A stretch of DNA of 63,848 bases, filler included, from Octopus bimaculoides (GCF_001194135.2; 5 parts of 4 records of this genome joined end to end with filler, not necessarily neighbours in it); one strand, 5' to 3'. Shown: positions 1-63,848, numbered from the whole stretch's first letter. The notes: a model not told the origin generated them from the sequence alone. Translations and numbers: made by a program.

Positions 1-54
<54 letters not shown>

Positions 55-299
55 ACGCGCATACATACATATACACACACGGTAAAATAGATGGGCAATG
101 ATACAGTTGTATGCATGTATGTATGTGCCTAAATGCGTGCAAATACATAGACGTTCAAAAGTGGGGGCCGAAGAGTAATAGAAGTCAAGTAAATGATGGA
201 AAATAGCTCATTAATAATAGTAGCAAGCTTGTGTGCACAAGAGTCGGGGTTCAAGACTTGTGTATGTCAGTACCTACATGTGTGAAGCTATACATATAA

Positions 300-350
<51 letters not shown>

Positions 351-472
351 CATACATGTATGTATATATATATATAATATAACTTATATATATATATATA
401 CAATATAAATTATATATATAGATATATAACATAAATTATATATATATATATGTATATATAATATAAATTATA

Positions 473-503
<31 letters not shown>

Positions 504-982
504 TTAATATAAATTATATATATAGATGTATATATATNNNNNNNNNNNNNNNNNNNNNNNNNNNNNNNNNNNNNNNNNNNNNNNNNNNNNNNNNNNNNNN
601 NNNNNNNNNNNNNNNNNNNNNNNNNNNNNNNNNNNNNNNNNNNNNNNNNNNNNNNNNNNNNNNNNNNNNNNNNNNNNNNNNNNNNNNNNNNNNNNNNNNN
701 NNNNNNNNNNNNNNNNNNNNNNNNNNNNNNNNNNNNNNNNNNNNNNNNNNNNNNNNNNNNNNNNNNNNNNNNNNNNNNNNNNNNNNNNNNNNNNNNNNNN
801 NNNNNNNNNNNNNNNNNNNNNNNNNNNNNNNNNNNNNNNNNNNNNNNNNNNNNNNNNNNNNNNNNNNNNNNNNNNNNNNNNNNNNNNNNNNNNNNNNNNN
901 NNNNNNNNNNNNNNNNNNNNNNNNNNNNNNNNNNNNNNNNNNNNNNNNNNNNNNNNNNNNNNNNNNNNNNNNNNNNNNNNNN

Positions 983-1040
<58 letters not shown>

Positions 1041-1230
1041 TGTTCGTGTTTGTGTACGTGTACTCGTGGATGCTTGTACTCGTTTCGTCATGTGCGTTTT
1101 ATATGTACTCTGAACTACACATTCATATATCCTCTCTCCCTCGTCCTCTATCTCCTTTTCTCACTCTCTCACACACGCATGCATAACATATATATGTATA
1201 TATGTGTATATGTAAATATATATGTATATA

Positions 1231-1275
<45 letters not shown>

Positions 1276-1311
1276 GCATGTATGGGTATAGGACGTCTAT
1301 ATATATACATG

Positions 1312-1343
<32 letters not shown>

Positions 1344-1869
1344 AATGTATACACACATATATATATAGTACACAATACACGCAGACGCATATATAATGAC
1401 CTACACACACACACACACACGCATAAATGTATATATAATAACAAACATGCATACACACATACATACATGTATGCATACATATGTCCTTATGTAGGTGCAT
1501 ATATACATATGTATATACATACATACTCGCATATATACATACGTACATACATACAGACATACATACATATATACATACATACATAAGTACGTTCACATAG
1601 GCATCCATGCATATGAATATTAATATATTTGTCTGTGTACATACACGCTCAGACACACGCATACGAACTCATGTACGTGTGTGTGTGTGTGTAAAGTATA
1701 TATATATGCATACACAAATGAGCGTGTGTGGGTGCACGAGTAGTGTCACGTATTCCATATACATAACACTTACACACACACACACACACACACTCACCCA
1801 CATGCAAACACACAGACATATTCATTTGTATATTAAGTATGACAGATGGGTCTTGTACGGAAACAGCAT

Positions 1870-1984
1870 CAGCCCCAAGATGGGTGAGGGTGGGTGGATA
1901 AGAGATGGTGGTCATGGTGGTGCTGGTGCTGGTTGAGGGGTTGCGGTTATGGTGTGCATGGTGATAATGCCGGGGTGGTAGGGT

Positions 1985-2024
<40 letters not shown>

Positions 2025-2114
2025 GGATAGATAAATAGAAACAGAGAGGGGGAGAAAGAGAGTGATGGAGGGATAGAGAGACAGACATACAGACAGACAG
2101 ACAGACAGACAGAC

Positions 2115-2162
<48 letters not shown>

Positions 2163-2910
2163 GGATGGATGGATGGATGGATGGATAGACAGACAGACAG
2201 ATAGGTAGATAGATAGATAGATGGATGGATGGATGGATGGATGGATGGATAGACAGATAGGTAGATAGGGTTTAGAATGGGTGTAGTAGAGGTGATGAAG
2301 AAGGTGACGGACTGGAAGAGTAGGGGAGGGAAACATGAGAAGGTGGAGGAGGAGGAGGATAATGGATGGCGCTGGTGATTAATAAAAGTAACGACGGCAA
2401 CGATGATGACGATGGTGGTGGTGGTGACGACGACGGTAATGATATTGATGACAACGACGACGACGACGACGACGATGATGATGATGATGATAACGATGAT
2501 CCAACTTGTTGTTTAACCCCAGGTCAACCCAGGTGATGATGGCTACTAATGATGGCGACAATCGTGGGGATTGTGGTGCTGTTGGTAACAGTGTTGTTGT
2601 TGTTGTTGTTGTTGTCGTTGGTTGCGGTGACGGTGGTGGTGGTGGTGTTGTTTTCCCTGGGGCCGTTGGGTGATGTTGACGGTCGTTGATGTCATCGTTG
2701 TTGTTGTTGCTGTTGTCGTCATAGTAACAATGGTAGTGATGATAGTAGTGGTGGTGGTGGTGGTGGTTGTAGCGTTAATCGTAGTGCATGCTGGTGGTAG
2801 GTGATGGTGGTGTCGGTGGTGATGGTCGTGGTTGTGGCTGTGGTGGTGATCGTTGTCGTAGTAGTGGTGGTGATAATGTTTGTCACTTCGTCACCACCGT
2901 CACCGCTCTT

Positions 2911-2975
<65 letters not shown>
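1870..2975. repeat. Compound microsatellite/low-complexity tract
   Basis: (AG)n, (AGAC)n, (AGAT)n, (GGAT)n, (GAT/GAC/GTT/GGT)n and (CA)n in series. Similar simple repeats occur throughout the window. Confidence 0.95.
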
Positions 2976-4822
2976 NNNNNNNNNNNNNNNNNNNNNNNNN
3001 NNNNNNNNNNNNNNNNNNNNNNNNNNNNNNNNNNNNNNNNNNNNNNNNNNNNNNNNNNNNNNNNNNNNNNNNNNNNNNNNNNNNNNNNNNNNNNNNNNNN
3101 NNNNNNNNNNNNNNNNNNNNNNNNNNNNNNNNNNNNNNNNNNNNNNNNNNNNNNNNNNNNNNNNNNNNNNNNNNNNNNNNNNNNNNNNNNNNNNNNNNNN
3201 NNNNNNNNNNNNNNNNNNNNNNNNNNNNNNNNNNNNNNNNNNNNNNNNNNNNNNNNNNNNNNNNNNNNNNNNNNNNNNNNNNNNNNNNNNNNNNNNNNNN
3301 NNNNNNNNNNNNNNNNNNNNNNNNNNNNNNNNNNNNNNNNNNNNNNNNNNNNNNNNNNNNNNNNNNNNNNNNNNNNNNNNNNNNNNNNNNNNNNNNNNNN
3401 NNNNCCGTAATTAACTGGAAAAAATTGTTTTAATTCATTTATCCATCAACTTCAATTGGTTTCAATTAATTTTGTTACAGCTATGGTCTTCTGTGAACGG
3501 CTATATGAATGTATATATATATATGTGTGTGTGTGTGTGTGCATGTATGTATATATATGTGTGTGTGTGCATGTATATATATATATATATGTATATAAAT
3601 ATCTATATATATTTATATATAATTGTATATANNNNNNNNNNNNNNNNNNNNNNNNNNNNNNNNNNNNNNNNNNNNNNNNNNNNNNNNNNNNNNNNNNNNN
3701 NNNNNNNNNNNNNNNNNNNNNNNNNNNNNNNNNNNNNNNNNNNNNNNNNNNNNNNNNNNNNNNNNNNNNNNNNNNNNNNNNNNNNNNNNNNNNNNNNNNN
3801 NNNNNNNNNNNNNNNNNNNNNNNNNNNNNNNNNNNNNNNNNNNNNNNNNNNNNNNNNNNNNNNNNNNNNNNNNNNNNNNNNNNNNNNNNNNNNNNNNNNN
3901 NNNNNNNNNNNNNNNNNNNNNNNNNNNNNNNNNNNNNNNNNNNNNNNNNNNNNNNNNNNNNNNNNNNNNNNNNNNNNNNNNNNNNNNNNNNNNNNNNNNN
4001 NNNNNNNNNNNNNNNNNNNNNNNNNNNNNNNNNNNNNNNNNNNNNNNNNNNNNNNNNNNNNNNNNNNNNNNNNNNNNNNNNNNNNNNNNNNNNNNNNNNN
4101 NNNNNNNNNNNNNNNNNNNNNNNNNNNNNNNNNNNNNNNNNNNNNNNNNNNNNNNNNNNNNNNNNNNNNNNNNNNNNNNNNNNNNNNNNNNNNNNNNNNN
4201 NNNNNNNNNNNNNNNNNNNNNNNNNNNNNTATATATATATATATATATATATACGACGAGATTCTTTATAAATGATTGTGTGTCTGTGTTTGTCCTGCCA
4301 CCATCGCTTGACAACCGATGCTGGTGTGTTTAGGTCCCCGTAACTTAGCGGTTCGGCAAGAGATACCGATAGAATAAGTACTAGGCTTACAAAGAATAAG
4401 TCCTGGGGTCGATTTGTGCCACTAAAGGTGGTGCTCCAGCCGGGTCGCAGTCAAATGACTGAAGCAGGTAAAAGACCAAAAGAATATATACATCTATATA
4501 TGTAACGAGGAAACTGTAATGAAGCCAGAAGATGAGGGAAAGAAGGAAAAACAGAAAGAAGTTGAGAGAGAGAGAGAGAGAGAAAGAGAATAAACCTGAG
4601 TGGAGGTGGAGGTGGGGTGATGCGGATGAGAATGAAATTCAATACAAGAGGGGGGGTGGTAAATGATAAGGCCAGTGGCTAGAGAGAAGGAACGAAGGAA
4701 CGAAGGAGAATTGATGATGTATTAAAAGGAGAGAGCGGGGAAAGAGCGTAGGGGTGAGGGTGGAGAGGAGAGACCGTAAAAATCAATTAAAACAAAAAGA
4801 TATATGCAATAATAATAGTATC

Positions 4823-4869
<47 letters not shown>

Positions 4870-5445
4870 GAAAAACAATAATAATAAAGCATGATGTGAC
4901 ANNNNNNNNNNTAATAAAGCATGATGTGACAATGGAGGAACGATTTTTTTTTTTTTTTTGACGCTCGCACATGCAGCTGCTCCGGATGGAGTTTGAAACC
5001 CTCTTGGGATTGCTGCGATGATGTCAAACGATGTCAGATAAACAGTGAAATGGGCGATAAATGCTCGAAAGTCAATGAAACTAAGAGTTGTTTTGTCACC
5101 TTGCCCTTCCTCCCTCCCTCACTCACAAGCACCTCCCACCCTTTTAGTCTCTCCCACTCTCTCTCTTTCTCTTACCCTCTATCTCCCTCCCTCCCTCCTT
5201 CCCTCCCATATCTCTCTTATTGTCTTTCGAACGTTTCCCGCTCCCCCTCTCTTACTTTTTTCGCTCTCTTTGTCTCTCTTTCTCTTTCCCGCACACTCTT
5301 AATTTTTCCTCTTCTGTTTTCTTTTCCTTTTCTACATATATCCATTTAATGTTATATATGTGTATGCATTCATGTATGCATGCATGCTCCCATGTATGTA
5401 TGTATATATGTATGTAAGCACATATATATATACAAATGTACATAC

Positions 5446-5501
<56 letters not shown>

Positions 5502-5514
5502 ATATATATGCATG

Positions 5515-5563
<49 letters not shown>

Positions 5564-5740
5564 CTATGCATATATATGTATATATATGTATGTATATATA
5601 TATATGTGTGTGGGTGGGTGGGTGTGTACATATACCTTCGTAGATATGTTTTATATGTGTGTATGCATCCACACACACACATATCCATCACGCATATGTT
5701 TGGCTATATGTCTCACTTGCCCTCTTTCACAGTTACGCCT

Positions 5741-5774
<34 letters not shown>

Positions 5775-5896
5775 ACTCTCCCTCCTTGTCTAAATATCAC
5801 TAGCTTTTTCTATATGTCTATCTATCAATCTGTCTGTCTTTCTGTCTGTATGTTTGTGTCTATCTATCTATCTATTTATCTATCTANNNNNNNNNN

Positions 5897-5940
<44 letters not shown>

Positions 5941-5955
5941 TTGCTTGCCTGTCAG

Positions 5956-6001
<46 letters not shown>

Positions 6002-7539
6002 CAATAATTCGCTTCCATTAGTATGTCTCATTCCTTTCAACGTCCTTCTCTCTCTCTTCCTCCTCCCTCTCTTCTCCCCCTCCCCTCTTATCCTCCTCCA
6101 CTTCCCCTCTCCTCCCACTTCACCTCTCCCCCTCCACTTCTCCTCCTCTCACCCATCACTTTTACTCCTTAATGGCTGATGATTGCTCGACCCTTATTAC
6201 ACAAGCAATATGGCGTCTCTAGCCTAGACGTGACCATTTAGGAAGAAGCCAGGCCTCGCACGGCACAGTGTAGATAGATGAAGCGTGGCGGACAGTGTCC
6301 TGCGGTGTGGTAGAAGCAGAGGTATTAAAGGGGTATTAAAGAGGAGTAGTGGGCAAGATTAGGGTTATGGGAGGAGGATGCAGGATGCTAAGGAGAAAGC
6401 AATGAACTGAAAAACAATGAGATGCATAGAGATAACGGAAACGAATAATAGATTATACTTGCATTCATATACATATGTACGTGTATGTATACATATCTAT
6501 ATAGACACACACATACACACACACAGATAAAGAAGAAGAAGAAGGTTTAAAATTCACAACAACTGTTTCGGCAGCGTTTTATTGGTGCAACCTTAGATTA
6601 CATCATGGCAAAAAAACCCGCCAACGTCAGGTGACATTCAAACATATAAAGAGGTGAATCAGAAACGTGCGTGCGTGTGTGTGTGTGCGTGTGTTTGTAT
6701 GTGTGTGTGTGTGTGTGTGCGTGTGTTTGTGTGTGTGTATGTGTGNNNNNNNNNNNNNNNNNNNNNNNNNNNNNNNNNNNNNNNNNNNNNNNNNNNNNNN
6801 NNNNNNNNNNNNNNNNNNNNNNNNNNNNNNNNNNNNNNNNNNNNNNNNNNNNNNNNNNNNNNNNNNNNNNNNNNNNNNNNNNNNNNNNNNNNNNNNNNNN
6901 NNNNNNNNNNNNNNNNNNNNNNNNNNNNNNNNNNNNNNNNNNNNNNNNNNNNNNNATATATATATATATATACATATATTCTTTTATTTCTTTTCTTGTT
7001 TCAGTCATCTGACTGCAGCCATGCTGGAGAACCGCCTATATGATATATATCCTATATGATATATCCAACATTGAACTCTTGTTAGAACATCGAATACTGA
7101 TGCATTAGTCTTGAGGTCTTCTCATATAAGCGCACGGGGTGGCACAACTGCATAGACATAAATCGTAGCAAACAAGATACATCTGTCACATCCGTTATGG
7201 GCACCTTCTGTGCTTTTATGCACCAAGCACTATATTAGAGGACCGTCTCAAGGCGAACACCGCAGTATTTGAAGTTCGAACTAGGTATTCACGTTAAGGA
7301 GGATATAAAGATTACCATTTCATATGAATACTGCTTCTGTAGCTAATAATTACTTATACATACCTCGCAATGATTGATCACAAAATCCACAAGTTGTTTT
7401 ATTCTCTCTCTGTTTATTTCCTCTTATTCATTTCTGTTGAAGAGCGTAGGCTCGAAATGTAAAAGACTTTCCCGAACTAATACTTTTGCTTATTGTTCAT
7501 ACTCTACCCGTCTTCGTCTTTTACTTTTCTGTAAATTTC

Positions 7540-7573
<34 letters not shown>

Positions 7574-8651
7574 NNNNNNNNNNNNNNNNNNNNNNNNNNN
7601 NNNNNNNNNNNNNNNNNNNNNNNNNNNNNNNNNNNNNNNNNNNNNNNNNNNNNNNNNNNNNNNNNNNNNNNNNNNNNNNNNNNNNNNNNNNNNNNNNNNN
7701 NNNNNNNNNNNNNNNNNNNNNNNNNNNNNNNNNNNNNNNNNNNNNNNNNNNNNNNNNNNNNNNNNNNNNNNNNNNNNNNNNNNNNNNNNNNNNNNNNNNN
7801 NNNNNNNNNNNNNNNNNNNNNNNNNNNNNNNNNNNNNNNNNNNNNNNNNNNNNNNNNNNNNNNNNNNNNNNNNNNNNNNNNNNNNNNNNNNNNNNNNNNN
7901 NNNNNNNNNNNNNNNNNNNNNNNNNNNNNNNNNNNNNNNNNNNNNNNNNNNNNNNNNNNNNNNNNNNNNNNNNNNNNNNNNNNNNNNNNNNNNNNNNNNN
8001 NNNNNNNNNNNNNNNNNNNNNNNNNNNNNNNNNNNNNNNNNNNNNNNNNNNNNNNNNNNNNNNNNNNNNNNNNNNNNNNNNNNNNNNNNNNNNNNNNNNN
8101 NNNNNNNNNNNNNNNNNNNNNNNNNNNNNNNNNNNNNNNNNNNNNNNNNNNNNNNNNNNNNNNNNNNNNNNNNNNNNNNNNNNNNNNNNNNNNNNNNNNN
8201 NNNNNNNNNNNNNNNNNNNNNNNNNNNNNNNNNNNNNNNNNNNNNNNNNNNNNNNNNNNNNNNNNNNNNNNNNNNNNNNNNNNNNNNNNNNNNNNNNNNN
8301 NNNNNNNNNNNNNNNNNNNNNNNNNNNNNNNNNNNNNNNNNNNNNNNNNNNNNNNNNNNNNNNNNNNNNNNNNNNNNNNNNNNNNNNNNNNNNNNNNNNN
8401 NNNNNNNNNNNNNNNNNNNNNNNNNNNNNNNNNNNNNNNNNNNNNNNNNNNNNNNNNNNNNNNNNNNNNNNNTTATGAAGTCATTCTTTTTTCTTTTTTC
8501 AAATATACCAAACTGTACCAAGGATCTCACATATTTTCCCGTGTGTGTGTGAGTGTGTGTGTGTGTGTGTGTAAGTATTTGTATTATTTCCCTTTTCCAA
8601 AATAACTCTCATATTGAACTCTAAAATTTCCCTCTATTTAACCATCGCACA

Positions 8652-8693
8652 TAGTCTTTGATGAAGGGATATCCCTAAACAGCTGTAGGACTA
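8652..8693 (+). ncRNA. Minimal type I hammerhead ribozyme, inactivated
   Basis: tagtct-TTGATGA-aggga(ta)tccct-AAA-c agct gta-ggacta. Stems I, II and III are all formable and stem III is palindromic (ACAGCTGT). The core has C3 changed to U and lacks G12. Confidence 0.7.
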
Positions 8694-8767
8694 ATTTTCT
8701 TTTTATAAATGTGAAAATTCCACAAAGTCTTGGCTTTGTTGTCTCATTTTATTTAACACACACACAG

Positions 8768-8805
<38 letters not shown>

Positions 8806-9321
8806 TTATACACATATATTTACGCACGCACACACATATGAATATATTTATATATATGTGTGTGTGTGTATGTATAAATGTATGTCTTTCTGCTTGTGTT
8901 TGTCGCCCACCACAGCTTGACAGATGGTGTTTTTTTTTGTTTTTGTTTTTTTGTTTACATCCTTGTAACTTAAGGAATCATTTAATAATCGGCAGAATTA
9001 GTACCAGAGTTTGATGTCGATTTGTTCGACTAAATACTTCAAGGCGGTGGTGTAGCATGGCCGTAGCCTGGATAAAAGATCATATTCATATATTGTATAT
9101 ATATATATATGTAAAGCAAATATGTAGATTAATGTAGACTTATCTTGTATTCAAGGTAAGTCTACAGTAATTCACATATTTATTTTCTTGTGATTTGCCC
9201 TGAATTTACTTCACATTGTTTTGGTCTGACCCACGATCCTTTATACAATATATTCTACACAATGCTACATAGTAATTATTCCATTATAATACACACACAC
9301 GCACATATATATATATGTATG

Positions 9322-9382
<61 letters not shown>

Positions 9383-9482
9383 NNNNNNNNNNNNNNNNNN
9401 NNNNNNNNNNNNNNNNNNNNNNNNNNTTAATTAATTAANNNNNNNNNNNNNNNNNNNNNNNNNNNNNNNNNNNNNNNNNNNN

Positions 9483-9806
9483 TATTGTTGTATTTGGGGA
9501 TGGTCATGTTGCCAGTTTAGCCAATAAAACACATGCACTATATATTTGGTGTTAATTTGCTTCAACTTTATTTTATTTTTTACATTAATCGTATTTCAGC
9601 CAGAGTTCTTTCGTCACACTTCTGTGACCTCATCAGTGGTCCTTTGCTTTCTTCATTCTTACAGAGAAGTTTGACAAAAGAACTCTGGCTGAAATACGAT
9701 TAATGTAAAAAATAAAATAAAGCTGAAGCAAATTAACACCAAATATATAGTGCGTGTGTTTTTATTGGCTAAACTGGCAACATGACCATCCCCAAATACA
9801 ACAATA
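9483..9806. repeat. Long inverted repeat (arms of about 140 bp, loop of about 35 bp)
   Basis: 9483-~9625 is the reverse complement of ~9661-9806, with a few substitutions. Confidence 0.95.
9602..9639 (-). ncRNA. Minimal type I hammerhead motif at the centre of a foldback repeat
   Basis: Minus strand reads cca-CTGATGA-g-GTCACA gaag TGTGAC-GAAA-g aa c TC-tgg. Stem I is 3 bp, stem II is 6 bp, the cleavage triplet is CUC, and there is one extra G before stem II. Confidence 0.65.
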
Positions 9807-9860
9807 TCTGTTTCAACAAACGATTTCACATCAAGAATCTTGCAAAACGAATATATAAAC

Positions 9861-9894
<34 letters not shown>

Positions 9895-10288
9895 ATATAA
9901 AGAATCAGGAGATTCAGAAAAAATTATCTGCGATCTCAAGAGGATTATTGTATATGTATATAAAAGAGACCCCAGTTTTTTTACCCTACTATTTTAATAT
10001 ATATAAATATATGCACATATATATTATTGGTGTGCATGTATGTTTCATGCGAGTGAGTGAGCATATGCATATATGCACGTGGATGTGTGTGTGCGTGCAT
10101 GTGTATGTACATGCTCGCATACGCGGATTCTATGAGCGTGGGTTTACCTTCTTTGACTATTTTTACTTTCTCCCTATTCAGGTAATTTCCCTTTATTTAA
10201 CGGTCATTCTCATAGCTCTTTTGTTTGTCTTCTTCATAGTAATTTCCCTTTATTTAATGGTCATTTCATAGCATTTTTGTTTGTCTTC

Positions 10289-10347
10289 ATAACTGACGAG
10301 ATGCTGGTGCAGACTTCCGCCCCGACATCCGAAACTCTCAGTTTTAT
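10289..10347 (+). ncRNA. Type I hammerhead motif, degenerate
   Basis: ataa-CTGACGA-gatg...catc-c-GAAA-c tctca GTT-ttat. Stem II register is off by one base and the triplet is GUU. Confidence 0.5.
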
Positions 10348-10924
10348 TATGGCTACCAATTAATTGTCACATATTATTTTATTTACATACTATTGAGGTC
10401 TCATTCATTCTTTTGTTGTCATATTATTATAAATGTATATATATATAATAATATAGATTTAATCAAAAGATTAAATGTGGTACTTAAAATGTTTGAGGCA
10501 CCAGAATTTGGTAGGATAAAAATCTATATTATTATTCTGAACTTGCTCACCATTTGGGAGCACATATATTTTTTTCTGGTACTTAATTTTCAACAAAATG
10601 GAAAAGGTTAACATGGAATTCTCATAGAAGGACATCCCCTTACACAGCAAGGAAATGTATACTCTTGTTTTTTTGCAAACATCTTCAAAATGATTTTCTA
10701 AAATGAAATTCCATTATGCAGCTGAGGAGTACATTTTCATTGTACATTCTGTATATTTTTTTCTGGTACTTAATTTTCAACAAAATGGAATTCTCATAGA
10801 AGGACATCCCCTTACACAGCAAGGAAATGTATACTCTTATTTTTTGCAAACATCTTCAAAATGACTTTCTAAAATGAAATTCCATTATGCAGCTGAGGAG
10901 TACATTTTCATTGTACATTCTGTA
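10289..10924 (+). mobile_element. PLE pLTR-like fragment: HHR motif followed by a tandemly duplicated, decayed PLE ORF N-terminus
   Basis: HHR-like motif at 10289-10347. ATG at 10613 gives MEFS*KDIPLHSKEMYTLVFLQTSSK*FSKMKF, resembling Naiad-type N-termini (YSLKNIP..SK..Y...L..K...FIKRMRW). The unit of about 185 bp is duplicated (about 10566-10753 and 10754-10924). Confidence 0.55.
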
Positions 10925-11073
10925 GTGTTCTCACTACATGAATAAATGGAGCTTGTACGAAACGTACGTACTGCTATAACCTATTGAATTTTTGTTGCTT
11001 ATCTTCAAATATATATATATATATATAAATAAATAAATGGAGTTAAACGCAGGTGTTATTCAAATTCTTTTAC

Positions 11074-11156
11074 TTCCGACACGTTTCGAGGACAATATTG
11101 GTATTATTCCAAAGGAATAAAATAGTGTAAAACAATGTAATCTTCCCTTTAGGGAA
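11074..11156 (-). ncRNA. Hammerhead remnant in the 3' pLTR of PLE copy A
   Basis: Minus strand reads ttcc-CTAAAGG (mutated core)...ttattcc ttt ggaataa...gtcctc-GAAA-cgtGTC-ggaa. Homologous to 12869-12942. Confidence 0.6.
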
Positions 11157-12862
11157 ATAAAAAAAATAAAACAAACTCATCAATAAGACATTTTAACAGA
11201 ATATGATGGATATGTATAATGATGAACAGAACGCTATTAAGTTAAAAAAAAATGTTAGAGGATATAACGTCAAGGGTAGCCTGTGGAAAGAAATAAGCAG
11301 AAACCAGATAAATGAGAAATATAGAACAATATGTGAATTAAATAAAAGTCTTAAGTCTTGGAAAAAGATATATCTAGTGGAAGTGAAATATAAGAAGAAA
11401 ATCATTGTTCAAATTATATCTAATGGTAGATATCACTAATATGAACTAAAGGTATGTTTCTGCCAATGTTTACATCGATAAGCACACTCTATAACCGTGT
11501 TTACAAGAGGATTCTTAGAAAAAAGAATATAAAATAGTTCACAATTACAGGGTTGACAAAATATTTTGCCTTTATCATATGGGAATGAAATGGAGAGAAT
11601 CAACCAATTTAAATTAAATTGTTTATTATGGTCATTTAGATACCGAATTAATTTACTAAGCCCTGTACTGTTGTGTTTATTATTATCTCTAAATATAGAG
11701 TAATGATTAGAAATTCTTTTAGATAACTGAAAAGAAGAACTACCTGTATAAAAAAAGACATCGGTACCTGAAGTAATTTTACACTGATATATAGAGTTTC
11801 TAATTTTAGAATTACTAGACATAAACTTAATTCTGTTGAAATTGGCTTCACAGACAATAACCTTGTTATTAATATTTCTTGGGGGATGGTTGGTATTAGC
11901 TAAATTAATGTTAGTATTAGTAAATGGATTCTTATTTAACAGACTAATATTATGTGAGGAGATACTTTGTAAGAGATTTTTAGTGTTGGAAAAGCCAATC
12001 CTAATCGTGTGCGAGCTGATAATAGAGTAATACCTAGAATTCTTTGGAAAATTCCTAATGATAGCTTCCCAAAACTGGAAAGGAAGATTAGATTTAATTT
12101 GCCTCACATAAGGAATAATCAACCAAATAGTTTTGCTATTAGTTGCCTTATTTTTAGTGTATCTTTAAAAGACGATTTACCTTTAGAGTGGAAAAAAGAG
12201 TTTAAATGACGGTTATCTCCCTTCCTCTGTTTGGTGTTGGCGTATAAATTAAAATTGATATCATTTATATCCTTACAACTAGATTTCATGTCTCCATTAT
12301 TAAAGGTAGAATAAGATTGAATGGAATTAATGTAGGTAACTTTATCTGTATAACCTGCTTTAAGTAAGGCAGAGTTATAAAATTCAGCTTTGTTGTTGAA
12401 AATGTCGACATTAGCAGATAACTTTGACAATCTAAATGAAATATACTTAACTAAGTTCTTACTGACTGTCCTAGAATGATTACTGAATTGGCTAATATAC
12501 ATAAGATTGGTCGATGGTTTGTGGTATGGGAAGTATGAATTATTGTGCAAATTAAGTGTAATATCTAAAAAGTTGGCTTTCGTTATATCATCATCAAAAA
12601 CGATGCCTAAGCCTATCCTGCAGGAAAACGTAACTAAACTATTCTTAAACTTTTGTATTTTTTGGTCAGAAACATTTTGAAGATAAAGTAAACAATCACC
12701 ACAATATAGACCTCCATTGATGCTTGGTAACTGGTCTACCATTTCAAGAAGTATATATACAGTCCAAATCAGCTACTTGTGCTGACTCAGAACTTCTCAT
12801 CATAACATCAAAACCATCAGGTGTGTCTTTATGGACCCACATCTTATTGTCAAACTTTATTT
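11074..12862 (-). mobile_element. Penelope-like retroelement copy A (Naiad-like; 5'-truncated RT plus GIY-YIG endonuclease, frameshifted)
   Basis: Minus-strand translation gives IKFDNKMWVHKDTPDGFDVMMRSSESAQVAD, then GLYCGDCLL (degenerate YRDD) and NFLDITL...YFPYHKP, then IWLIIPY and the endonuclease SIYQCKITSGTDVFFYTGSSS..SKRISNH..TGLSK...CQPCNCELFYIL..CKH. A pLTR with an HHR remnant lies at the 3' end. Confidence 0.9.
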
Positions 12863-12868
12863 CTTTAT

Positions 12869-12942
12869 TTCCCTGAAGAGACGATTACATTGACACCATT
12901 TTATTCCTTTGGAATAATACCAATGTTGTCTTTGAAACATGT
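12869..12942 (+). ncRNA. Hammerhead motif in the inverted pLTR at the 5' truncation of PLE copy A
   Basis: ttcc-CTGAAGA-gacgattacattg...ttattcc ttt ggaataa...caatgttgtcttt-GAAA-catgt, then an assembly gap. It is an inverted copy of 11074-11156. Confidence 0.7.
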
Positions 12943-13544
12943 NNNNNNNNNNNNNNNNNNNNNNNNNNNNNNNNNNNNNNNNNNNNNNNNNNNNNNNNNN
13001 NNNNNNNNNNNNNNNNNNNNNNNNNNNNNNNNNNNNNNNNNNCCCCCCCACCAATACCGGAAATCTCTTTCTCTTACTGGACATCCATTTACCCTTCCTC
13101 TCTCACCTCTTATATTGGTAATCTTGCCACCCTCTCTTTCTCCCCACCATCTCTGGACTAACTAAATCAGATAGCACCCGACTTATCCTCTTTTCTCTTT
13201 CTTTTTCTTTTTTGACATTTATATCTGCAGCATCAGTAATGCTTACACTCAGAAAACTCATAACGCTTATATTTCCAACGCCCCAAACACTTTCATATGC
13301 AATACTTCCTCACCCCCACCCCCCAGTAGAGGCAACAACCTTAACAGTTCTAACATATTTGAATGACATTACCCCCTCAGCATAGACAAGCTATTAGTGA
13401 CTTTAGACTTGAGGCCAGATGGATGTCAAAAAGCAGACCAATCTGGAAAAGAAGGACTTGGAAGCTGAAGAACCCTTAACATGGTCAGAGATTTAGGGTT
13501 ATCCTTACATAGAAATTTGATGAAAGGCAGGAGGCGCTACAGTC

Positions 13545-14830
13545 ATGTGACATGGAAGGCAGCTGGGAATTCCTGCGAGACAGCTTGCTGAGTGCCACAG
13601 ACCAAATCTATGGTTGGTGCAAAGTCCCTTCCAGACCTAGAGTAACATGGTGGTGGAACAATACTGTAGACAGGGCCATTAAAGCAAAAAAACAGGCTTG
13701 GAAAGCCTGGTAGAGTGGGGGAACCTCTGTACTTGGCTTTTGTTGTCTTGGAGAAAGCCTTTGACAGGGTACCCCAATCCCTTATCTGGTGGTCAATGTG
13801 GAAACTGGGGATAGATGAGTGGTTGGTAAGAGCTGTACAAGCCCAGTACAGGGATGCTGTCAGTAAGGTGAGGGTTAGCAATGAGTATAGTGAAGAATTT
13901 TGAGTAGAAGTAGGGGTTCAAGAAGGATCAGTCCTCAGCCCCCTCTTATTCATTATAGTCCTCCAGGCAATAACAGAGGAATTCAAGACAGGATGCCCCT
14001 GGGAGCTCCTCTATGCTGATGACCTTGCTCTAATTGCCGAGTGACTGCCAGAACTAGAGACGGAGTTTAGGGTGAGGAAGCAAGGTCTAGAATCGAAGGG
14101 CCTTGTAAAAACCAAAGTCTTAGTAAGAAAGAAGGCTGACAAATCACAAACCCCTTCAGGTAGTTGTCCCTGCTCGATTTGTAGAAAAGGCATGGGTAGA
14201 AACTCCATACAATGTACCCGGTGTAAGCTATGGACACATGAAATGTGCAGCAATATCAAAGGAAGGTTAACCAGGAAAATAATTTTTGTGTGTGGCAGAG
14301 GCACAGGAGCAATAAACACTGAAGATGTACAGAAAACAGATTCCATCACGTGCCAAGGGGAGAAACTAGTACTAGTTAATAGCTTCCGTTACCTAGGCGA
14401 CCAAGTCTGTAGCTGGGGTGGTTGCACTGTGAGTGTAGTGGCTAGAATAAGAATAGCCTGGTCAAAGTTCAGGGAGCTCCTACCTCTGCTGGCAACTAAG
14501 GGCCTCTCACTCATGATGAAATGTAGACTATGATGCATATGTGTGACCTGCCATGCTACACAGCAGTGAAACATGGTCCATGACTGCTGAGGTCATGCGT
14601 AGGCTTGAATGAAATGAAGCTAGTATGATCCACTGATTGTGTAATGTTAGTGTCCACACACGAAAGAGTGTCAGTGCCCTGAGAGAAAAGTTGGACATAA
14701 GCATGAAATGTGGTGTGTGAGAGAGATGACTGCACTGGTATTGTCATGTGCTGCATATGGATAAGGACAGCTGTGTGAGGAAGTGCCCCTCCCTAACTGT
14801 GGAAGGAACCTGGGGAAGAGGTAGACACCC
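13545..14830 (+). mobile_element. RTE-clade LINE fragment (post-endonuclease region fused to the RT C-terminal half; decayed)
   Basis: WWNNTVDRAIKAKKQAWKAW joins directly to LYLAFVVLEKAFDRVP, then GSVLSPLLFIIVLQAITEEFKTGCPWELLYADDL, a CSIC/CTRC/C zinc cluster and FRYLGD. Confidence 0.88.
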
Positions 14831-14879
14831 CCATGATGCATTGTGTTTGAGAAGACATGCTGAGTGAAGTAAAACCAGT

Positions 14880-15270
14880 ATCGTAGCAATGGACAGTGTG
14901 CCCTGACTGGCTCCTGTGCTGGTGACGCATAAAAAGCAGCATCTGTACGTAGCAGATGCAAGTATCTGCTGACCTTTCATAACGCCAGCAACTTCAAGAG
15001 TGTAGTGGGTGCTTTTTAAGTGCTACCAGCACAGGAACCAGTCAGGTGGGCCTGGCATCGATTTCGTTATGAAGGACATCCAGCTGTAGAAANNNNNNNN
15101 NNAACCAGTCAGGTGGGCCTGGCATCGATTTCGTTATGAAGGACATCCAGCTGTAGAAACATTGTCAGATCAGATTGGAGCCTGGTGCAGCCGCTGGCTC
15201 TCCAGACCATGGTCAAACTGTCTAACCCATGGCAGCATGAAAAACGGATGTTAAACAATGATGATGATAT
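14880..15270 (+). repeat. RTE-related 3' tail/SINE ending in (ATG)n
   Basis: The ...aggacatccagctgtagaaac...catggcagcatgaaaaacggatgttaaacaatgatgatgat tail recurs in reverse at 31100, 42180 and 43500. Confidence 0.6.
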
Positions 15271-15291
15271 TCCATATATATATATGCATAC

Positions 15292-15326
<35 letters not shown>

Positions 15327-15761
15327 CAAAGAGAAAACTTTCTTGGAAATGGATGTGTGGCATTCAATCATATAATAATATAAATAATATATAAATATAT
15401 ATGCATACACACACATACATATATTTGTATATGCATGCATATATGGGCACAGGGCTCCAACGACCGTAAACAACATGAAATAAACATAAAATACGCAAAC
15501 ATGAAATACGAAATACGACAACATGGAATACAAACGTTTTTTGGGAACAACGAAAGAAACAAACGGAAAACGAGACAAGCAACACAAAAAAACGACTCCT
15601 TATCAGTTGTTGGCTGTTTTTCTACTTTGTACTTTAAGCATTTCACAACAAGATACATTTTCAGCATAACAGTTGCTCTCGCAAAGCAAATTAAATAAAA
15701 TTTGGGATTGTTTTTATTACCAGTTTTGACCCTCCGCGAAATTCCAAATTTTATTGGAGTC

Positions 15762-16140
15762 GCCACTATGAAAGGTTGCTCAATAAAGAGAATGAATGGG
15801 AGAAAGAGAGCCTGCTGCATGTCGACCCAACAGAGGGACTAGCTATCCGAATTGACAGTACGTTGGTAGATAAAGCAATTAGGAGTATGAAGACAGGGAA
15901 AGCCTCCGGCCAATCAGGACTCACCGCAGAGATGCTCAAAATATCTGGCAGTGTTAGTTATAGCCTAGTCACCTGTATAGTGAACCAGGTGATACATGAA
16001 GGAGTCATACCCAATGACTGGTGTAGCAGCACCATAGTCAACTGCTACAAAGGTAAAGGTGACGCTTTAGATACAAATAATTACAGAGGTATCAAGTTGT
16101 TCGATCAGGTAATGAAGGCCACGGAGAGGGTCATAGCCCA
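15762..16140 (+). mobile_element. RTE LINE fragment (endonuclease-RT linker and RT N-terminus)
   Basis: RHYERLLNKENEWEKES...KAIRSMKTGKASGQSGLTAEMLK...IPNDW...YKGKGDALDTNNYRGIKL. Confidence 0.85.
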
Positions 16141-16759
16141 GGTAAGAGAGACAAATGCGCACACAAACACACACGCACACACACCTGTGTGTGTGTGTGT
16201 CTACATATATGTATATGTATATGTGTGTGTGTGTATACAACCTTCAAGAAAGTAAGTCATGTATACATATCAGTACATAAACAGTACATATCAGTACATA
16301 AACATTTGTTCACATGTACATACACATGTACACAGACACGTCTACACACCTGATTACTCATGTACATCCATAAGCACATCCGTGCATACTTACATACATA
16401 CATGCATAAGCATGTACACAGATGCATATGCACACACATATACATACATGCATACATACATACGTACATATATATCATGAACTAACTGTTACTTACTCAG
16501 ATGCAGCATGGAATTTTGTCAGTGAACAGGTTGCCGTCTCAAAGCACCGAAAATATTTTGGCAAATTAAATTTAAATGTTGAAGTGAATCTAACGATTTT
16601 TGTGTGTTTTTTTGTGTTTCTTGAATGGCTTATAAACACCTTCCACGCTGCAATTGTTTTCGTTCCATCACACGATCTCAGATCAGGTCACTTGCTATGC
16701 AAGTACATCTCTGTAATATATATATATACACTTATATATATATATATATATACTTATAT

Positions 16760-17599
16760 AAAATCAAAAAAGGATAAAATCTTTTACAAGAATTTTATCA
16801 GGAAGCTAGTGTACAAAAAAATTTGTAAGGGAAATTTCTATTCCCAAGAATATACTTATTTGTTTATATATATATAAAGGGCATTACTACAGAATAATAC
16901 CACACACTAGACTTCCCAAGTAAACACATTTTAGTACCGAATGCGAGGAAAACGACTTTTGAAAGAAACCAACATTTAAAAAAAAATAAACTCAACTATG
17001 TATCGACCGATTTCACGATTACCAGAATGTCAGCATAGTATAGTATCAACATATACAAATGAACAGAATTCTTACCTTACCAAAACGAACACGCATGTAT
17101 CCGGCCCGGCAATGGGAATGATGTTTATCCACATACATCGGTAAAAAAGCGGGAATCTTTCTGAGTTGTTCTCAGTACTCGTGTAAAAGACCGGAATAAA
17201 ATTCAGCATTGAATATATTCCGGATATATATTTTTGGTTAATAAAATCAAAAAAAGATAAAATCTTTTACAAGAATTTTATCAGGAGGCTAGTGTGCAAA
17301 AAAATTCGTAAGGGAAATTTCTATTCCCAAGAATATACTTATTCGTTTATATATATATAAAGGGCATTACTACAGAATAATGCCACTCACTAGACATAAA
17401 CACATTTTAGTACCAAATGCGAGGAAAACAACTTTTGAAAGAAACTAACATTTAAAAAAAAATAAACTCAACTATGTATCGACTGATTTCACGATTACCA
17501 GAATGAAATCTAGTTTCTGTTTGTCAGCATAGTATAGTATCAACATATACAAATAAACAGAATTCTCACCTTACCAAAATGAATACGCATGTATCCGGC
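16760..17599. repeat. Tandem duplication (unit of about 480 bp, second copy partial)
   Basis: 16760-17104 is repeated at 17242-17599 with a few substitutions and indels. Confidence 0.9.
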
Positions 17600-17649
17600 A
17601 CTGAGATTCTCTGTTTCGATCACAACATTTTTGTTTAAATCTCACTTGA

Positions 17650-17890
17650 ATCTTGCATGTGTCCTGGCCTCCTCAAAGCTTACACTCCATACTTTTGCTC
17701 ACCATCCAGCTTGATCCGAAGCAAGGGGTTCTGAGGCCATTGGATCCATTCCAAGTGACTTCATGGTAGTCCTTATGCTCTCCTTAAACCTGTTTTTGTG
17801 TTTACACCAGTTGCGTTTGACTTTGCAAGCTCGCCATAATACAGATCTTTGGGTGTGCATTTATCTGCCATTCAAACAATATGGCCAGAC
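17650..17890 (-). mobile_element. RTE/BovB-like LINE 3' ORF fragment
   Basis: Minus strand gives MRWSGHIV*MADKCTPKDLYYGELAK, like the LRWAGHVVRM..R.PK.L.YGEL consensus. Confidence 0.65.
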
Positions 17891-18311
17891 CATCTCATTT
17901 GATTTTTCATATATACACATTCTCTTATTCTTTTACTTGTTTCAGTCATTTGACTGTGGTCATGATAGAATACCTCCTTTAGTTGAACAAATCGACCCTA
18001 GGACCTATTCTTTGTAAGCCTAGTACTTATTCTATCGGTCTCTTTTGCTGAAGCACTAGGTTATGGGGATGTAAACAACCAACATCAGTTGTCAAGCGAT
18101 TGTGGGGGGACAAATACACAAGCACAAATACACACGCACACGTGCTTCTTTCAGTTTCTGGCTACCAAATCCACTTATAAGAAGACTCTTGCTCAAGTTG
18201 CTGTGCAGTGGGATTGAACCTGGAACCATGTGGTTGGGAAGCAAGGTTCTTATCACACAGCCACTCCTGCACCTATACACAGCCAGTCCTGTCCCTATAT
18301 ATATGTATATA

Positions 18312-18368
<57 letters not shown>

Positions 18369-18370
18369 AT

Positions 18371-18740
18371 TTTTGCTAGTTTATTTTGTCTCTCTGTCTT
18401 CTCTCCTGGTCCTGTATGAACATTTAATGTGGTTTTAGAGTCAAGATTTGGCTGCTATATCTAGCATGGTGGTATCTTTTAGATACCCTTAATTATAATT
18501 TTAATAATAATTACTACCTATGAGGTTTTTATTCCCATGCTAGCCCCTTGATATGAATAGTATTTTAAATAACGATCTTATCCTTATTTATATAAATTTA
18601 TATATTTACTTCGACATTATATTCACTGCATTGGTATTTTGATCAAATCGCACAAGGAGTTTAGGTGGCTAATTTAAACTGGTTGTGTGCATACGTGCAT
18701 ATATTTGTATGTATACATGCGTATATGTAAGTATTCGTAT

Positions 18741-18775
<35 letters not shown>

Positions 18776-18958
18776 ATTTATGTACTATTTTGCTAGTATT
18801 CCACTGATGAAGCAAAGCATTTCTTATGCAAAGCCAGAAATCTGGGATCTGGAATTATCCAACAATTTTGTCTCTTTGTCTTCTCTCCTGGTGCTGTATG
18901 AACATTTAATGTGGTTTTAGAGTCAAGTTTTGGCTGCTATATCTAGCATGGTGCTATC
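18371..18958 (+). repeat. Direct repeat pair; the second copy contains an HHR that the first lacks
   Basis: 18371-18476 matches 18788-18958 except for an extra segment of about 65 nt containing the HHR. Confidence 0.85.
18798..18855 (+). ncRNA. Type I hammerhead motif with imperfect stem II
   Basis: attcca-CTGATGA-(agcaaagcat ttctt atgcaaagcca)-GAAA-tc tgg gaTC-tggaat. Stem I is 6 bp, stem III is 3 bp, the triplet is AUC, and the base of stem II is unpaired. Confidence 0.6.
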
Positions 18959-19059
18959 ACCCCCCCACACATATATGTTATATGTGTATATATTTATGTT
19001 ATATGTATATGTATATATATAGGTTATATGTATATGTGTATATATTATATGTATATGTG

Positions 19060-19094
<35 letters not shown>

Positions 19095-19099
<5 letters not shown>

Positions 19100-19235
19100 C
19101 TGAACATAAGAAGCGTCAGTAGTGGTGTGCAAGAGAGACGATTGCGCTGGTTTGGACATGTGGTGAGAATGAATGAGGATAGCTGCGTGAAAAAAGTGCC
19201 ACTCCCTAACAGTTGAGGGAACCCGTGGAAGAGGT
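19095..19235 (+). mobile_element. RTE LINE C-terminal fragment
   Basis: KLNIRSVSSGVQERRLRWFGHVVRMNEDSCVKK, cut off by a gap. Confidence 0.75.
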
Positions 19236-20103
19236 ANNNNNNNNNNNNNNNNNNNNNNNNNNNNNNNNNNNNNNNNNNNNNNNNNNNNNNNNNNNNNNNN
19301 NNNNNNNNNNNNNNNNNNNNNNNNNNNNNNNNNNNNNNNNNNNNNNNNNNNNNNNNNNNNNNNNNNNNNNNNNNNNNNNNNNNNNNNNNNNNNNNNNNNN
19401 NNNNNNNNNNNNNNNNNNNNNNNNNNNNNNNNNNNNNNNNNNNNNNNNNNNNNNNNNNNNNNNNNNNNNNNNNNNNNNNNNNNNNNNNNNNNNNNNNNNN
19501 NNNNNNNNNNNNNNNNNNNNNNNNNNNNNNNNNNNNNNNNNNNNNNNNNNNNNNNNNNNNNNNNNNNNNNNNNNNNNNNNNNNNNNNNNNNNNNNNNNNN
19601 NNNNNNNNNNNNNNNNNNNNNNNNNNNNNNNNNNNNNNNNNNNNNNNNNNNNNNNNNNNNNNNNNNNNNNNNNNNNNNNNNNNNNNNNNNNNNNNNNNNN
19701 NNNNNNNNNNNNNNNNNNNNNNNNNNNNNNNNNNNNNNNNNNNNNNNNNNNNNNNNNNNNNNNNNNNNNNNNNNNNNNNNNNNNNNNNNNNNNNNNNNNN
19801 NNNNNNNNNNNNNNNNNNNNNNNNNNNNNNNNNNNNNNNNNNNNNNNNNNNNNNNNNNNNNNNNNNNNNNNNNNNNNNNNNNNNNNNNNNNNNNNNNNNN
19901 NNNNNNNNNNNNNNNNNNNNNNNNNNNNNNNNNNNNNNNNNNNNNNNNNNNNNNNNNNNNNNNNNNNNNNNNNNNNNNNNNNNNNNNNNNNNNNNNNNNN
20001 NNNNNNNAGCACAGGTGTCTATGACAGACTATGTTATTTTGCCAACCTGGTTTACATATAGAAGTACAAATTACATAAGGAATTAGAGGATGAACAGAAG
20101 TTT

Positions 20104-20232
20104 AATCTTACAGTTGTTTCGGCCTAGTTTTAGCATGCCCCATTCTATCCGAATATTTCTTGCTGGAGTGATTATCGGATGACATGTTGAAATGGGGTTA
20201 CATGCCCGAACCGCTAGGCCTCTTCAGAGATT
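20104..20232 (-). ncRNA. Type I hammerhead ribozyme with intact core and long stem II
   Basis: Minus strand reads aatct-CTGAAGA-GGCCTAG...CTAGGCC-GAAA-c aact GTA-agatt. Stem II continues as gcatg/catgc, ccccatt/aatgggg and tccga/tcgga helices. Confidence 0.85.
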
Positions 20233-20842
20233 CACAAAGGGTTTCATACAAATGTAGAGCAAGAGGTAAAAACAGAGGTGTGGTAGAGACCAGAAGAAAA
20301 ACAACAGCAAAAATAAGGTAGAAATAAAAATAAAAAATAGAATTAAAGTCAAAATAAAAATAAAAATAAGACTACAGCAGGAAAAAAATAATAATAAAGA
20401 ACACATATATGAAAAATGAAGGTATAGCATGTGGGACATGTAAAAATATATAAAAACGATATATGTAAAAAAAACCTTAAGAATACAAGGCACACAAAGA
20501 GCCTACAAACATTATAAATAGGTAGCTATAGACACTCCAATGCATATGTATATGTGTGGGTTCGTGCGTATAACCTTACTCGGATGTCCCCTTACTCCCA
20601 TGTGTGTATATACAAGTATTTATAAACATATACGTTGTTTGTGGCATCAGCGTTATTAGCCGTATCTAGAAAGCTGTAAGTGTTTTTTAGAAAGGAAGTT
20701 TTGTTGAGTGTGTGTGTGTCATTTCTATATATTTTGGAAGGTTCTATGTAGAAGTTCATTTTACACAAGTTATTAATGTTCCAGTAGCAATAACAGTGAT
20801 GATGACGATGATGATGATAACAACAACAACAACAACAATAAT

Positions 20843-23800
20843 AATGTAATTTTAGCGGCCCGTAAATCTATCATTAAATTTAACAACAAACTTTGGATCT
20901 GTAAGGATACTCCGGATGCTTTTGATGTTCCTATGGGAAGTTCGGACTCAGCTCAAATAGCCGATGTGGTCTGTTCGTATGTATTATATGAAATGGCAGA
21001 CCAGTTCCCTAATATTAAGGAAGGTCTTTATAGGGACGATTGTCTCCTATACCTCCATAAGGCCTCTGCCCAGGGTATACAAAAAGTTAAAAATAGATAA
21101 GCCAGATTCTTCAAAAGAATGGGCTTTGGCATTGTTTTTGAGGATGAGGTCTCTGTGGCAAACTTTCTGGACGTTACCTTAGATTTACTCAATACTCATT
21201 TCCCATTCCATAAGCCTTCAACTAATCTCAAGTACATAAGCCCCTTTAGTAACCATCCAAGACATATAACCAGTAATTTAGTTAGGAATATCTCAATTAG
21301 GCTTCCCAAACTTTCTTCTAACTCCCAAATCTTCAGTAAGGAGGCTGACTTCTATAATTCAGCTTTATTAAGGGCTGGCTATAAGGAAAAGGTAGTGTAC
21401 ATTAACTCTTCTAGTGATCTTTCCCCTCCTACACAGCATGATACCCCCTTTATTAGCGTAGATGAACCCATGTCTATTCCTTCCCATTCTTCTCACTTTA
21501 CTGAGAAAGTGGGTCATCCTCTTAACTCACATAAGAGAAGTGCCCTAACTGGTCCCAAATACTTCAAGAAATTAAAAAATCCTTGCATGTTTAACCACTC
21601 TAATACTACATCTAGATCTGTTGATAATAATAAGAATATCTGGCTCATCCTCTCGTTTGGGAAGCAGGTCAAATCAGATTTGGTCCGACAGTTCCGAGAC
21701 GCGGTGAGTAGGAATTTCCCTAAAGGCTCCCACTATTACCCAATTGTCAACTCGCATAAGGTTAGATTTGGATTTTCGAACACCAAAAATTTGTTACAGA
21801 TCATATCTTCCCACAATCTCAGGTTTTTGGATTCATCTATAGATGGCCATCCTAATCATAACCATAATATTAGTAATGTTCAAACCTGTAGCAATAATAA
21901 TTACTCCAACAATTTAACCCACACAAATAATGACATTAATCAGTTAGATATTGGTATAGGTAGTATGCCCAATATTGGGGATCACATAAATATCTGTAAC
22001 AATAATAAGATTAGCAATAAGATTAGCATCTCGGAATTAAATCCTAATAGAATCAGGTTTTTGAGTGCGAACTCAAGGACCAAAAATGTAGTCTATCAAT
22101 GCAAGGTAACTTCTAACACTGATGTTGCATACTATGTAGGTAGCTCATCGACACAGGTATCCAAGAGAATCTCGAATCATTATTTGTTGTTTAGAGATAG
22201 AAATAAAGCTAGCACTACTGGCCTAAGTAAATTTATTTGGGAACTGAAGGATTGCAATAAGCAATTCTCTTTGGAATGGTCCATACTGGCCACCTCAGTT
22301 CCCTATGACAAGGGGAGGGAATTCTGCCCTCTTTGTAACTTCGAGCTTTTTTATATCCTGTTCTCCAAGAATTGCCTATTTAACCAAATCACTCAGAGGG
22401 CGTACCGCTGTCAGCACTTGAAGAAACATACCTTCTTTTATTACCGTTAGCTCCATCATTCCTACTAGGTTAGGTTCCAAGCAGTATTTTTATTATAGTT
22501 ATTATCATTAATTAAAAAAATTTTTTTTTTAACTAATATCTTATGAATAATTTCCACTTCTTCCACCACAACTTGCCTTTTCCCCTTCTATAGTTGATAA
22601 ATTTTTTCCTTCCCAGTAATTACAGCTAAGGCTACCTTGTATCACCAGCTGCTTTGCCCTAGATCTCCTTATTAGCATGTATATTGTTATTATTATTATT
22701 ATTTCTCAGCGAACACCCTGTACTTCGGTTTTACACTGATTAGCGCTAACATAAGTATACTAATCAATATATAACAGAGTAATGGTATTTCTTTTATCAT
22801 GTTTATGCTCTTCGCTTCAAATCAGTATGTTATTAATCTTAATATTATTAATCTTAATATAATCTTAAACAAAACACGTGTGTGTATTTGGGTACATATA
22901 TGCATACGTGTGTTTGTGAGGGTGGGCGTGTGTGGGTGTGTGAATGGGTGCATGTGTGTGTGTGAGTATGTATATGTGTGTGTATATATATACATACATA
23001 CAAGTGTGTATATATATACAAATGTGTGTGCCAGCATGTATGTGCATGCGTGCATATATAGGTGTGTGCATGTGTGGTTGTTTGCACGTTTGTATATATA
23101 CAGGAATGTATGTATATAAACAGGCAAGCAAGTAAAGGTGCGCGCGTGTGCATATGTATATGTGAAGGCTTCGGTATGGGTGTGTATGTGTTTGACTCTA
23201 TGTGTGTGAATGGGTATGTATACATAAGTATATGTACATATGTATATGTATGTGTGCACATGTATGAGCACGGGGCGTGTGTATGTGTGTATATGGGTGC
23301 AGGTGCGTATGTGTATGTATATATATATATATGTAGGTGTATATACATATATGCATGCATGTATGCGTATGTATGTATGTGCGTGTGTGGGTATTTGCAT
23401 GTTTGTATATATACAGGAATGTAGGTATATATACAGGCACGTATGTATAGGTGAACGTGTATGTACATATGTATATGTGAAGGTTTCTGTATGGGTGTGT
23501 GTGTGTATGTGTGTGTATGCGTATATATACATGGGTGTACGTATATGTGCATGTGCGTACACACACGTGTTTGTACATATGTGTGGGCGCGCCAGCACAC
23601 ACATATGTAAGCATTCACTATACTTATCTCCCCATATTCAAGTAACTCTTTGGCCTCAACCTTTAGCATCACGTCAAAAACACCCTCCCTTTATATTTCT
23701 ATGTAAACTAGTGTTCTTATTCCTAAAGCCCATGGAACAATATCGTTGACCCCGTTATATCTCTATGTAAACAAACCTTCTAACGGTCACTGACCATGTA

Positions 23801-23953
23801 ACATCTCAGCTCGTAAGTTACTCAATTATTTCGTTTTTGTCTTGCTATTACATGTTTTATTATGATCTCCCTGAAGAGAAATAAGTGAGGACTCCAACAG
23901 CTCTTTCTTCTTTGTGAAAGAACTATCATTTATTTCGAAACATATATGTAGGA
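20843..23953 (+). mobile_element. Penelope-like retroelement copy B (Naiad-like; 5'-truncated RT plus GIY-YIG, long 3' region ending in an HHR)
   Basis: One reading frame runs 20843-22450 with a single stop (TAA 21098-21100). It reads ARKSIIKFNNKLWICKDTPDAFDVPMGSSDSAQIAD...GLYRDD (YRDD at 21029-21040), NFLDVTL, then the endonuclease NVVYQCKV..YYVGSSS..SKRISNH..TGLSKFIWELK...CPLCNFELFYIL..CQH. The link of the HHR at 23868 to this copy is inferred from position and orientation. Confidence 0.9.
23868..23953 (+). ncRNA. Type I hammerhead ribozyme with intact core, 11-bp stem II and palindromic stem III
   Basis: tcc-CTGAAGA-GAAATAAGTGA...TCATTTATTTC-GAAA-c atatat GTA-gga. CATATATG is palindromic. 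Confidence 0.85.
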
Positions 23954-24259
23954 ATTAAAGGAACTTTCATCGACATGCTTTTTGCTCCATTTATTATTAT
24001 CCATATCTTCTCAAACTGTATCACTTTAACTCGGTATATCAACCTGTAAAGCGGCTGGGATATCTTGTTTTTTAGTGTAATTTTGCTACCCCTGGTAACT
24101 ATTAACATATTCAAATTATCGAAAGTTTTAATAACTGAGATAATATTAATATATACATAAACTAATATATATATATATATCATATTATATCACTATATTA
24201 TTTATGTAAATTCTTATTTGTGCTAGATCTGAAGTTGGAAAAGACCTAAATGAAACTAG

Positions 24260-25815
24260 TCCAAAATACTAGTGCATGCTACTTCTGCGAAAACAGATAC
24301 CATTAACAAACACTTTGTTCTGCTTGTGAAATAGAATGGGATTTCTGCCACTAAGTCAGTCATTTTGAGGTTTGTTTCTCTTAAAAAGAAAAAGAAAAAA
24401 GAAACTAGGGTTACATTCCCAGTAACAAGGTAGCCATTGTAAAAACAAAGGAATGTTATTAAGTTCATTATGTAATCTATGGTTGACTACTAAATCAAGA
24501 TTATTGCTGGTGCTGTACAAAGGAAATCTCAGCAGTAGAAATTATTAACATCGAGTTATTTGATTATGAGCTACATTTGAGTCTGGAGCAACTTTGTCTT
24601 TCACAAGAGAGAATCATTTATGGCAATATCCAAGTCCCTTTGCTATTAGAGAATACATAGTGCAGGTTGTAACTGTATATGGTAAGGCTGTTGGGAAAAA
24701 TGCATGCTGATGTCAAATTACAAATCTTACCTGAATACATGGAACCTGTTAGTCTTGACACTGGGTTTTAATAGCTTGAATTCTGGAGATGTGCAAATAA
24801 GTATTTAATACAATTCTTTAAGTTTGACCTTGATGCAACCTGTTTCTTGTTTTGAATTCATTCACCCGGATGCCAACCCAACCATTTGTTACATGAAACT
24901 GAATGTTCTCTAAATATGGGTGGGAATTATTCATTGGGATGGGACAATTCCCAAAATTATTCAACAAAGTTGTTCCTAGTGGTATTTACATGTGCACATG
25001 GCCAAGTAATGGATTACATCTGAACTGAATTTTATATTTCACTTGTGTACCCTAAACCAAGGATTGCTGAAATTGCCAAAAGCCATCTATACTAGACTTA
25101 AACAGAAAATCATTTTTGAGAAAATCATTGTAGGACTCTCCTTATTTTCAATCTTCATATATATGCCATTCATAATGTTGAAAGCTTTAATTTAATTGTA
25201 GAATAAATTGAGAAGTTTAACAGACATTTAGAACTTGACAGTTTCAAACCAACCCAAAATTGTAAGCAAAGTAGATTGGCTACCTCAGCTTCTTTCAACA
25301 AATAATCTCACATGGTCAAACTCTTTTTCTCTAAACAGAGAAGAAATGGATGCTTGTGAATCACCCAGTATTATCCTGTATTAGTAAAAGTAAAATGTTT
25401 CTACTGATAAATTTATTTCATGGCTGTTATTTTATTAATATTTCTTCAATTTTGAGAGTCCAGCTTGTTTGCTTACAATTTTGGGTTGGTTTGAAACTGT
25501 CAAGTTCTAAATGTCTGTTAAACTTCTCAATTTATTCTACAATTAAATTAAAGCTTTCAACATTATGAATGGCATATATATGAAGATTGAAAACACCCTA
25601 AGAAAATATTTTGCCTGATTTTAAACCTTTTGTTGATTGTACTCTTGTTCCTGAATTGTCTCATATTTGTATTCCTTTTCTTGAAATATTTTTCTCTGTG
25701 TCATTGCAGATATCAGTCAGTAAGTTCCATGTAAAATCTGCATTTGAAACAGTGCTAAAAAGAACATCATTGTTGATGTTCACCATTTCATTTAAAACAT
25801 TTTCTGGCCTGTAAT
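24260..25815 (+). pseudogene. Decayed KDZ/HMGXB3-like transposase remnant (tentative)
   Basis: Fragments appear in the expected order: CYFC..CSAC, VVFTCAHGQV, HPVL...NLFHG, CTLVPELSH...EIFFS. They resemble the CPHG, HP..DRFH and LVPEL..EQLFS motifs of HMGXB3-type KDZ transposases as I recall them. There are many stops and frameshifts. Confidence 0.4.
25145..25593. repeat. Apparently perfect 126-bp inverted duplication with a spacer of about 200 bp
   Basis: 25145-25270 is the reverse complement of 25468-25593. Confidence 0.9.
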
Positions 25816-26284
25816 GAAATGCATTTGGAGAGTTTCATAATAATAAAATGTGATCTTTCCCAGTAACTCTGATAATTTCAGTTATTATATTCAGTGAACC
25901 AGCAGCTTAAACATCATTTATGTAATTGAGCTTTGGAAACTTTGTGATCAGTTATGAATGCAGAGAAAAAACTTAGCATTGTAATTTAGCAGACAGCTTT
26001 GGTTTCAGTTAAATATCCTATTTTGACATTTCTGTCACTCTTTTTAAGATTTTATACTTTTCCATATTTTGTCACTTATATTGCAACTTTTCTTCTTGTG
26101 ATTATCTGGTTTTGACTTATAATTTCCCCACTATCCTCTTTTTAGTTTTATTAGCTGGTTCCTTATCGTGCTTTATTTCTATGCTATTCAATCACTATAT
26201 TGCATGTTGCCTACTTTTTATGCTGTATGATTTTCAAGACTTGTCATGCTGGCTTCACAATAAATTATATTTTATATTTCAAAG

Positions 26285-26456
26285 GAAAAGAACAGTGTAC
26301 AGAGAGAGCTGGTGAAGAAAGCCACAAAAGAGGGTTTGCCTGTCTATTCAGAGCAAAGAACTCAAATTCTTTCTCAAGATGTCATTGATGAATCATTACT
26401 TTTAAGCGATCTCCATAACATCAATGAATTTGCTGCAGTTGAGTTCATACTCTCAG
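26285..26456 (+). CDS. NUP205: Nucleoporin Nup205, internal coding exon (N-terminal region, 172 nt, phase 0 to phase 1)
   Basis: Acceptor ...atatttcaaAG| and donor |GTaatg. Translates EKNSVQRELVKKATKEGLPVYSEQRTQILSQDVIDESLLLSDLHNINEFAAVEFILS(G). This aligns without gaps to the human Nup205 segment PKNVQQHEKVQKASTEG...EAFILSDLFDIGELAAVELLLAG as I recall it. Confidence 0.92.
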
Positions 26457-26984
26457 GTAATGGGCATTTTACATTAATATAACATATATATTTTTTAGAT
26501 GTCTCTGATTAATAAACCAACACTTGGAATATATGTGTGTGTGAGTATGCACAAGTGCATTCATTGATCTTTACACATTTTTTTTTCTTAAAATTTCTGT
26601 TAGAAAGAATCACCTTCCAATGAAGAAATAAGTTCATTGTTTTTTAATGTTTGATTGATTTTCCATGTTAACATAGGCTGAACTTGTATCCAAATATGGC
26701 ATACCACCAAGTTACTTGATCTTGTTGTTTTTGTATGTGAGAAACTAATCCCCAGGCAGAAGAATATCTTTTGCTATTAGCAAGTATTTATCTTTTATCT
26801 TTTACTTGTTACAGTCATAGGACTGCTGCTTTGCTGAAACATCCTTCAAGGGTTTCGTTGAACAAGCTGAACCTGAATATTGTTTCTCTAAGTCAGGTAC
26901 TTATTCTCTTGGTCCATAACTGCTAAGTTATGGGGGCTTAAACAGACCAACACGGGTTGTCTAGGTGGGCACAAACAAACAAAC

Positions 26985-27021
<37 letters not shown>

Positions 27022-27991
27022 GGTTTTTACAGTTTCCACCTACAAAATTCACTCACAGGGCATGGGTCAGCCTAGGGCTATAATTGAAGATGGTTACCTA
27101 GGTTGCCATGCAGTGGCACTGAGCCTGAGACCATGCAAAGCAAGCTTCTTAACGCTGTAACCATGCCTGCATCTCTATGAATACTTGTGCTTGTGTTTAT
27201 GTGAGATTATTGTAAATATTTTTGTAATTTACTCTATGCTGTAATAATTTATAATCTGCATTGATCTGACATATGTAGAGTTGTGATTAAATTTCATCCC
27301 AGTTTTTTTTTTTTTTTGGAAGGTTAAAAGCTTCATCATCTTCTGTTATTCTTAATCCTTTTGTTACTCTATTTCTAAATAAAATGCACCCCTCATGAGT
27401 TTCAATTATATTCTAAAATAATCATGAATTTAAACTGGTTTCATTAAACAACTGTGACTATTTTATTTATAGACATATTGTATATATATATGTATGTGTG
27501 TGTATATGTTGTGTATCTGTGTTTGTCCCCCCAACATCGCTTGACAACCGATGCTGGTGTGTTTAGGTCCCCTGTTCGGCAAAAGAAACCGATAGAATAA
27601 GTACTAGGCTAACAAAGAATGAGTCCTGGGGTTGATTTGATTCGATTAAAGGTGATGCTCCAGCATGGCCACAGTCAAATGACTGAAACAAGTAAAAGAA
27701 TAAAAGAATATTAATGCAATTTTTGGAACATAATTGAAGAAATGCTTCTTAATCGATTCTGTTGCATAATTACAGGTAAATTCAACAAAATATAAACATA
27801 TTTAAATTTTGTTTAAACATCACCATAGAAAATGAGTCATCAGCTAATATTCAGTTGGGTATGCTACAAAATTTTAATATAGAAGAATTGTGCACATCAC
27901 AGTTGAATTTAATGCACATAACGTGTACCATAAAGGTAAAATAAAATGAAATACTGGAATTTGTTTTTGAAGAAAACTAGAAAATGAAATA

Positions 27992-29216
27992 CTGTAAAAA
28001 CCCATGTAATTTACACACTTTTTTTTCACAAAAATAAAAATAAACTTTAGTGGGTGTGTAAATTACATGAGTAGATTGTTTAAAGAATTTTTTTTGAAAT
28101 TTTTTTTGTTGCAAAAAGATGTACATCATGTAAATATTTGTACCAGAAGTTGACTCATTAAATGTCAGAAAAGGTTTTTACAGAAAAAGTAATAGCTTAA
28201 ATATGAAGTTGACTTTTATGCTGGGCGGTATAATGCTTACTTTTTCTGTATAAATTTACCAGAACCATTAAATGGTTAACTACTTTTTGAAGTCTGATGT
28301 TCATGCTGATAAACATTGCTTGGGGTTTCTACATATCACAATGGAGCACCATTGACATACATAATGATATGGATATTCCTGACTGAAAAAATGTAATGAT
28401 ATGGATAATCTTGATTGTATGTTTTTGTCTTTGCCTGTTTATTACTAGGCACAGTTTTAACTTTGTTGTACTGTTTATGTCAATTTTGAACGTTGGCTCT
28501 ATTGCCACGTTCAAATGCATATTCAATGTATTTAATTTCTCCTTCGCATTAAATGATTCTTAAGTTCTGCCCATACTGACAATAATGCTAATGACAGATT
28601 TTTAAGTTTGCTTGACATTTTACAGGTGTGAAAGGGATTAAAATTTCGATATTCGGTATTAAAGGTTCTGACAAGAATAGGTGGAAAAGAATTCTGTTTA
28701 TATAATCAGTTTGATCAGTCACCTTCTTTGTCGGTTGAGTAAAGCATCATCCAAACTGATGTTTATTGGTAATTAAACTTAATTTGCAACACCTGTGCGT
28801 ATTTATCAGCTTTGTTTTTGTTGGTAATTCTTATCAGTAACTTTTCTTGTGATCATGATTTGAGAAGACATACAGATGTATGCTAAAGATCGGACATAAT
28901 CTCGTGTGGGCAAGAAATGTAAAATAAAGTTTATTATAAACAACATAAACACTTTGTAATTTAGTAGCTTTCATTGTGATATTGTTAAACAGAAATTATT
29001 TTTATTTAATGAAAATTTAATAAAATCTAATCATCAGTAAGTGAAATTATGCTAAATAAAACTAAATTGGAAACCTTTTTCCCCTGGCTATATCGCCAAT
29101 TCTGAAAACTTATCAGTGCAAATTTTATATGAGTAGAAGCTTTTTTTTAACAAATTGTATCCTGAAAATCACTTGCATAAATTACACAGGTGCGCAATAT
29201 ACATGGGTTTTTACAG
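27992..29216 (-). mobile_element. pogo/Tigger-type Tc1-mariner element, internally deleted, with intact TIRs
   Basis: Perfect 17-bp TIRs CTGTAAAAACCCATGTA / TACATGGGTTTTTACAG are each flanked by TA (27990-91, 29217-18). Weak transposase-like remnants lie on the minus strand. Confidence 0.75.
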
Positions 29217-29539
29217 TACATCAACTAAGTGAAATAAATTCACACACATACTTGAATATACATATAAAGATTTACAATAGAAATTAAATCAAAACTTGCC
29301 ACTCACCTTACAGACAAATTAAAATTACAGGTAAATTTAAAGTAAAAACAAAGTAAATTAAAAAAATATTTATAAAATCAAATCATACATATATACACTA
29401 TTTACACAATATTTCTGTTATGGAAACTTTTAATACATCCCACTCTACATAATGCAACCTTACAAAATTCACAATGGAAAGAAGTTTCAACTGGCCCTCC
29501 ACTGGGAGCTTACCTTTGTTGATATAGACATTTATGGCA

Positions 29540-30400
29540 CTGCCTTTTGCGACCCTCAATTGTTTCTAATATATGGAGAATGGGCTGAATTCAGAAGGAT
29601 ATCTCTCTGGTAGGTCTTGGTTTTTCTTCCCACAATTATTTTTTTGGAGGATTAATCTGCCCTCAAGTGCGTTGCTACATCTGCTTGGAACTACAGTTGG
29701 CTGCACCGCTTTTGAGCCCCTCTTGAGTTGGTATATAATATACCATATTTGCTGGCAGATTGAACATGTTTTTCTTATTTTCAAATGTATCAAAAAATTG
29801 CCGTGTCTAACAAGGCTGTACTATAGATGGGAGACCGAGAGCCATAGGCTAGGGAGTCAGATGAAAAGACTGGGTAAGTTTCGTAGGCACAATAATTGTT
29901 GCTAATAATAGAATAAGGAAAACAAACTAAATTATTACAGTAAATTGTGTTAGTAATGATAAAATATTGAAAACAAGCTGAATTGCTTACGATATGTTGG
30001 CTGTTATGAGGGAAGCTCACATCATCTAACATACCTCCTTCTCCAGCATACATAACCCACACCTGAAGACCCAGTTAGCTGTAATTCCAGGACAACTAAC
30101 CAGCCAGTTTCAGCCTTTAAATATTTCAATCAATAAACCATTTAAAAGATTTTGAAGTGACACCAACAGGAATAAGGAAAACGCTTACTATTACACAGAC
30201 GTGTGAGTGAGTAAAAAGTTCATGGAATGCTGTAAAAGAGGTGGTTCTGAAATCATTTAAAAGTGTGTCATTAGTAATGCTCTTGATGGTACTGAGGACA
30301 TGTGAAGAATATATTGATAACCTAGATGCTATCACAAAGAATTCCAGTGATGAAGAGAGTACTGGTAATATGGTTGGTAACAGTGAGAATGAGTAGCTGT
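29540..30400 (+). mobile_element. pogo-like (POGK/Tigger) transposase remnant
   Basis: TQLAVIPGQLTSQFQPLNISINKPFK and TPTGIRK..CE*VKSSW...KSF..ISNALDGTED, matching the pogo DDE C-terminus. Confidence 0.8.
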
Positions 30401-31099
30401 AACTATCTATAGGAATTCATCACATTTATTGTACTTTGCTGATTGGTTTGTACCAGTTTTTATGAGTATATTTGCTTTTTGTTTGCATGTACCAGGATTC
30501 ATTGATACTAATGTATATTTCTTTTTTTGCTATGGCAAATTTAATTTTTTCTTTTTTCCTGTACATATTTGCCTTGTTTGTTAGTTCTTCACGTAGATGC
30601 AATTACCGTTTTCTCCCCAAATTGTTAACATTTGTAAGATAGTGTTTGATTTGTTAATGTAAGAAATTTTACATCACAATTAAATATATAAGCCAATAAT
30701 ATAAGTGACATCTTAATTTTCATGAAATAATTTGTGTCTTCTCGAGTTGAACTCCTTGAATATTTTGCATATTTTAACAATTTCATTATAAAAATTGAAG
30801 TTATAGTTTACAAATTTAAATTTGTTGCCTCCATTTTTAGAAGGTTAGATCTCTGCAGTAATCATGTGTAGAAATGTGAATCTATTGCCCAGTTGTAGAA
30901 TTTTAAAATTAAACATTAGTTTTCCTCTGGGCAATCTGTCCACAAAACTACATTTTATATTCTCAGTCACAGTCTCTGCAATTATATATACAATCACTCT
31001 AAATACTGAGACACATCCCATAACTCTATTACAAAAATGATATCTTTCCCACTCAGCCTTCATAAACAACACAAAAAAACCCATAATACTAATAGTTTC

Positions 31100-31665
31100 T
31101 CATCATCATCATCATATGTCCGTTTTCCATGCTGGCATGTATTGGATGGTTTGACTGAAAACTGGTAAGCTGGGGAACAACACTAGGTTTCACTCTGGTT
31201 TGGCATGGTTTATACAGCTGGATGCCCTTTCTAATGCAAACCACTCCAAGAGTATAGTGGTTGCTTTTTACTTGCCTCTGACATGACACTGGCATTGGCC
31301 ATGCCACAAGCATGGGTGCCAACTAACTGGCACTGAAATTGGCTACGGCTATGATTTCACCTGGCTTGACAGGTCCTCTTAAGCACAGCATATTGCCCAA
31401 TGTTTGAGGGGTGATTTTTCATGCCAGTTACATGACACTGGCATTGGCCATGACTACAATCTCACTTTGGTTTGCCACGTCTTCTCAAGCACAGCATATC
31501 GCCAAAGGTCTCGGTCACTTGTCATTGCCTCCATGAAGTCCAACATTCGAAGATCATGCTTCACCAACTTGTTCCATGTCTTCCTGGGTCTACCTTTTCC
31601 ACAGGTTTCCTCCACCGTTAGAGTGTGGCACTTCTTCGCACAGCTGTCCTCTCTTGCATCAGTAA
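31100..31665 (-). mobile_element. RTE LINE 3' end with (ATG)n tail
   Basis: Minus strand gives CAKKCHTLTVEETCGKGRPRKTWNKLVKHDLRML...WRYAVLEKT, followed by the RTE-type tail. Confidence 0.8.
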
Positions 31666-32116
31666 CAGTAGTTCTGCTTTGTCTTTGATGGTGTGTACTT
31701 TGGTACAATGTTTACTGTTCATTAGCGTTAAACACTATTTGGTTACACACCACTAACAATGAATACAGAGGAGGAATAATGACTGTGTTCCCATTGAATA
31801 TTATGCATGTTTCCACTGTGGTCATCGTCAGATCCTACTGAAGAATGAGAAAAAAAAAGTTATCTAGAAAGTTGGCTACACTATATCTCATACTGCAGTT
31901 TGCAGTATGGTTCACTAGGTAGATGCCTGTGGATTCCTAAATCACAGTTAGTCATTTATCTGACTCTTTAGCGTTCAGTTGGGGCTATCTTGAAGATAAA
32001 GAGTGACTTGATACTATTGTATATTTCATCAACTTCTGTGCCATATACATAATTACAATTAATTAACTATTAAATTTGAAAGAAATTTATTGGTGTCTCT
32101 GTACATTGTTTTAAAG

Positions 32117-32335
32117 GTCAGAACCAGCAGCCAAATTATCCAGGACTTAGTCGAGGCTTAGTGGCTGTTCTTCTCTATTATGATGGACGTAGAGCCCTGT
32201 GCAGTTCTTTGCGTGTCCTGCTTCAAGCACGTGAAGGACGGATGTGGACCATGGGGAATGATCAAGAAATCACAGACCTTGTTATGAAATATACAGACAA
32301 CCTCATAGAAAATGGACTTGTCAACAAAATATTAG
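32117..32335 (+). CDS. NUP205: Nucleoporin Nup205, next coding exon (219 nt, phase 1 to phase 1)
   Basis: Acceptor ttttaaAG| and donor |GTaggt. The phase matches the previous exon. Translates (G)QNQQPNYPGLSRGLVAVLLYYDGRRALCSSLRVLLQAREGRMWTMGNDQEITDLVMKYTDNLIENGLVNKIL, matching Nup205 GEHQQPHFPGLTRGLVAVLLYWDGKR...LMEQGLTYKVL. Confidence 0.95.
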
Positions 32336-32589
32336 GTAGGTTTAATTTTATCTGTTGAAAATTTCTTTTTCCAAACTGTGGTGATTGTTGATTAGTTTTT
32401 TTACCTTTCTTCAGAGATGTTCAAAGACTTTTGGAATAGACTTTCTGTGAGTATACTTTGGGGAAACAGATTTGTATTCATTGGCAGACACCATTATTTA
32501 TGTGTAAAACTCTGAGAGAGAGGCCTTTTGTTACCAACATAGGTAATAATTCTCTGAATTTTCTTCAACCATTGCTTATTCTAGCAACT

Positions 32590-33720
32590 ATATTTTCAGG
32601 GCATCCCCCTCCACTATAATTAGGTCACCTAGATAACAGAAACTACTACTTCTAGGGAACCTCCAGGGCATTCCAAAACATGTCCCCCATGTACTCTTAC
32701 TATTTATTACTCCTGCTTCTCTGCCATAAAAAATTCTACTTTCTCTGTTAATCTTCCTGTGATTCCACTGTTATGTGTCCATAGTTTGCACTGAGTACAC
32801 TGCATGAAATTTCTACCTATACTGTCTACATATAGTACAGGGCCCTTCACTTGAAGGGATTGCTCTGTCTGTTTGTCTGATAAGTAGAACTTTGGTTTTG
32901 CTAAATTAACTTTGATTCCGGGTTTTGCTTCCACACCTAGAATTTAATTTCTAATTGTACTCTGGTTGCAGCGATAATAACAAGATGATCAGCATAGAGT
33001 TCCCATGGGCAACCAGTCTTAAATTGCTCTGTTATGGCCGGGAAGACTATGATAAATTGGAGGGGACTGATAACCGAACCCTGATGAATTCCTACCTGAG
33101 TTACGACTTTCATAACCTGATCCAGTAATTTGATACCTCTGTAATTCTCTCTAAGGTAACTCCTTTGATGCTACCACAATACTTGTTGGTGTGATACCTT
33201 CTGTACAACCTGATTAACTATATGGGTAACTAGGCTGTATCCTATCCTTCCACATCTATAACACTGCTGTCAACAACAATGGCTGGATCCCCGGTTAGGT
33301 CACATTTAGGAAGACACTCTTTTTATCATTCATTCTACACATTTAGTAGCTTTCATAAATGCATCTTGTCTGATACACTGCCTTGCAATCCAGAACACTG
33401 TTTTGGTCCCCACACTGTAGAACATGGGAAAACCTCTTCTTTTCTGCTTACCCTCTTCCTGAATAGCCTCTCTTCTGGGTACCTGGTAAAGTTCTCTGCT
33501 GTCCAAATTCTTTCAAACCCTCTAAGCCTGTGTCTTCACCTTTTTGCACATACATATCTCATTAACATCATCAGTATTTTATTGTCCACTTTTCCATGGC
33601 ATGGGTTAGACAGAATTTCTTGAAATGGCTTTTCCACAGCCAAATGCACTTCTTGTTGCTAACCCTCACCTATTTCCAAGTTAGGTAAATTTTTCCTCAT
33701 GACTAGACATATTGTCACAG
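32590..33720 (-). mobile_element. Cluster of decayed RTE/SINE fragments
   Basis: The ORF 32707-32934 (KVNLAKPK...GRNFMQCTQCKLWTH..ITGRLTEK) matches the RTE at 14070-14300. An RTE tail lies near 33570-33720. Confidence 0.6.
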
Positions 33721-34399
33721 AATATTGGAATTGAAGGACATTGCATGTGTTATGGTGACATCTGTTTATAATCCAAGAAGACAGTAAAACACACAGCTAC
33801 TAAATCTATTCACAAGGCTTTAGTTGTCCTGGAATTATAGTAGAAGATACTTGCCAAAGGTGCCATGCAGTAGGATTGAACCCAGAACCATATATTGTTG
33901 CAAGCAAACTTCTTGCTACACAGCCCCACCTGTGTGTGTGTGTGTGTGTGTGTGTATTATGTAGGTTGGTAGGGTAAAATTCCAGTTGTTTCTTCTTGAA
34001 ACATCTGCTTATTTCATTATTACAACCTAGTGTGTAGTTGTTGTTGTATAGATGCAAAGTACATATTTTTTTATATCTTGGTGTTGGATAAATAATTTAA
34101 CAAAGCAGAAGGAAAGAAAGTATTCACATGTTGCACCATGATTACTGTTACACAAGGTTAAACACTCTCAGTCACGGCTCACTGTGAACTGCTCACCCAG
34201 AACTGCTGACAGTTTTTTTATTTTACAGCAATGTGTTATTCCACTTTTAGTCACTTGGTAGGTGGTTGGAATCCTTCCACAGCATCTCGCCTTTTGAGAG
34301 TTAACCTCCCCTAACTTCTCCCTTTTTTGAGAATTAAACTCACTCCAGAGTTTTATATCTCTTACACTTAGTGTTTAATTCCAGTGTTTCTGTTCTTTT

Positions 34400-35945
34400 C
34401 CGTTTTCTGGTGCCAGAACGTGTAGTTTCAAATTGTTTGGGTGTTGGTACCTCAAATGTGTCATGCAATACTTCTATGGGGATTTCATTTCTTGTGACAC
34501 TTTTTACTGTGAATCTTTTTTAAAGTTGGTTAATATGTCTTTTATATTTGACATTTTTTCCTTTTATCAGGAATAACATTCTTCCAATTTGTTTAACAGT
34601 TACACCGTCATCCCAGCTTTCTTTATCATATCTACAGGTTTAAAAAAAAACTTTATCATAGTATATTTGTTGTTTGCTTTTTTTCTATTTTCACTTGAAG
34701 TTTGCTACAAAGATCTTTCTAGCAAACATCAATTCCTCTGGTGACATTCCAGACAGGGTATTCAGATAAGATGTTACTCAGTACACACTTAGAAATTATT
34801 GAAGTGCAAGGTCGTCTATTACTTCATTGTTTACCTTTTTGAAGGCCCTCTTGAAAGTGTCAACAAAATGCTTCACTTGTCCATTTGACCTTGGATGATA
34901 CAGCAGAGTGGTCACATGTTCAGCCATGAACATTTTACAAAATTTTCTGAACTCCTCTGAAGTAAATTGTGTTCCATTATCAAACAATGGGTATCAGGAA
35001 TACCATATCTGGCGAACAATTCATGTAAGAAAACTTACTGTAACTGCCCATGTCAGCTTTTTACACTTATGCACATCAAGCCACTTTGAAAAACTGTCCA
35101 CCACAACAAGGTAATATGAACTCGTAAGTGGACCTGTGTAATGAACATGCAGTCTGGACCATACAATATCTAGTTTTGGCCACCATTGCCATTTAGTGAT
35201 AGTTGCTTTTCCAGCTAGGTCACAACCTCTGCATGCTTTCACTAGTTCTTCAATGTCACGGTCCATTGTTGGCCAATATACATAACTTCTTAATGATTTC
35301 ATTCTCAAAATCACTGAGTGATCAATGTGAAATACCTTTAGTAATTGCTTATGTAGTGTGGCTGGCACTAAGACTCTGTGTGCATACATCAACACATTGT
35401 CATACATTGAGAATGGGTTCGAATTTGTGTTGCATTCAGAAAAGAGCATATTTTTATCTCTTTTAGCTCTCAGCTTTTCTTTAATTTTTTTTAATGAATT
35501 GATCGTTTTCTGCTTTTAATTTTTATGTATTGTAATGTAACTGGCAGTTCATATATGATGTAACACAAAACATTTTCAATTTCATTTTCTGCTTGCAATG
35601 CACCAATCACGGTATCTTCAAATGGGTCAGCATTTTTTGAAATCAAGCCTTGATAAACAATCAGCCTGTCCTAATTTCTTAGATGGTATATACTCCATCT
35701 TAAAATCATAGTTTAGTAACATAGTACCCCAGCGTTGTAACCTATTAGCAGTATGGGTAGGTATTCCTTTCTGCAACCCATATGTAGAGAATAGCAGATG
35801 ATGATCAGTCTGTAGTGGAAATTTTCTACCCTGTAAAAATCTTTGGAATTTTTTTATTGCAAAAATAAAGGCAAGAGCCTCTTTTTCGATTTGGCAGTAA
35901 TTTTTCTTCCGCTGGTAGCAGAGAACGTGATTTTACCATCTTTAT
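34400..35945 (-). mobile_element. Ty3/Gypsy pol fragment (RNase H plus integrase), decayed
   Basis: Minus strand gives YCQIEKEALAFIFA (RNase H), RSYVYWPTMDRDIEELVKACRGC (zinc finger), DNGTQFTSEEFRKFC and YHPRSNGQV..FVDTFKRA (integrase core), and RHINQL. Confidence 0.9.
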
Positions 35946-35956
35946 ATTTATGTAGT

Positions 35957-37378
35957 ACTAGCAACTAAGCCTGGTTTCACCTGGTCTGTTTGAATGATGT
36001 GGCTGTGATTGTTTTTGGTTAGGTATAATCTATAACAGCGTTTCTCAACCTTATCATTTCGGGTCCCCTGTTTTGATTGGAGCCTCCAACTGTATAAACC
36101 CCCCCACTCTTGTCAGAAAACAGCTTAAGGAGTTGTGAAGAACAAATTTTACGTAGTCTGTTTCTGAGAGCTATTCTATTGGACCTTTGTCTAATCATTA
36201 AAACATTGGGTGATCTTTCGATATGGGAACATACGACTGTCACTTATAAACCATTTATAAACCATGTGTGTTTATTTACATTTTTGAAGATGATCTTTGG
36301 TTTCTGTAAAAAATTATTATTTTTTGAATATGGGGTTGGGGGAAAGGGGATCTTTGAAGTTGGCATGAAAGTGAAAGAGACAGAGAGAGTGCAATTGTAT
36401 GAGTGGAGTTTTTTTTAAGTTGGCGTGAAGCAGAAGAATCGATGTGTGTGCTTGTGTGCGCGCACGTGTGTGTGTGTGCGCGCATGTGTGTGTGTGTGTG
36501 TGTGTGTGTATTTGATGGGGTGTGCGAGACAGAAGGTGTGGTGTGTATGTGAATTGCTTTTGTTAGTGTGTGAAGAGACAGAGAGTAATGTTGCTGGTGT
36601 GTGTGTATGTGTGAGAGAGGGAGAGAAAGAAAGAAATAGAGAGATAACTGAAATTTTTTATTCACTTTTTGTAGTGAGTGAATGTAAGTGATTGACAGAG
36701 AAAAAGCGAGAGAGAGAGGTTATGTATATTTGTATGTATGAATGGCTTCAGTGACACACACACGTACACATGCAGGTCATGTATGTATATATGTATGTAT
36801 ACATAGATGTATGTATCTATGTATGGCCAAGAGAGAGTTAATTGAAATTTTTTATTCACTTTTGTAGTGAGTGAATGTGTGAGTGACTGACAGAGAAAAG
36901 GAGAGAAAGGTTATGTATGTATGTATGGCTTTGGCTGACTCATCCTGTACTCCCCTTGTTGCTAGCGAAATGGTATATGCCGGTTGTGTGAGCAACTGGT
37001 TGTTTTAATGGCTGAACAAACAGGGGAATTCCATTAGAAAAAGTTTTAATCGATTTTCTCGGTAACTATGGGGGCTAAGAAAAAAATACAAATTGCATTC
37101 CAATCTATGCACCTGTCACCACGTGTGCCATTTTTCACGCGAATCCACCCAGCTGTTTAACTGTGAACCTCAAGATAAGAAAGAATACAACGATCGCCCA
37201 TGTCCAATTTATATTATAGACTAGCAGCTAAGCCTGGTTTCACCCGGTCTGTTTGGATGATGTGGCTGTGATCGTTTTTGGTTAGGCATAATCTATAACA
37301 GCGTTTCTCAACCTTATCATTTCGGGTCCCTTGTTTTGATTGGAGCCTCCAGCTGTATGACCCCGCTCCCCATCAGAA
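35957..37378 (+). mobile_element. Helitron/Helentron-like non-autonomous element, one unit of about 1.26 kb plus the start of a second tandem unit
   Basis: The head ACTAGCA(A/G)CTAAGCCTGGTTTCACC(T/C)GGTCTG... occurs at 35957 and 37220. The junction reads ...ccaatttatattatag|actagc. Internal microsatellites and a sub-duplication are present. Confidence 0.5.
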
Positions 37379-38440
37379 NNNNNNNNNNNNNNNNNNNNNN
37401 NNNNNNNNNNNNNNNNNNNNNNTTAATTAATTAANNNNNNNNNNNNNNNNNNNNNNNNNNNNNNNNNNNNNNNNNNNNTTATTTATATATGTATATATAT
37501 ATATATTTATTTATATATGTATATATATATATATATTTATTTATATATGTATATATATATATATTTATTTATATATGTATATATATATTTATTTATATAT
37601 GTATATATATATTTATTTATATATATATATATATTTATTTATATATGTATATATATATTTATTTATATATGTATATATCTATATATATTTATATATGTAT
37701 ATATATATATTTATTTATATATGTATATATTTATTATTATTATTACTATTATTATTTAGTTGAACGCCACGCATTTATTTCCAAGTAAGTTTATATATAT
37801 GTATATATATTAAATACATATATAAATATACACGTACATGCCGTCCGTCACACACATACATATACACAAGCGTACACACTCATGAATATACAACACATAT
37901 ATATATATATACATATATAGATAGACACACACGCATGTATATAAATGTGTATATATAACGGGAGAAAACTAAACCTAGCAAACCTTTTGATTTTTACATT
38001 CATGTAAGCCAATGAAAATACGGCATTACTACAAAGCAGCGTGTCAACGAGGGCTTTTTTCTCTGAGTTTTCCAATCCAACTCTAAACCCTAAAGCAGTA
38101 AATTTTTATTTGATCTTCTTCGAGAGCACATGGGAATACTTTGCACTCATTATCTGCTGCAATGAATTAAAATAAGGCAAGTATTGCCAATGTGATAAAA
38201 TAAAGACGAGCAATTAATAAGGAAGAATATAATTCTTTTCTTGCGGACGAAAATAGAATGGGGATTATGAAATTACCTTTTTTTTTCTATTCTTCCATAC
38301 CTTTATGGAATTCATATTGCATGGAACAGGTGTTGGACAGCTCTAAGTGTTAAAGGGGGTCACGGTAATATATCAAATACGCAAACAGCCCCAAATCATC
38401 TATTTACCCAAGAACACAAGCTTACACACAGGTTCATATT

Positions 38441-38472
<32 letters not shown>

Positions 38473-38979
38473 NNNNNNNNNNNNNNNNNNNNNNNNNNNN
38501 NNNNNNNNNNNNNNNNNNNNNNNNNNNNNNNNNNNNNNNNNNNNNNNNNNNNNNNNNNNNNNNNNNNNNNNNNNNNNNNNNNNNNNNNNNNNNNNNNNNN
38601 NNNNNNNNNNNNNNNNNNNNNNNNNNNNNNNNNNNNNNNNNNNNNNNNNNNNNNNNNNNNNNNNNNNNNNNNNNNNNNNNNNNNNNNNNNNNNNNNNNNN
38701 NNNNNNNNNNNNNNNNNNNNNNNNNNNNNNNNNNNNNNNNNNNNNNNNNNNNNNNNNNNNNNNNNNNNNNNNNNNNNNNNNNNNNNNNNNNNNNNNNNNN
38801 NNNNNNNNNNNNNNNNNNNNNNNNNNNNNNNNNNNNNNNNNNNNNNNNNNNNNNNNNNNNNNNNNNNNNNNNNNNNNNNNNNNNNNNNNNNNNNNNNNNN
38901 NNNNNNNNNNNNNNNNNNNNNNNNNNNNNNNNNNNAGGAAAACAGGAGACCGCTTCAATAAGTGTGTGAATATGAGAGG

Positions 38980-39362
38980 TTGTTGGCACTCCGTCGCTTA
39001 CGACGTCGAGGGTTCCAGTTGATCCAATCAACGGAAGAGTCTGCTCGTGAAATTAACGTGCAAGTAGATGAGCACTCCACAGACACGTGTACCCTTAACG
39101 TAGTTTTCGGGGATATTCAGCGTGACACTGTGTGACAAGGCTGACTCTTTGAATTACAGGCACAACAGAAACAGGAAGTAAGAGCGAGAGAAAGTTGTGG
39201 TGGAAGAGTACAACAGGGTTCGCCACCATCCCCTGCCGGAGTCTCGTGGGGCTTTAAGTGTTTTTGCTCAATAAACACTCACAACGCCCGGTCTGGGAAT
39301 CGAAACCGCGATCCTATGACCGCGAGTCCGCTGCCCTAACCACTGGGTCATTGCGCCTCCAC
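38980..39362 (-). mobile_element. Full-length tRNA-derived SINE with 12-bp TSD
   Basis: The 5' head gcgcaatgacccagtggttagggcagcggactcgcggtc...tttcgattccc has A/B boxes, and the tail is (aac)n. GAATATGAGAGG is duplicated at 38968-38979 and 39363-39374. Confidence 0.88.
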
Positions 39363-39847
39363 GAATATGAGAGGAATATGCTGAATAAAATCATAGTTAA
39401 CTGATACCCCTGTAATTTCTTTTATTCAAAGCCCGGAAATTCTTAGGAACCCTTGGTAAAACAAATACAGGATGATCAAGGATGGAACAGATGAGATAAT
39501 ATGCCTGCATGATCAAAAATTGAATAGATGAGATAATATGCCTGCATGATCATGGATGACCTAGGGCTAAACAGTAACTAAGACACAACATGAACGAGAG
39601 TCTTTTAAACACACCAGTCATCACATCATACGCTGCCACTCACCATTCCTGCGCAACACTACAACACACACCACCACACTCCATCGCACTCCGCCACTCT
39701 CCATCGCACAACCAACACCTTATAATGAACACATAAACATGAGTCATACTATTCGTTGCACACAGGAAAAGCTCATTCGAACAAATATTATACATTCAAA
39801 TGAACACTTCCGCATTGGTAATCAAGTTTGGTAGTCTTGGAGTCATC

Positions 39848-39884
<37 letters not shown>

Positions 39885-39980
39885 ATGGTTGTATGTGTGT
39901 ATACGCACACACACACATGCAGATATACATGACCATTCATACATACATATATATATATGCATGTGTGTATATATATCTAC

Positions 39981-40014
<34 letters not shown>

Positions 40015-40024
40015 NNNNNNNNNN

Positions 40025-40061
<37 letters not shown>

Positions 40062-40557
40062 TGCACGCATGTGTATATCTGTGTGTATGCAGATATATGC
40101 ATATAAATATGCATGTATACATACATGTATACACGCAGATACGCGCACACACACACACACACGCAAACACACACACACATATATATATATACATATATAT
40201 ATACAGATGTATGTGAATTTATGTGATTTATGCATATATTCAACAACGTACTCTCACACACACACATATATAAATAATGTATACGTAGTGTGTATGATAA
40301 CAATAATTTATATATGCTATAATGTGTGTGAGTGTGTGTGTGTCAGTTTATTTCCAAAACGCGTGTAACGCATCGATACCAGTTGATTGAAATAACAAAT
40401 ACTTCTTGATATTTCAGAAAAAAGAAGGTACGATGAAGAAAAGAGCATTACTCTTTCTGTATGTCATCGACGAATAGGACCAAGTTTCAACTTCATAAAG
40501 ATTAGCGGAAAATATTCAAATATCGCCTGACTGTGCTTGAAAGCAGTCTAAAGAGAA

Positions 40558-40616
<59 letters not shown>

Positions 40617-40804
40617 TTGAAAAAGGGAAAGCAATGACTTCACTCGTGGTTCTTATCATTTTAATTTATTATTTTTTAATCTTTTAGCAATATAAATTTT
40701 TACACTTTATTTTGTAGATCTACGAGCAAAAGTGTAACATTTATATGACTAAAACATTAAAAAATAACAAATCAAACTATAGGCCAGCAATTTTGTGGGA
40801 TTGT

Positions 40805-41075
40805 TGTTTGTCCCTTCTCGAGCCATGCCTGACTCGTAAGGGCCGCTTTCCCGGATTCATTGGCGTATAGGTTCCCCACCTGGACGGGACACCGATCCGT
40901 CGCAGGTGAGCTGCTAGATGCTGGAGGAAAGAGTGTGAGGAAGTTCTGGCGAAAGAGTCAGCAGAAATATGCCATTACCTTCTGCCGAAGTCGCATGGAG
41001 CTTAGGTGTTTCGCTCATAAATATACACATCGCCCGGTCTGAGATTCGAACCCGCGATCCCTCGACACTCTAACC
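40805..41075 (-). mobile_element. tRNA-derived SINE, related family
   Basis: It has a B-box (ggttcgaatc) and a body similar to 38980-39362. Confidence 0.6.
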
Positions 41076-41647
41076 ACGAGGCTATGTGCCTTCATAATTT
41101 TGTGGGATGGGGCTACCTTATTACGTCAACCCTAGTACTCCTGATACTTTATTGAACCCGAAAGATAAAACTACCCCGGCGGAATTTGAACTCAAGACGT
41201 GGTGCCGGAAGAAATGCCGCTAAGCATTTTGTCCATTGTGCGAACAATTCTGCCAGCATGCCACCTTAATAAAGTCCTAAGTAAATAATAATTAAACAGG
41301 GTTTGTCACGACTGGCTGGAACAATTTCTGAGCTCTGCGGTCTTCGATCTGTGTTGATCGCGATGTATGGAATAGAAGCAATCCCTATATGGTATAAACA
41401 ACAGAAAACACCATGGCACTCAGGATGTGATCCACACAACATATCCTGGGGTTAATGTTTGATGTCGATAGACATGGGAAGGTTGTAGTTTTAGCTTTAA
41501 AGCGAGGAAAAAGTTTTTCGTCCCTTCATAATTATTTCCCTACGTAACGTTTCTGATTTATTATACCACTTCCGTTGCATAAATTAATCGATTGCATATT
41601 CATAACGTCCGCGCACAAATGTACACGCAAATATAAATACATGCATT

Positions 41648-41734
<87 letters not shown>

Positions 41735-41796
41735 TAACGTGTGCGTAATCGTGTGTAAATATATATACATATGTGTGTAGATATATTTATGCATAT

Positions 41797-41829
<33 letters not shown>

Positions 41830-41830
<1 letters not shown>

Positions 41831-42078
41831 GTATGTGCATATATATGTATGTGCATATATATGTATGTGCATATATATGTATGTGCATATATATGTATGT
41901 GCATATATATGTATGTGCATATATATGTATGTGCATATATATGTATGTACATATATGTGTATGTACATATATGTGTACGTACATATATGTGTACGTACAT
42001 ATATGTGTACGTACATATATGTGTACGTACATATATGTGTACGTACATATATGTGTACGTACATATATGTGTACGTAC
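41830..42078. repeat. 16-bp minisatellite with two unit variants
   Basis: (gtatgtgcatatatat)n grades into (gtgtacgtacatatat)n. Confidence 0.85.
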
Positions 42079-43159
42079 NNNNNNNNNNNNNNNNNNNNNN
42101 NNNNNNNNNNNNNNNNNNNNNNTTAATTAATTAANNNNNNNNNNNNNNNNNNNNNNNNNNNNNNNNNNNNNNNNNNNNCATCATCATCATCATCATTGTT
42201 TAACGTCCGCTTTCCATGCTAGCATGGGTTGGACGATTTGACTGAGGACTGGTGAAACCGGATGGCAACACCAGGCTCCAATCTAATTTGGCAGAGTTTC
42301 TACAGCTGGATGCCCTTCCTAACACCAACCATACATATATATATATGTATGTATGTATATATATATGGCTCTGTGGTAAGAGTGTCGGGTGCACAATCAT
42401 GACTACCCATCTGATAAGGGTACACCAGACATATGCATCACAACCATATATGCGCGACACAGTGATCTCATATCAAAATAAATAGCGCATGACCTCGCAA
42501 GTGGGGCCCAATTAGAATTTTCTTCAGGTCGAGTAGCCCATCCCGCTCAGATGGGTAATCATGATGGGTATAATGGGCTTTGTATATTTTACCCCAGTGT
42601 CACTTTGATGGCATGCACTGCCCTCTCACTCAATAATAATAATAATAATAAGGATAATAATAATAATATAATAATAATGATAACAATAATGATGATGATT
42701 TCAAATTTTGGTACAAGGCCGGTATTTTCAGGGGAAGGAGTAAGTTGATTACATCAACCCCCAGTGCTCAGCTGGTACTTATTTTATTGACCCCAAAAGG
42801 ATGAAAGTCAAAGTTGACCTTGGCAGAATTTGAACTCAGAATGAAAAGCTGGGTGAAATGCTGCTAAGCATTTTCCCCAGCATTGCAAGGATGTAGAATT
42901 TTCAGATTAGCTTCCAACATTCTATAAGACCATTGCAAGTGAGATATTAATTCCCCCTTGTTAAAGTATGTCTATGAAAAAGCACAACTAGATACTCGGG
43001 TAGAGTGGTGGTATAACTAGCCTAGGTTTGGCAACCTTGAAATGCATCCAGTCTTGAAGGACAACTCCCAGCATAAAGCCCTATTAACGTCCTAGCTTTT
43101 TAGTTACTTACTTACATATTTATCTAACCACATATGTACATCTGTGTGTGTGTGTGTAG

Positions 43160-43192
<33 letters not shown>

Positions 43193-43437
43193 CACACAAA
43201 CACTCATATGGAAAACATTTTAAATAAAATTGTATAGGATTATCAACATTTGGATTAGAACATGTTCTACAATTGATTTAATATAAATCGATTAAATGTA
43301 CAAAATTATTATATCAAAAGACCCTAAGACATATATTCAGCAGAAATACATGTCAAAATATAGTATGAAGAAAATGGTTTTTGCTAAATAAATTTTAAAG
43401 ATGTGTAATTCTCCATTCTTCATTATTTTGACTTGAT

Positions 43438-43479
<42 letters not shown>

Positions 43480-43659
43480 AATCTTAATCATCATCACCAA
43501 CATCATCATTTAATATCAGTTGTCCATACTGGCATGGGTTGGACAGTATGACCAGAGCTGGCAAGCTTGGGGGCTGCACCATACTCCATTCTGATTTGGC
43601 ATAGTTTCTATGGCTGGATGCTCTTCCTAACACCAACCACTTTACAGAGTGTACTGGGT

Positions 43660-43935
43660 GCTCTTATATGACACCAAATGGGTGCTTTACATGTTGCCAC
43701 ACAGATGCGTTTATGTGTTGCTGTATGGGCTCTTTTACATGTTGTCACATGGGTGCTTTTACATGTCACCGAACAGGCACTTTTATGTGTTGCCATACAA
43801 GTGCTTTTACATGTAGATGTATGGGCTCTTTTATGTGGCACTGCACAGACACTTTTATGTGTTGCCTAATGAGCCTCTTTATGTGGCACCGCATGGGTGC
43901 TATCATGCGGCACCACACATGCACTTTCATGTGAC
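43660..43935. repeat. Degenerate minisatellite of about 24 bp inside an RTE-type tail
   Basis: About 11 units of atggg(t/c)(g/t)cttttacatgt(t)gccac. Confidence 0.75.
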
Positions 43936-44643
43936 ACCACTATGTGTGTTTTATGCAACCAGAAGGGTCAGTCTTATCACGTCTGCTGTGGGGCACAGGT
44001 CTTTTTATAGTATAGCCAGGTGCCAGGTGTTTCAGTCTTTTGTCATCTCACCTGAAAGGTTCAGCTTCCTGAGGTCCTTCTTCAGATTACCTATAGCATA
44101 CTCAGTAATCTACATGAAATTCATCAAAGTAAACTCAGGTTTCACCAATCAGAGGGAGTATAGTTAAACCCTTTAGCATTCAGATTACTCTGTTCAATTG
44201 TAATGCATGTTTATTCACATTGTTTTGAATTAGTCATGCACCTTGATGTAGCTTTGGGATTTCAATGATGTGTTTGTTAATATTTAGAATTACATTGTAG
44301 GATACGTGTGAGAGGTTGGACCTGGCTAGTCTGAACATGAAATAGGTAGAATATCTCGGCTACATATGTTTGGTTTAAATGCTAAAGAGTTAATTGTGTA
44401 TTCTATACGATTCTAAATGTTTCCTATCTCTCAATGTGGTTAGTCATATTTGGATTTTATCAGAGTTCTCATGAAATATCTGCTAGATTTTAATAATCCT
44501 ATTCTTCTGCATTTTATATATATTTATGTACATGTGTGTGCGTGTGTGTGTGTATATATATTATACACACACACACACACACACAGACACACACATACAC
44601 ACATACAAACATATGTATATAGATATATATATATAAATATATA

Positions 44644-44705
<62 letters not shown>

Positions 44706-45557
44706 CACAAATACACATGTATATAAAGATACATGTGTGTATACATGTATGCTTAAGTATATATATGTGTATGTATTTATATGTATATGTGTGTATTGAG
44801 TGTATTATATGAAAAAGGTATTCTTAGATTCTGAATAAGACTTCAATATTATCTTCATATTTAAAAATTTTTCCTTCCTATTGTTTTTCATTTTTTTCCT
44901 GACTTTTTTTTATTATTTCACTAATATTTAAATAANNNNNNNNNNNNNNNNTTTTAGCAAAAAAACTTCCAAAACAGAAAAAAAAAATGAAATAAAAGTA
45001 AAAAAAAAACAAAAACATTTTTTTAACCGAATGAAAAATATAATAAAAAAAAATAGTAATGAAATAAAGAAAAATAATTTAAAATATTTCAGAAGAAAGA
45101 AACAAGTTAATGAAAATACGAAATCATTTTGAATAAACACTGTATTTTAGGAAATCTTAAAATGATTTACCATTAAAAATGTCAAATTTGTTTCTATAGT
45201 TAGAGCTAGCAATCTTGTAGTACATTATTAAACTATTTTCCTCTTGTATTCTTTCTGTATCTGCTTGAGGCAGAATTTTGAACTTAAGCAGAGCGGGCAG
45301 TCTCTTGAATAGATTATTACAGAGAATAATGCATTTTTCAAAATGAAGGTCCAACATTTTATTTACAGTATAATTTATAATTAAAGAGAAACTAGTTTTT
45401 CCTCCAACACTATCATCACATCATCATATCATCACTCCAAATTTTTCTGTTTGTTTTCTTCGTCTTTCTGGTCTGTTTAAGAAAAAAAAAAAAAAAAATC
45501 TAATTGCCAGAAGTTATCTTTCAGCAATATACATACATATATANNNNNNNNNNCAAT

Positions 45558-45599
<42 letters not shown>

Positions 45600-45686
45600 T
45601 TGTTTGTATGTATGTATGTAAGTATGTGCTTGTGTTTGTATATATATGTGTATATACATACATTTATATATATACATATATCAAAC

Positions 45687-45717
<31 letters not shown>

Positions 45718-45917
45718 CATGTGCATGCATATGTGTGTATCTAGTGTATGTATGTATTTTAATTATTATATATCGATTTCAAATTTCCTATATGAGGAAG
45801 ATCTTTAATAATATCATAGGATAAGTAAAGCAAGTGAAACTAAAAGCTATTTTATTTCCATAGAATGTGTTTCTTGGCCTGCAGAATGATTCAGTGATGA
45901 AAATAATAATAATAATG

Positions 45918-45951
<34 letters not shown>

Positions 45952-46003
45952 TAATAATAATAATAGCAATAATGATAATAATGATAATAATAATAACAAC
46001 AAC

Positions 46004-46085
<82 letters not shown>

Positions 46086-49000
46086 TTAACTAATAAAATG
46101 CAATATATAAGAATCAATTGGAATTGTTTCATGTAATGATATATCTCGTGATCAGAGCTGGGCTGAAAGGGTTAACTGATTTTGGTTGAGCAGCTGAAAA
46201 GCATAAATCCACGGTTATTTATAAAATGAAAGTAAAAGAAATCTAGAAAACCCCACTTAGAAAAATAACAATAGAATTTGTATAGAAAATACCCAATATT
46301 GTCCTTAAATGGGAACCAACTTATTGAGTTTTGGGACAGTATTAAATCTTTTGTATTTGATGGGGGTAAATTGTCATGATGGAATGAATCAGCAGGGTCA
46401 TTACTGTATATTTTGTGGTATGTGTTCTGATGCTCTGTGCTCTTAGTTCAAATTCGATAAATATCAAATATGTTGTCCAGATTTTTGGGGTCAATAAAAA
46501 GGTATCACTCCAAGGCTGTTGAATTGTAGAACTGTCAGAATGTCAAACCTTCTAGATTGCAGCATATGTTACAGCTCTTTGCATTCTGAGTTCAAATCCT
46601 GCCATAGCTAACTTGGCTTAACACATCCATCAGCTGGCACCACAGGTGCCTTTAGTGAGGTCCACTTTGTTGTAAGCATTTCAGCCAGGTTTCAAAGCTA
46701 GTGATACCTTCACCCATCCCTTCTAGCAATCTTGGAAATTCTGTAAATAGTTTTGAGTATTGCCTTCTTTCATTGCCAAAAAATAACAAAAAAATGTATC
46801 AAGAATAAATTATGGTGGTGGAACCCATGTTTCTAAAAGCTGGCTCCATAAGAACCAGACAAGTAAAAACCAATAGTTAGCTACCTAATAACGATGCCAA
46901 ACACTATTAACAAATGGATCATAGATATTCTACAAAATTTCTACAAGAAAACATTAATATTAATGGTTTGCTGCTATTGTAATGCATGCCGGAACTTAAT
47001 CAACCTCAACGGAGGCAATTGGTTAAAAGGGTCTGTTGTTGAAAGTCCCAATAGCCCTGAGATCCTAGAAACATTACTGATGCTGCATCCTATAGCATCT
47101 ACATGATATATCCTAAAATTAAACAAAAGGAGATGTATTCAGTGCCCTAATGACATACATACTTTTGATACTGTAGCGGCACAAGCAGGCACCACCATAT
47201 TGGGTGAGATCTCACAGCAGCCATTGCCATCTCCTAGAGTGGAGTGAGACTTCACCTGCATCCATTTGCCATGTGCAAGCTCACAACGAGGCTCGTGATG
47301 GCAAACTACAAAAAGAAAGAAACCACGAGGTTTGATCTTTCTTTTCCTGCTGCGACCGCTAGCAGAGCCCACTTCACTGGCTTGTCACATCTCCTGAGGC
47401 AATGGCCCACGTAATGGAGAACGATGAATTCATACCGCATGAGAGCAACACACCACATCTTTGTTTTATGTTGCATATTCAAAATAAAGAATTTTTTAAA
47501 AACAATATTGGAGCGTGGAAGGTGTTTATAAGCCATTTAAAAAACAGAAAAACCGTTATATTCAACTTAAATTTAAGTGCAAAAGAGCAACACAACACAT
47601 CTTTGTATATATTGTAAGTAAACCTAATGGAAAACCTGCGTTTTGCCTAATACTTCTTTACTTGACTGCTGGAGCCTTAGCAATATGAAGAATAAGAAAT
47701 TAACGGGAGAAAGGTGATATTCAACCAATATCCAGATCCTTGCCTCCCATTATAATAGCAAAGGCACCAAATATTTTACAGCAAAGTAATTATCCTCTTT
47801 GATATCAATCTGTCTGCAACTGCACCTGACTTTTATAATACAGACTCCCTGTTTTTAAGTAATCTAATTAAAACTTTCCATCGAAATTTCATGATAATTT
47901 TTGTTCTTAAGTTCAGCTTAATATTGCAAACAATTATTTTACTACTTTTTAAAGAAGACCAGTAGCTAATAGCAACACCAGCAACCCTTCTGGTACTGTT
48001 TTTCTATATATTACTAGTGAGGAGATGAGTCACTGTTATATCTACTCGTTGAGTATCCGTCATTGATGAGACCAAGAAAGGTCAAAGTCACAGGATCTGG
48101 TGATCTTGGCACTAGAGATGATGGGGTTTTACCTCCCCCGCCAGTAAAATAAGCAAGAATGCATTTTGTTGCAAAAGCCAGTATGAGAGCTTCTTTCATG
48201 GTAACTACCACAGTATAGATTATTCTAAAAGAAAATCCACGTTTAAGTGGGGATAAATACTGGCCATAGACAAATTTTAATTTGCTTGGAAACATGTGAA
48301 GGCTGAATTCAGGAAAACTATAATAGCTAACCATAGAAAAATATGCTTCAGCAAATCCTGTTTGACCCATGCAAGCATGGAAAAGAGGACATTAAATGAT
48401 TTAAACAATATTTTCATGATAATGTCAGTCTTTCACATTTTTATTTAGTCCCAATAACAAAGATTGCAGATTTCCAAAAGTAACTCGTAGTTTGGATGAT
48501 TTGAGAATTAACAGTAAGATTTGATATGAATATATTAATAACAGTCAAACTGGATAGTCCATCTGGATTTGATAAATATGGTACCAGTAATATACATGTG
48601 CTAATGAAACTGCATATCCTTGGTCCATTCAACAATTGGCTTTATGCCTGAATAAGAGATAATTATGTACTGCCAATCCTTTTAATGATGCAGAAATATG
48701 GCGAAAATTGATATAGTTAGCACTTCCTTTGATCTGGAGAAATATTAATGATCTGGAGGGGATATATAGAAAGGAATATAGTTCTTGAGAAATATAGGGT
48801 TTTCAGTTGTGGAATGTGAGCGGTGCACATGTGTGCGTGTGTGTAGTTGTGGGGGAACGGTTTGCATAAATAAAGGTCTGTTCATTAAGTAAAGTTCTGA
48901 CTGATGACAATAGAAAGGAAGAATGTAGAACAGGGTAAAACAAAGATAGAGAAAGAAAGAATGAGAAAGAAAACTGAGAAAGTGAAAGTCATATGGAAAT

Positions 49001-49473
49001 ACACATGCACATGCAAATGCACACATATATACAACAAAGACACACACATAAACACATGCACACACACACACACACAAATATACATACATGTGGAATAAAT
49101 AAATAATCAAAAGAATGCTTTGGTGAAGGATTAGAAATACATTGGGACTAAGCCAGCAGCCGAAGAGCTGCAAATGGCAGTTTAAGTAATGGTAAAAGAG
49201 GCAGAAAGAAGACACACTTGAATTGTGTGCCAAAATCTGAAGATGGTAGATTTGACTAACACACTAACAGAGGGTTTTACTGGAAGTTTCTTGGGTACCA
49301 AATTTGACACATAGCCCAGTTATTCAGTTTAGAAGTTTATATGATATTTCAGCTTGGTGTTTCTATTTAGGATGACCAAATTATGAACAAATAGGGGTTT
49401 CCTTTTATTAGACAAAAGGTTAATTTTAATAGAAATGAGATCTTCGTGACCTTGGTTCTACATTCGATTCCTT

Positions 49474-49712
49474 ACTCTCTTTATTCTTTTACTCTTTTAC
49501 TTGTTTCAGTCATTTGACTCCGGCCATGCAGGAGCACTGCCTTTAGTTGAGCAAATCAATCCCAGGACTTATTCTTTAGAGGCCTAGTACTTATTCTATC
49601 GGTCTCTTTTGTTGAACCGCTAAGTTACGGTGACGTAAACACACCAGCATCGGTTGTCAAGCGATGTTGGATTGACAAACACAGACACACAAACACACAC
49701 ACATATATATAC

Positions 49713-49753
<41 letters not shown>

Positions 49754-49915
49754 ACGGGCTTCTTTCAGTTTCCGTCTACCAAATCCACTCACAAGGCTTT
49801 GGTCGGCCCAAGGCTACAGTAGAAGACACTTGCCCAAGGTGCCACACAGTGGGACTGAACCCGGAACCATGTGGTTGGTAAGCAAGCTACTTACCACACA
49901 GCCACTCTTACGCCT
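49474..49915 (-). mobile_element. Near full-length tRNA-derived SINE with internal microsatellite (most abundant family in the window)
   Basis: Head aggcgtaagagtggctgtgtggtaag...ggttccgggttcagtccc; tail ...gactgaaacaagtaaaagagtaaaagaat. Partial copies lie at about 4275-4470(+), 6980-7030(-), 8895-9065(+), 17905-18270(-), 26790-27170(-), 27500-27710(+), 33820-33930(-), 50470-50620(-), 60240-60400(-) and 61030-61130(-). Confidence 0.85.
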
Positions 49916-50089
49916 GGAATTTATCTTATATCAAGTATCTTGTATCTAATTTTTAATCATATTCACTGATCTAATGAATGTTAGTGACAGCTTTGGAAGA
50001 TTCACTTAGATTTAATGAACTACAAAATGCTTGAATTTTCTATGGTGGACTGTAATATGAGTTTTAAAAAGCTGTAGGTATTTAAGTCA

Positions 50090-50440
50090 CAGTACATTGC
50101 TCAGTGGTTAGAGCATCAGGCTCACAATCATAAGGTAGTGAGTTTGATTCCTGGACTGGGTTGTATGTTGTGTNNNNNNNNNNTCCTGGACTGGGTTGTA
50201 TGTTGTGTTCTTGAGTAAGACACTTTATTTCACATTGCTCCAGTTCACTCAGCTGTAGAAATATGTTGCGATGTCACTGGTACCAAGCTGTATCGGCCTT
50301 TGTTTTCCCTTGGGATAACATCAGTAGCATGTAAAGGGGAGCTGGTATGCATGGCTGACTGCTAGTCTTCCATAAACCACCTTGGGATACAAACACACCA
50401 ACACCAGTTGTCAGGTGGTAGTGGGGGACTATCAAAGACA
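50090..50440 (+). mobile_element. tRNA-derived SINE, third family
   Basis: Head gctcagtggttagagcatcaggctcacaatc...gagtttgattcctgg carries A/B boxes. Confidence 0.65.
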
Positions 50441-52256
50441 CACACACACACACACACATTTATGTATATTTGAGAGGCTTTTTTCAGTTTCCGTCTACCA
50501 ATTCCACTCACAAGGCTTTTGTCAGTTTGAGGCTAGAGAAGAAGCGACTTGTCCAAGGTAACACACAATGGGACTGAACCTAAAACCATGTGATTACGAA
50601 GCGAGCTTCTTACCACATAGCAACACCAACATCTACTGTATAAAAGAATGGAAAGATTTTGTGCAGTGTAGAACTATAACCAATTTATTGGAGCTAAATT
50701 TTAACAACAAAACCTTATATAGACCCCAACCACCAGGTCCATATGGCTCCCTTCCGCCAAGGTTATATGGACCCCCAAGGGCATTATGGACACTGGTTAA
50801 GAACCACTCGCCTAAACTGCCATTCCTCTAGAAGACTATAAGTTGCATTTTGATGCAGATTAAACATTTAGTTCTGCTTTTAATGTTTGTCTGGATTGTG
50901 TAGAAGTGATAGTGTTCTTCTTCTCATGGCGTAATAATAGTGTCCTTGTTGTGTAGTTGCATGTGGCTTTCTCTCTTTGAGTGTCGGTTTATATGTTGTG
51001 AAATTAGAATGTCTAACGGACAGAGTATGATTCAGTGATCTTTTAATAGTTGTCCAGTAACCAATCAATTGATCCACCCACACTGTCCAGTGTAAACATC
51101 TCCATATGTTAACAAAAAAAAAAAAATCAAAAAAATAACAAAGGAAAATTAAGTGATCAAATGTAAAGAAAGTATTATAATAAGAAATGCAACAACAACA
51201 ATAACAGAGAAACAATTGATGTAGACATCAACTTATTTTTATTTCACAGACACAATGGTTCCGTATTATATAAGAAAGCCAATACACACACACACACAAA
51301 CACAAACGTGCACACACACACATGAATGTGCATGTATGTATATGTTAATGTATTATATATATACATATATATATGTATATATANNNNNNNNNNNNNNNNN
51401 NNNNNNNNNNNNNNNNNNNNNNNNNNNNNNNNNNNNNNNNNNNNNNNNNNNNNNNNNNNNNNNNNNNNNNNNNNNNNNNNNNNNNNNNNNNNNNNNNNNN
51501 NNNNNNNNNNNNNNNNNNNNNNNNNNNNNNNNNNNNNNNNNNNNNNNNNNNNNNNNNNNNNNNNNNNNNNNNNNNNNNNNNNNNNNNNNNNNNNNNNNNN
51601 NNNNNNNNNNNNNNNNNNNNNNNNNNNNNNNNNNNNNNNNNNNNNNNNNNNNNNNNNNNNNNNNNNNNNNNNNNNNNNNNNNNNNNNNNNNNNNNNNNNN
51701 NNNNNNNNNNNNNNNNNNNNNNNNNNNNNNNNNNNNNNNNNNNNNNNNNNNNNNNNNNNNNNNNNNNNNNNNNNNNNNNNNNNNNNNNNNNNNNNNNNNN
51801 NNNNNNNNNNNNNNNNNNNNNNNNNNNNNNNNNNNNNNNNNNNNNNNNNNNNNNNNNNNNNNNNNNNNNNNNNNNNNNNNNNNNNNNNNNNNNNNNNNNN
51901 NNNNNNNNNNNNNNNNNNNNNNNNNNNNNNNNNNNNNNNNNNNNNNNNNNATATATATACACACATACATACGTATACATATATATATATGTATATATAT
52001 ATGTATATATATACATATATATATGTATATACATATACATATATATATGTATATATAAATATACATACATACATATATATATATATATACATGTATATAT
52101 ATATATGTATACACATATACATATGTACACATATATATATACATACATGTGTGTGAGTGTGTACATATTTTCATACACATGTTCATATATATACATGTGA
52201 TATATATATAGATACATACATATATGCATACAGACATATATACATGTATGCATATG

Positions 52257-52288
<32 letters not shown>

Positions 52289-52690
52289 TACATACACCTA
52301 CATATATGCAGATATAAACACATTTGCCTTAGTCTAGTAACATCTTTGATGTAGTGTAATACATATATACACAGTAAAAAAATTGTAACTACAACAATAA
52401 TGTGGACAACTAAGTAGATGATGACCAAGGCAGAAGTGATGATACTGGTCATGATGATGATGATGATGGCAACACTGATGATGATAAGAAGGTGGAGGAA
52501 GAGGATACAAGGAGTGACAGGGGTATTAGTGATGAAGATCAACACAGTATTACGATTGTTGTAAAACGATTATGATGATTCAGAAGAGAATGTAGAAACA
52601 TTAGTGATGAACTCAAAATGATCTGATCAAAAGAAAAGAAAGAAAATGGATGGGAGAAAAGCAACAGCAACAACAATAATAATAATAATG

Positions 52691-52738
<48 letters not shown>

Positions 52739-52739
52739 G

Positions 52740-53752
52740 AAACACCCGCAGAAAAAGCTAAGCGCTTGAAAACCCGTGCTAAAATTGCTGCCTTAGATAT
52801 TATGACTGAAAAATGGCATGGAAAACTTCTCAATGGCAAATACCCAAAGAGAGCGAATAATGCAGATATTAACAAAGCCCTTACCCAACAATGGTTAATG
52901 GCCTCTGGCTTGAAATCAGAAACAGAGGGGTTTATCATNNNNNNNNNNNNNNNNNNNNNNNNNNNNNNNNNNNNNNNNNNNNNNNNNNNNNNNNNNNNNN
53001 NNNNNNNNNNNNNNNNNNNNNNNNNNNNNNNNNNNNNNNNNNNNNNNNNNNNNNNNNNNNNNNNNNNNNNNNNNNNNNNNNNNNNNNNNNNNNNNNNNNN
53101 NNNNNNNNNNNNNNNNNNNNNNNNNNNNNNNNNNNNNNNNNNNNNNNNNNNNNNNNNNNNNNNNNNNNNNNNNNNNNNNNNNNNNNNNNNNNNNNNNNNN
53201 NNNNNNNNNNNNNNNNNNNNNNNNNNNNNNNNNNNNNNNNNNNNNNNNNNNNNNNNNNNNNNNNNNNNNNNNNNNNNNNNNNNNNNNNNNNNNNNNNNNN
53301 NNNNNNNNNNNNNNNNNNNNNNNNNNNNNNNNNNNNNNNNNNNNNNNNNNNNNNNNNNNNNNNNNNNNNNNNNNNNNNNNNNNNNNNNNNNNNNNNNNNN
53401 NNNNNNNNNNNNNNNNNNNNNNNNNNNNNNNNNNNNNNNNNNNNNNNNNNNNNNNNNNNNNNNNNNNNNNNNNNNNNNNNNNNNNNNNNNNNNNNNNNNN
53501 NNNNNNNNNNNNNNNNNNNNNNNNNNNNNNNNNNNNNNNNNNNNNNNNNNNNNNNNNNNNNNNNNNNNNNNNNNNNNAACACATAATTTTCTTATGGTTT
53601 CTTAAACATACACTTGAACAAAACTGTACAAATCCAAATATATGGTACCCTAGGCATAACACCTACATGAACTTCTAACCTGTTGTCTCTTGAGGTCTCT
53701 GGGTGAGACTTGGATCCAACTTGTACAAATGCAAAACAAAAGTCAAACATAA

Positions 53753-53755
<3 letters not shown>
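52740..53755 (+). mobile_element. R4/Dong-like RLE LINE, 5'-truncated, spanning a gap, embedded in (AAT)n
   Basis: KWHGKLLNGKYP...QWLMASGLKSETEGFI is typical of the R4-clade pre-zinc-knuckle region. A UTR-like sequence after the gap ends in (AAT)n, and (AAT)n also precedes the 5' end. Confidence 0.7.
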
Positions 53756-53809
<54 letters not shown>

Positions 53810-54038
53810 TAATAATAATCCTTTCTACTGAAGTCACAAGGCCTGAAATTTAGCAAGATGGCTAGTTAATTACATCGATCCAATGCATAACTGGTACTTA
53901 TTTCATTACCCCACCACCACCACCACCAAAAGGATGAAAGGCAAAGTCGACCTCGGTGGAACTTGAACACAGAACGTAAAGATGGGTGGAAGCATTTTAT
54001 TCGGCATGCAAAAAATTTTGCCAGCTTGCCACCTTAAA

Positions 54039-54079
<41 letters not shown>

Positions 54080-54254
54080 TAATAATAATAATTTCTATGG
54101 TAGGCACAAGGCCTGAAATATCTAGGGAGATAGAATAATCAGGAAAGTATTAGATAGTTGAGGCTGCAAGCAGCAAGCCTGCTTTGCATGCAAGACTCCA
54201 GGAGTAACAACAAAACCTGAAGTAAAAAGAACAAATAATAATAATAATAATAGA

Positions 54255-54310
<56 letters not shown>

Positions 54311-54354
54311 CAATGATGATGATGATGATGATGATAATAATAATAATCCTTTTT

Positions 54355-54560
54355 ACTACAGGCACAAGGCCTGAACTTTTGGGGGAGGGGACTAGTTGAT
54401 TACATCGACCCCAGTGTTTCACTGGTTCTTAATTTATTGACCCTGAAACGATGAAAGGCAAAGTCGACCTTGGCAGAATTTGAACTCAGAACGTAGCAGC
54501 ATATGAAATAACACTAAGCATTTTGCCAGACGTACAAAAGATTCTGCCAGCTCACCTTAG
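54355..54560 (-). mobile_element. Second SINE family (ggcgagctggcagaatc...gtcgactttgcctttcatc core)
   Basis: Copies at about 41090-41270, 42700-42880, 53820-54035 and 54355-54560, usually abutting (AAT)n. Confidence 0.75.
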
Positions 54561-54569
54561 TATTATTAC

Positions 54570-54594
54570 TATTATTATTATTATTGTTGCTGTT

Positions 54595-54653
<59 letters not shown>

Positions 54654-54706
54654 TAACAACAATAATAACAACAACAAGAACAACAACAACAACAACAATA
54701 ATAATG

Positions 54707-54764
<58 letters not shown>

Positions 54765-54804
54765 TAATAATAATGTGAAGAAGAAGAAGAAGAAGAAGAA
54801 GAAG

Positions 54805-54835
<31 letters not shown>
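54570..54835. repeat. (AAT)n/(AAC)n/(AAG)n trinucleotide tract
   Basis: Directly visible. It produces the poly-N, K, L and I ORFs in the track. Confidence 0.95.
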
Positions 54836-57800
54836 GCTAACACTAATTGCTTGCATTGTTGTTAGTCTTCCTGCTGGTGTTCATGCTGTTATTCTTGTTA
54901 TTATTATTATAATTGTTTGCTCTTGTTTTCATCCATTTGATTTTCCTTCTCTTTCATTTATTTATTTATTTTATTTTCAATATTCAATCTTCATCCCAAA
55001 ACACACATCAAATAAAAACATAAAGAAAACAAGATTGAAAAATAATGAAATAAAGCAAAAATCATCCCGAAAACAAGAAGTAAACAAACAAGTAAATGAA
55101 GGAGAAAAAAGAGAGAGAAAGAAAGAAAGAAAAAAATTCAAATTAAAAATAAATGGAAATGAAAGAAAGAATTAAAAAATAAAAATAAATGGAAATAAAA
55201 GAAAAAACAAATAGCGGAACATACAAACAAAAACAAAGGCAAAAAGGTCACTTTAATATTGTTTATTAGACCGAAAAATAGCCATCAAATCAAAGTGACT
55301 GCAAAGATAAGGCAGAGAAATCAATCTTGTCTATATAATAATTTGTAATTAAATTCCACGATGAGGTTGGACGTGAGGATTTTGATTCTCTCTAACCGAC
55401 TTTCTGGTTTATTTCTCTGTAACCGTATTTACAGTTGTCTTCTCTTTAATTATCTTTTGAATCTTTTCTCTAACCATCTTTCAAATCATTTCTGTAACCA
55501 TCTTTTTCATCCTTTCTCTAACCATCATCCAAACTAACTACTTAACAAATCTCCCTAACTACTTAACAAATCTCTCTGACCATTTTTTCTCGTCATCTTT
55601 CTCAAAATCTTTATTGCATTCTTTCTCTAAGCATCTTTCTCATATTTTTTAGCATTTAAACAATTTTCTCTCTAATCCCCCTTTTTTTAATTATCTGTCT
55701 AACTATCATCTCAAACATCCCACAAGCTATTTTTTTTTTATCATTTCACTATCATGTTAGAGATTCATCTCTCCAATCATCTGTCCAGACTTGTTTCTAA
55801 ACTTCTTTCAAATAATCTCTAACAGTCTCTCTAAAATTCTCTCTAACAATCTTTATAATCTTAACTATTGCCATTTCTTTAATTTTATATCAATATTTAG
55901 TAGATGTAGCAGGCTGGAATGAGATGTGCTGTGTGAATTCTATATGAAGTAGCCCACTACTGAATGTAGCATGTAGATGTAATGTTTCAAGTTTTTCATA
56001 TCGGAGTGACCAGTGAACATCGATGAATCAATACCAAAAAGGAAGAAATATTATTTACATTTGTTTATTCGTTTGCCCAACAGGTAGTTAAAGAGACGTT
56101 AGCAATTCTAGTGATAGTAACAATAAGGTTGGCTCGCTGGTTAGTAGTTGATGGTGTAGAAAAAGATTGTCTGTCAGTAGAGAGTGAAAGAGTAAGGAAT
56201 GTGTGGTGCTGACCAGAAAGGAAGAAAGATAGAGGTGGCATCATCTTTCTTGCAGCTGAAAGCCTCTCTTCACATGTTGAGCGAAGAGATAAGTGTTGCT
56301 CTTAAAAGCTAACACTTCCTTTTTCTAAGCTGAGATTCGAAGCTGAATCTAAGGACTCTCACTTGTCTGATCCACCACTGGCCAAACAAGCACGAAAGAA
56401 ATTTCCTTGTCCTGTCAAAAAGTGATGGATGGTTTTTCCCTTTGACCCACGACCTCAGCCGTATCATTTAAGGTTCAAGTGGACAGGAGGCGACCTACAT
56501 ATGTAGGAATTGCTCCTGAGGTATGTCTGTCCTTCTAGCTGTCATGACCATTATAAATGCAGGTAAACATACGACAAAAGCAGATAGCCAGAGGTGACAG
56601 AGCCATCACCAAGCGAACTGTCAAGAGACAACCTTGCGCCAGTTAAGCAGCCAACAGAGAGCCACATATTCACCATGATCGACCCAACACAGTAGCAGAT
56701 GTAGAACATAAACAGACACCACTGAATGACCAATGCACACACAGACACAAAACATGCCCGTTTCTACCTGATCATATCAACACAGTATTTACCCTGTTAT
56801 TTTCTTCTTCACCAACTTGAAGTTAGTTGGTAATGCAATGTAGTGAATTTTTTGGTGTATACAACAAGTAAATGCAAGTGTCATTTAAATAAATTATCTA
56901 AACTACAATCCAATGCTTTCTCATTGTTTTACTTTGATGTTGTCCACATTCCTATTTCAACAGCTACCTCAGCATCTTTCGCTACATCTTTCCCACTACA
57001 TAGGTATCTCTCCATTAAATTTTTTCTTATCTCATATACTTACTCAAATCTCTCAAACCTTTCCTGCTCGCTTTTAGATACTCTGCCTTGCTTAATTTTA
57101 GTCATCAATGCCCAGACCGCTGAAACCTTCCTTCTAAAATTCATCTTCTAAAATATTCAACCTTCTTTAAAATACTTCAACTTCCATCTCTAAAGTTCTA
57201 TCATATCTGTTTTTGTGGAAGCTTCTGTTCAAGTTTTTCATACCTCATTTTTAGCCTTTAATTTTCATCATTAACTTCCCTTTTACCATTTATCCTTAAA
57301 TTAATTTTCACTCTCTGCCCCAACCTCTCTCTTTATTGTCTTTTCTGTCTGATTTTCTTAGTCTGACTGCACAAGTCTTTATCATGAGCTTTTAACTATT
57401 TTCTCTCCTCTACCCAATCTATTTGTTACTTCTTTTGCTTGTATTCTCACTGTAAACTCATTTATTAGTTAGATATTAATTTAAAAAGTTATTTTCTAAC
57501 CAAACTCTATCGCACCATTTCCCCAGGACAGCAGGACTAACCTAAACATGATCTCTACCAGATTCCAGTTAAAGCAGTTATGAAATCATTACTCTTGAGC
57601 AACTATTTATTTATTTATTTATTTTTTTTTTGCTCAGAAGCCCAGGTGGATGGTAAAGTGAAATATAGGGGCTCAGATCCAAGAGGGTTAAATACGAGGG
57701 TACAAATTGTAGAACAGTTGGATCAGCCAATCATATGGCCCTCGGTATTTAACAAACATTTTAATTTATCATACCCTAGAAAATTGTGAGGCAAGAATGA

Positions 57801-58091
57801 CTTGACAAGATTTAGAACTAAGAAAGAAAAAAGACACAGTTAGAATAAAGGAGATACTTTGATTCTATCATAAACACAAAGACTACTCACCATGACACAG
57901 AGAATGTTTGAATACAATCAAATACTAAAGTATATAATTAATCCAATGTCAGCTTTAACATGGTTTCTATGGATGGATGCTCTTTCTAATGCTGACCATT
58001 TTATGGCATGTACCAGAAGCTTATTTCATGCCACCAGAATTAGTGAGGTCATCAAGAAAAGAGAAGAAAAAGATCCCTTCCTCAACACACA

Positions 58092-58146
<55 letters not shown>

Positions 58147-59785
58147 AATGTAAAACAAAAAAAAGACACCATTCAGATAATTCTTTGTGAGTACTTACAC
58201 ATACGCGTGTATACACACATATATATGTACATATGTACATGACCGGTTTAATTGCTTGTTTAAACTCCACGTGCTATATGGTCAAATTACCACAGCAGTC
58301 AATATAATGACGAAGTAAATATATAAATTTCTATAAGGATAAGAATGTTATTTAATTTTTTGAGGTTTATCGAGAAAATAAATTATGAAAAGCAATATGT
58401 TATTACCAGATAAACCAATAAGAAGGAAGCCTGACACAGGCCTTCACCTACTAGAAACAACAGCTAAATCTCCATCAAGCCACTTGTTACCTGGAAAGAA
58501 ATTAATTGATATTAAGGAGTAACATGTTGAATAATACATTTATAGACACTCCTACATAGACAGGAATGCCTTTGATTATAGAATTGCTTGATCATGTCTG
58601 ACCCGGGGCTATACTAAAATAACAACAACAACAACAACAACGATAACAACGAATAAAATAAAAATCATTTTGCCTTGGATAAAATTTTTTCAGAAAAAAA
58701 AAAAATCAAAACAATTTCAGATTTACTTCAATGCTTGTTAATGAAATTAAAGCCTTAATTCACAGAATTAAAAAAAAAATATTAATTAATAAAATTGTGA
58801 TGTTTTATCACTCTTAATTATTTTTCTATATTATATTCAGCACATACATAACTACACAAAATAGAAAATTAAGGTAATTTCTTTAGAATATCCCGTTTCC
58901 AGGGTTACATGCTAGTTTTATTTCANNNNNNNNNNNNNNNNNNNNNNNNNNNNNNNNNNNNNNNNNNNNTTAATTAATTAANNNNNNNNNNNNNNNNNNN
59001 NNNNNNNNNNNNNNNNNNNNNNNNNTATATATATATATATATATGCATACACACTCGTACATAGACACATATACACGCTCATACATTATGTGCACATACA
59101 TATATACATACATACATGCATACAGACAGACAGACAGACAGACATCGATACATGAATACGTATAGTGCTAGAGACATATAGAGGATTAGAAAGAGGGGAG
59201 AGAGGGGGAAAAGACAGAGGAAGGCGGAGAAAGGGAGAGGAAGAGGGAGTGTGATAGAAACAGAGAAATTGAGTGAGAAAGAGAGGGAGAGAGAGAGTGA
59301 GGGACAGAGTGAAATAGAAAGATGGTGAGGGGACAGAGTGAGAGACTAAGAAGAGAAGGTGAGCAAGTGAAAGAGACGGCGAAGAAGATCAACAGATAGC
59401 CTATACCTGCTACGAACAGATGTCACATTACTTCCAACCTTAATATATTTGAGAATTTTGTACCGAGCACCTCACCCCTGCATACGCCTGTCCACTCGCC
59501 ATCCCACCCACTTCTAAAGCCTAGCTGTTGGATGTTTGCTGACTCCAGTTATGCTTTGTGAGGGCTGAGAAGAGATAACGCTCGCTCCACTCTTTCCACC
59601 CTTAATTACACCCATTTACGTAACATCTATTATTTTTATATATATCTGACACACATGTATGTGTACGCATATATATATGTATGTGTGTATGTGTGTGCAT
59701 GTGCGTGTGCATGTCTGTGTGTGTGTCTGTGTGTGTACATATATACAAACTCAAAGAACGCAAATATACATATATGGATATATAC

Positions 59786-59845
<60 letters not shown>

Positions 59846-61933
59846 TTAGCTAGCTAGCTAGCTAGCTATCTATTGATCTATATATGTATATATATATCTT
59901 TCTATCTATGTGCGTGTATATAATACATACATACATATATATATGTGTATATNNNNNNNNNNNNNNNNNNNNNNNNNNNNNNNNNNNNNNNNNNNNNNNN
60001 NNNNNNNNNNNNNNNNNNNNNNNNNNNNNNNNNNNNNNNNNNNNNNNNNNNNNNNNNNNNNNNNNNNNNNNNNNNNNNNNNNNNNNNNNNNNNNNNNNNN
60101 NNNNNNNNNNNNNNNNNNNNNNNNNNNNNNNNNNNNNNNNNNNNNNNNNNNNNNNNNNNNNNNNNNNNNNNNNNNNNNNNNNNNNNNNNNNNNNNNNNNN
60201 NNNNNNNNNNNNNNNNNNTATATATATATATATATATATCTTCTTTTATCTTCTGTTACTTGTTTCAGCCATTTGACTGCGGCCATGCTGTGGCTCCGCT
60301 TTGAGGGGTTTGGGTCGAACAAATCGACCCTGGGACTTATTATTTTTTAAACCTAGTACTCATTCTATCATTCTCTTTTGCCAAACCACTAAGTTACCAT
60401 CACTGGTCAGTGGCGGCCCGTGTATAGGAACTGCGGAACTGCAGCACCCCCTATTTCCACTCGATATTATAGATAACATTCAATATAATGAGTCCTTTGT
60501 TTCTTTAATTTTTTCTTTATACTTGTACGTTATATAATCCTTAAGCTTAATGTCAGTAGCCATCCCCCAATCTATGAAAAAAAATACAAAATCCTTGTAT
60601 AGAACTGCTTCACAGTTCCAGCGACGCGGTGTTTGACTGTTGTGCGCATGCTCACGTGTCCGTGATAGGAAGCTTCACACTAAGGAGAGAGGGAACTGCG
60701 TGAACGACAGTGCCGGGTGAAAGGTAGTGTTTCTTTTTGACTCCGCGTGTGTTGTGCTGAAAAACGTGTTTATATTCTTGAGTGAGATAAAGTGTAGAAT
60801 TAGATTATTATCCTGCTTCCAGTTACAGTGTTGGTGCCAGGATTTGAAAAATAGCGCGCATTTTGTGATTTAGGGGGAATTTTTGAAAAACAAGGGGCAA
60901 TTCGCAGCGGTGTTCAGTGAGCAAACTAAACACACTACCCAGCAGTGGCTAAAATGCGATCCGATCGAGTTTATGAATAATTTTTTTTTTATATGTTTGT
61001 TTCCTTTTACACAATATTAAAACAACGGCCAAGATTTTTCTGAAGCAGCACCCCCACTAATTTTATTTACGAACCGCCACTGACCAGTTGTCAAGTGGTG
61101 ATGAATGGACGAACATAAACACAAAGACACACATATACATGCGCGCGCGCACACACACATATGTGTGTGTGTATNNNNNNNNNNNNNNNNNNNNNNNNNN
61201 NNNNNNNNNNNNNNNNNNNNNNNNNNNNNNNNNNNNNNNNNNNNNNNNNNNNNNNNNNNNNNNNNNNNNNNNNNNNNNNNNNNNNNNNNNNNNNNNNNNN
61301 NNNNNNNNNNNNNNNNNNNNNNNNNNNNNNNNNNNNNNNNNNNNNNNNNNNNNNNNNNNNNNNNNNNNNNNNNNNNNNNNNNNNNNNNNNNNNNNNNNNN
61401 NNNNNNNNNNNNNNNNNNNNNNNNNNNNNNNNNNNNNNNNNNNNNNNNNNNNNNNNNNNNNNNNNNNNNNNNNNNNNNNNNNNNNNNNNNNNNNNNNNNN
61501 NNNNNNNNNNNNNNNNNNNNNNNNNNNNNNNNNNNNNNNNNNNNNNNNNNNNNNNNNNNNNNNNNNNNNNNNNNNNNNNNNNNNNNNNNNNNNNNNNNNN
61601 NNNNNNNNNNNNNNNNNNNNNNNNNNNNNNNNNNNNNNNNNNNNNNNNNNNNNNNNNNNNNNNNNNNNNNNNNNNNNNNNNNNNNNNNNNNNNNNNNNNN
61701 NNNNNNNNNNNNNNNNNNNNNNNNNNNNNNNNNNNNNNNNNNNNNNNNNNNNNNNNNNNNNNNNNNNNNNNNNNNNNNNNNNNNNNNNNNNNNNNNNNNN
61801 NNNNNNNNNNNNNNNNNNNNNNNNNNNNNNNNNNNNNNNNNNNNNNNNNNNNNNNNNNNNNNNNNNNNNNNNNNNNNNNNNNNNNNNNNNNNNNNNNNNN
61901 NNNNNNNNNNNNNNNNNNNNNNNNNNNNNNNNN

Positions 61934-61967
<34 letters not shown>

Positions 61968-62383
61968 GCTTATGCTTCCGTCTGTTTGCGTATGTGCTTG
62001 TGTGTAATCTCGCAAACGTATAAACATACACCCACACAAACCTTCTGATATTTATTCTAAGATTTTGGAAACCAGAGCAACGGAAGTGTTGATGTCTTTT
62101 TTTATGTTTGTATATTGTTCTTCTTAAGACTTATGCTTTTTTTCTGTTTTTTAATTTCCTTTAATGTTACTTTTCGTTGCATAAACTTCCTCTCTCACAC
62201 GTACATTAAATCCGTTGTTTTAAGGCACAATATATTATGTACTTTTTCAATTAATATTCATTTCATGATATATTTTGTTCAGTTCATTCACCGCTTCTGA
62301 ATATACGTATTAGCCAAGTATAAACAATAATAGATTTGCAATAGATAAAACACATACATACATACATACATACATACATACAT

Positions 62384-62416
<33 letters not shown>

Positions 62417-62497
62417 TACATACATACATATATACATACATACATACATATACACACACATACACATACATACATACATATATGCATGCATACATAT

Positions 62498-62528
<31 letters not shown>

Positions 62529-62554
62529 CATACATACATACATACATACATACA

Positions 62555-62588
<34 letters not shown>

Positions 62589-62603
62589 CACACATACATA
62601 TAC

Positions 62604-63710
62604 TTTTCCATGCAAGGGTGGTGGTCATGGTCTCAACTCTGTATTGATGCCATGTGAAGCACGTACTGAGACACTGAAACAACATCTGCAGTAGAAGAAA
62701 GAGACCAATAACTATCTTGGCCACGTCTGTGACCGAGGAACCAACAGCATGATTAAGATAGCTAACGAATTTGAACGAAGGCATCAAGTAAGAGCTGATA
62801 CAAATCTCTTCCCGAGAAGCATTCGTAAAATATATTTATCAAAAGAATAGAATAAGAAAAATAGTAGACCAATTGACTGAGAAGATAGTAGCCGGGGACT
62901 TGACATGAAAAACCGAAGCCATAGAAGGGACTGACCGTGTCAAAAGATTGGCATGCAGTGCTAACCCGTTTATGACATTTCACTTCGAAAGCACTTCCTT
63001 GCAATTCAAGAACGAGATATCTCTACAAAGTGCCTGCAGCATAAAAGGCAGAAAACCTTGACTGACAACAAATGTAGGTTGTACAAGACCAAGACTGAAG
63101 ATCAACCACATTATTGCCAACTGCGAGGGAATAATTTGGCATGAGGCATAATGCGGTCGACAGAACAGTCTAGAAAAGGTTAACAAGAAAGAAAACACCT
63201 ACAGACGAAGTTGACTGTATTGAGACCAATAGATCAAAGCAGCTTAAAAATTAAAACAGCCACCAAGTTACAATACAGCAGGCCAGATAATTGTTGTGTG
63301 GGATCACAAGGAAAAAGAAACGTTCTGTTGTGAAAAGCAAGTGCCTTCTGGACACCAATGTGGTTAGAAAATACAAGTGAAAAAAAGGACATCTATGGGC
63401 CATTGATAAGGAGATTGCAAAACCAATACCCAAGATACACTTTCAGCTTCATGCCTATTATATTCAAAGCAACAGGATACGTACCAACCCGCTTGAAGCA
63501 ATCGCTGAATTTGGGTTCTTGGCTTCTTGGAGAGAGAATGCAAATCCTTAATACATTACAGATGGTAACGACATTTGGGACCAAAAATTCTGCAAGACCA
63601 TCTCATGATTTAAAGGAAGATAAACAAAACAAGATGTTTTCCTTCATAATCTTGCTACCAAGCAGGTGTCCTGTCAAAATTTATTCCAAACTAAGAAGGA
63701 AAAGAGAAAT
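62604..63710 (+). mobile_element. R4/Dong-like RLE LINE fragment, decayed
   Basis: LAIQERDISTK...KCRLYKTKTED.NHIIANC (zinc knuckle), RPD.IVVWDH (PD-D/ExK nuclease) and KKDIYGPLIRRLQNQYPRYTFSFMPII. Confidence 0.8.
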
Positions 63711-63848
63711 ATACATACATACATACATACATACATACACACACACATACATACATACATACATACATACATACATACATACATAAATACATACATACAT
63801 ACATACATATATGACGACTGCTCCATCTTGACAGACGATAGCCATCCC

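Follow-up and report, generated by a model that had tools for sequence, protein, structure and literature searches.

In the window analysed here, a stretch of 63,848 nucleotides from Octopus bimaculoides, a first reading of the sequence listed eight hammerhead ribozyme motifs and two retroelements within some 15 kb near the gene NUP205, which raises the question of what these motifs are, why they lie together and whether they bear on the gene. We consider it highly probable that the locus is an accumulation of 3'-end remnants, likely dead, that stem from Penelope-like elements (PLEs) of several families, each with a type I hammerhead, and that at least the right-hand part of it likely falls within an intron of NUP205.

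Hammerhead motifs and their stems

Hammerhead cores follow the consensus CUGANGA...GAAA...UH, which agrees with the published table of Hydra-clade hammerheads. We scanned the window with a type I descriptor requiring this core and three stems, with stem I open and stem II of up to 170 nt allowed, and used 40 block dinucleotide shuffles as control; the scoring was set after the motifs had been seen and the contrast is therefore somewhat optimistic. Five intact-core hammerheads score at least 11, against none in each of the 40 shuffles, and at a score of at least 7 there are again five with an intact core, against a shuffle mean of 0.125 (maximum 2), so the expectation that the motifs exceed shuffled controls was borne out. 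The type I core and three stems, stem I open, are present in five complete motifs (9600, 10289, 10889, 20104 and 23868). All eight matches scoring at least 7 fall within 6554-23953, and the three matches at 24.3-63.8 kb (scores 5-6) are at chance level. The hammerhead motifs are thus real, with about a dozen copies, intact or decayed; weak relics at about 7437(+) and 24230(+), near chance level, are excluded from the counts.

The original prediction was correct in place and strand for all eight of its motifs, as judged by scan and folds: four are complete, one is cut by a gap (12869) and three are damaged (8652, 11074 and 18798). The scan recovered five of these eight, and 11074, 12869 and 18798 are by-eye calls. 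Its remark that no hammerhead was seen elsewhere stands for 24.3-63.8 kb, but it had missed 10889-10974(+), 6634-6554(-), 17039-16995(-) and 17533-17471(-). The Rfam hammerhead models, which it had proposed as a check, match none of the motifs, neither at gathering score within 8400-24200 nor, over the five intact motifs, even at E<=10. On the whole window, microsatellite-driven miRNA matches are among the matches listed by Rfam (best 150 of 282), and a stricter early descriptor returned 10889 alone.

The leftmost motif, at 6554-6634(-), is a degenerate type I hammerhead with A9 changed and a stem II domain of about 54 nt (scan score 8.9, fold); it lies 28 nt from (TG)n. A degenerate minimal hammerhead at 8652-8693(+) (score 7.3) has C3U, has lost G12 and keeps a palindromic stem III, ACAGCTGT. 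The inverted-repeat insertion at 9483-9806 combines an inverted arm containing a full hammerhead with a 5'-truncated sense arm, the arms differing at 2 of 118 sites; the minimal hammerhead at 9600-9639(-) (scan, fold) has an intact core, a CUC triplet, H17 at 9603, an unpaired G after A9, a 6-bp stem II and a 3-bp stem I. At 10289-10347(+) the scan found an intact core with a GUU triplet and a decayed stem II, whose active fold is strongly disfavoured. Repeat analysis revealed a 171-bp partial tandem of 1.8 copies at 10613-10924(+), with copy 1 ending within a hammerhead, and the overlooked motif at 10889-10974(+) (scan, fold) has an intact core, a 58-nt stem II domain, a GUA triplet, H17 at 10970 and a palindromic stem III, ACGTACGT.

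To the right of the first retroelement, a partial tandem with a 483-bp period at 16761-17599(-), identified by repeat analysis and ending at (TA)n, carries one relic per copy (16995-17039 and 17471-17533; score 7.6 for one copy) with damaged core and stem II, for which we infer a hammerhead origin; the 17471-17533 relic is among the weakest and near chance level. The hammerhead at 18798-18855(+), called by eye, has an intact core and a broken stem II base, and its 94-bp tail is duplicated at 18383-18476. The best-folding long motif, at 20104-20232(-) (scan, fold), has an intact core, a 100-nt stem II domain, a 5-bp stem I, a GUA triplet and H17 at 20109. The last one, at 23868-23953(+) (scan, fold), has an intact core, a 58-nt stem II domain, a 3-bp stem I, H17 at 23950 and a palindromic stem III, ACATATATGT, and its strand is sense to NUP205.

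Stem II domains of 54-100 nt thus occur in five motifs or pairs (6554, 10889, 11074/12869, 20104 and 23868), and 9600 and 8652 have the short helix II expected of minimal PLE hammerheads (7-8 bp with a small loop). The G10.1-C11.1 pair is present in all five intact motifs, two of which have one unpaired base beside the stem, and the stem III/loop 3 palindrome is perfect in 10889, 23868, 8652 and 12869 and imperfect in 20104, 9600 and 10289. With 40-nt flanks, the predicted share of the active fold is at most 0.006 for all five intact motifs and at most 2e-5 for the three sense ones, in estimates that take no account of dimers or tertiary contacts. For solitary copies in the genome the prediction is little cleavage or none.

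Elements A and B and their 3' ends

A PLE profile made from Hydra-type proteins only returned exactly two ORF stretches over the window, 11436-12860(-) and 20825-22456(+), and Pfam recognised neither ORF. Element A (11035-12942(-)) is, by ORF analysis and PLE profile, a 5'-truncated Hydra-like PLE with a broken frame, consisting of the end of the reverse transcriptase (RT) core, the thumb and, C-terminally, a GIY-YIG nuclease. [quoted passage not shown] Both have the RT followed by a C-terminal GIY-YIG in one ORF, the arrangement that defines the Hydra clade. The conserved E and N are flanked by CxxC and CxH (CPLC...CQH in B, CQPC...CKH in A), and a by-eye comparison with the published Hydra alignment shows agreement in the RT and nuclease motifs. 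Of the eight full-length homologues examined, seven carry RW[KR] and all eight carry DKT, the window copies themselves being 5'-truncated. Of 83 homologues whose nuclease start could be scored, 75 have a C.C-x3-9-C pattern, and the linker CxCX5C ahead of the nuclease is absent in A, B and four close homologues. Because of this absence, A and B are, judged from their sequences, assigned to a Hydra-like sublineage and not to the Hydra clade plainly; in a tree built from search matches only, they fall on a long-branch sublineage. They probably represent an octopod sublineage of Hydra-like PLEs that combines a cysteine-free linker with a long stem II.

The hammerhead of element A, called by eye at 11074-11156(-), has a damaged core (G5A, A9G) and a stem II domain of about 60 nt. 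It lies about 270 nt past the stop codon, the 3' tail is 46 nt from (TA)n near 11010-11030, and the 10889(+) motif and element A stand tail to tail on one TA array. An inverted 5' copy of this hammerhead at 12869-12942(+) (z=24.6; 12 of 88 sites differ) has an intact core and reaches an N gap at 12943 before stem I closes. The 23868 motif is collinear over about 300 nt with the 3' end of element A (score 60.5, z=6.0, where shuffles reach 47 at most, in a comparison of 78 pairs), so the earlier statement that the stems are unrelated apart from the 11074/12869 pair was wrong for it. By-eye reading of the alignment between 11074/12869 and 23868 indicates that stems and palindrome were kept despite divergence, both partners having changed in two pairs of stem II. 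The 23868 motif is homologous to the element A hammerhead and is likely element B's own 3' hammerhead; a TA run lies 212 nt beyond it. We also considered 20104(-) as the inverted end of element B, which was not supported: its z of 2.7 against the element A end is below the shuffle maximum, no pair with 23868 or the B 3' UTR is among the best 16 of 78, and an apparent nuclease remnant upstream of it was unsupported by the PLE profile search.

Insertion history, clustering and NUP205

Arm and tandem divergences range from about 1.4 to 15% (among them 1.4%, 1.7%, 4.3%, 4.3% and 13.6%), with the reservation that low arm divergence could reflect gene conversion or assembly collapse. These values point to repeated insertion, and the original prediction holds in this respect, as it does for PLE hammerheads of several families and for their clustering within the window (below). 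The element nuclease would cut (TA)n-rich DNA and the RT would copy the RNA from its 3' end; where the RT stops early, 5'-truncated copies would remain that retain the hammerhead but not the ORF, in many cases together with a second copy in inverted orientation, and elements arriving later would insert into these TA arrays again or next to existing copies. In an active parent, the hammerhead would process multimeric transcripts, likely in dimeric form via its palindromic stem III and aided by protein. Partial tandems and 5'-truncated copies in inverted orientation have been published as a PLE signature (PMC8557442). PLEs tend to insert beside earlier PLE copies, and even in dimeric form their hammerheads show poor cleavage (PMC6765202; PMC4209133), one of them having required protein for in vitro cleavage (PMC11167929). 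Three observations speak against a pile of PLE ends: no Rfam hammerhead model matches, TA targeting alone cannot account for the clustering, and most RT-less fragments have no ORF remnant (Hydra-type profile) to tie them to a parent clade.

The eight matches scoring at least 7 occupy 27% of the readable window, with P=6e-4 under uniform placement (0.012 for the five intact motifs), in a window that was chosen for its cluster and with insertions that are not independent. Some 49% of 6.5-24.3 kb is PLE-attributable with generous boundaries, and the insertions are of several ages. A true insertion hotspot, with a density well beyond that of the genome at large and maintained by open chromatin or by PLE-into-PLE targeting, would account for this and is a possibility that we consider less likely than not, as PLE-attributable DNA over the whole window is about 13%, only twice the 6.83% (190 families) of the O. 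vulgaris genome, and 4-8 fragments per window would be expected anyway if their mean length is assumed to be 0.5-1 kb. By this comparison the local pile-up is modest. Of ten motifs, eight have an end no more than 130 nt away from a microsatellite or a gap (gaps in two of the eight), against 17-22% of random positions. TA density was rejected as the sole cause of the clustering: (TA)n per 10 kb amounts to 15.9 in the cluster and 11.2 downstream, against 43.9 in 1-6500.

The RT-less motifs, mostly without an ORF remnant in the Hydra-type profile, have inverted and partial-tandem ends and adjoin (TA)n, and for this reason we read them as truncated insertions and not as retrozymes. That they are non-autonomous retrozyme-type elements spreading as small circular RNAs is improbable: the absence of an adjacent ORF from most motifs, the short tandems of 171 and 483 bp and the occurrence of retrozymes in a mussel (PMC7229834) would fit, but no tandem contains two complete hammerheads, the ends are of PLE type (inverted truncated arm, partial tandem, TA-adjacent tail) and 23868 is homologous to an ORF-linked 3' end. 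The proposed HHR-only, retrozyme-like derivatives are therefore not supported, since complete canonical hammerheads do not occur here in a head-to-tail array and since 23868 likely belongs to an RT element. A high-copy repeat of the window had no match in a metagenome scan.

As to the gene, NUP205 exons are confirmed. The one nearest to the cluster, an internal coding exon at 26285-26456(+) preceded by an AG acceptor, matches about residues 59-116 of the Argonauta protein, and the following coding exon lies at 32117-32335(+) (protein match; Pfam Nup192, E=2e-8); they match Argonauta at 87% and 92%. The first 58 or so residues of Argonauta NUP205 had no match in the readable window by protein comparison and profile search. 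Because these first coding exons are absent, at least 20008-26284, which is gap-free, is likely NUP205 intron, a placement that depends on an exon being absent from an assembly with gaps. The cluster, originally placed upstream of a NUP205 exon, thus likely lies inside the gene, and the predicted poor cleavage of lone copies would explain why sense copies are tolerated in this essential gene.

In one database protein, P0177, a stretch of 346 residues from element B is fused to NUP205, and the join fits a 6-nt micro-exon at 25710-25715 with AG/GT ends; the other NUP205 model (P0155) starts without a Met at the 26285 exon. The simplest account of P0177 is that gene prediction made up in this way for exons that the assembly lacks. 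The chimera is a warning of mis-annotation and would become weightier if transcripts confirm it. We regard co-option, with the sense 23868 hammerhead cutting the pre-mRNA or element B serving as an alternative first exon, as very unlikely. The intact core of 23868, 2.3 kb before the exon acceptor, the fitting micro-exon and the intronic ribozymes known in other genes (PMC6765202) would agree with it, but 23868 has a stem I of 3 bp and a predicted active-fold share of about 2e-6 with flanks, and Argonauta NUP205 has no element-B insertion. Equally little credence is given to the joint reading, in which a long-stem-II class in octopods would be combined with such co-option at NUP205 (23868 cutting pre-mRNA or element B spliced in). 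That repeat DNA rich in AT produced the motifs by chance, as the missing Rfam match, the tuned scoring and the near-chance relics (7437, 17471-17533 and about 24230) might suggest, is practically negligible, being refuted for the five intact motifs by the shuffles and opposed by the hammerhead past the element A stop codon and by the stems, palindrome and two-sided stem II changes of 11074/12869 and 23868.

Comparison with known systems

Metazoan non-LTR retrozymes (Cervera and De la Pena 2020, PMC7229834) resemble the solitary motifs in being non-coding, with a type I hammerhead and low GC, but they form head-to-tail repeats of 150-450 bp with a canonical hammerhead per unit, an array that the window does not contain. 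The original prediction had called the two elements Naiad-like. Naiads are indeed PLEs of cephalopods with a (TA)n preference and inverted and tandem insertions, whereas their nuclease is N-terminal and they have no canonical hammerheads (PMC8557442), the opposite of A and B, and the name must be dropped.

The published minimal PLE hammerheads share with the window motifs the type I topology, short stem I, G10.1-C11.1 and a short stem III, whose palindrome, frequent in the published motifs, is perfect in part of the window motifs; in both, the motifs are mostly solitary and derive from truncated PLEs, with opposite-strand pairs and many families per genome. The 9600(-) motif follows this pattern down to the unpaired base after A9, whereas five window motifs or pairs have stem II domains of 54-100 nt in place of the 7-8-bp helix. 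Many PLE hammerheads of several families close together are ordinary for a genome with about 7% PLEs and have been published in other animals. The long-stem-II hammerheads are unseen by Rfam, and cephalopod ribozyme counts may accordingly be low.

Hammerheads in PLEs are known, and the Hydra-clade RT with C-terminal GIY-YIG and 3' hammerhead has already been described from Octopus bimaculoides, as Hydra-1_Obim among the C-terminal EN+ PLEs (Craig et al. 2021, PMC8557442). A and B share with this clade the order of RT and C-terminal GIY-YIG, the RT motifs FDVxMG, GLYRDD, NFLDVTLDL and SNHP, the CxxC/CxH around E and N, the 3' type I hammerhead, the (TA)n-adjacent tail and the inverted 5' copy. 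They belong to another family than Hydra-1_Obim, with another hammerhead (0 of 6 window motifs occur in the supplement of PMC8557442), and they differ from the clade in low-complexity Asn-rich insertions, in an N.NR[IL].F.S.NS-type linker motif in place of CxCX5C and in a stem II domain that measures about 58-60 nt, where the published Hydra table gives about 11-25 nt. The unusually long stem II and the altered endonuclease linker look new, and Lunse et al. 2016 (PMC5785218) and the supplements of PMC4209133 and PMC7229834 may already list octopus motifs or ones with a long stem II. On balance we lean towards an unrecognised class of octopod PLE hammerheads with a 55-100-nt stem II, missed by Rfam and short-spacer descriptors and carried partly by a Hydra-like sublineage that has lost the zinc-finger linker and continues to land at (TA)n. 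It has been proposed that the zinc finger in the linker directs PLEs to (TA)n (PMC8557442), and a sublineage without it, whose element A is still found at (TA)n, makes this idea testable genome-wide.

Hammerhead motifs and their clustering

Both strands of the window, in which 6,574 of 63,848 bases are N and microsatellites are many, were scanned with a type I hammerhead descriptor (at most two core defects, stem II domain of at most 170 nt) whose scoring was fixed only after the motifs had been viewed; 40 block dinucleotide shuffles served as the control. Five motifs, at 23868(+), 20104(-), 10889(+), 10289(+) and 9600(-), scored at least 11, every one with an intact core, against none in the shuffled sequence, and to this extent the motifs withstand comparison with shuffled controls. 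Three further motifs, at 6554(-), 17471(-) and 8652(+), scored 7-9, versus a shuffle mean of 0.375 at scores of at least 7. The original prediction had listed eight hammerheads: five were recovered by the descriptor and the other three are visible by eye, namely 11074(-) with two core changes, 12869(+) truncated by a gap and 18798(+) with a broken stem II base, whereas the intact motif at 10889 had been overlooked. The observation was largely right, and its labels partly wrong. Rfam gave no hammerhead match, even at E<=10 for the five intact motifs, which is likely explained by the long stem II for three of these five. Possible relics at 7432-7470(+), with a UUGAAGA core and short stem, and at about 24221-24260(+), with a GAAACUAGUC half and palindromic stem III, are too weak for counting.

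All eight matches scoring at least 7 lie within 6554-23953, or 27% of the readable bases. Under uniform placement this gives P=6e-4 (0.012 for the five intact motifs alone), values that show merely local clumping because the window was picked for this cluster and insertions of Penelope-like elements (PLEs) are not independent. PLE-attributable DNA, with generous boundaries, amounts to about 7.6 kb, or 13% of the window; within 6.5-24.3 kb it makes up 49%. Given that PLEs form 6.83% of the O. vulgaris genome, in 190 families (PMC13282606 supplement), 4-8 fragments are expected per window at an assumed size of 0.5-1 kb, and the dozen or so found here is roughly twice that average. The density of (TA)n across the window does not track the cluster.

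Other repeats are also present. Fragments of a non-LTR reverse transcriptase (RT) element with a PHD-like finger (Pfam PF00628, RVT_1), which we take to be RTE-like, lie at 13400-14830, 15700-16140 and 32510-33170, and a broken LTR-retrotransposon pol fragment (RNase H, integrase zinc finger, rve) at 34799-35932(-). At least five copies of a SINE-like dispersed repeat of about 210-400 bp, 68-86% identical, occur at 4273-4493, 17909-18274, 26791-27711, 49482-49915 and 60221-60397.

Element ends, ages and predicted activity

In element A, one of two PLE coding elements (about 11035-12942(-)), the 3' hammerhead lies at 11074 and is repeated in inverted orientation at the 5' end, at 12869; the two differ at 12 of 88 sites. 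This is the arrangement drawn for PLEs in PMC8557442. The 3' end of A aligns collinearly with 23868 plus flanking sequence (z=6.0), which makes this motif the likely 3' hammerhead of the second element, B (about 20828-22450(+)); a microsatellite-like tract would have pushed it away from the B ORF. In our reading of the alignment with the A copy, the two motifs retain stem I and the palindrome of stem III, and in two base pairs of stem II both partners are changed. Alignment gave no support for 20104(-) as part of B.

Motifs without an adjacent RT ORF also show PLE-type ends, with an inverted pair at 9483-9806 and partial tandems at 10613-10924, 16761-17599 and 18383/18865, and for eight of ten motifs the distance from the motif end to a microsatellite or gap is at most 130 nt. 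Among these RT-less motifs, the arms of the repeats diverge by 1.4-4.3%, as against 13.6% for A, and so the insertions came at different times. Retrozyme-like derivatives had also been proposed; no array in the window holds two complete hammerheads, and the definition of retrozymes in PMC7229834 therefore does not fit.

PLE hammerheads are described as widespread, mostly solitary, weakly active and likely to function as dimers (PMC4209133), and PLEs as often inserting beside older copies (PMC6765202). One PLE hammerhead needed protein for cleavage, and insertion in vitro did not depend on this hammerhead (PMC11167929). The window copies would be mostly inert products of truncated insertion. 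A folding model that includes 40-nt flanks and ignores tertiary contacts and dimers predicts for the active fold a share of 0.006 in 20104, 8e-4 in 9600 and at most 2e-5 in the three sense motifs.

NUP205 context

Two exons at 26285-26456(+) and 32117-32335(+), 87% and 92% identical to Argonauta NUP205, encode residues about 59-188 of that protein. For residues 1-58 the readable window offers no counterpart, and 20008-26284 is gap-free, so B, 20104 and 23868 likely lie within the intron before the 26285 exon; the remaining cluster is intronic too, unless missing exons sit in gaps. Splicing can tolerate cuts within introns. Sequence after about residue 188 is likewise absent from the readable window, and the intron after 32335 exceeds 31 kb unless exons sit in gaps.

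In the database protein P0177 (1387 aa), 346 residues of B are followed by a 6-nt micro-exon, which encodes Ile-Ser and is bounded by AG and GT, and then by NUP205 (21119-22156, 25710-25715, then 26285 onward, (+)). This chimera is likely a patch made by gene prediction, an artefact of the gene model. At the micro-exon, the acceptor carries a strong pyrimidine tract, and another donor (GTAAGT) lies 4 nt downstream. A 126-bp inverted repeat (25145-25270 and 25468-25593, 100% identical, 197 bp apart), likely in the NUP205 intron, is either a young foldback/MITE or an assembly artefact.

Coding elements and known Penelope-like elements

A profile built from 154 homologues matched two stretches only, A at 12860-11436(-) and B at 20825-22456(+). 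Both are 5'-truncated and run in the order RT, thumb, then GIY-YIG; the closest named homologues of the window proteins come from Octopus sinensis and Argonauta hians, which marks the source as an octopod. Trees of the nuclease (132 rows) and RT-thumb (126 rows), which are limited to rows covering at least 60% of the region and carry no labelled outgroups, each place A and B on a long branch in a clade with support of 0.999, together with five Logan proteins in the former and P0001 of O. sinensis in the latter. A and B are referred to here as a "Hydra-like sublineage". The O. sinensis proteins P0001 and P0024, named 'myb-like protein I' and 'uncharacterized DDB_G0288805-like', are misnamed fragments of it.

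Published work already covers PLE hammerheads, the clustering of these motifs and the presence of Hydra elements in octopus. In the open-access literature, PMC8557442 was the only paper retrieved that deals with octopus hammerheads, and long-stem-II PLE hammerheads or a cysteine-free linker came up in none, though subscription papers and supplements may describe such cases.

According to PMC8557442, which already lists a Hydra family of O. bimaculoides, Naiads have an N-terminal nuclease and lack canonical hammerheads, and Hydra elements have a C-terminal nuclease, hammerheads and (TA)n insertion. The earlier label "Naiad-like" does not fit A and B, whose GIY-YIG is C-terminal. They share this C-terminal nuclease with Hydra elements, and the window ORFs agree by eye with the published Hydra alignment. 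They differ from Hydra in the linker: its cysteines are kept in 75 of 83 scorable homologues, whereas in A, B and the database homologues P0024 (O. sinensis), P0029, P0066 and P0077 CxCX5C is replaced by a cysteine-free motif.
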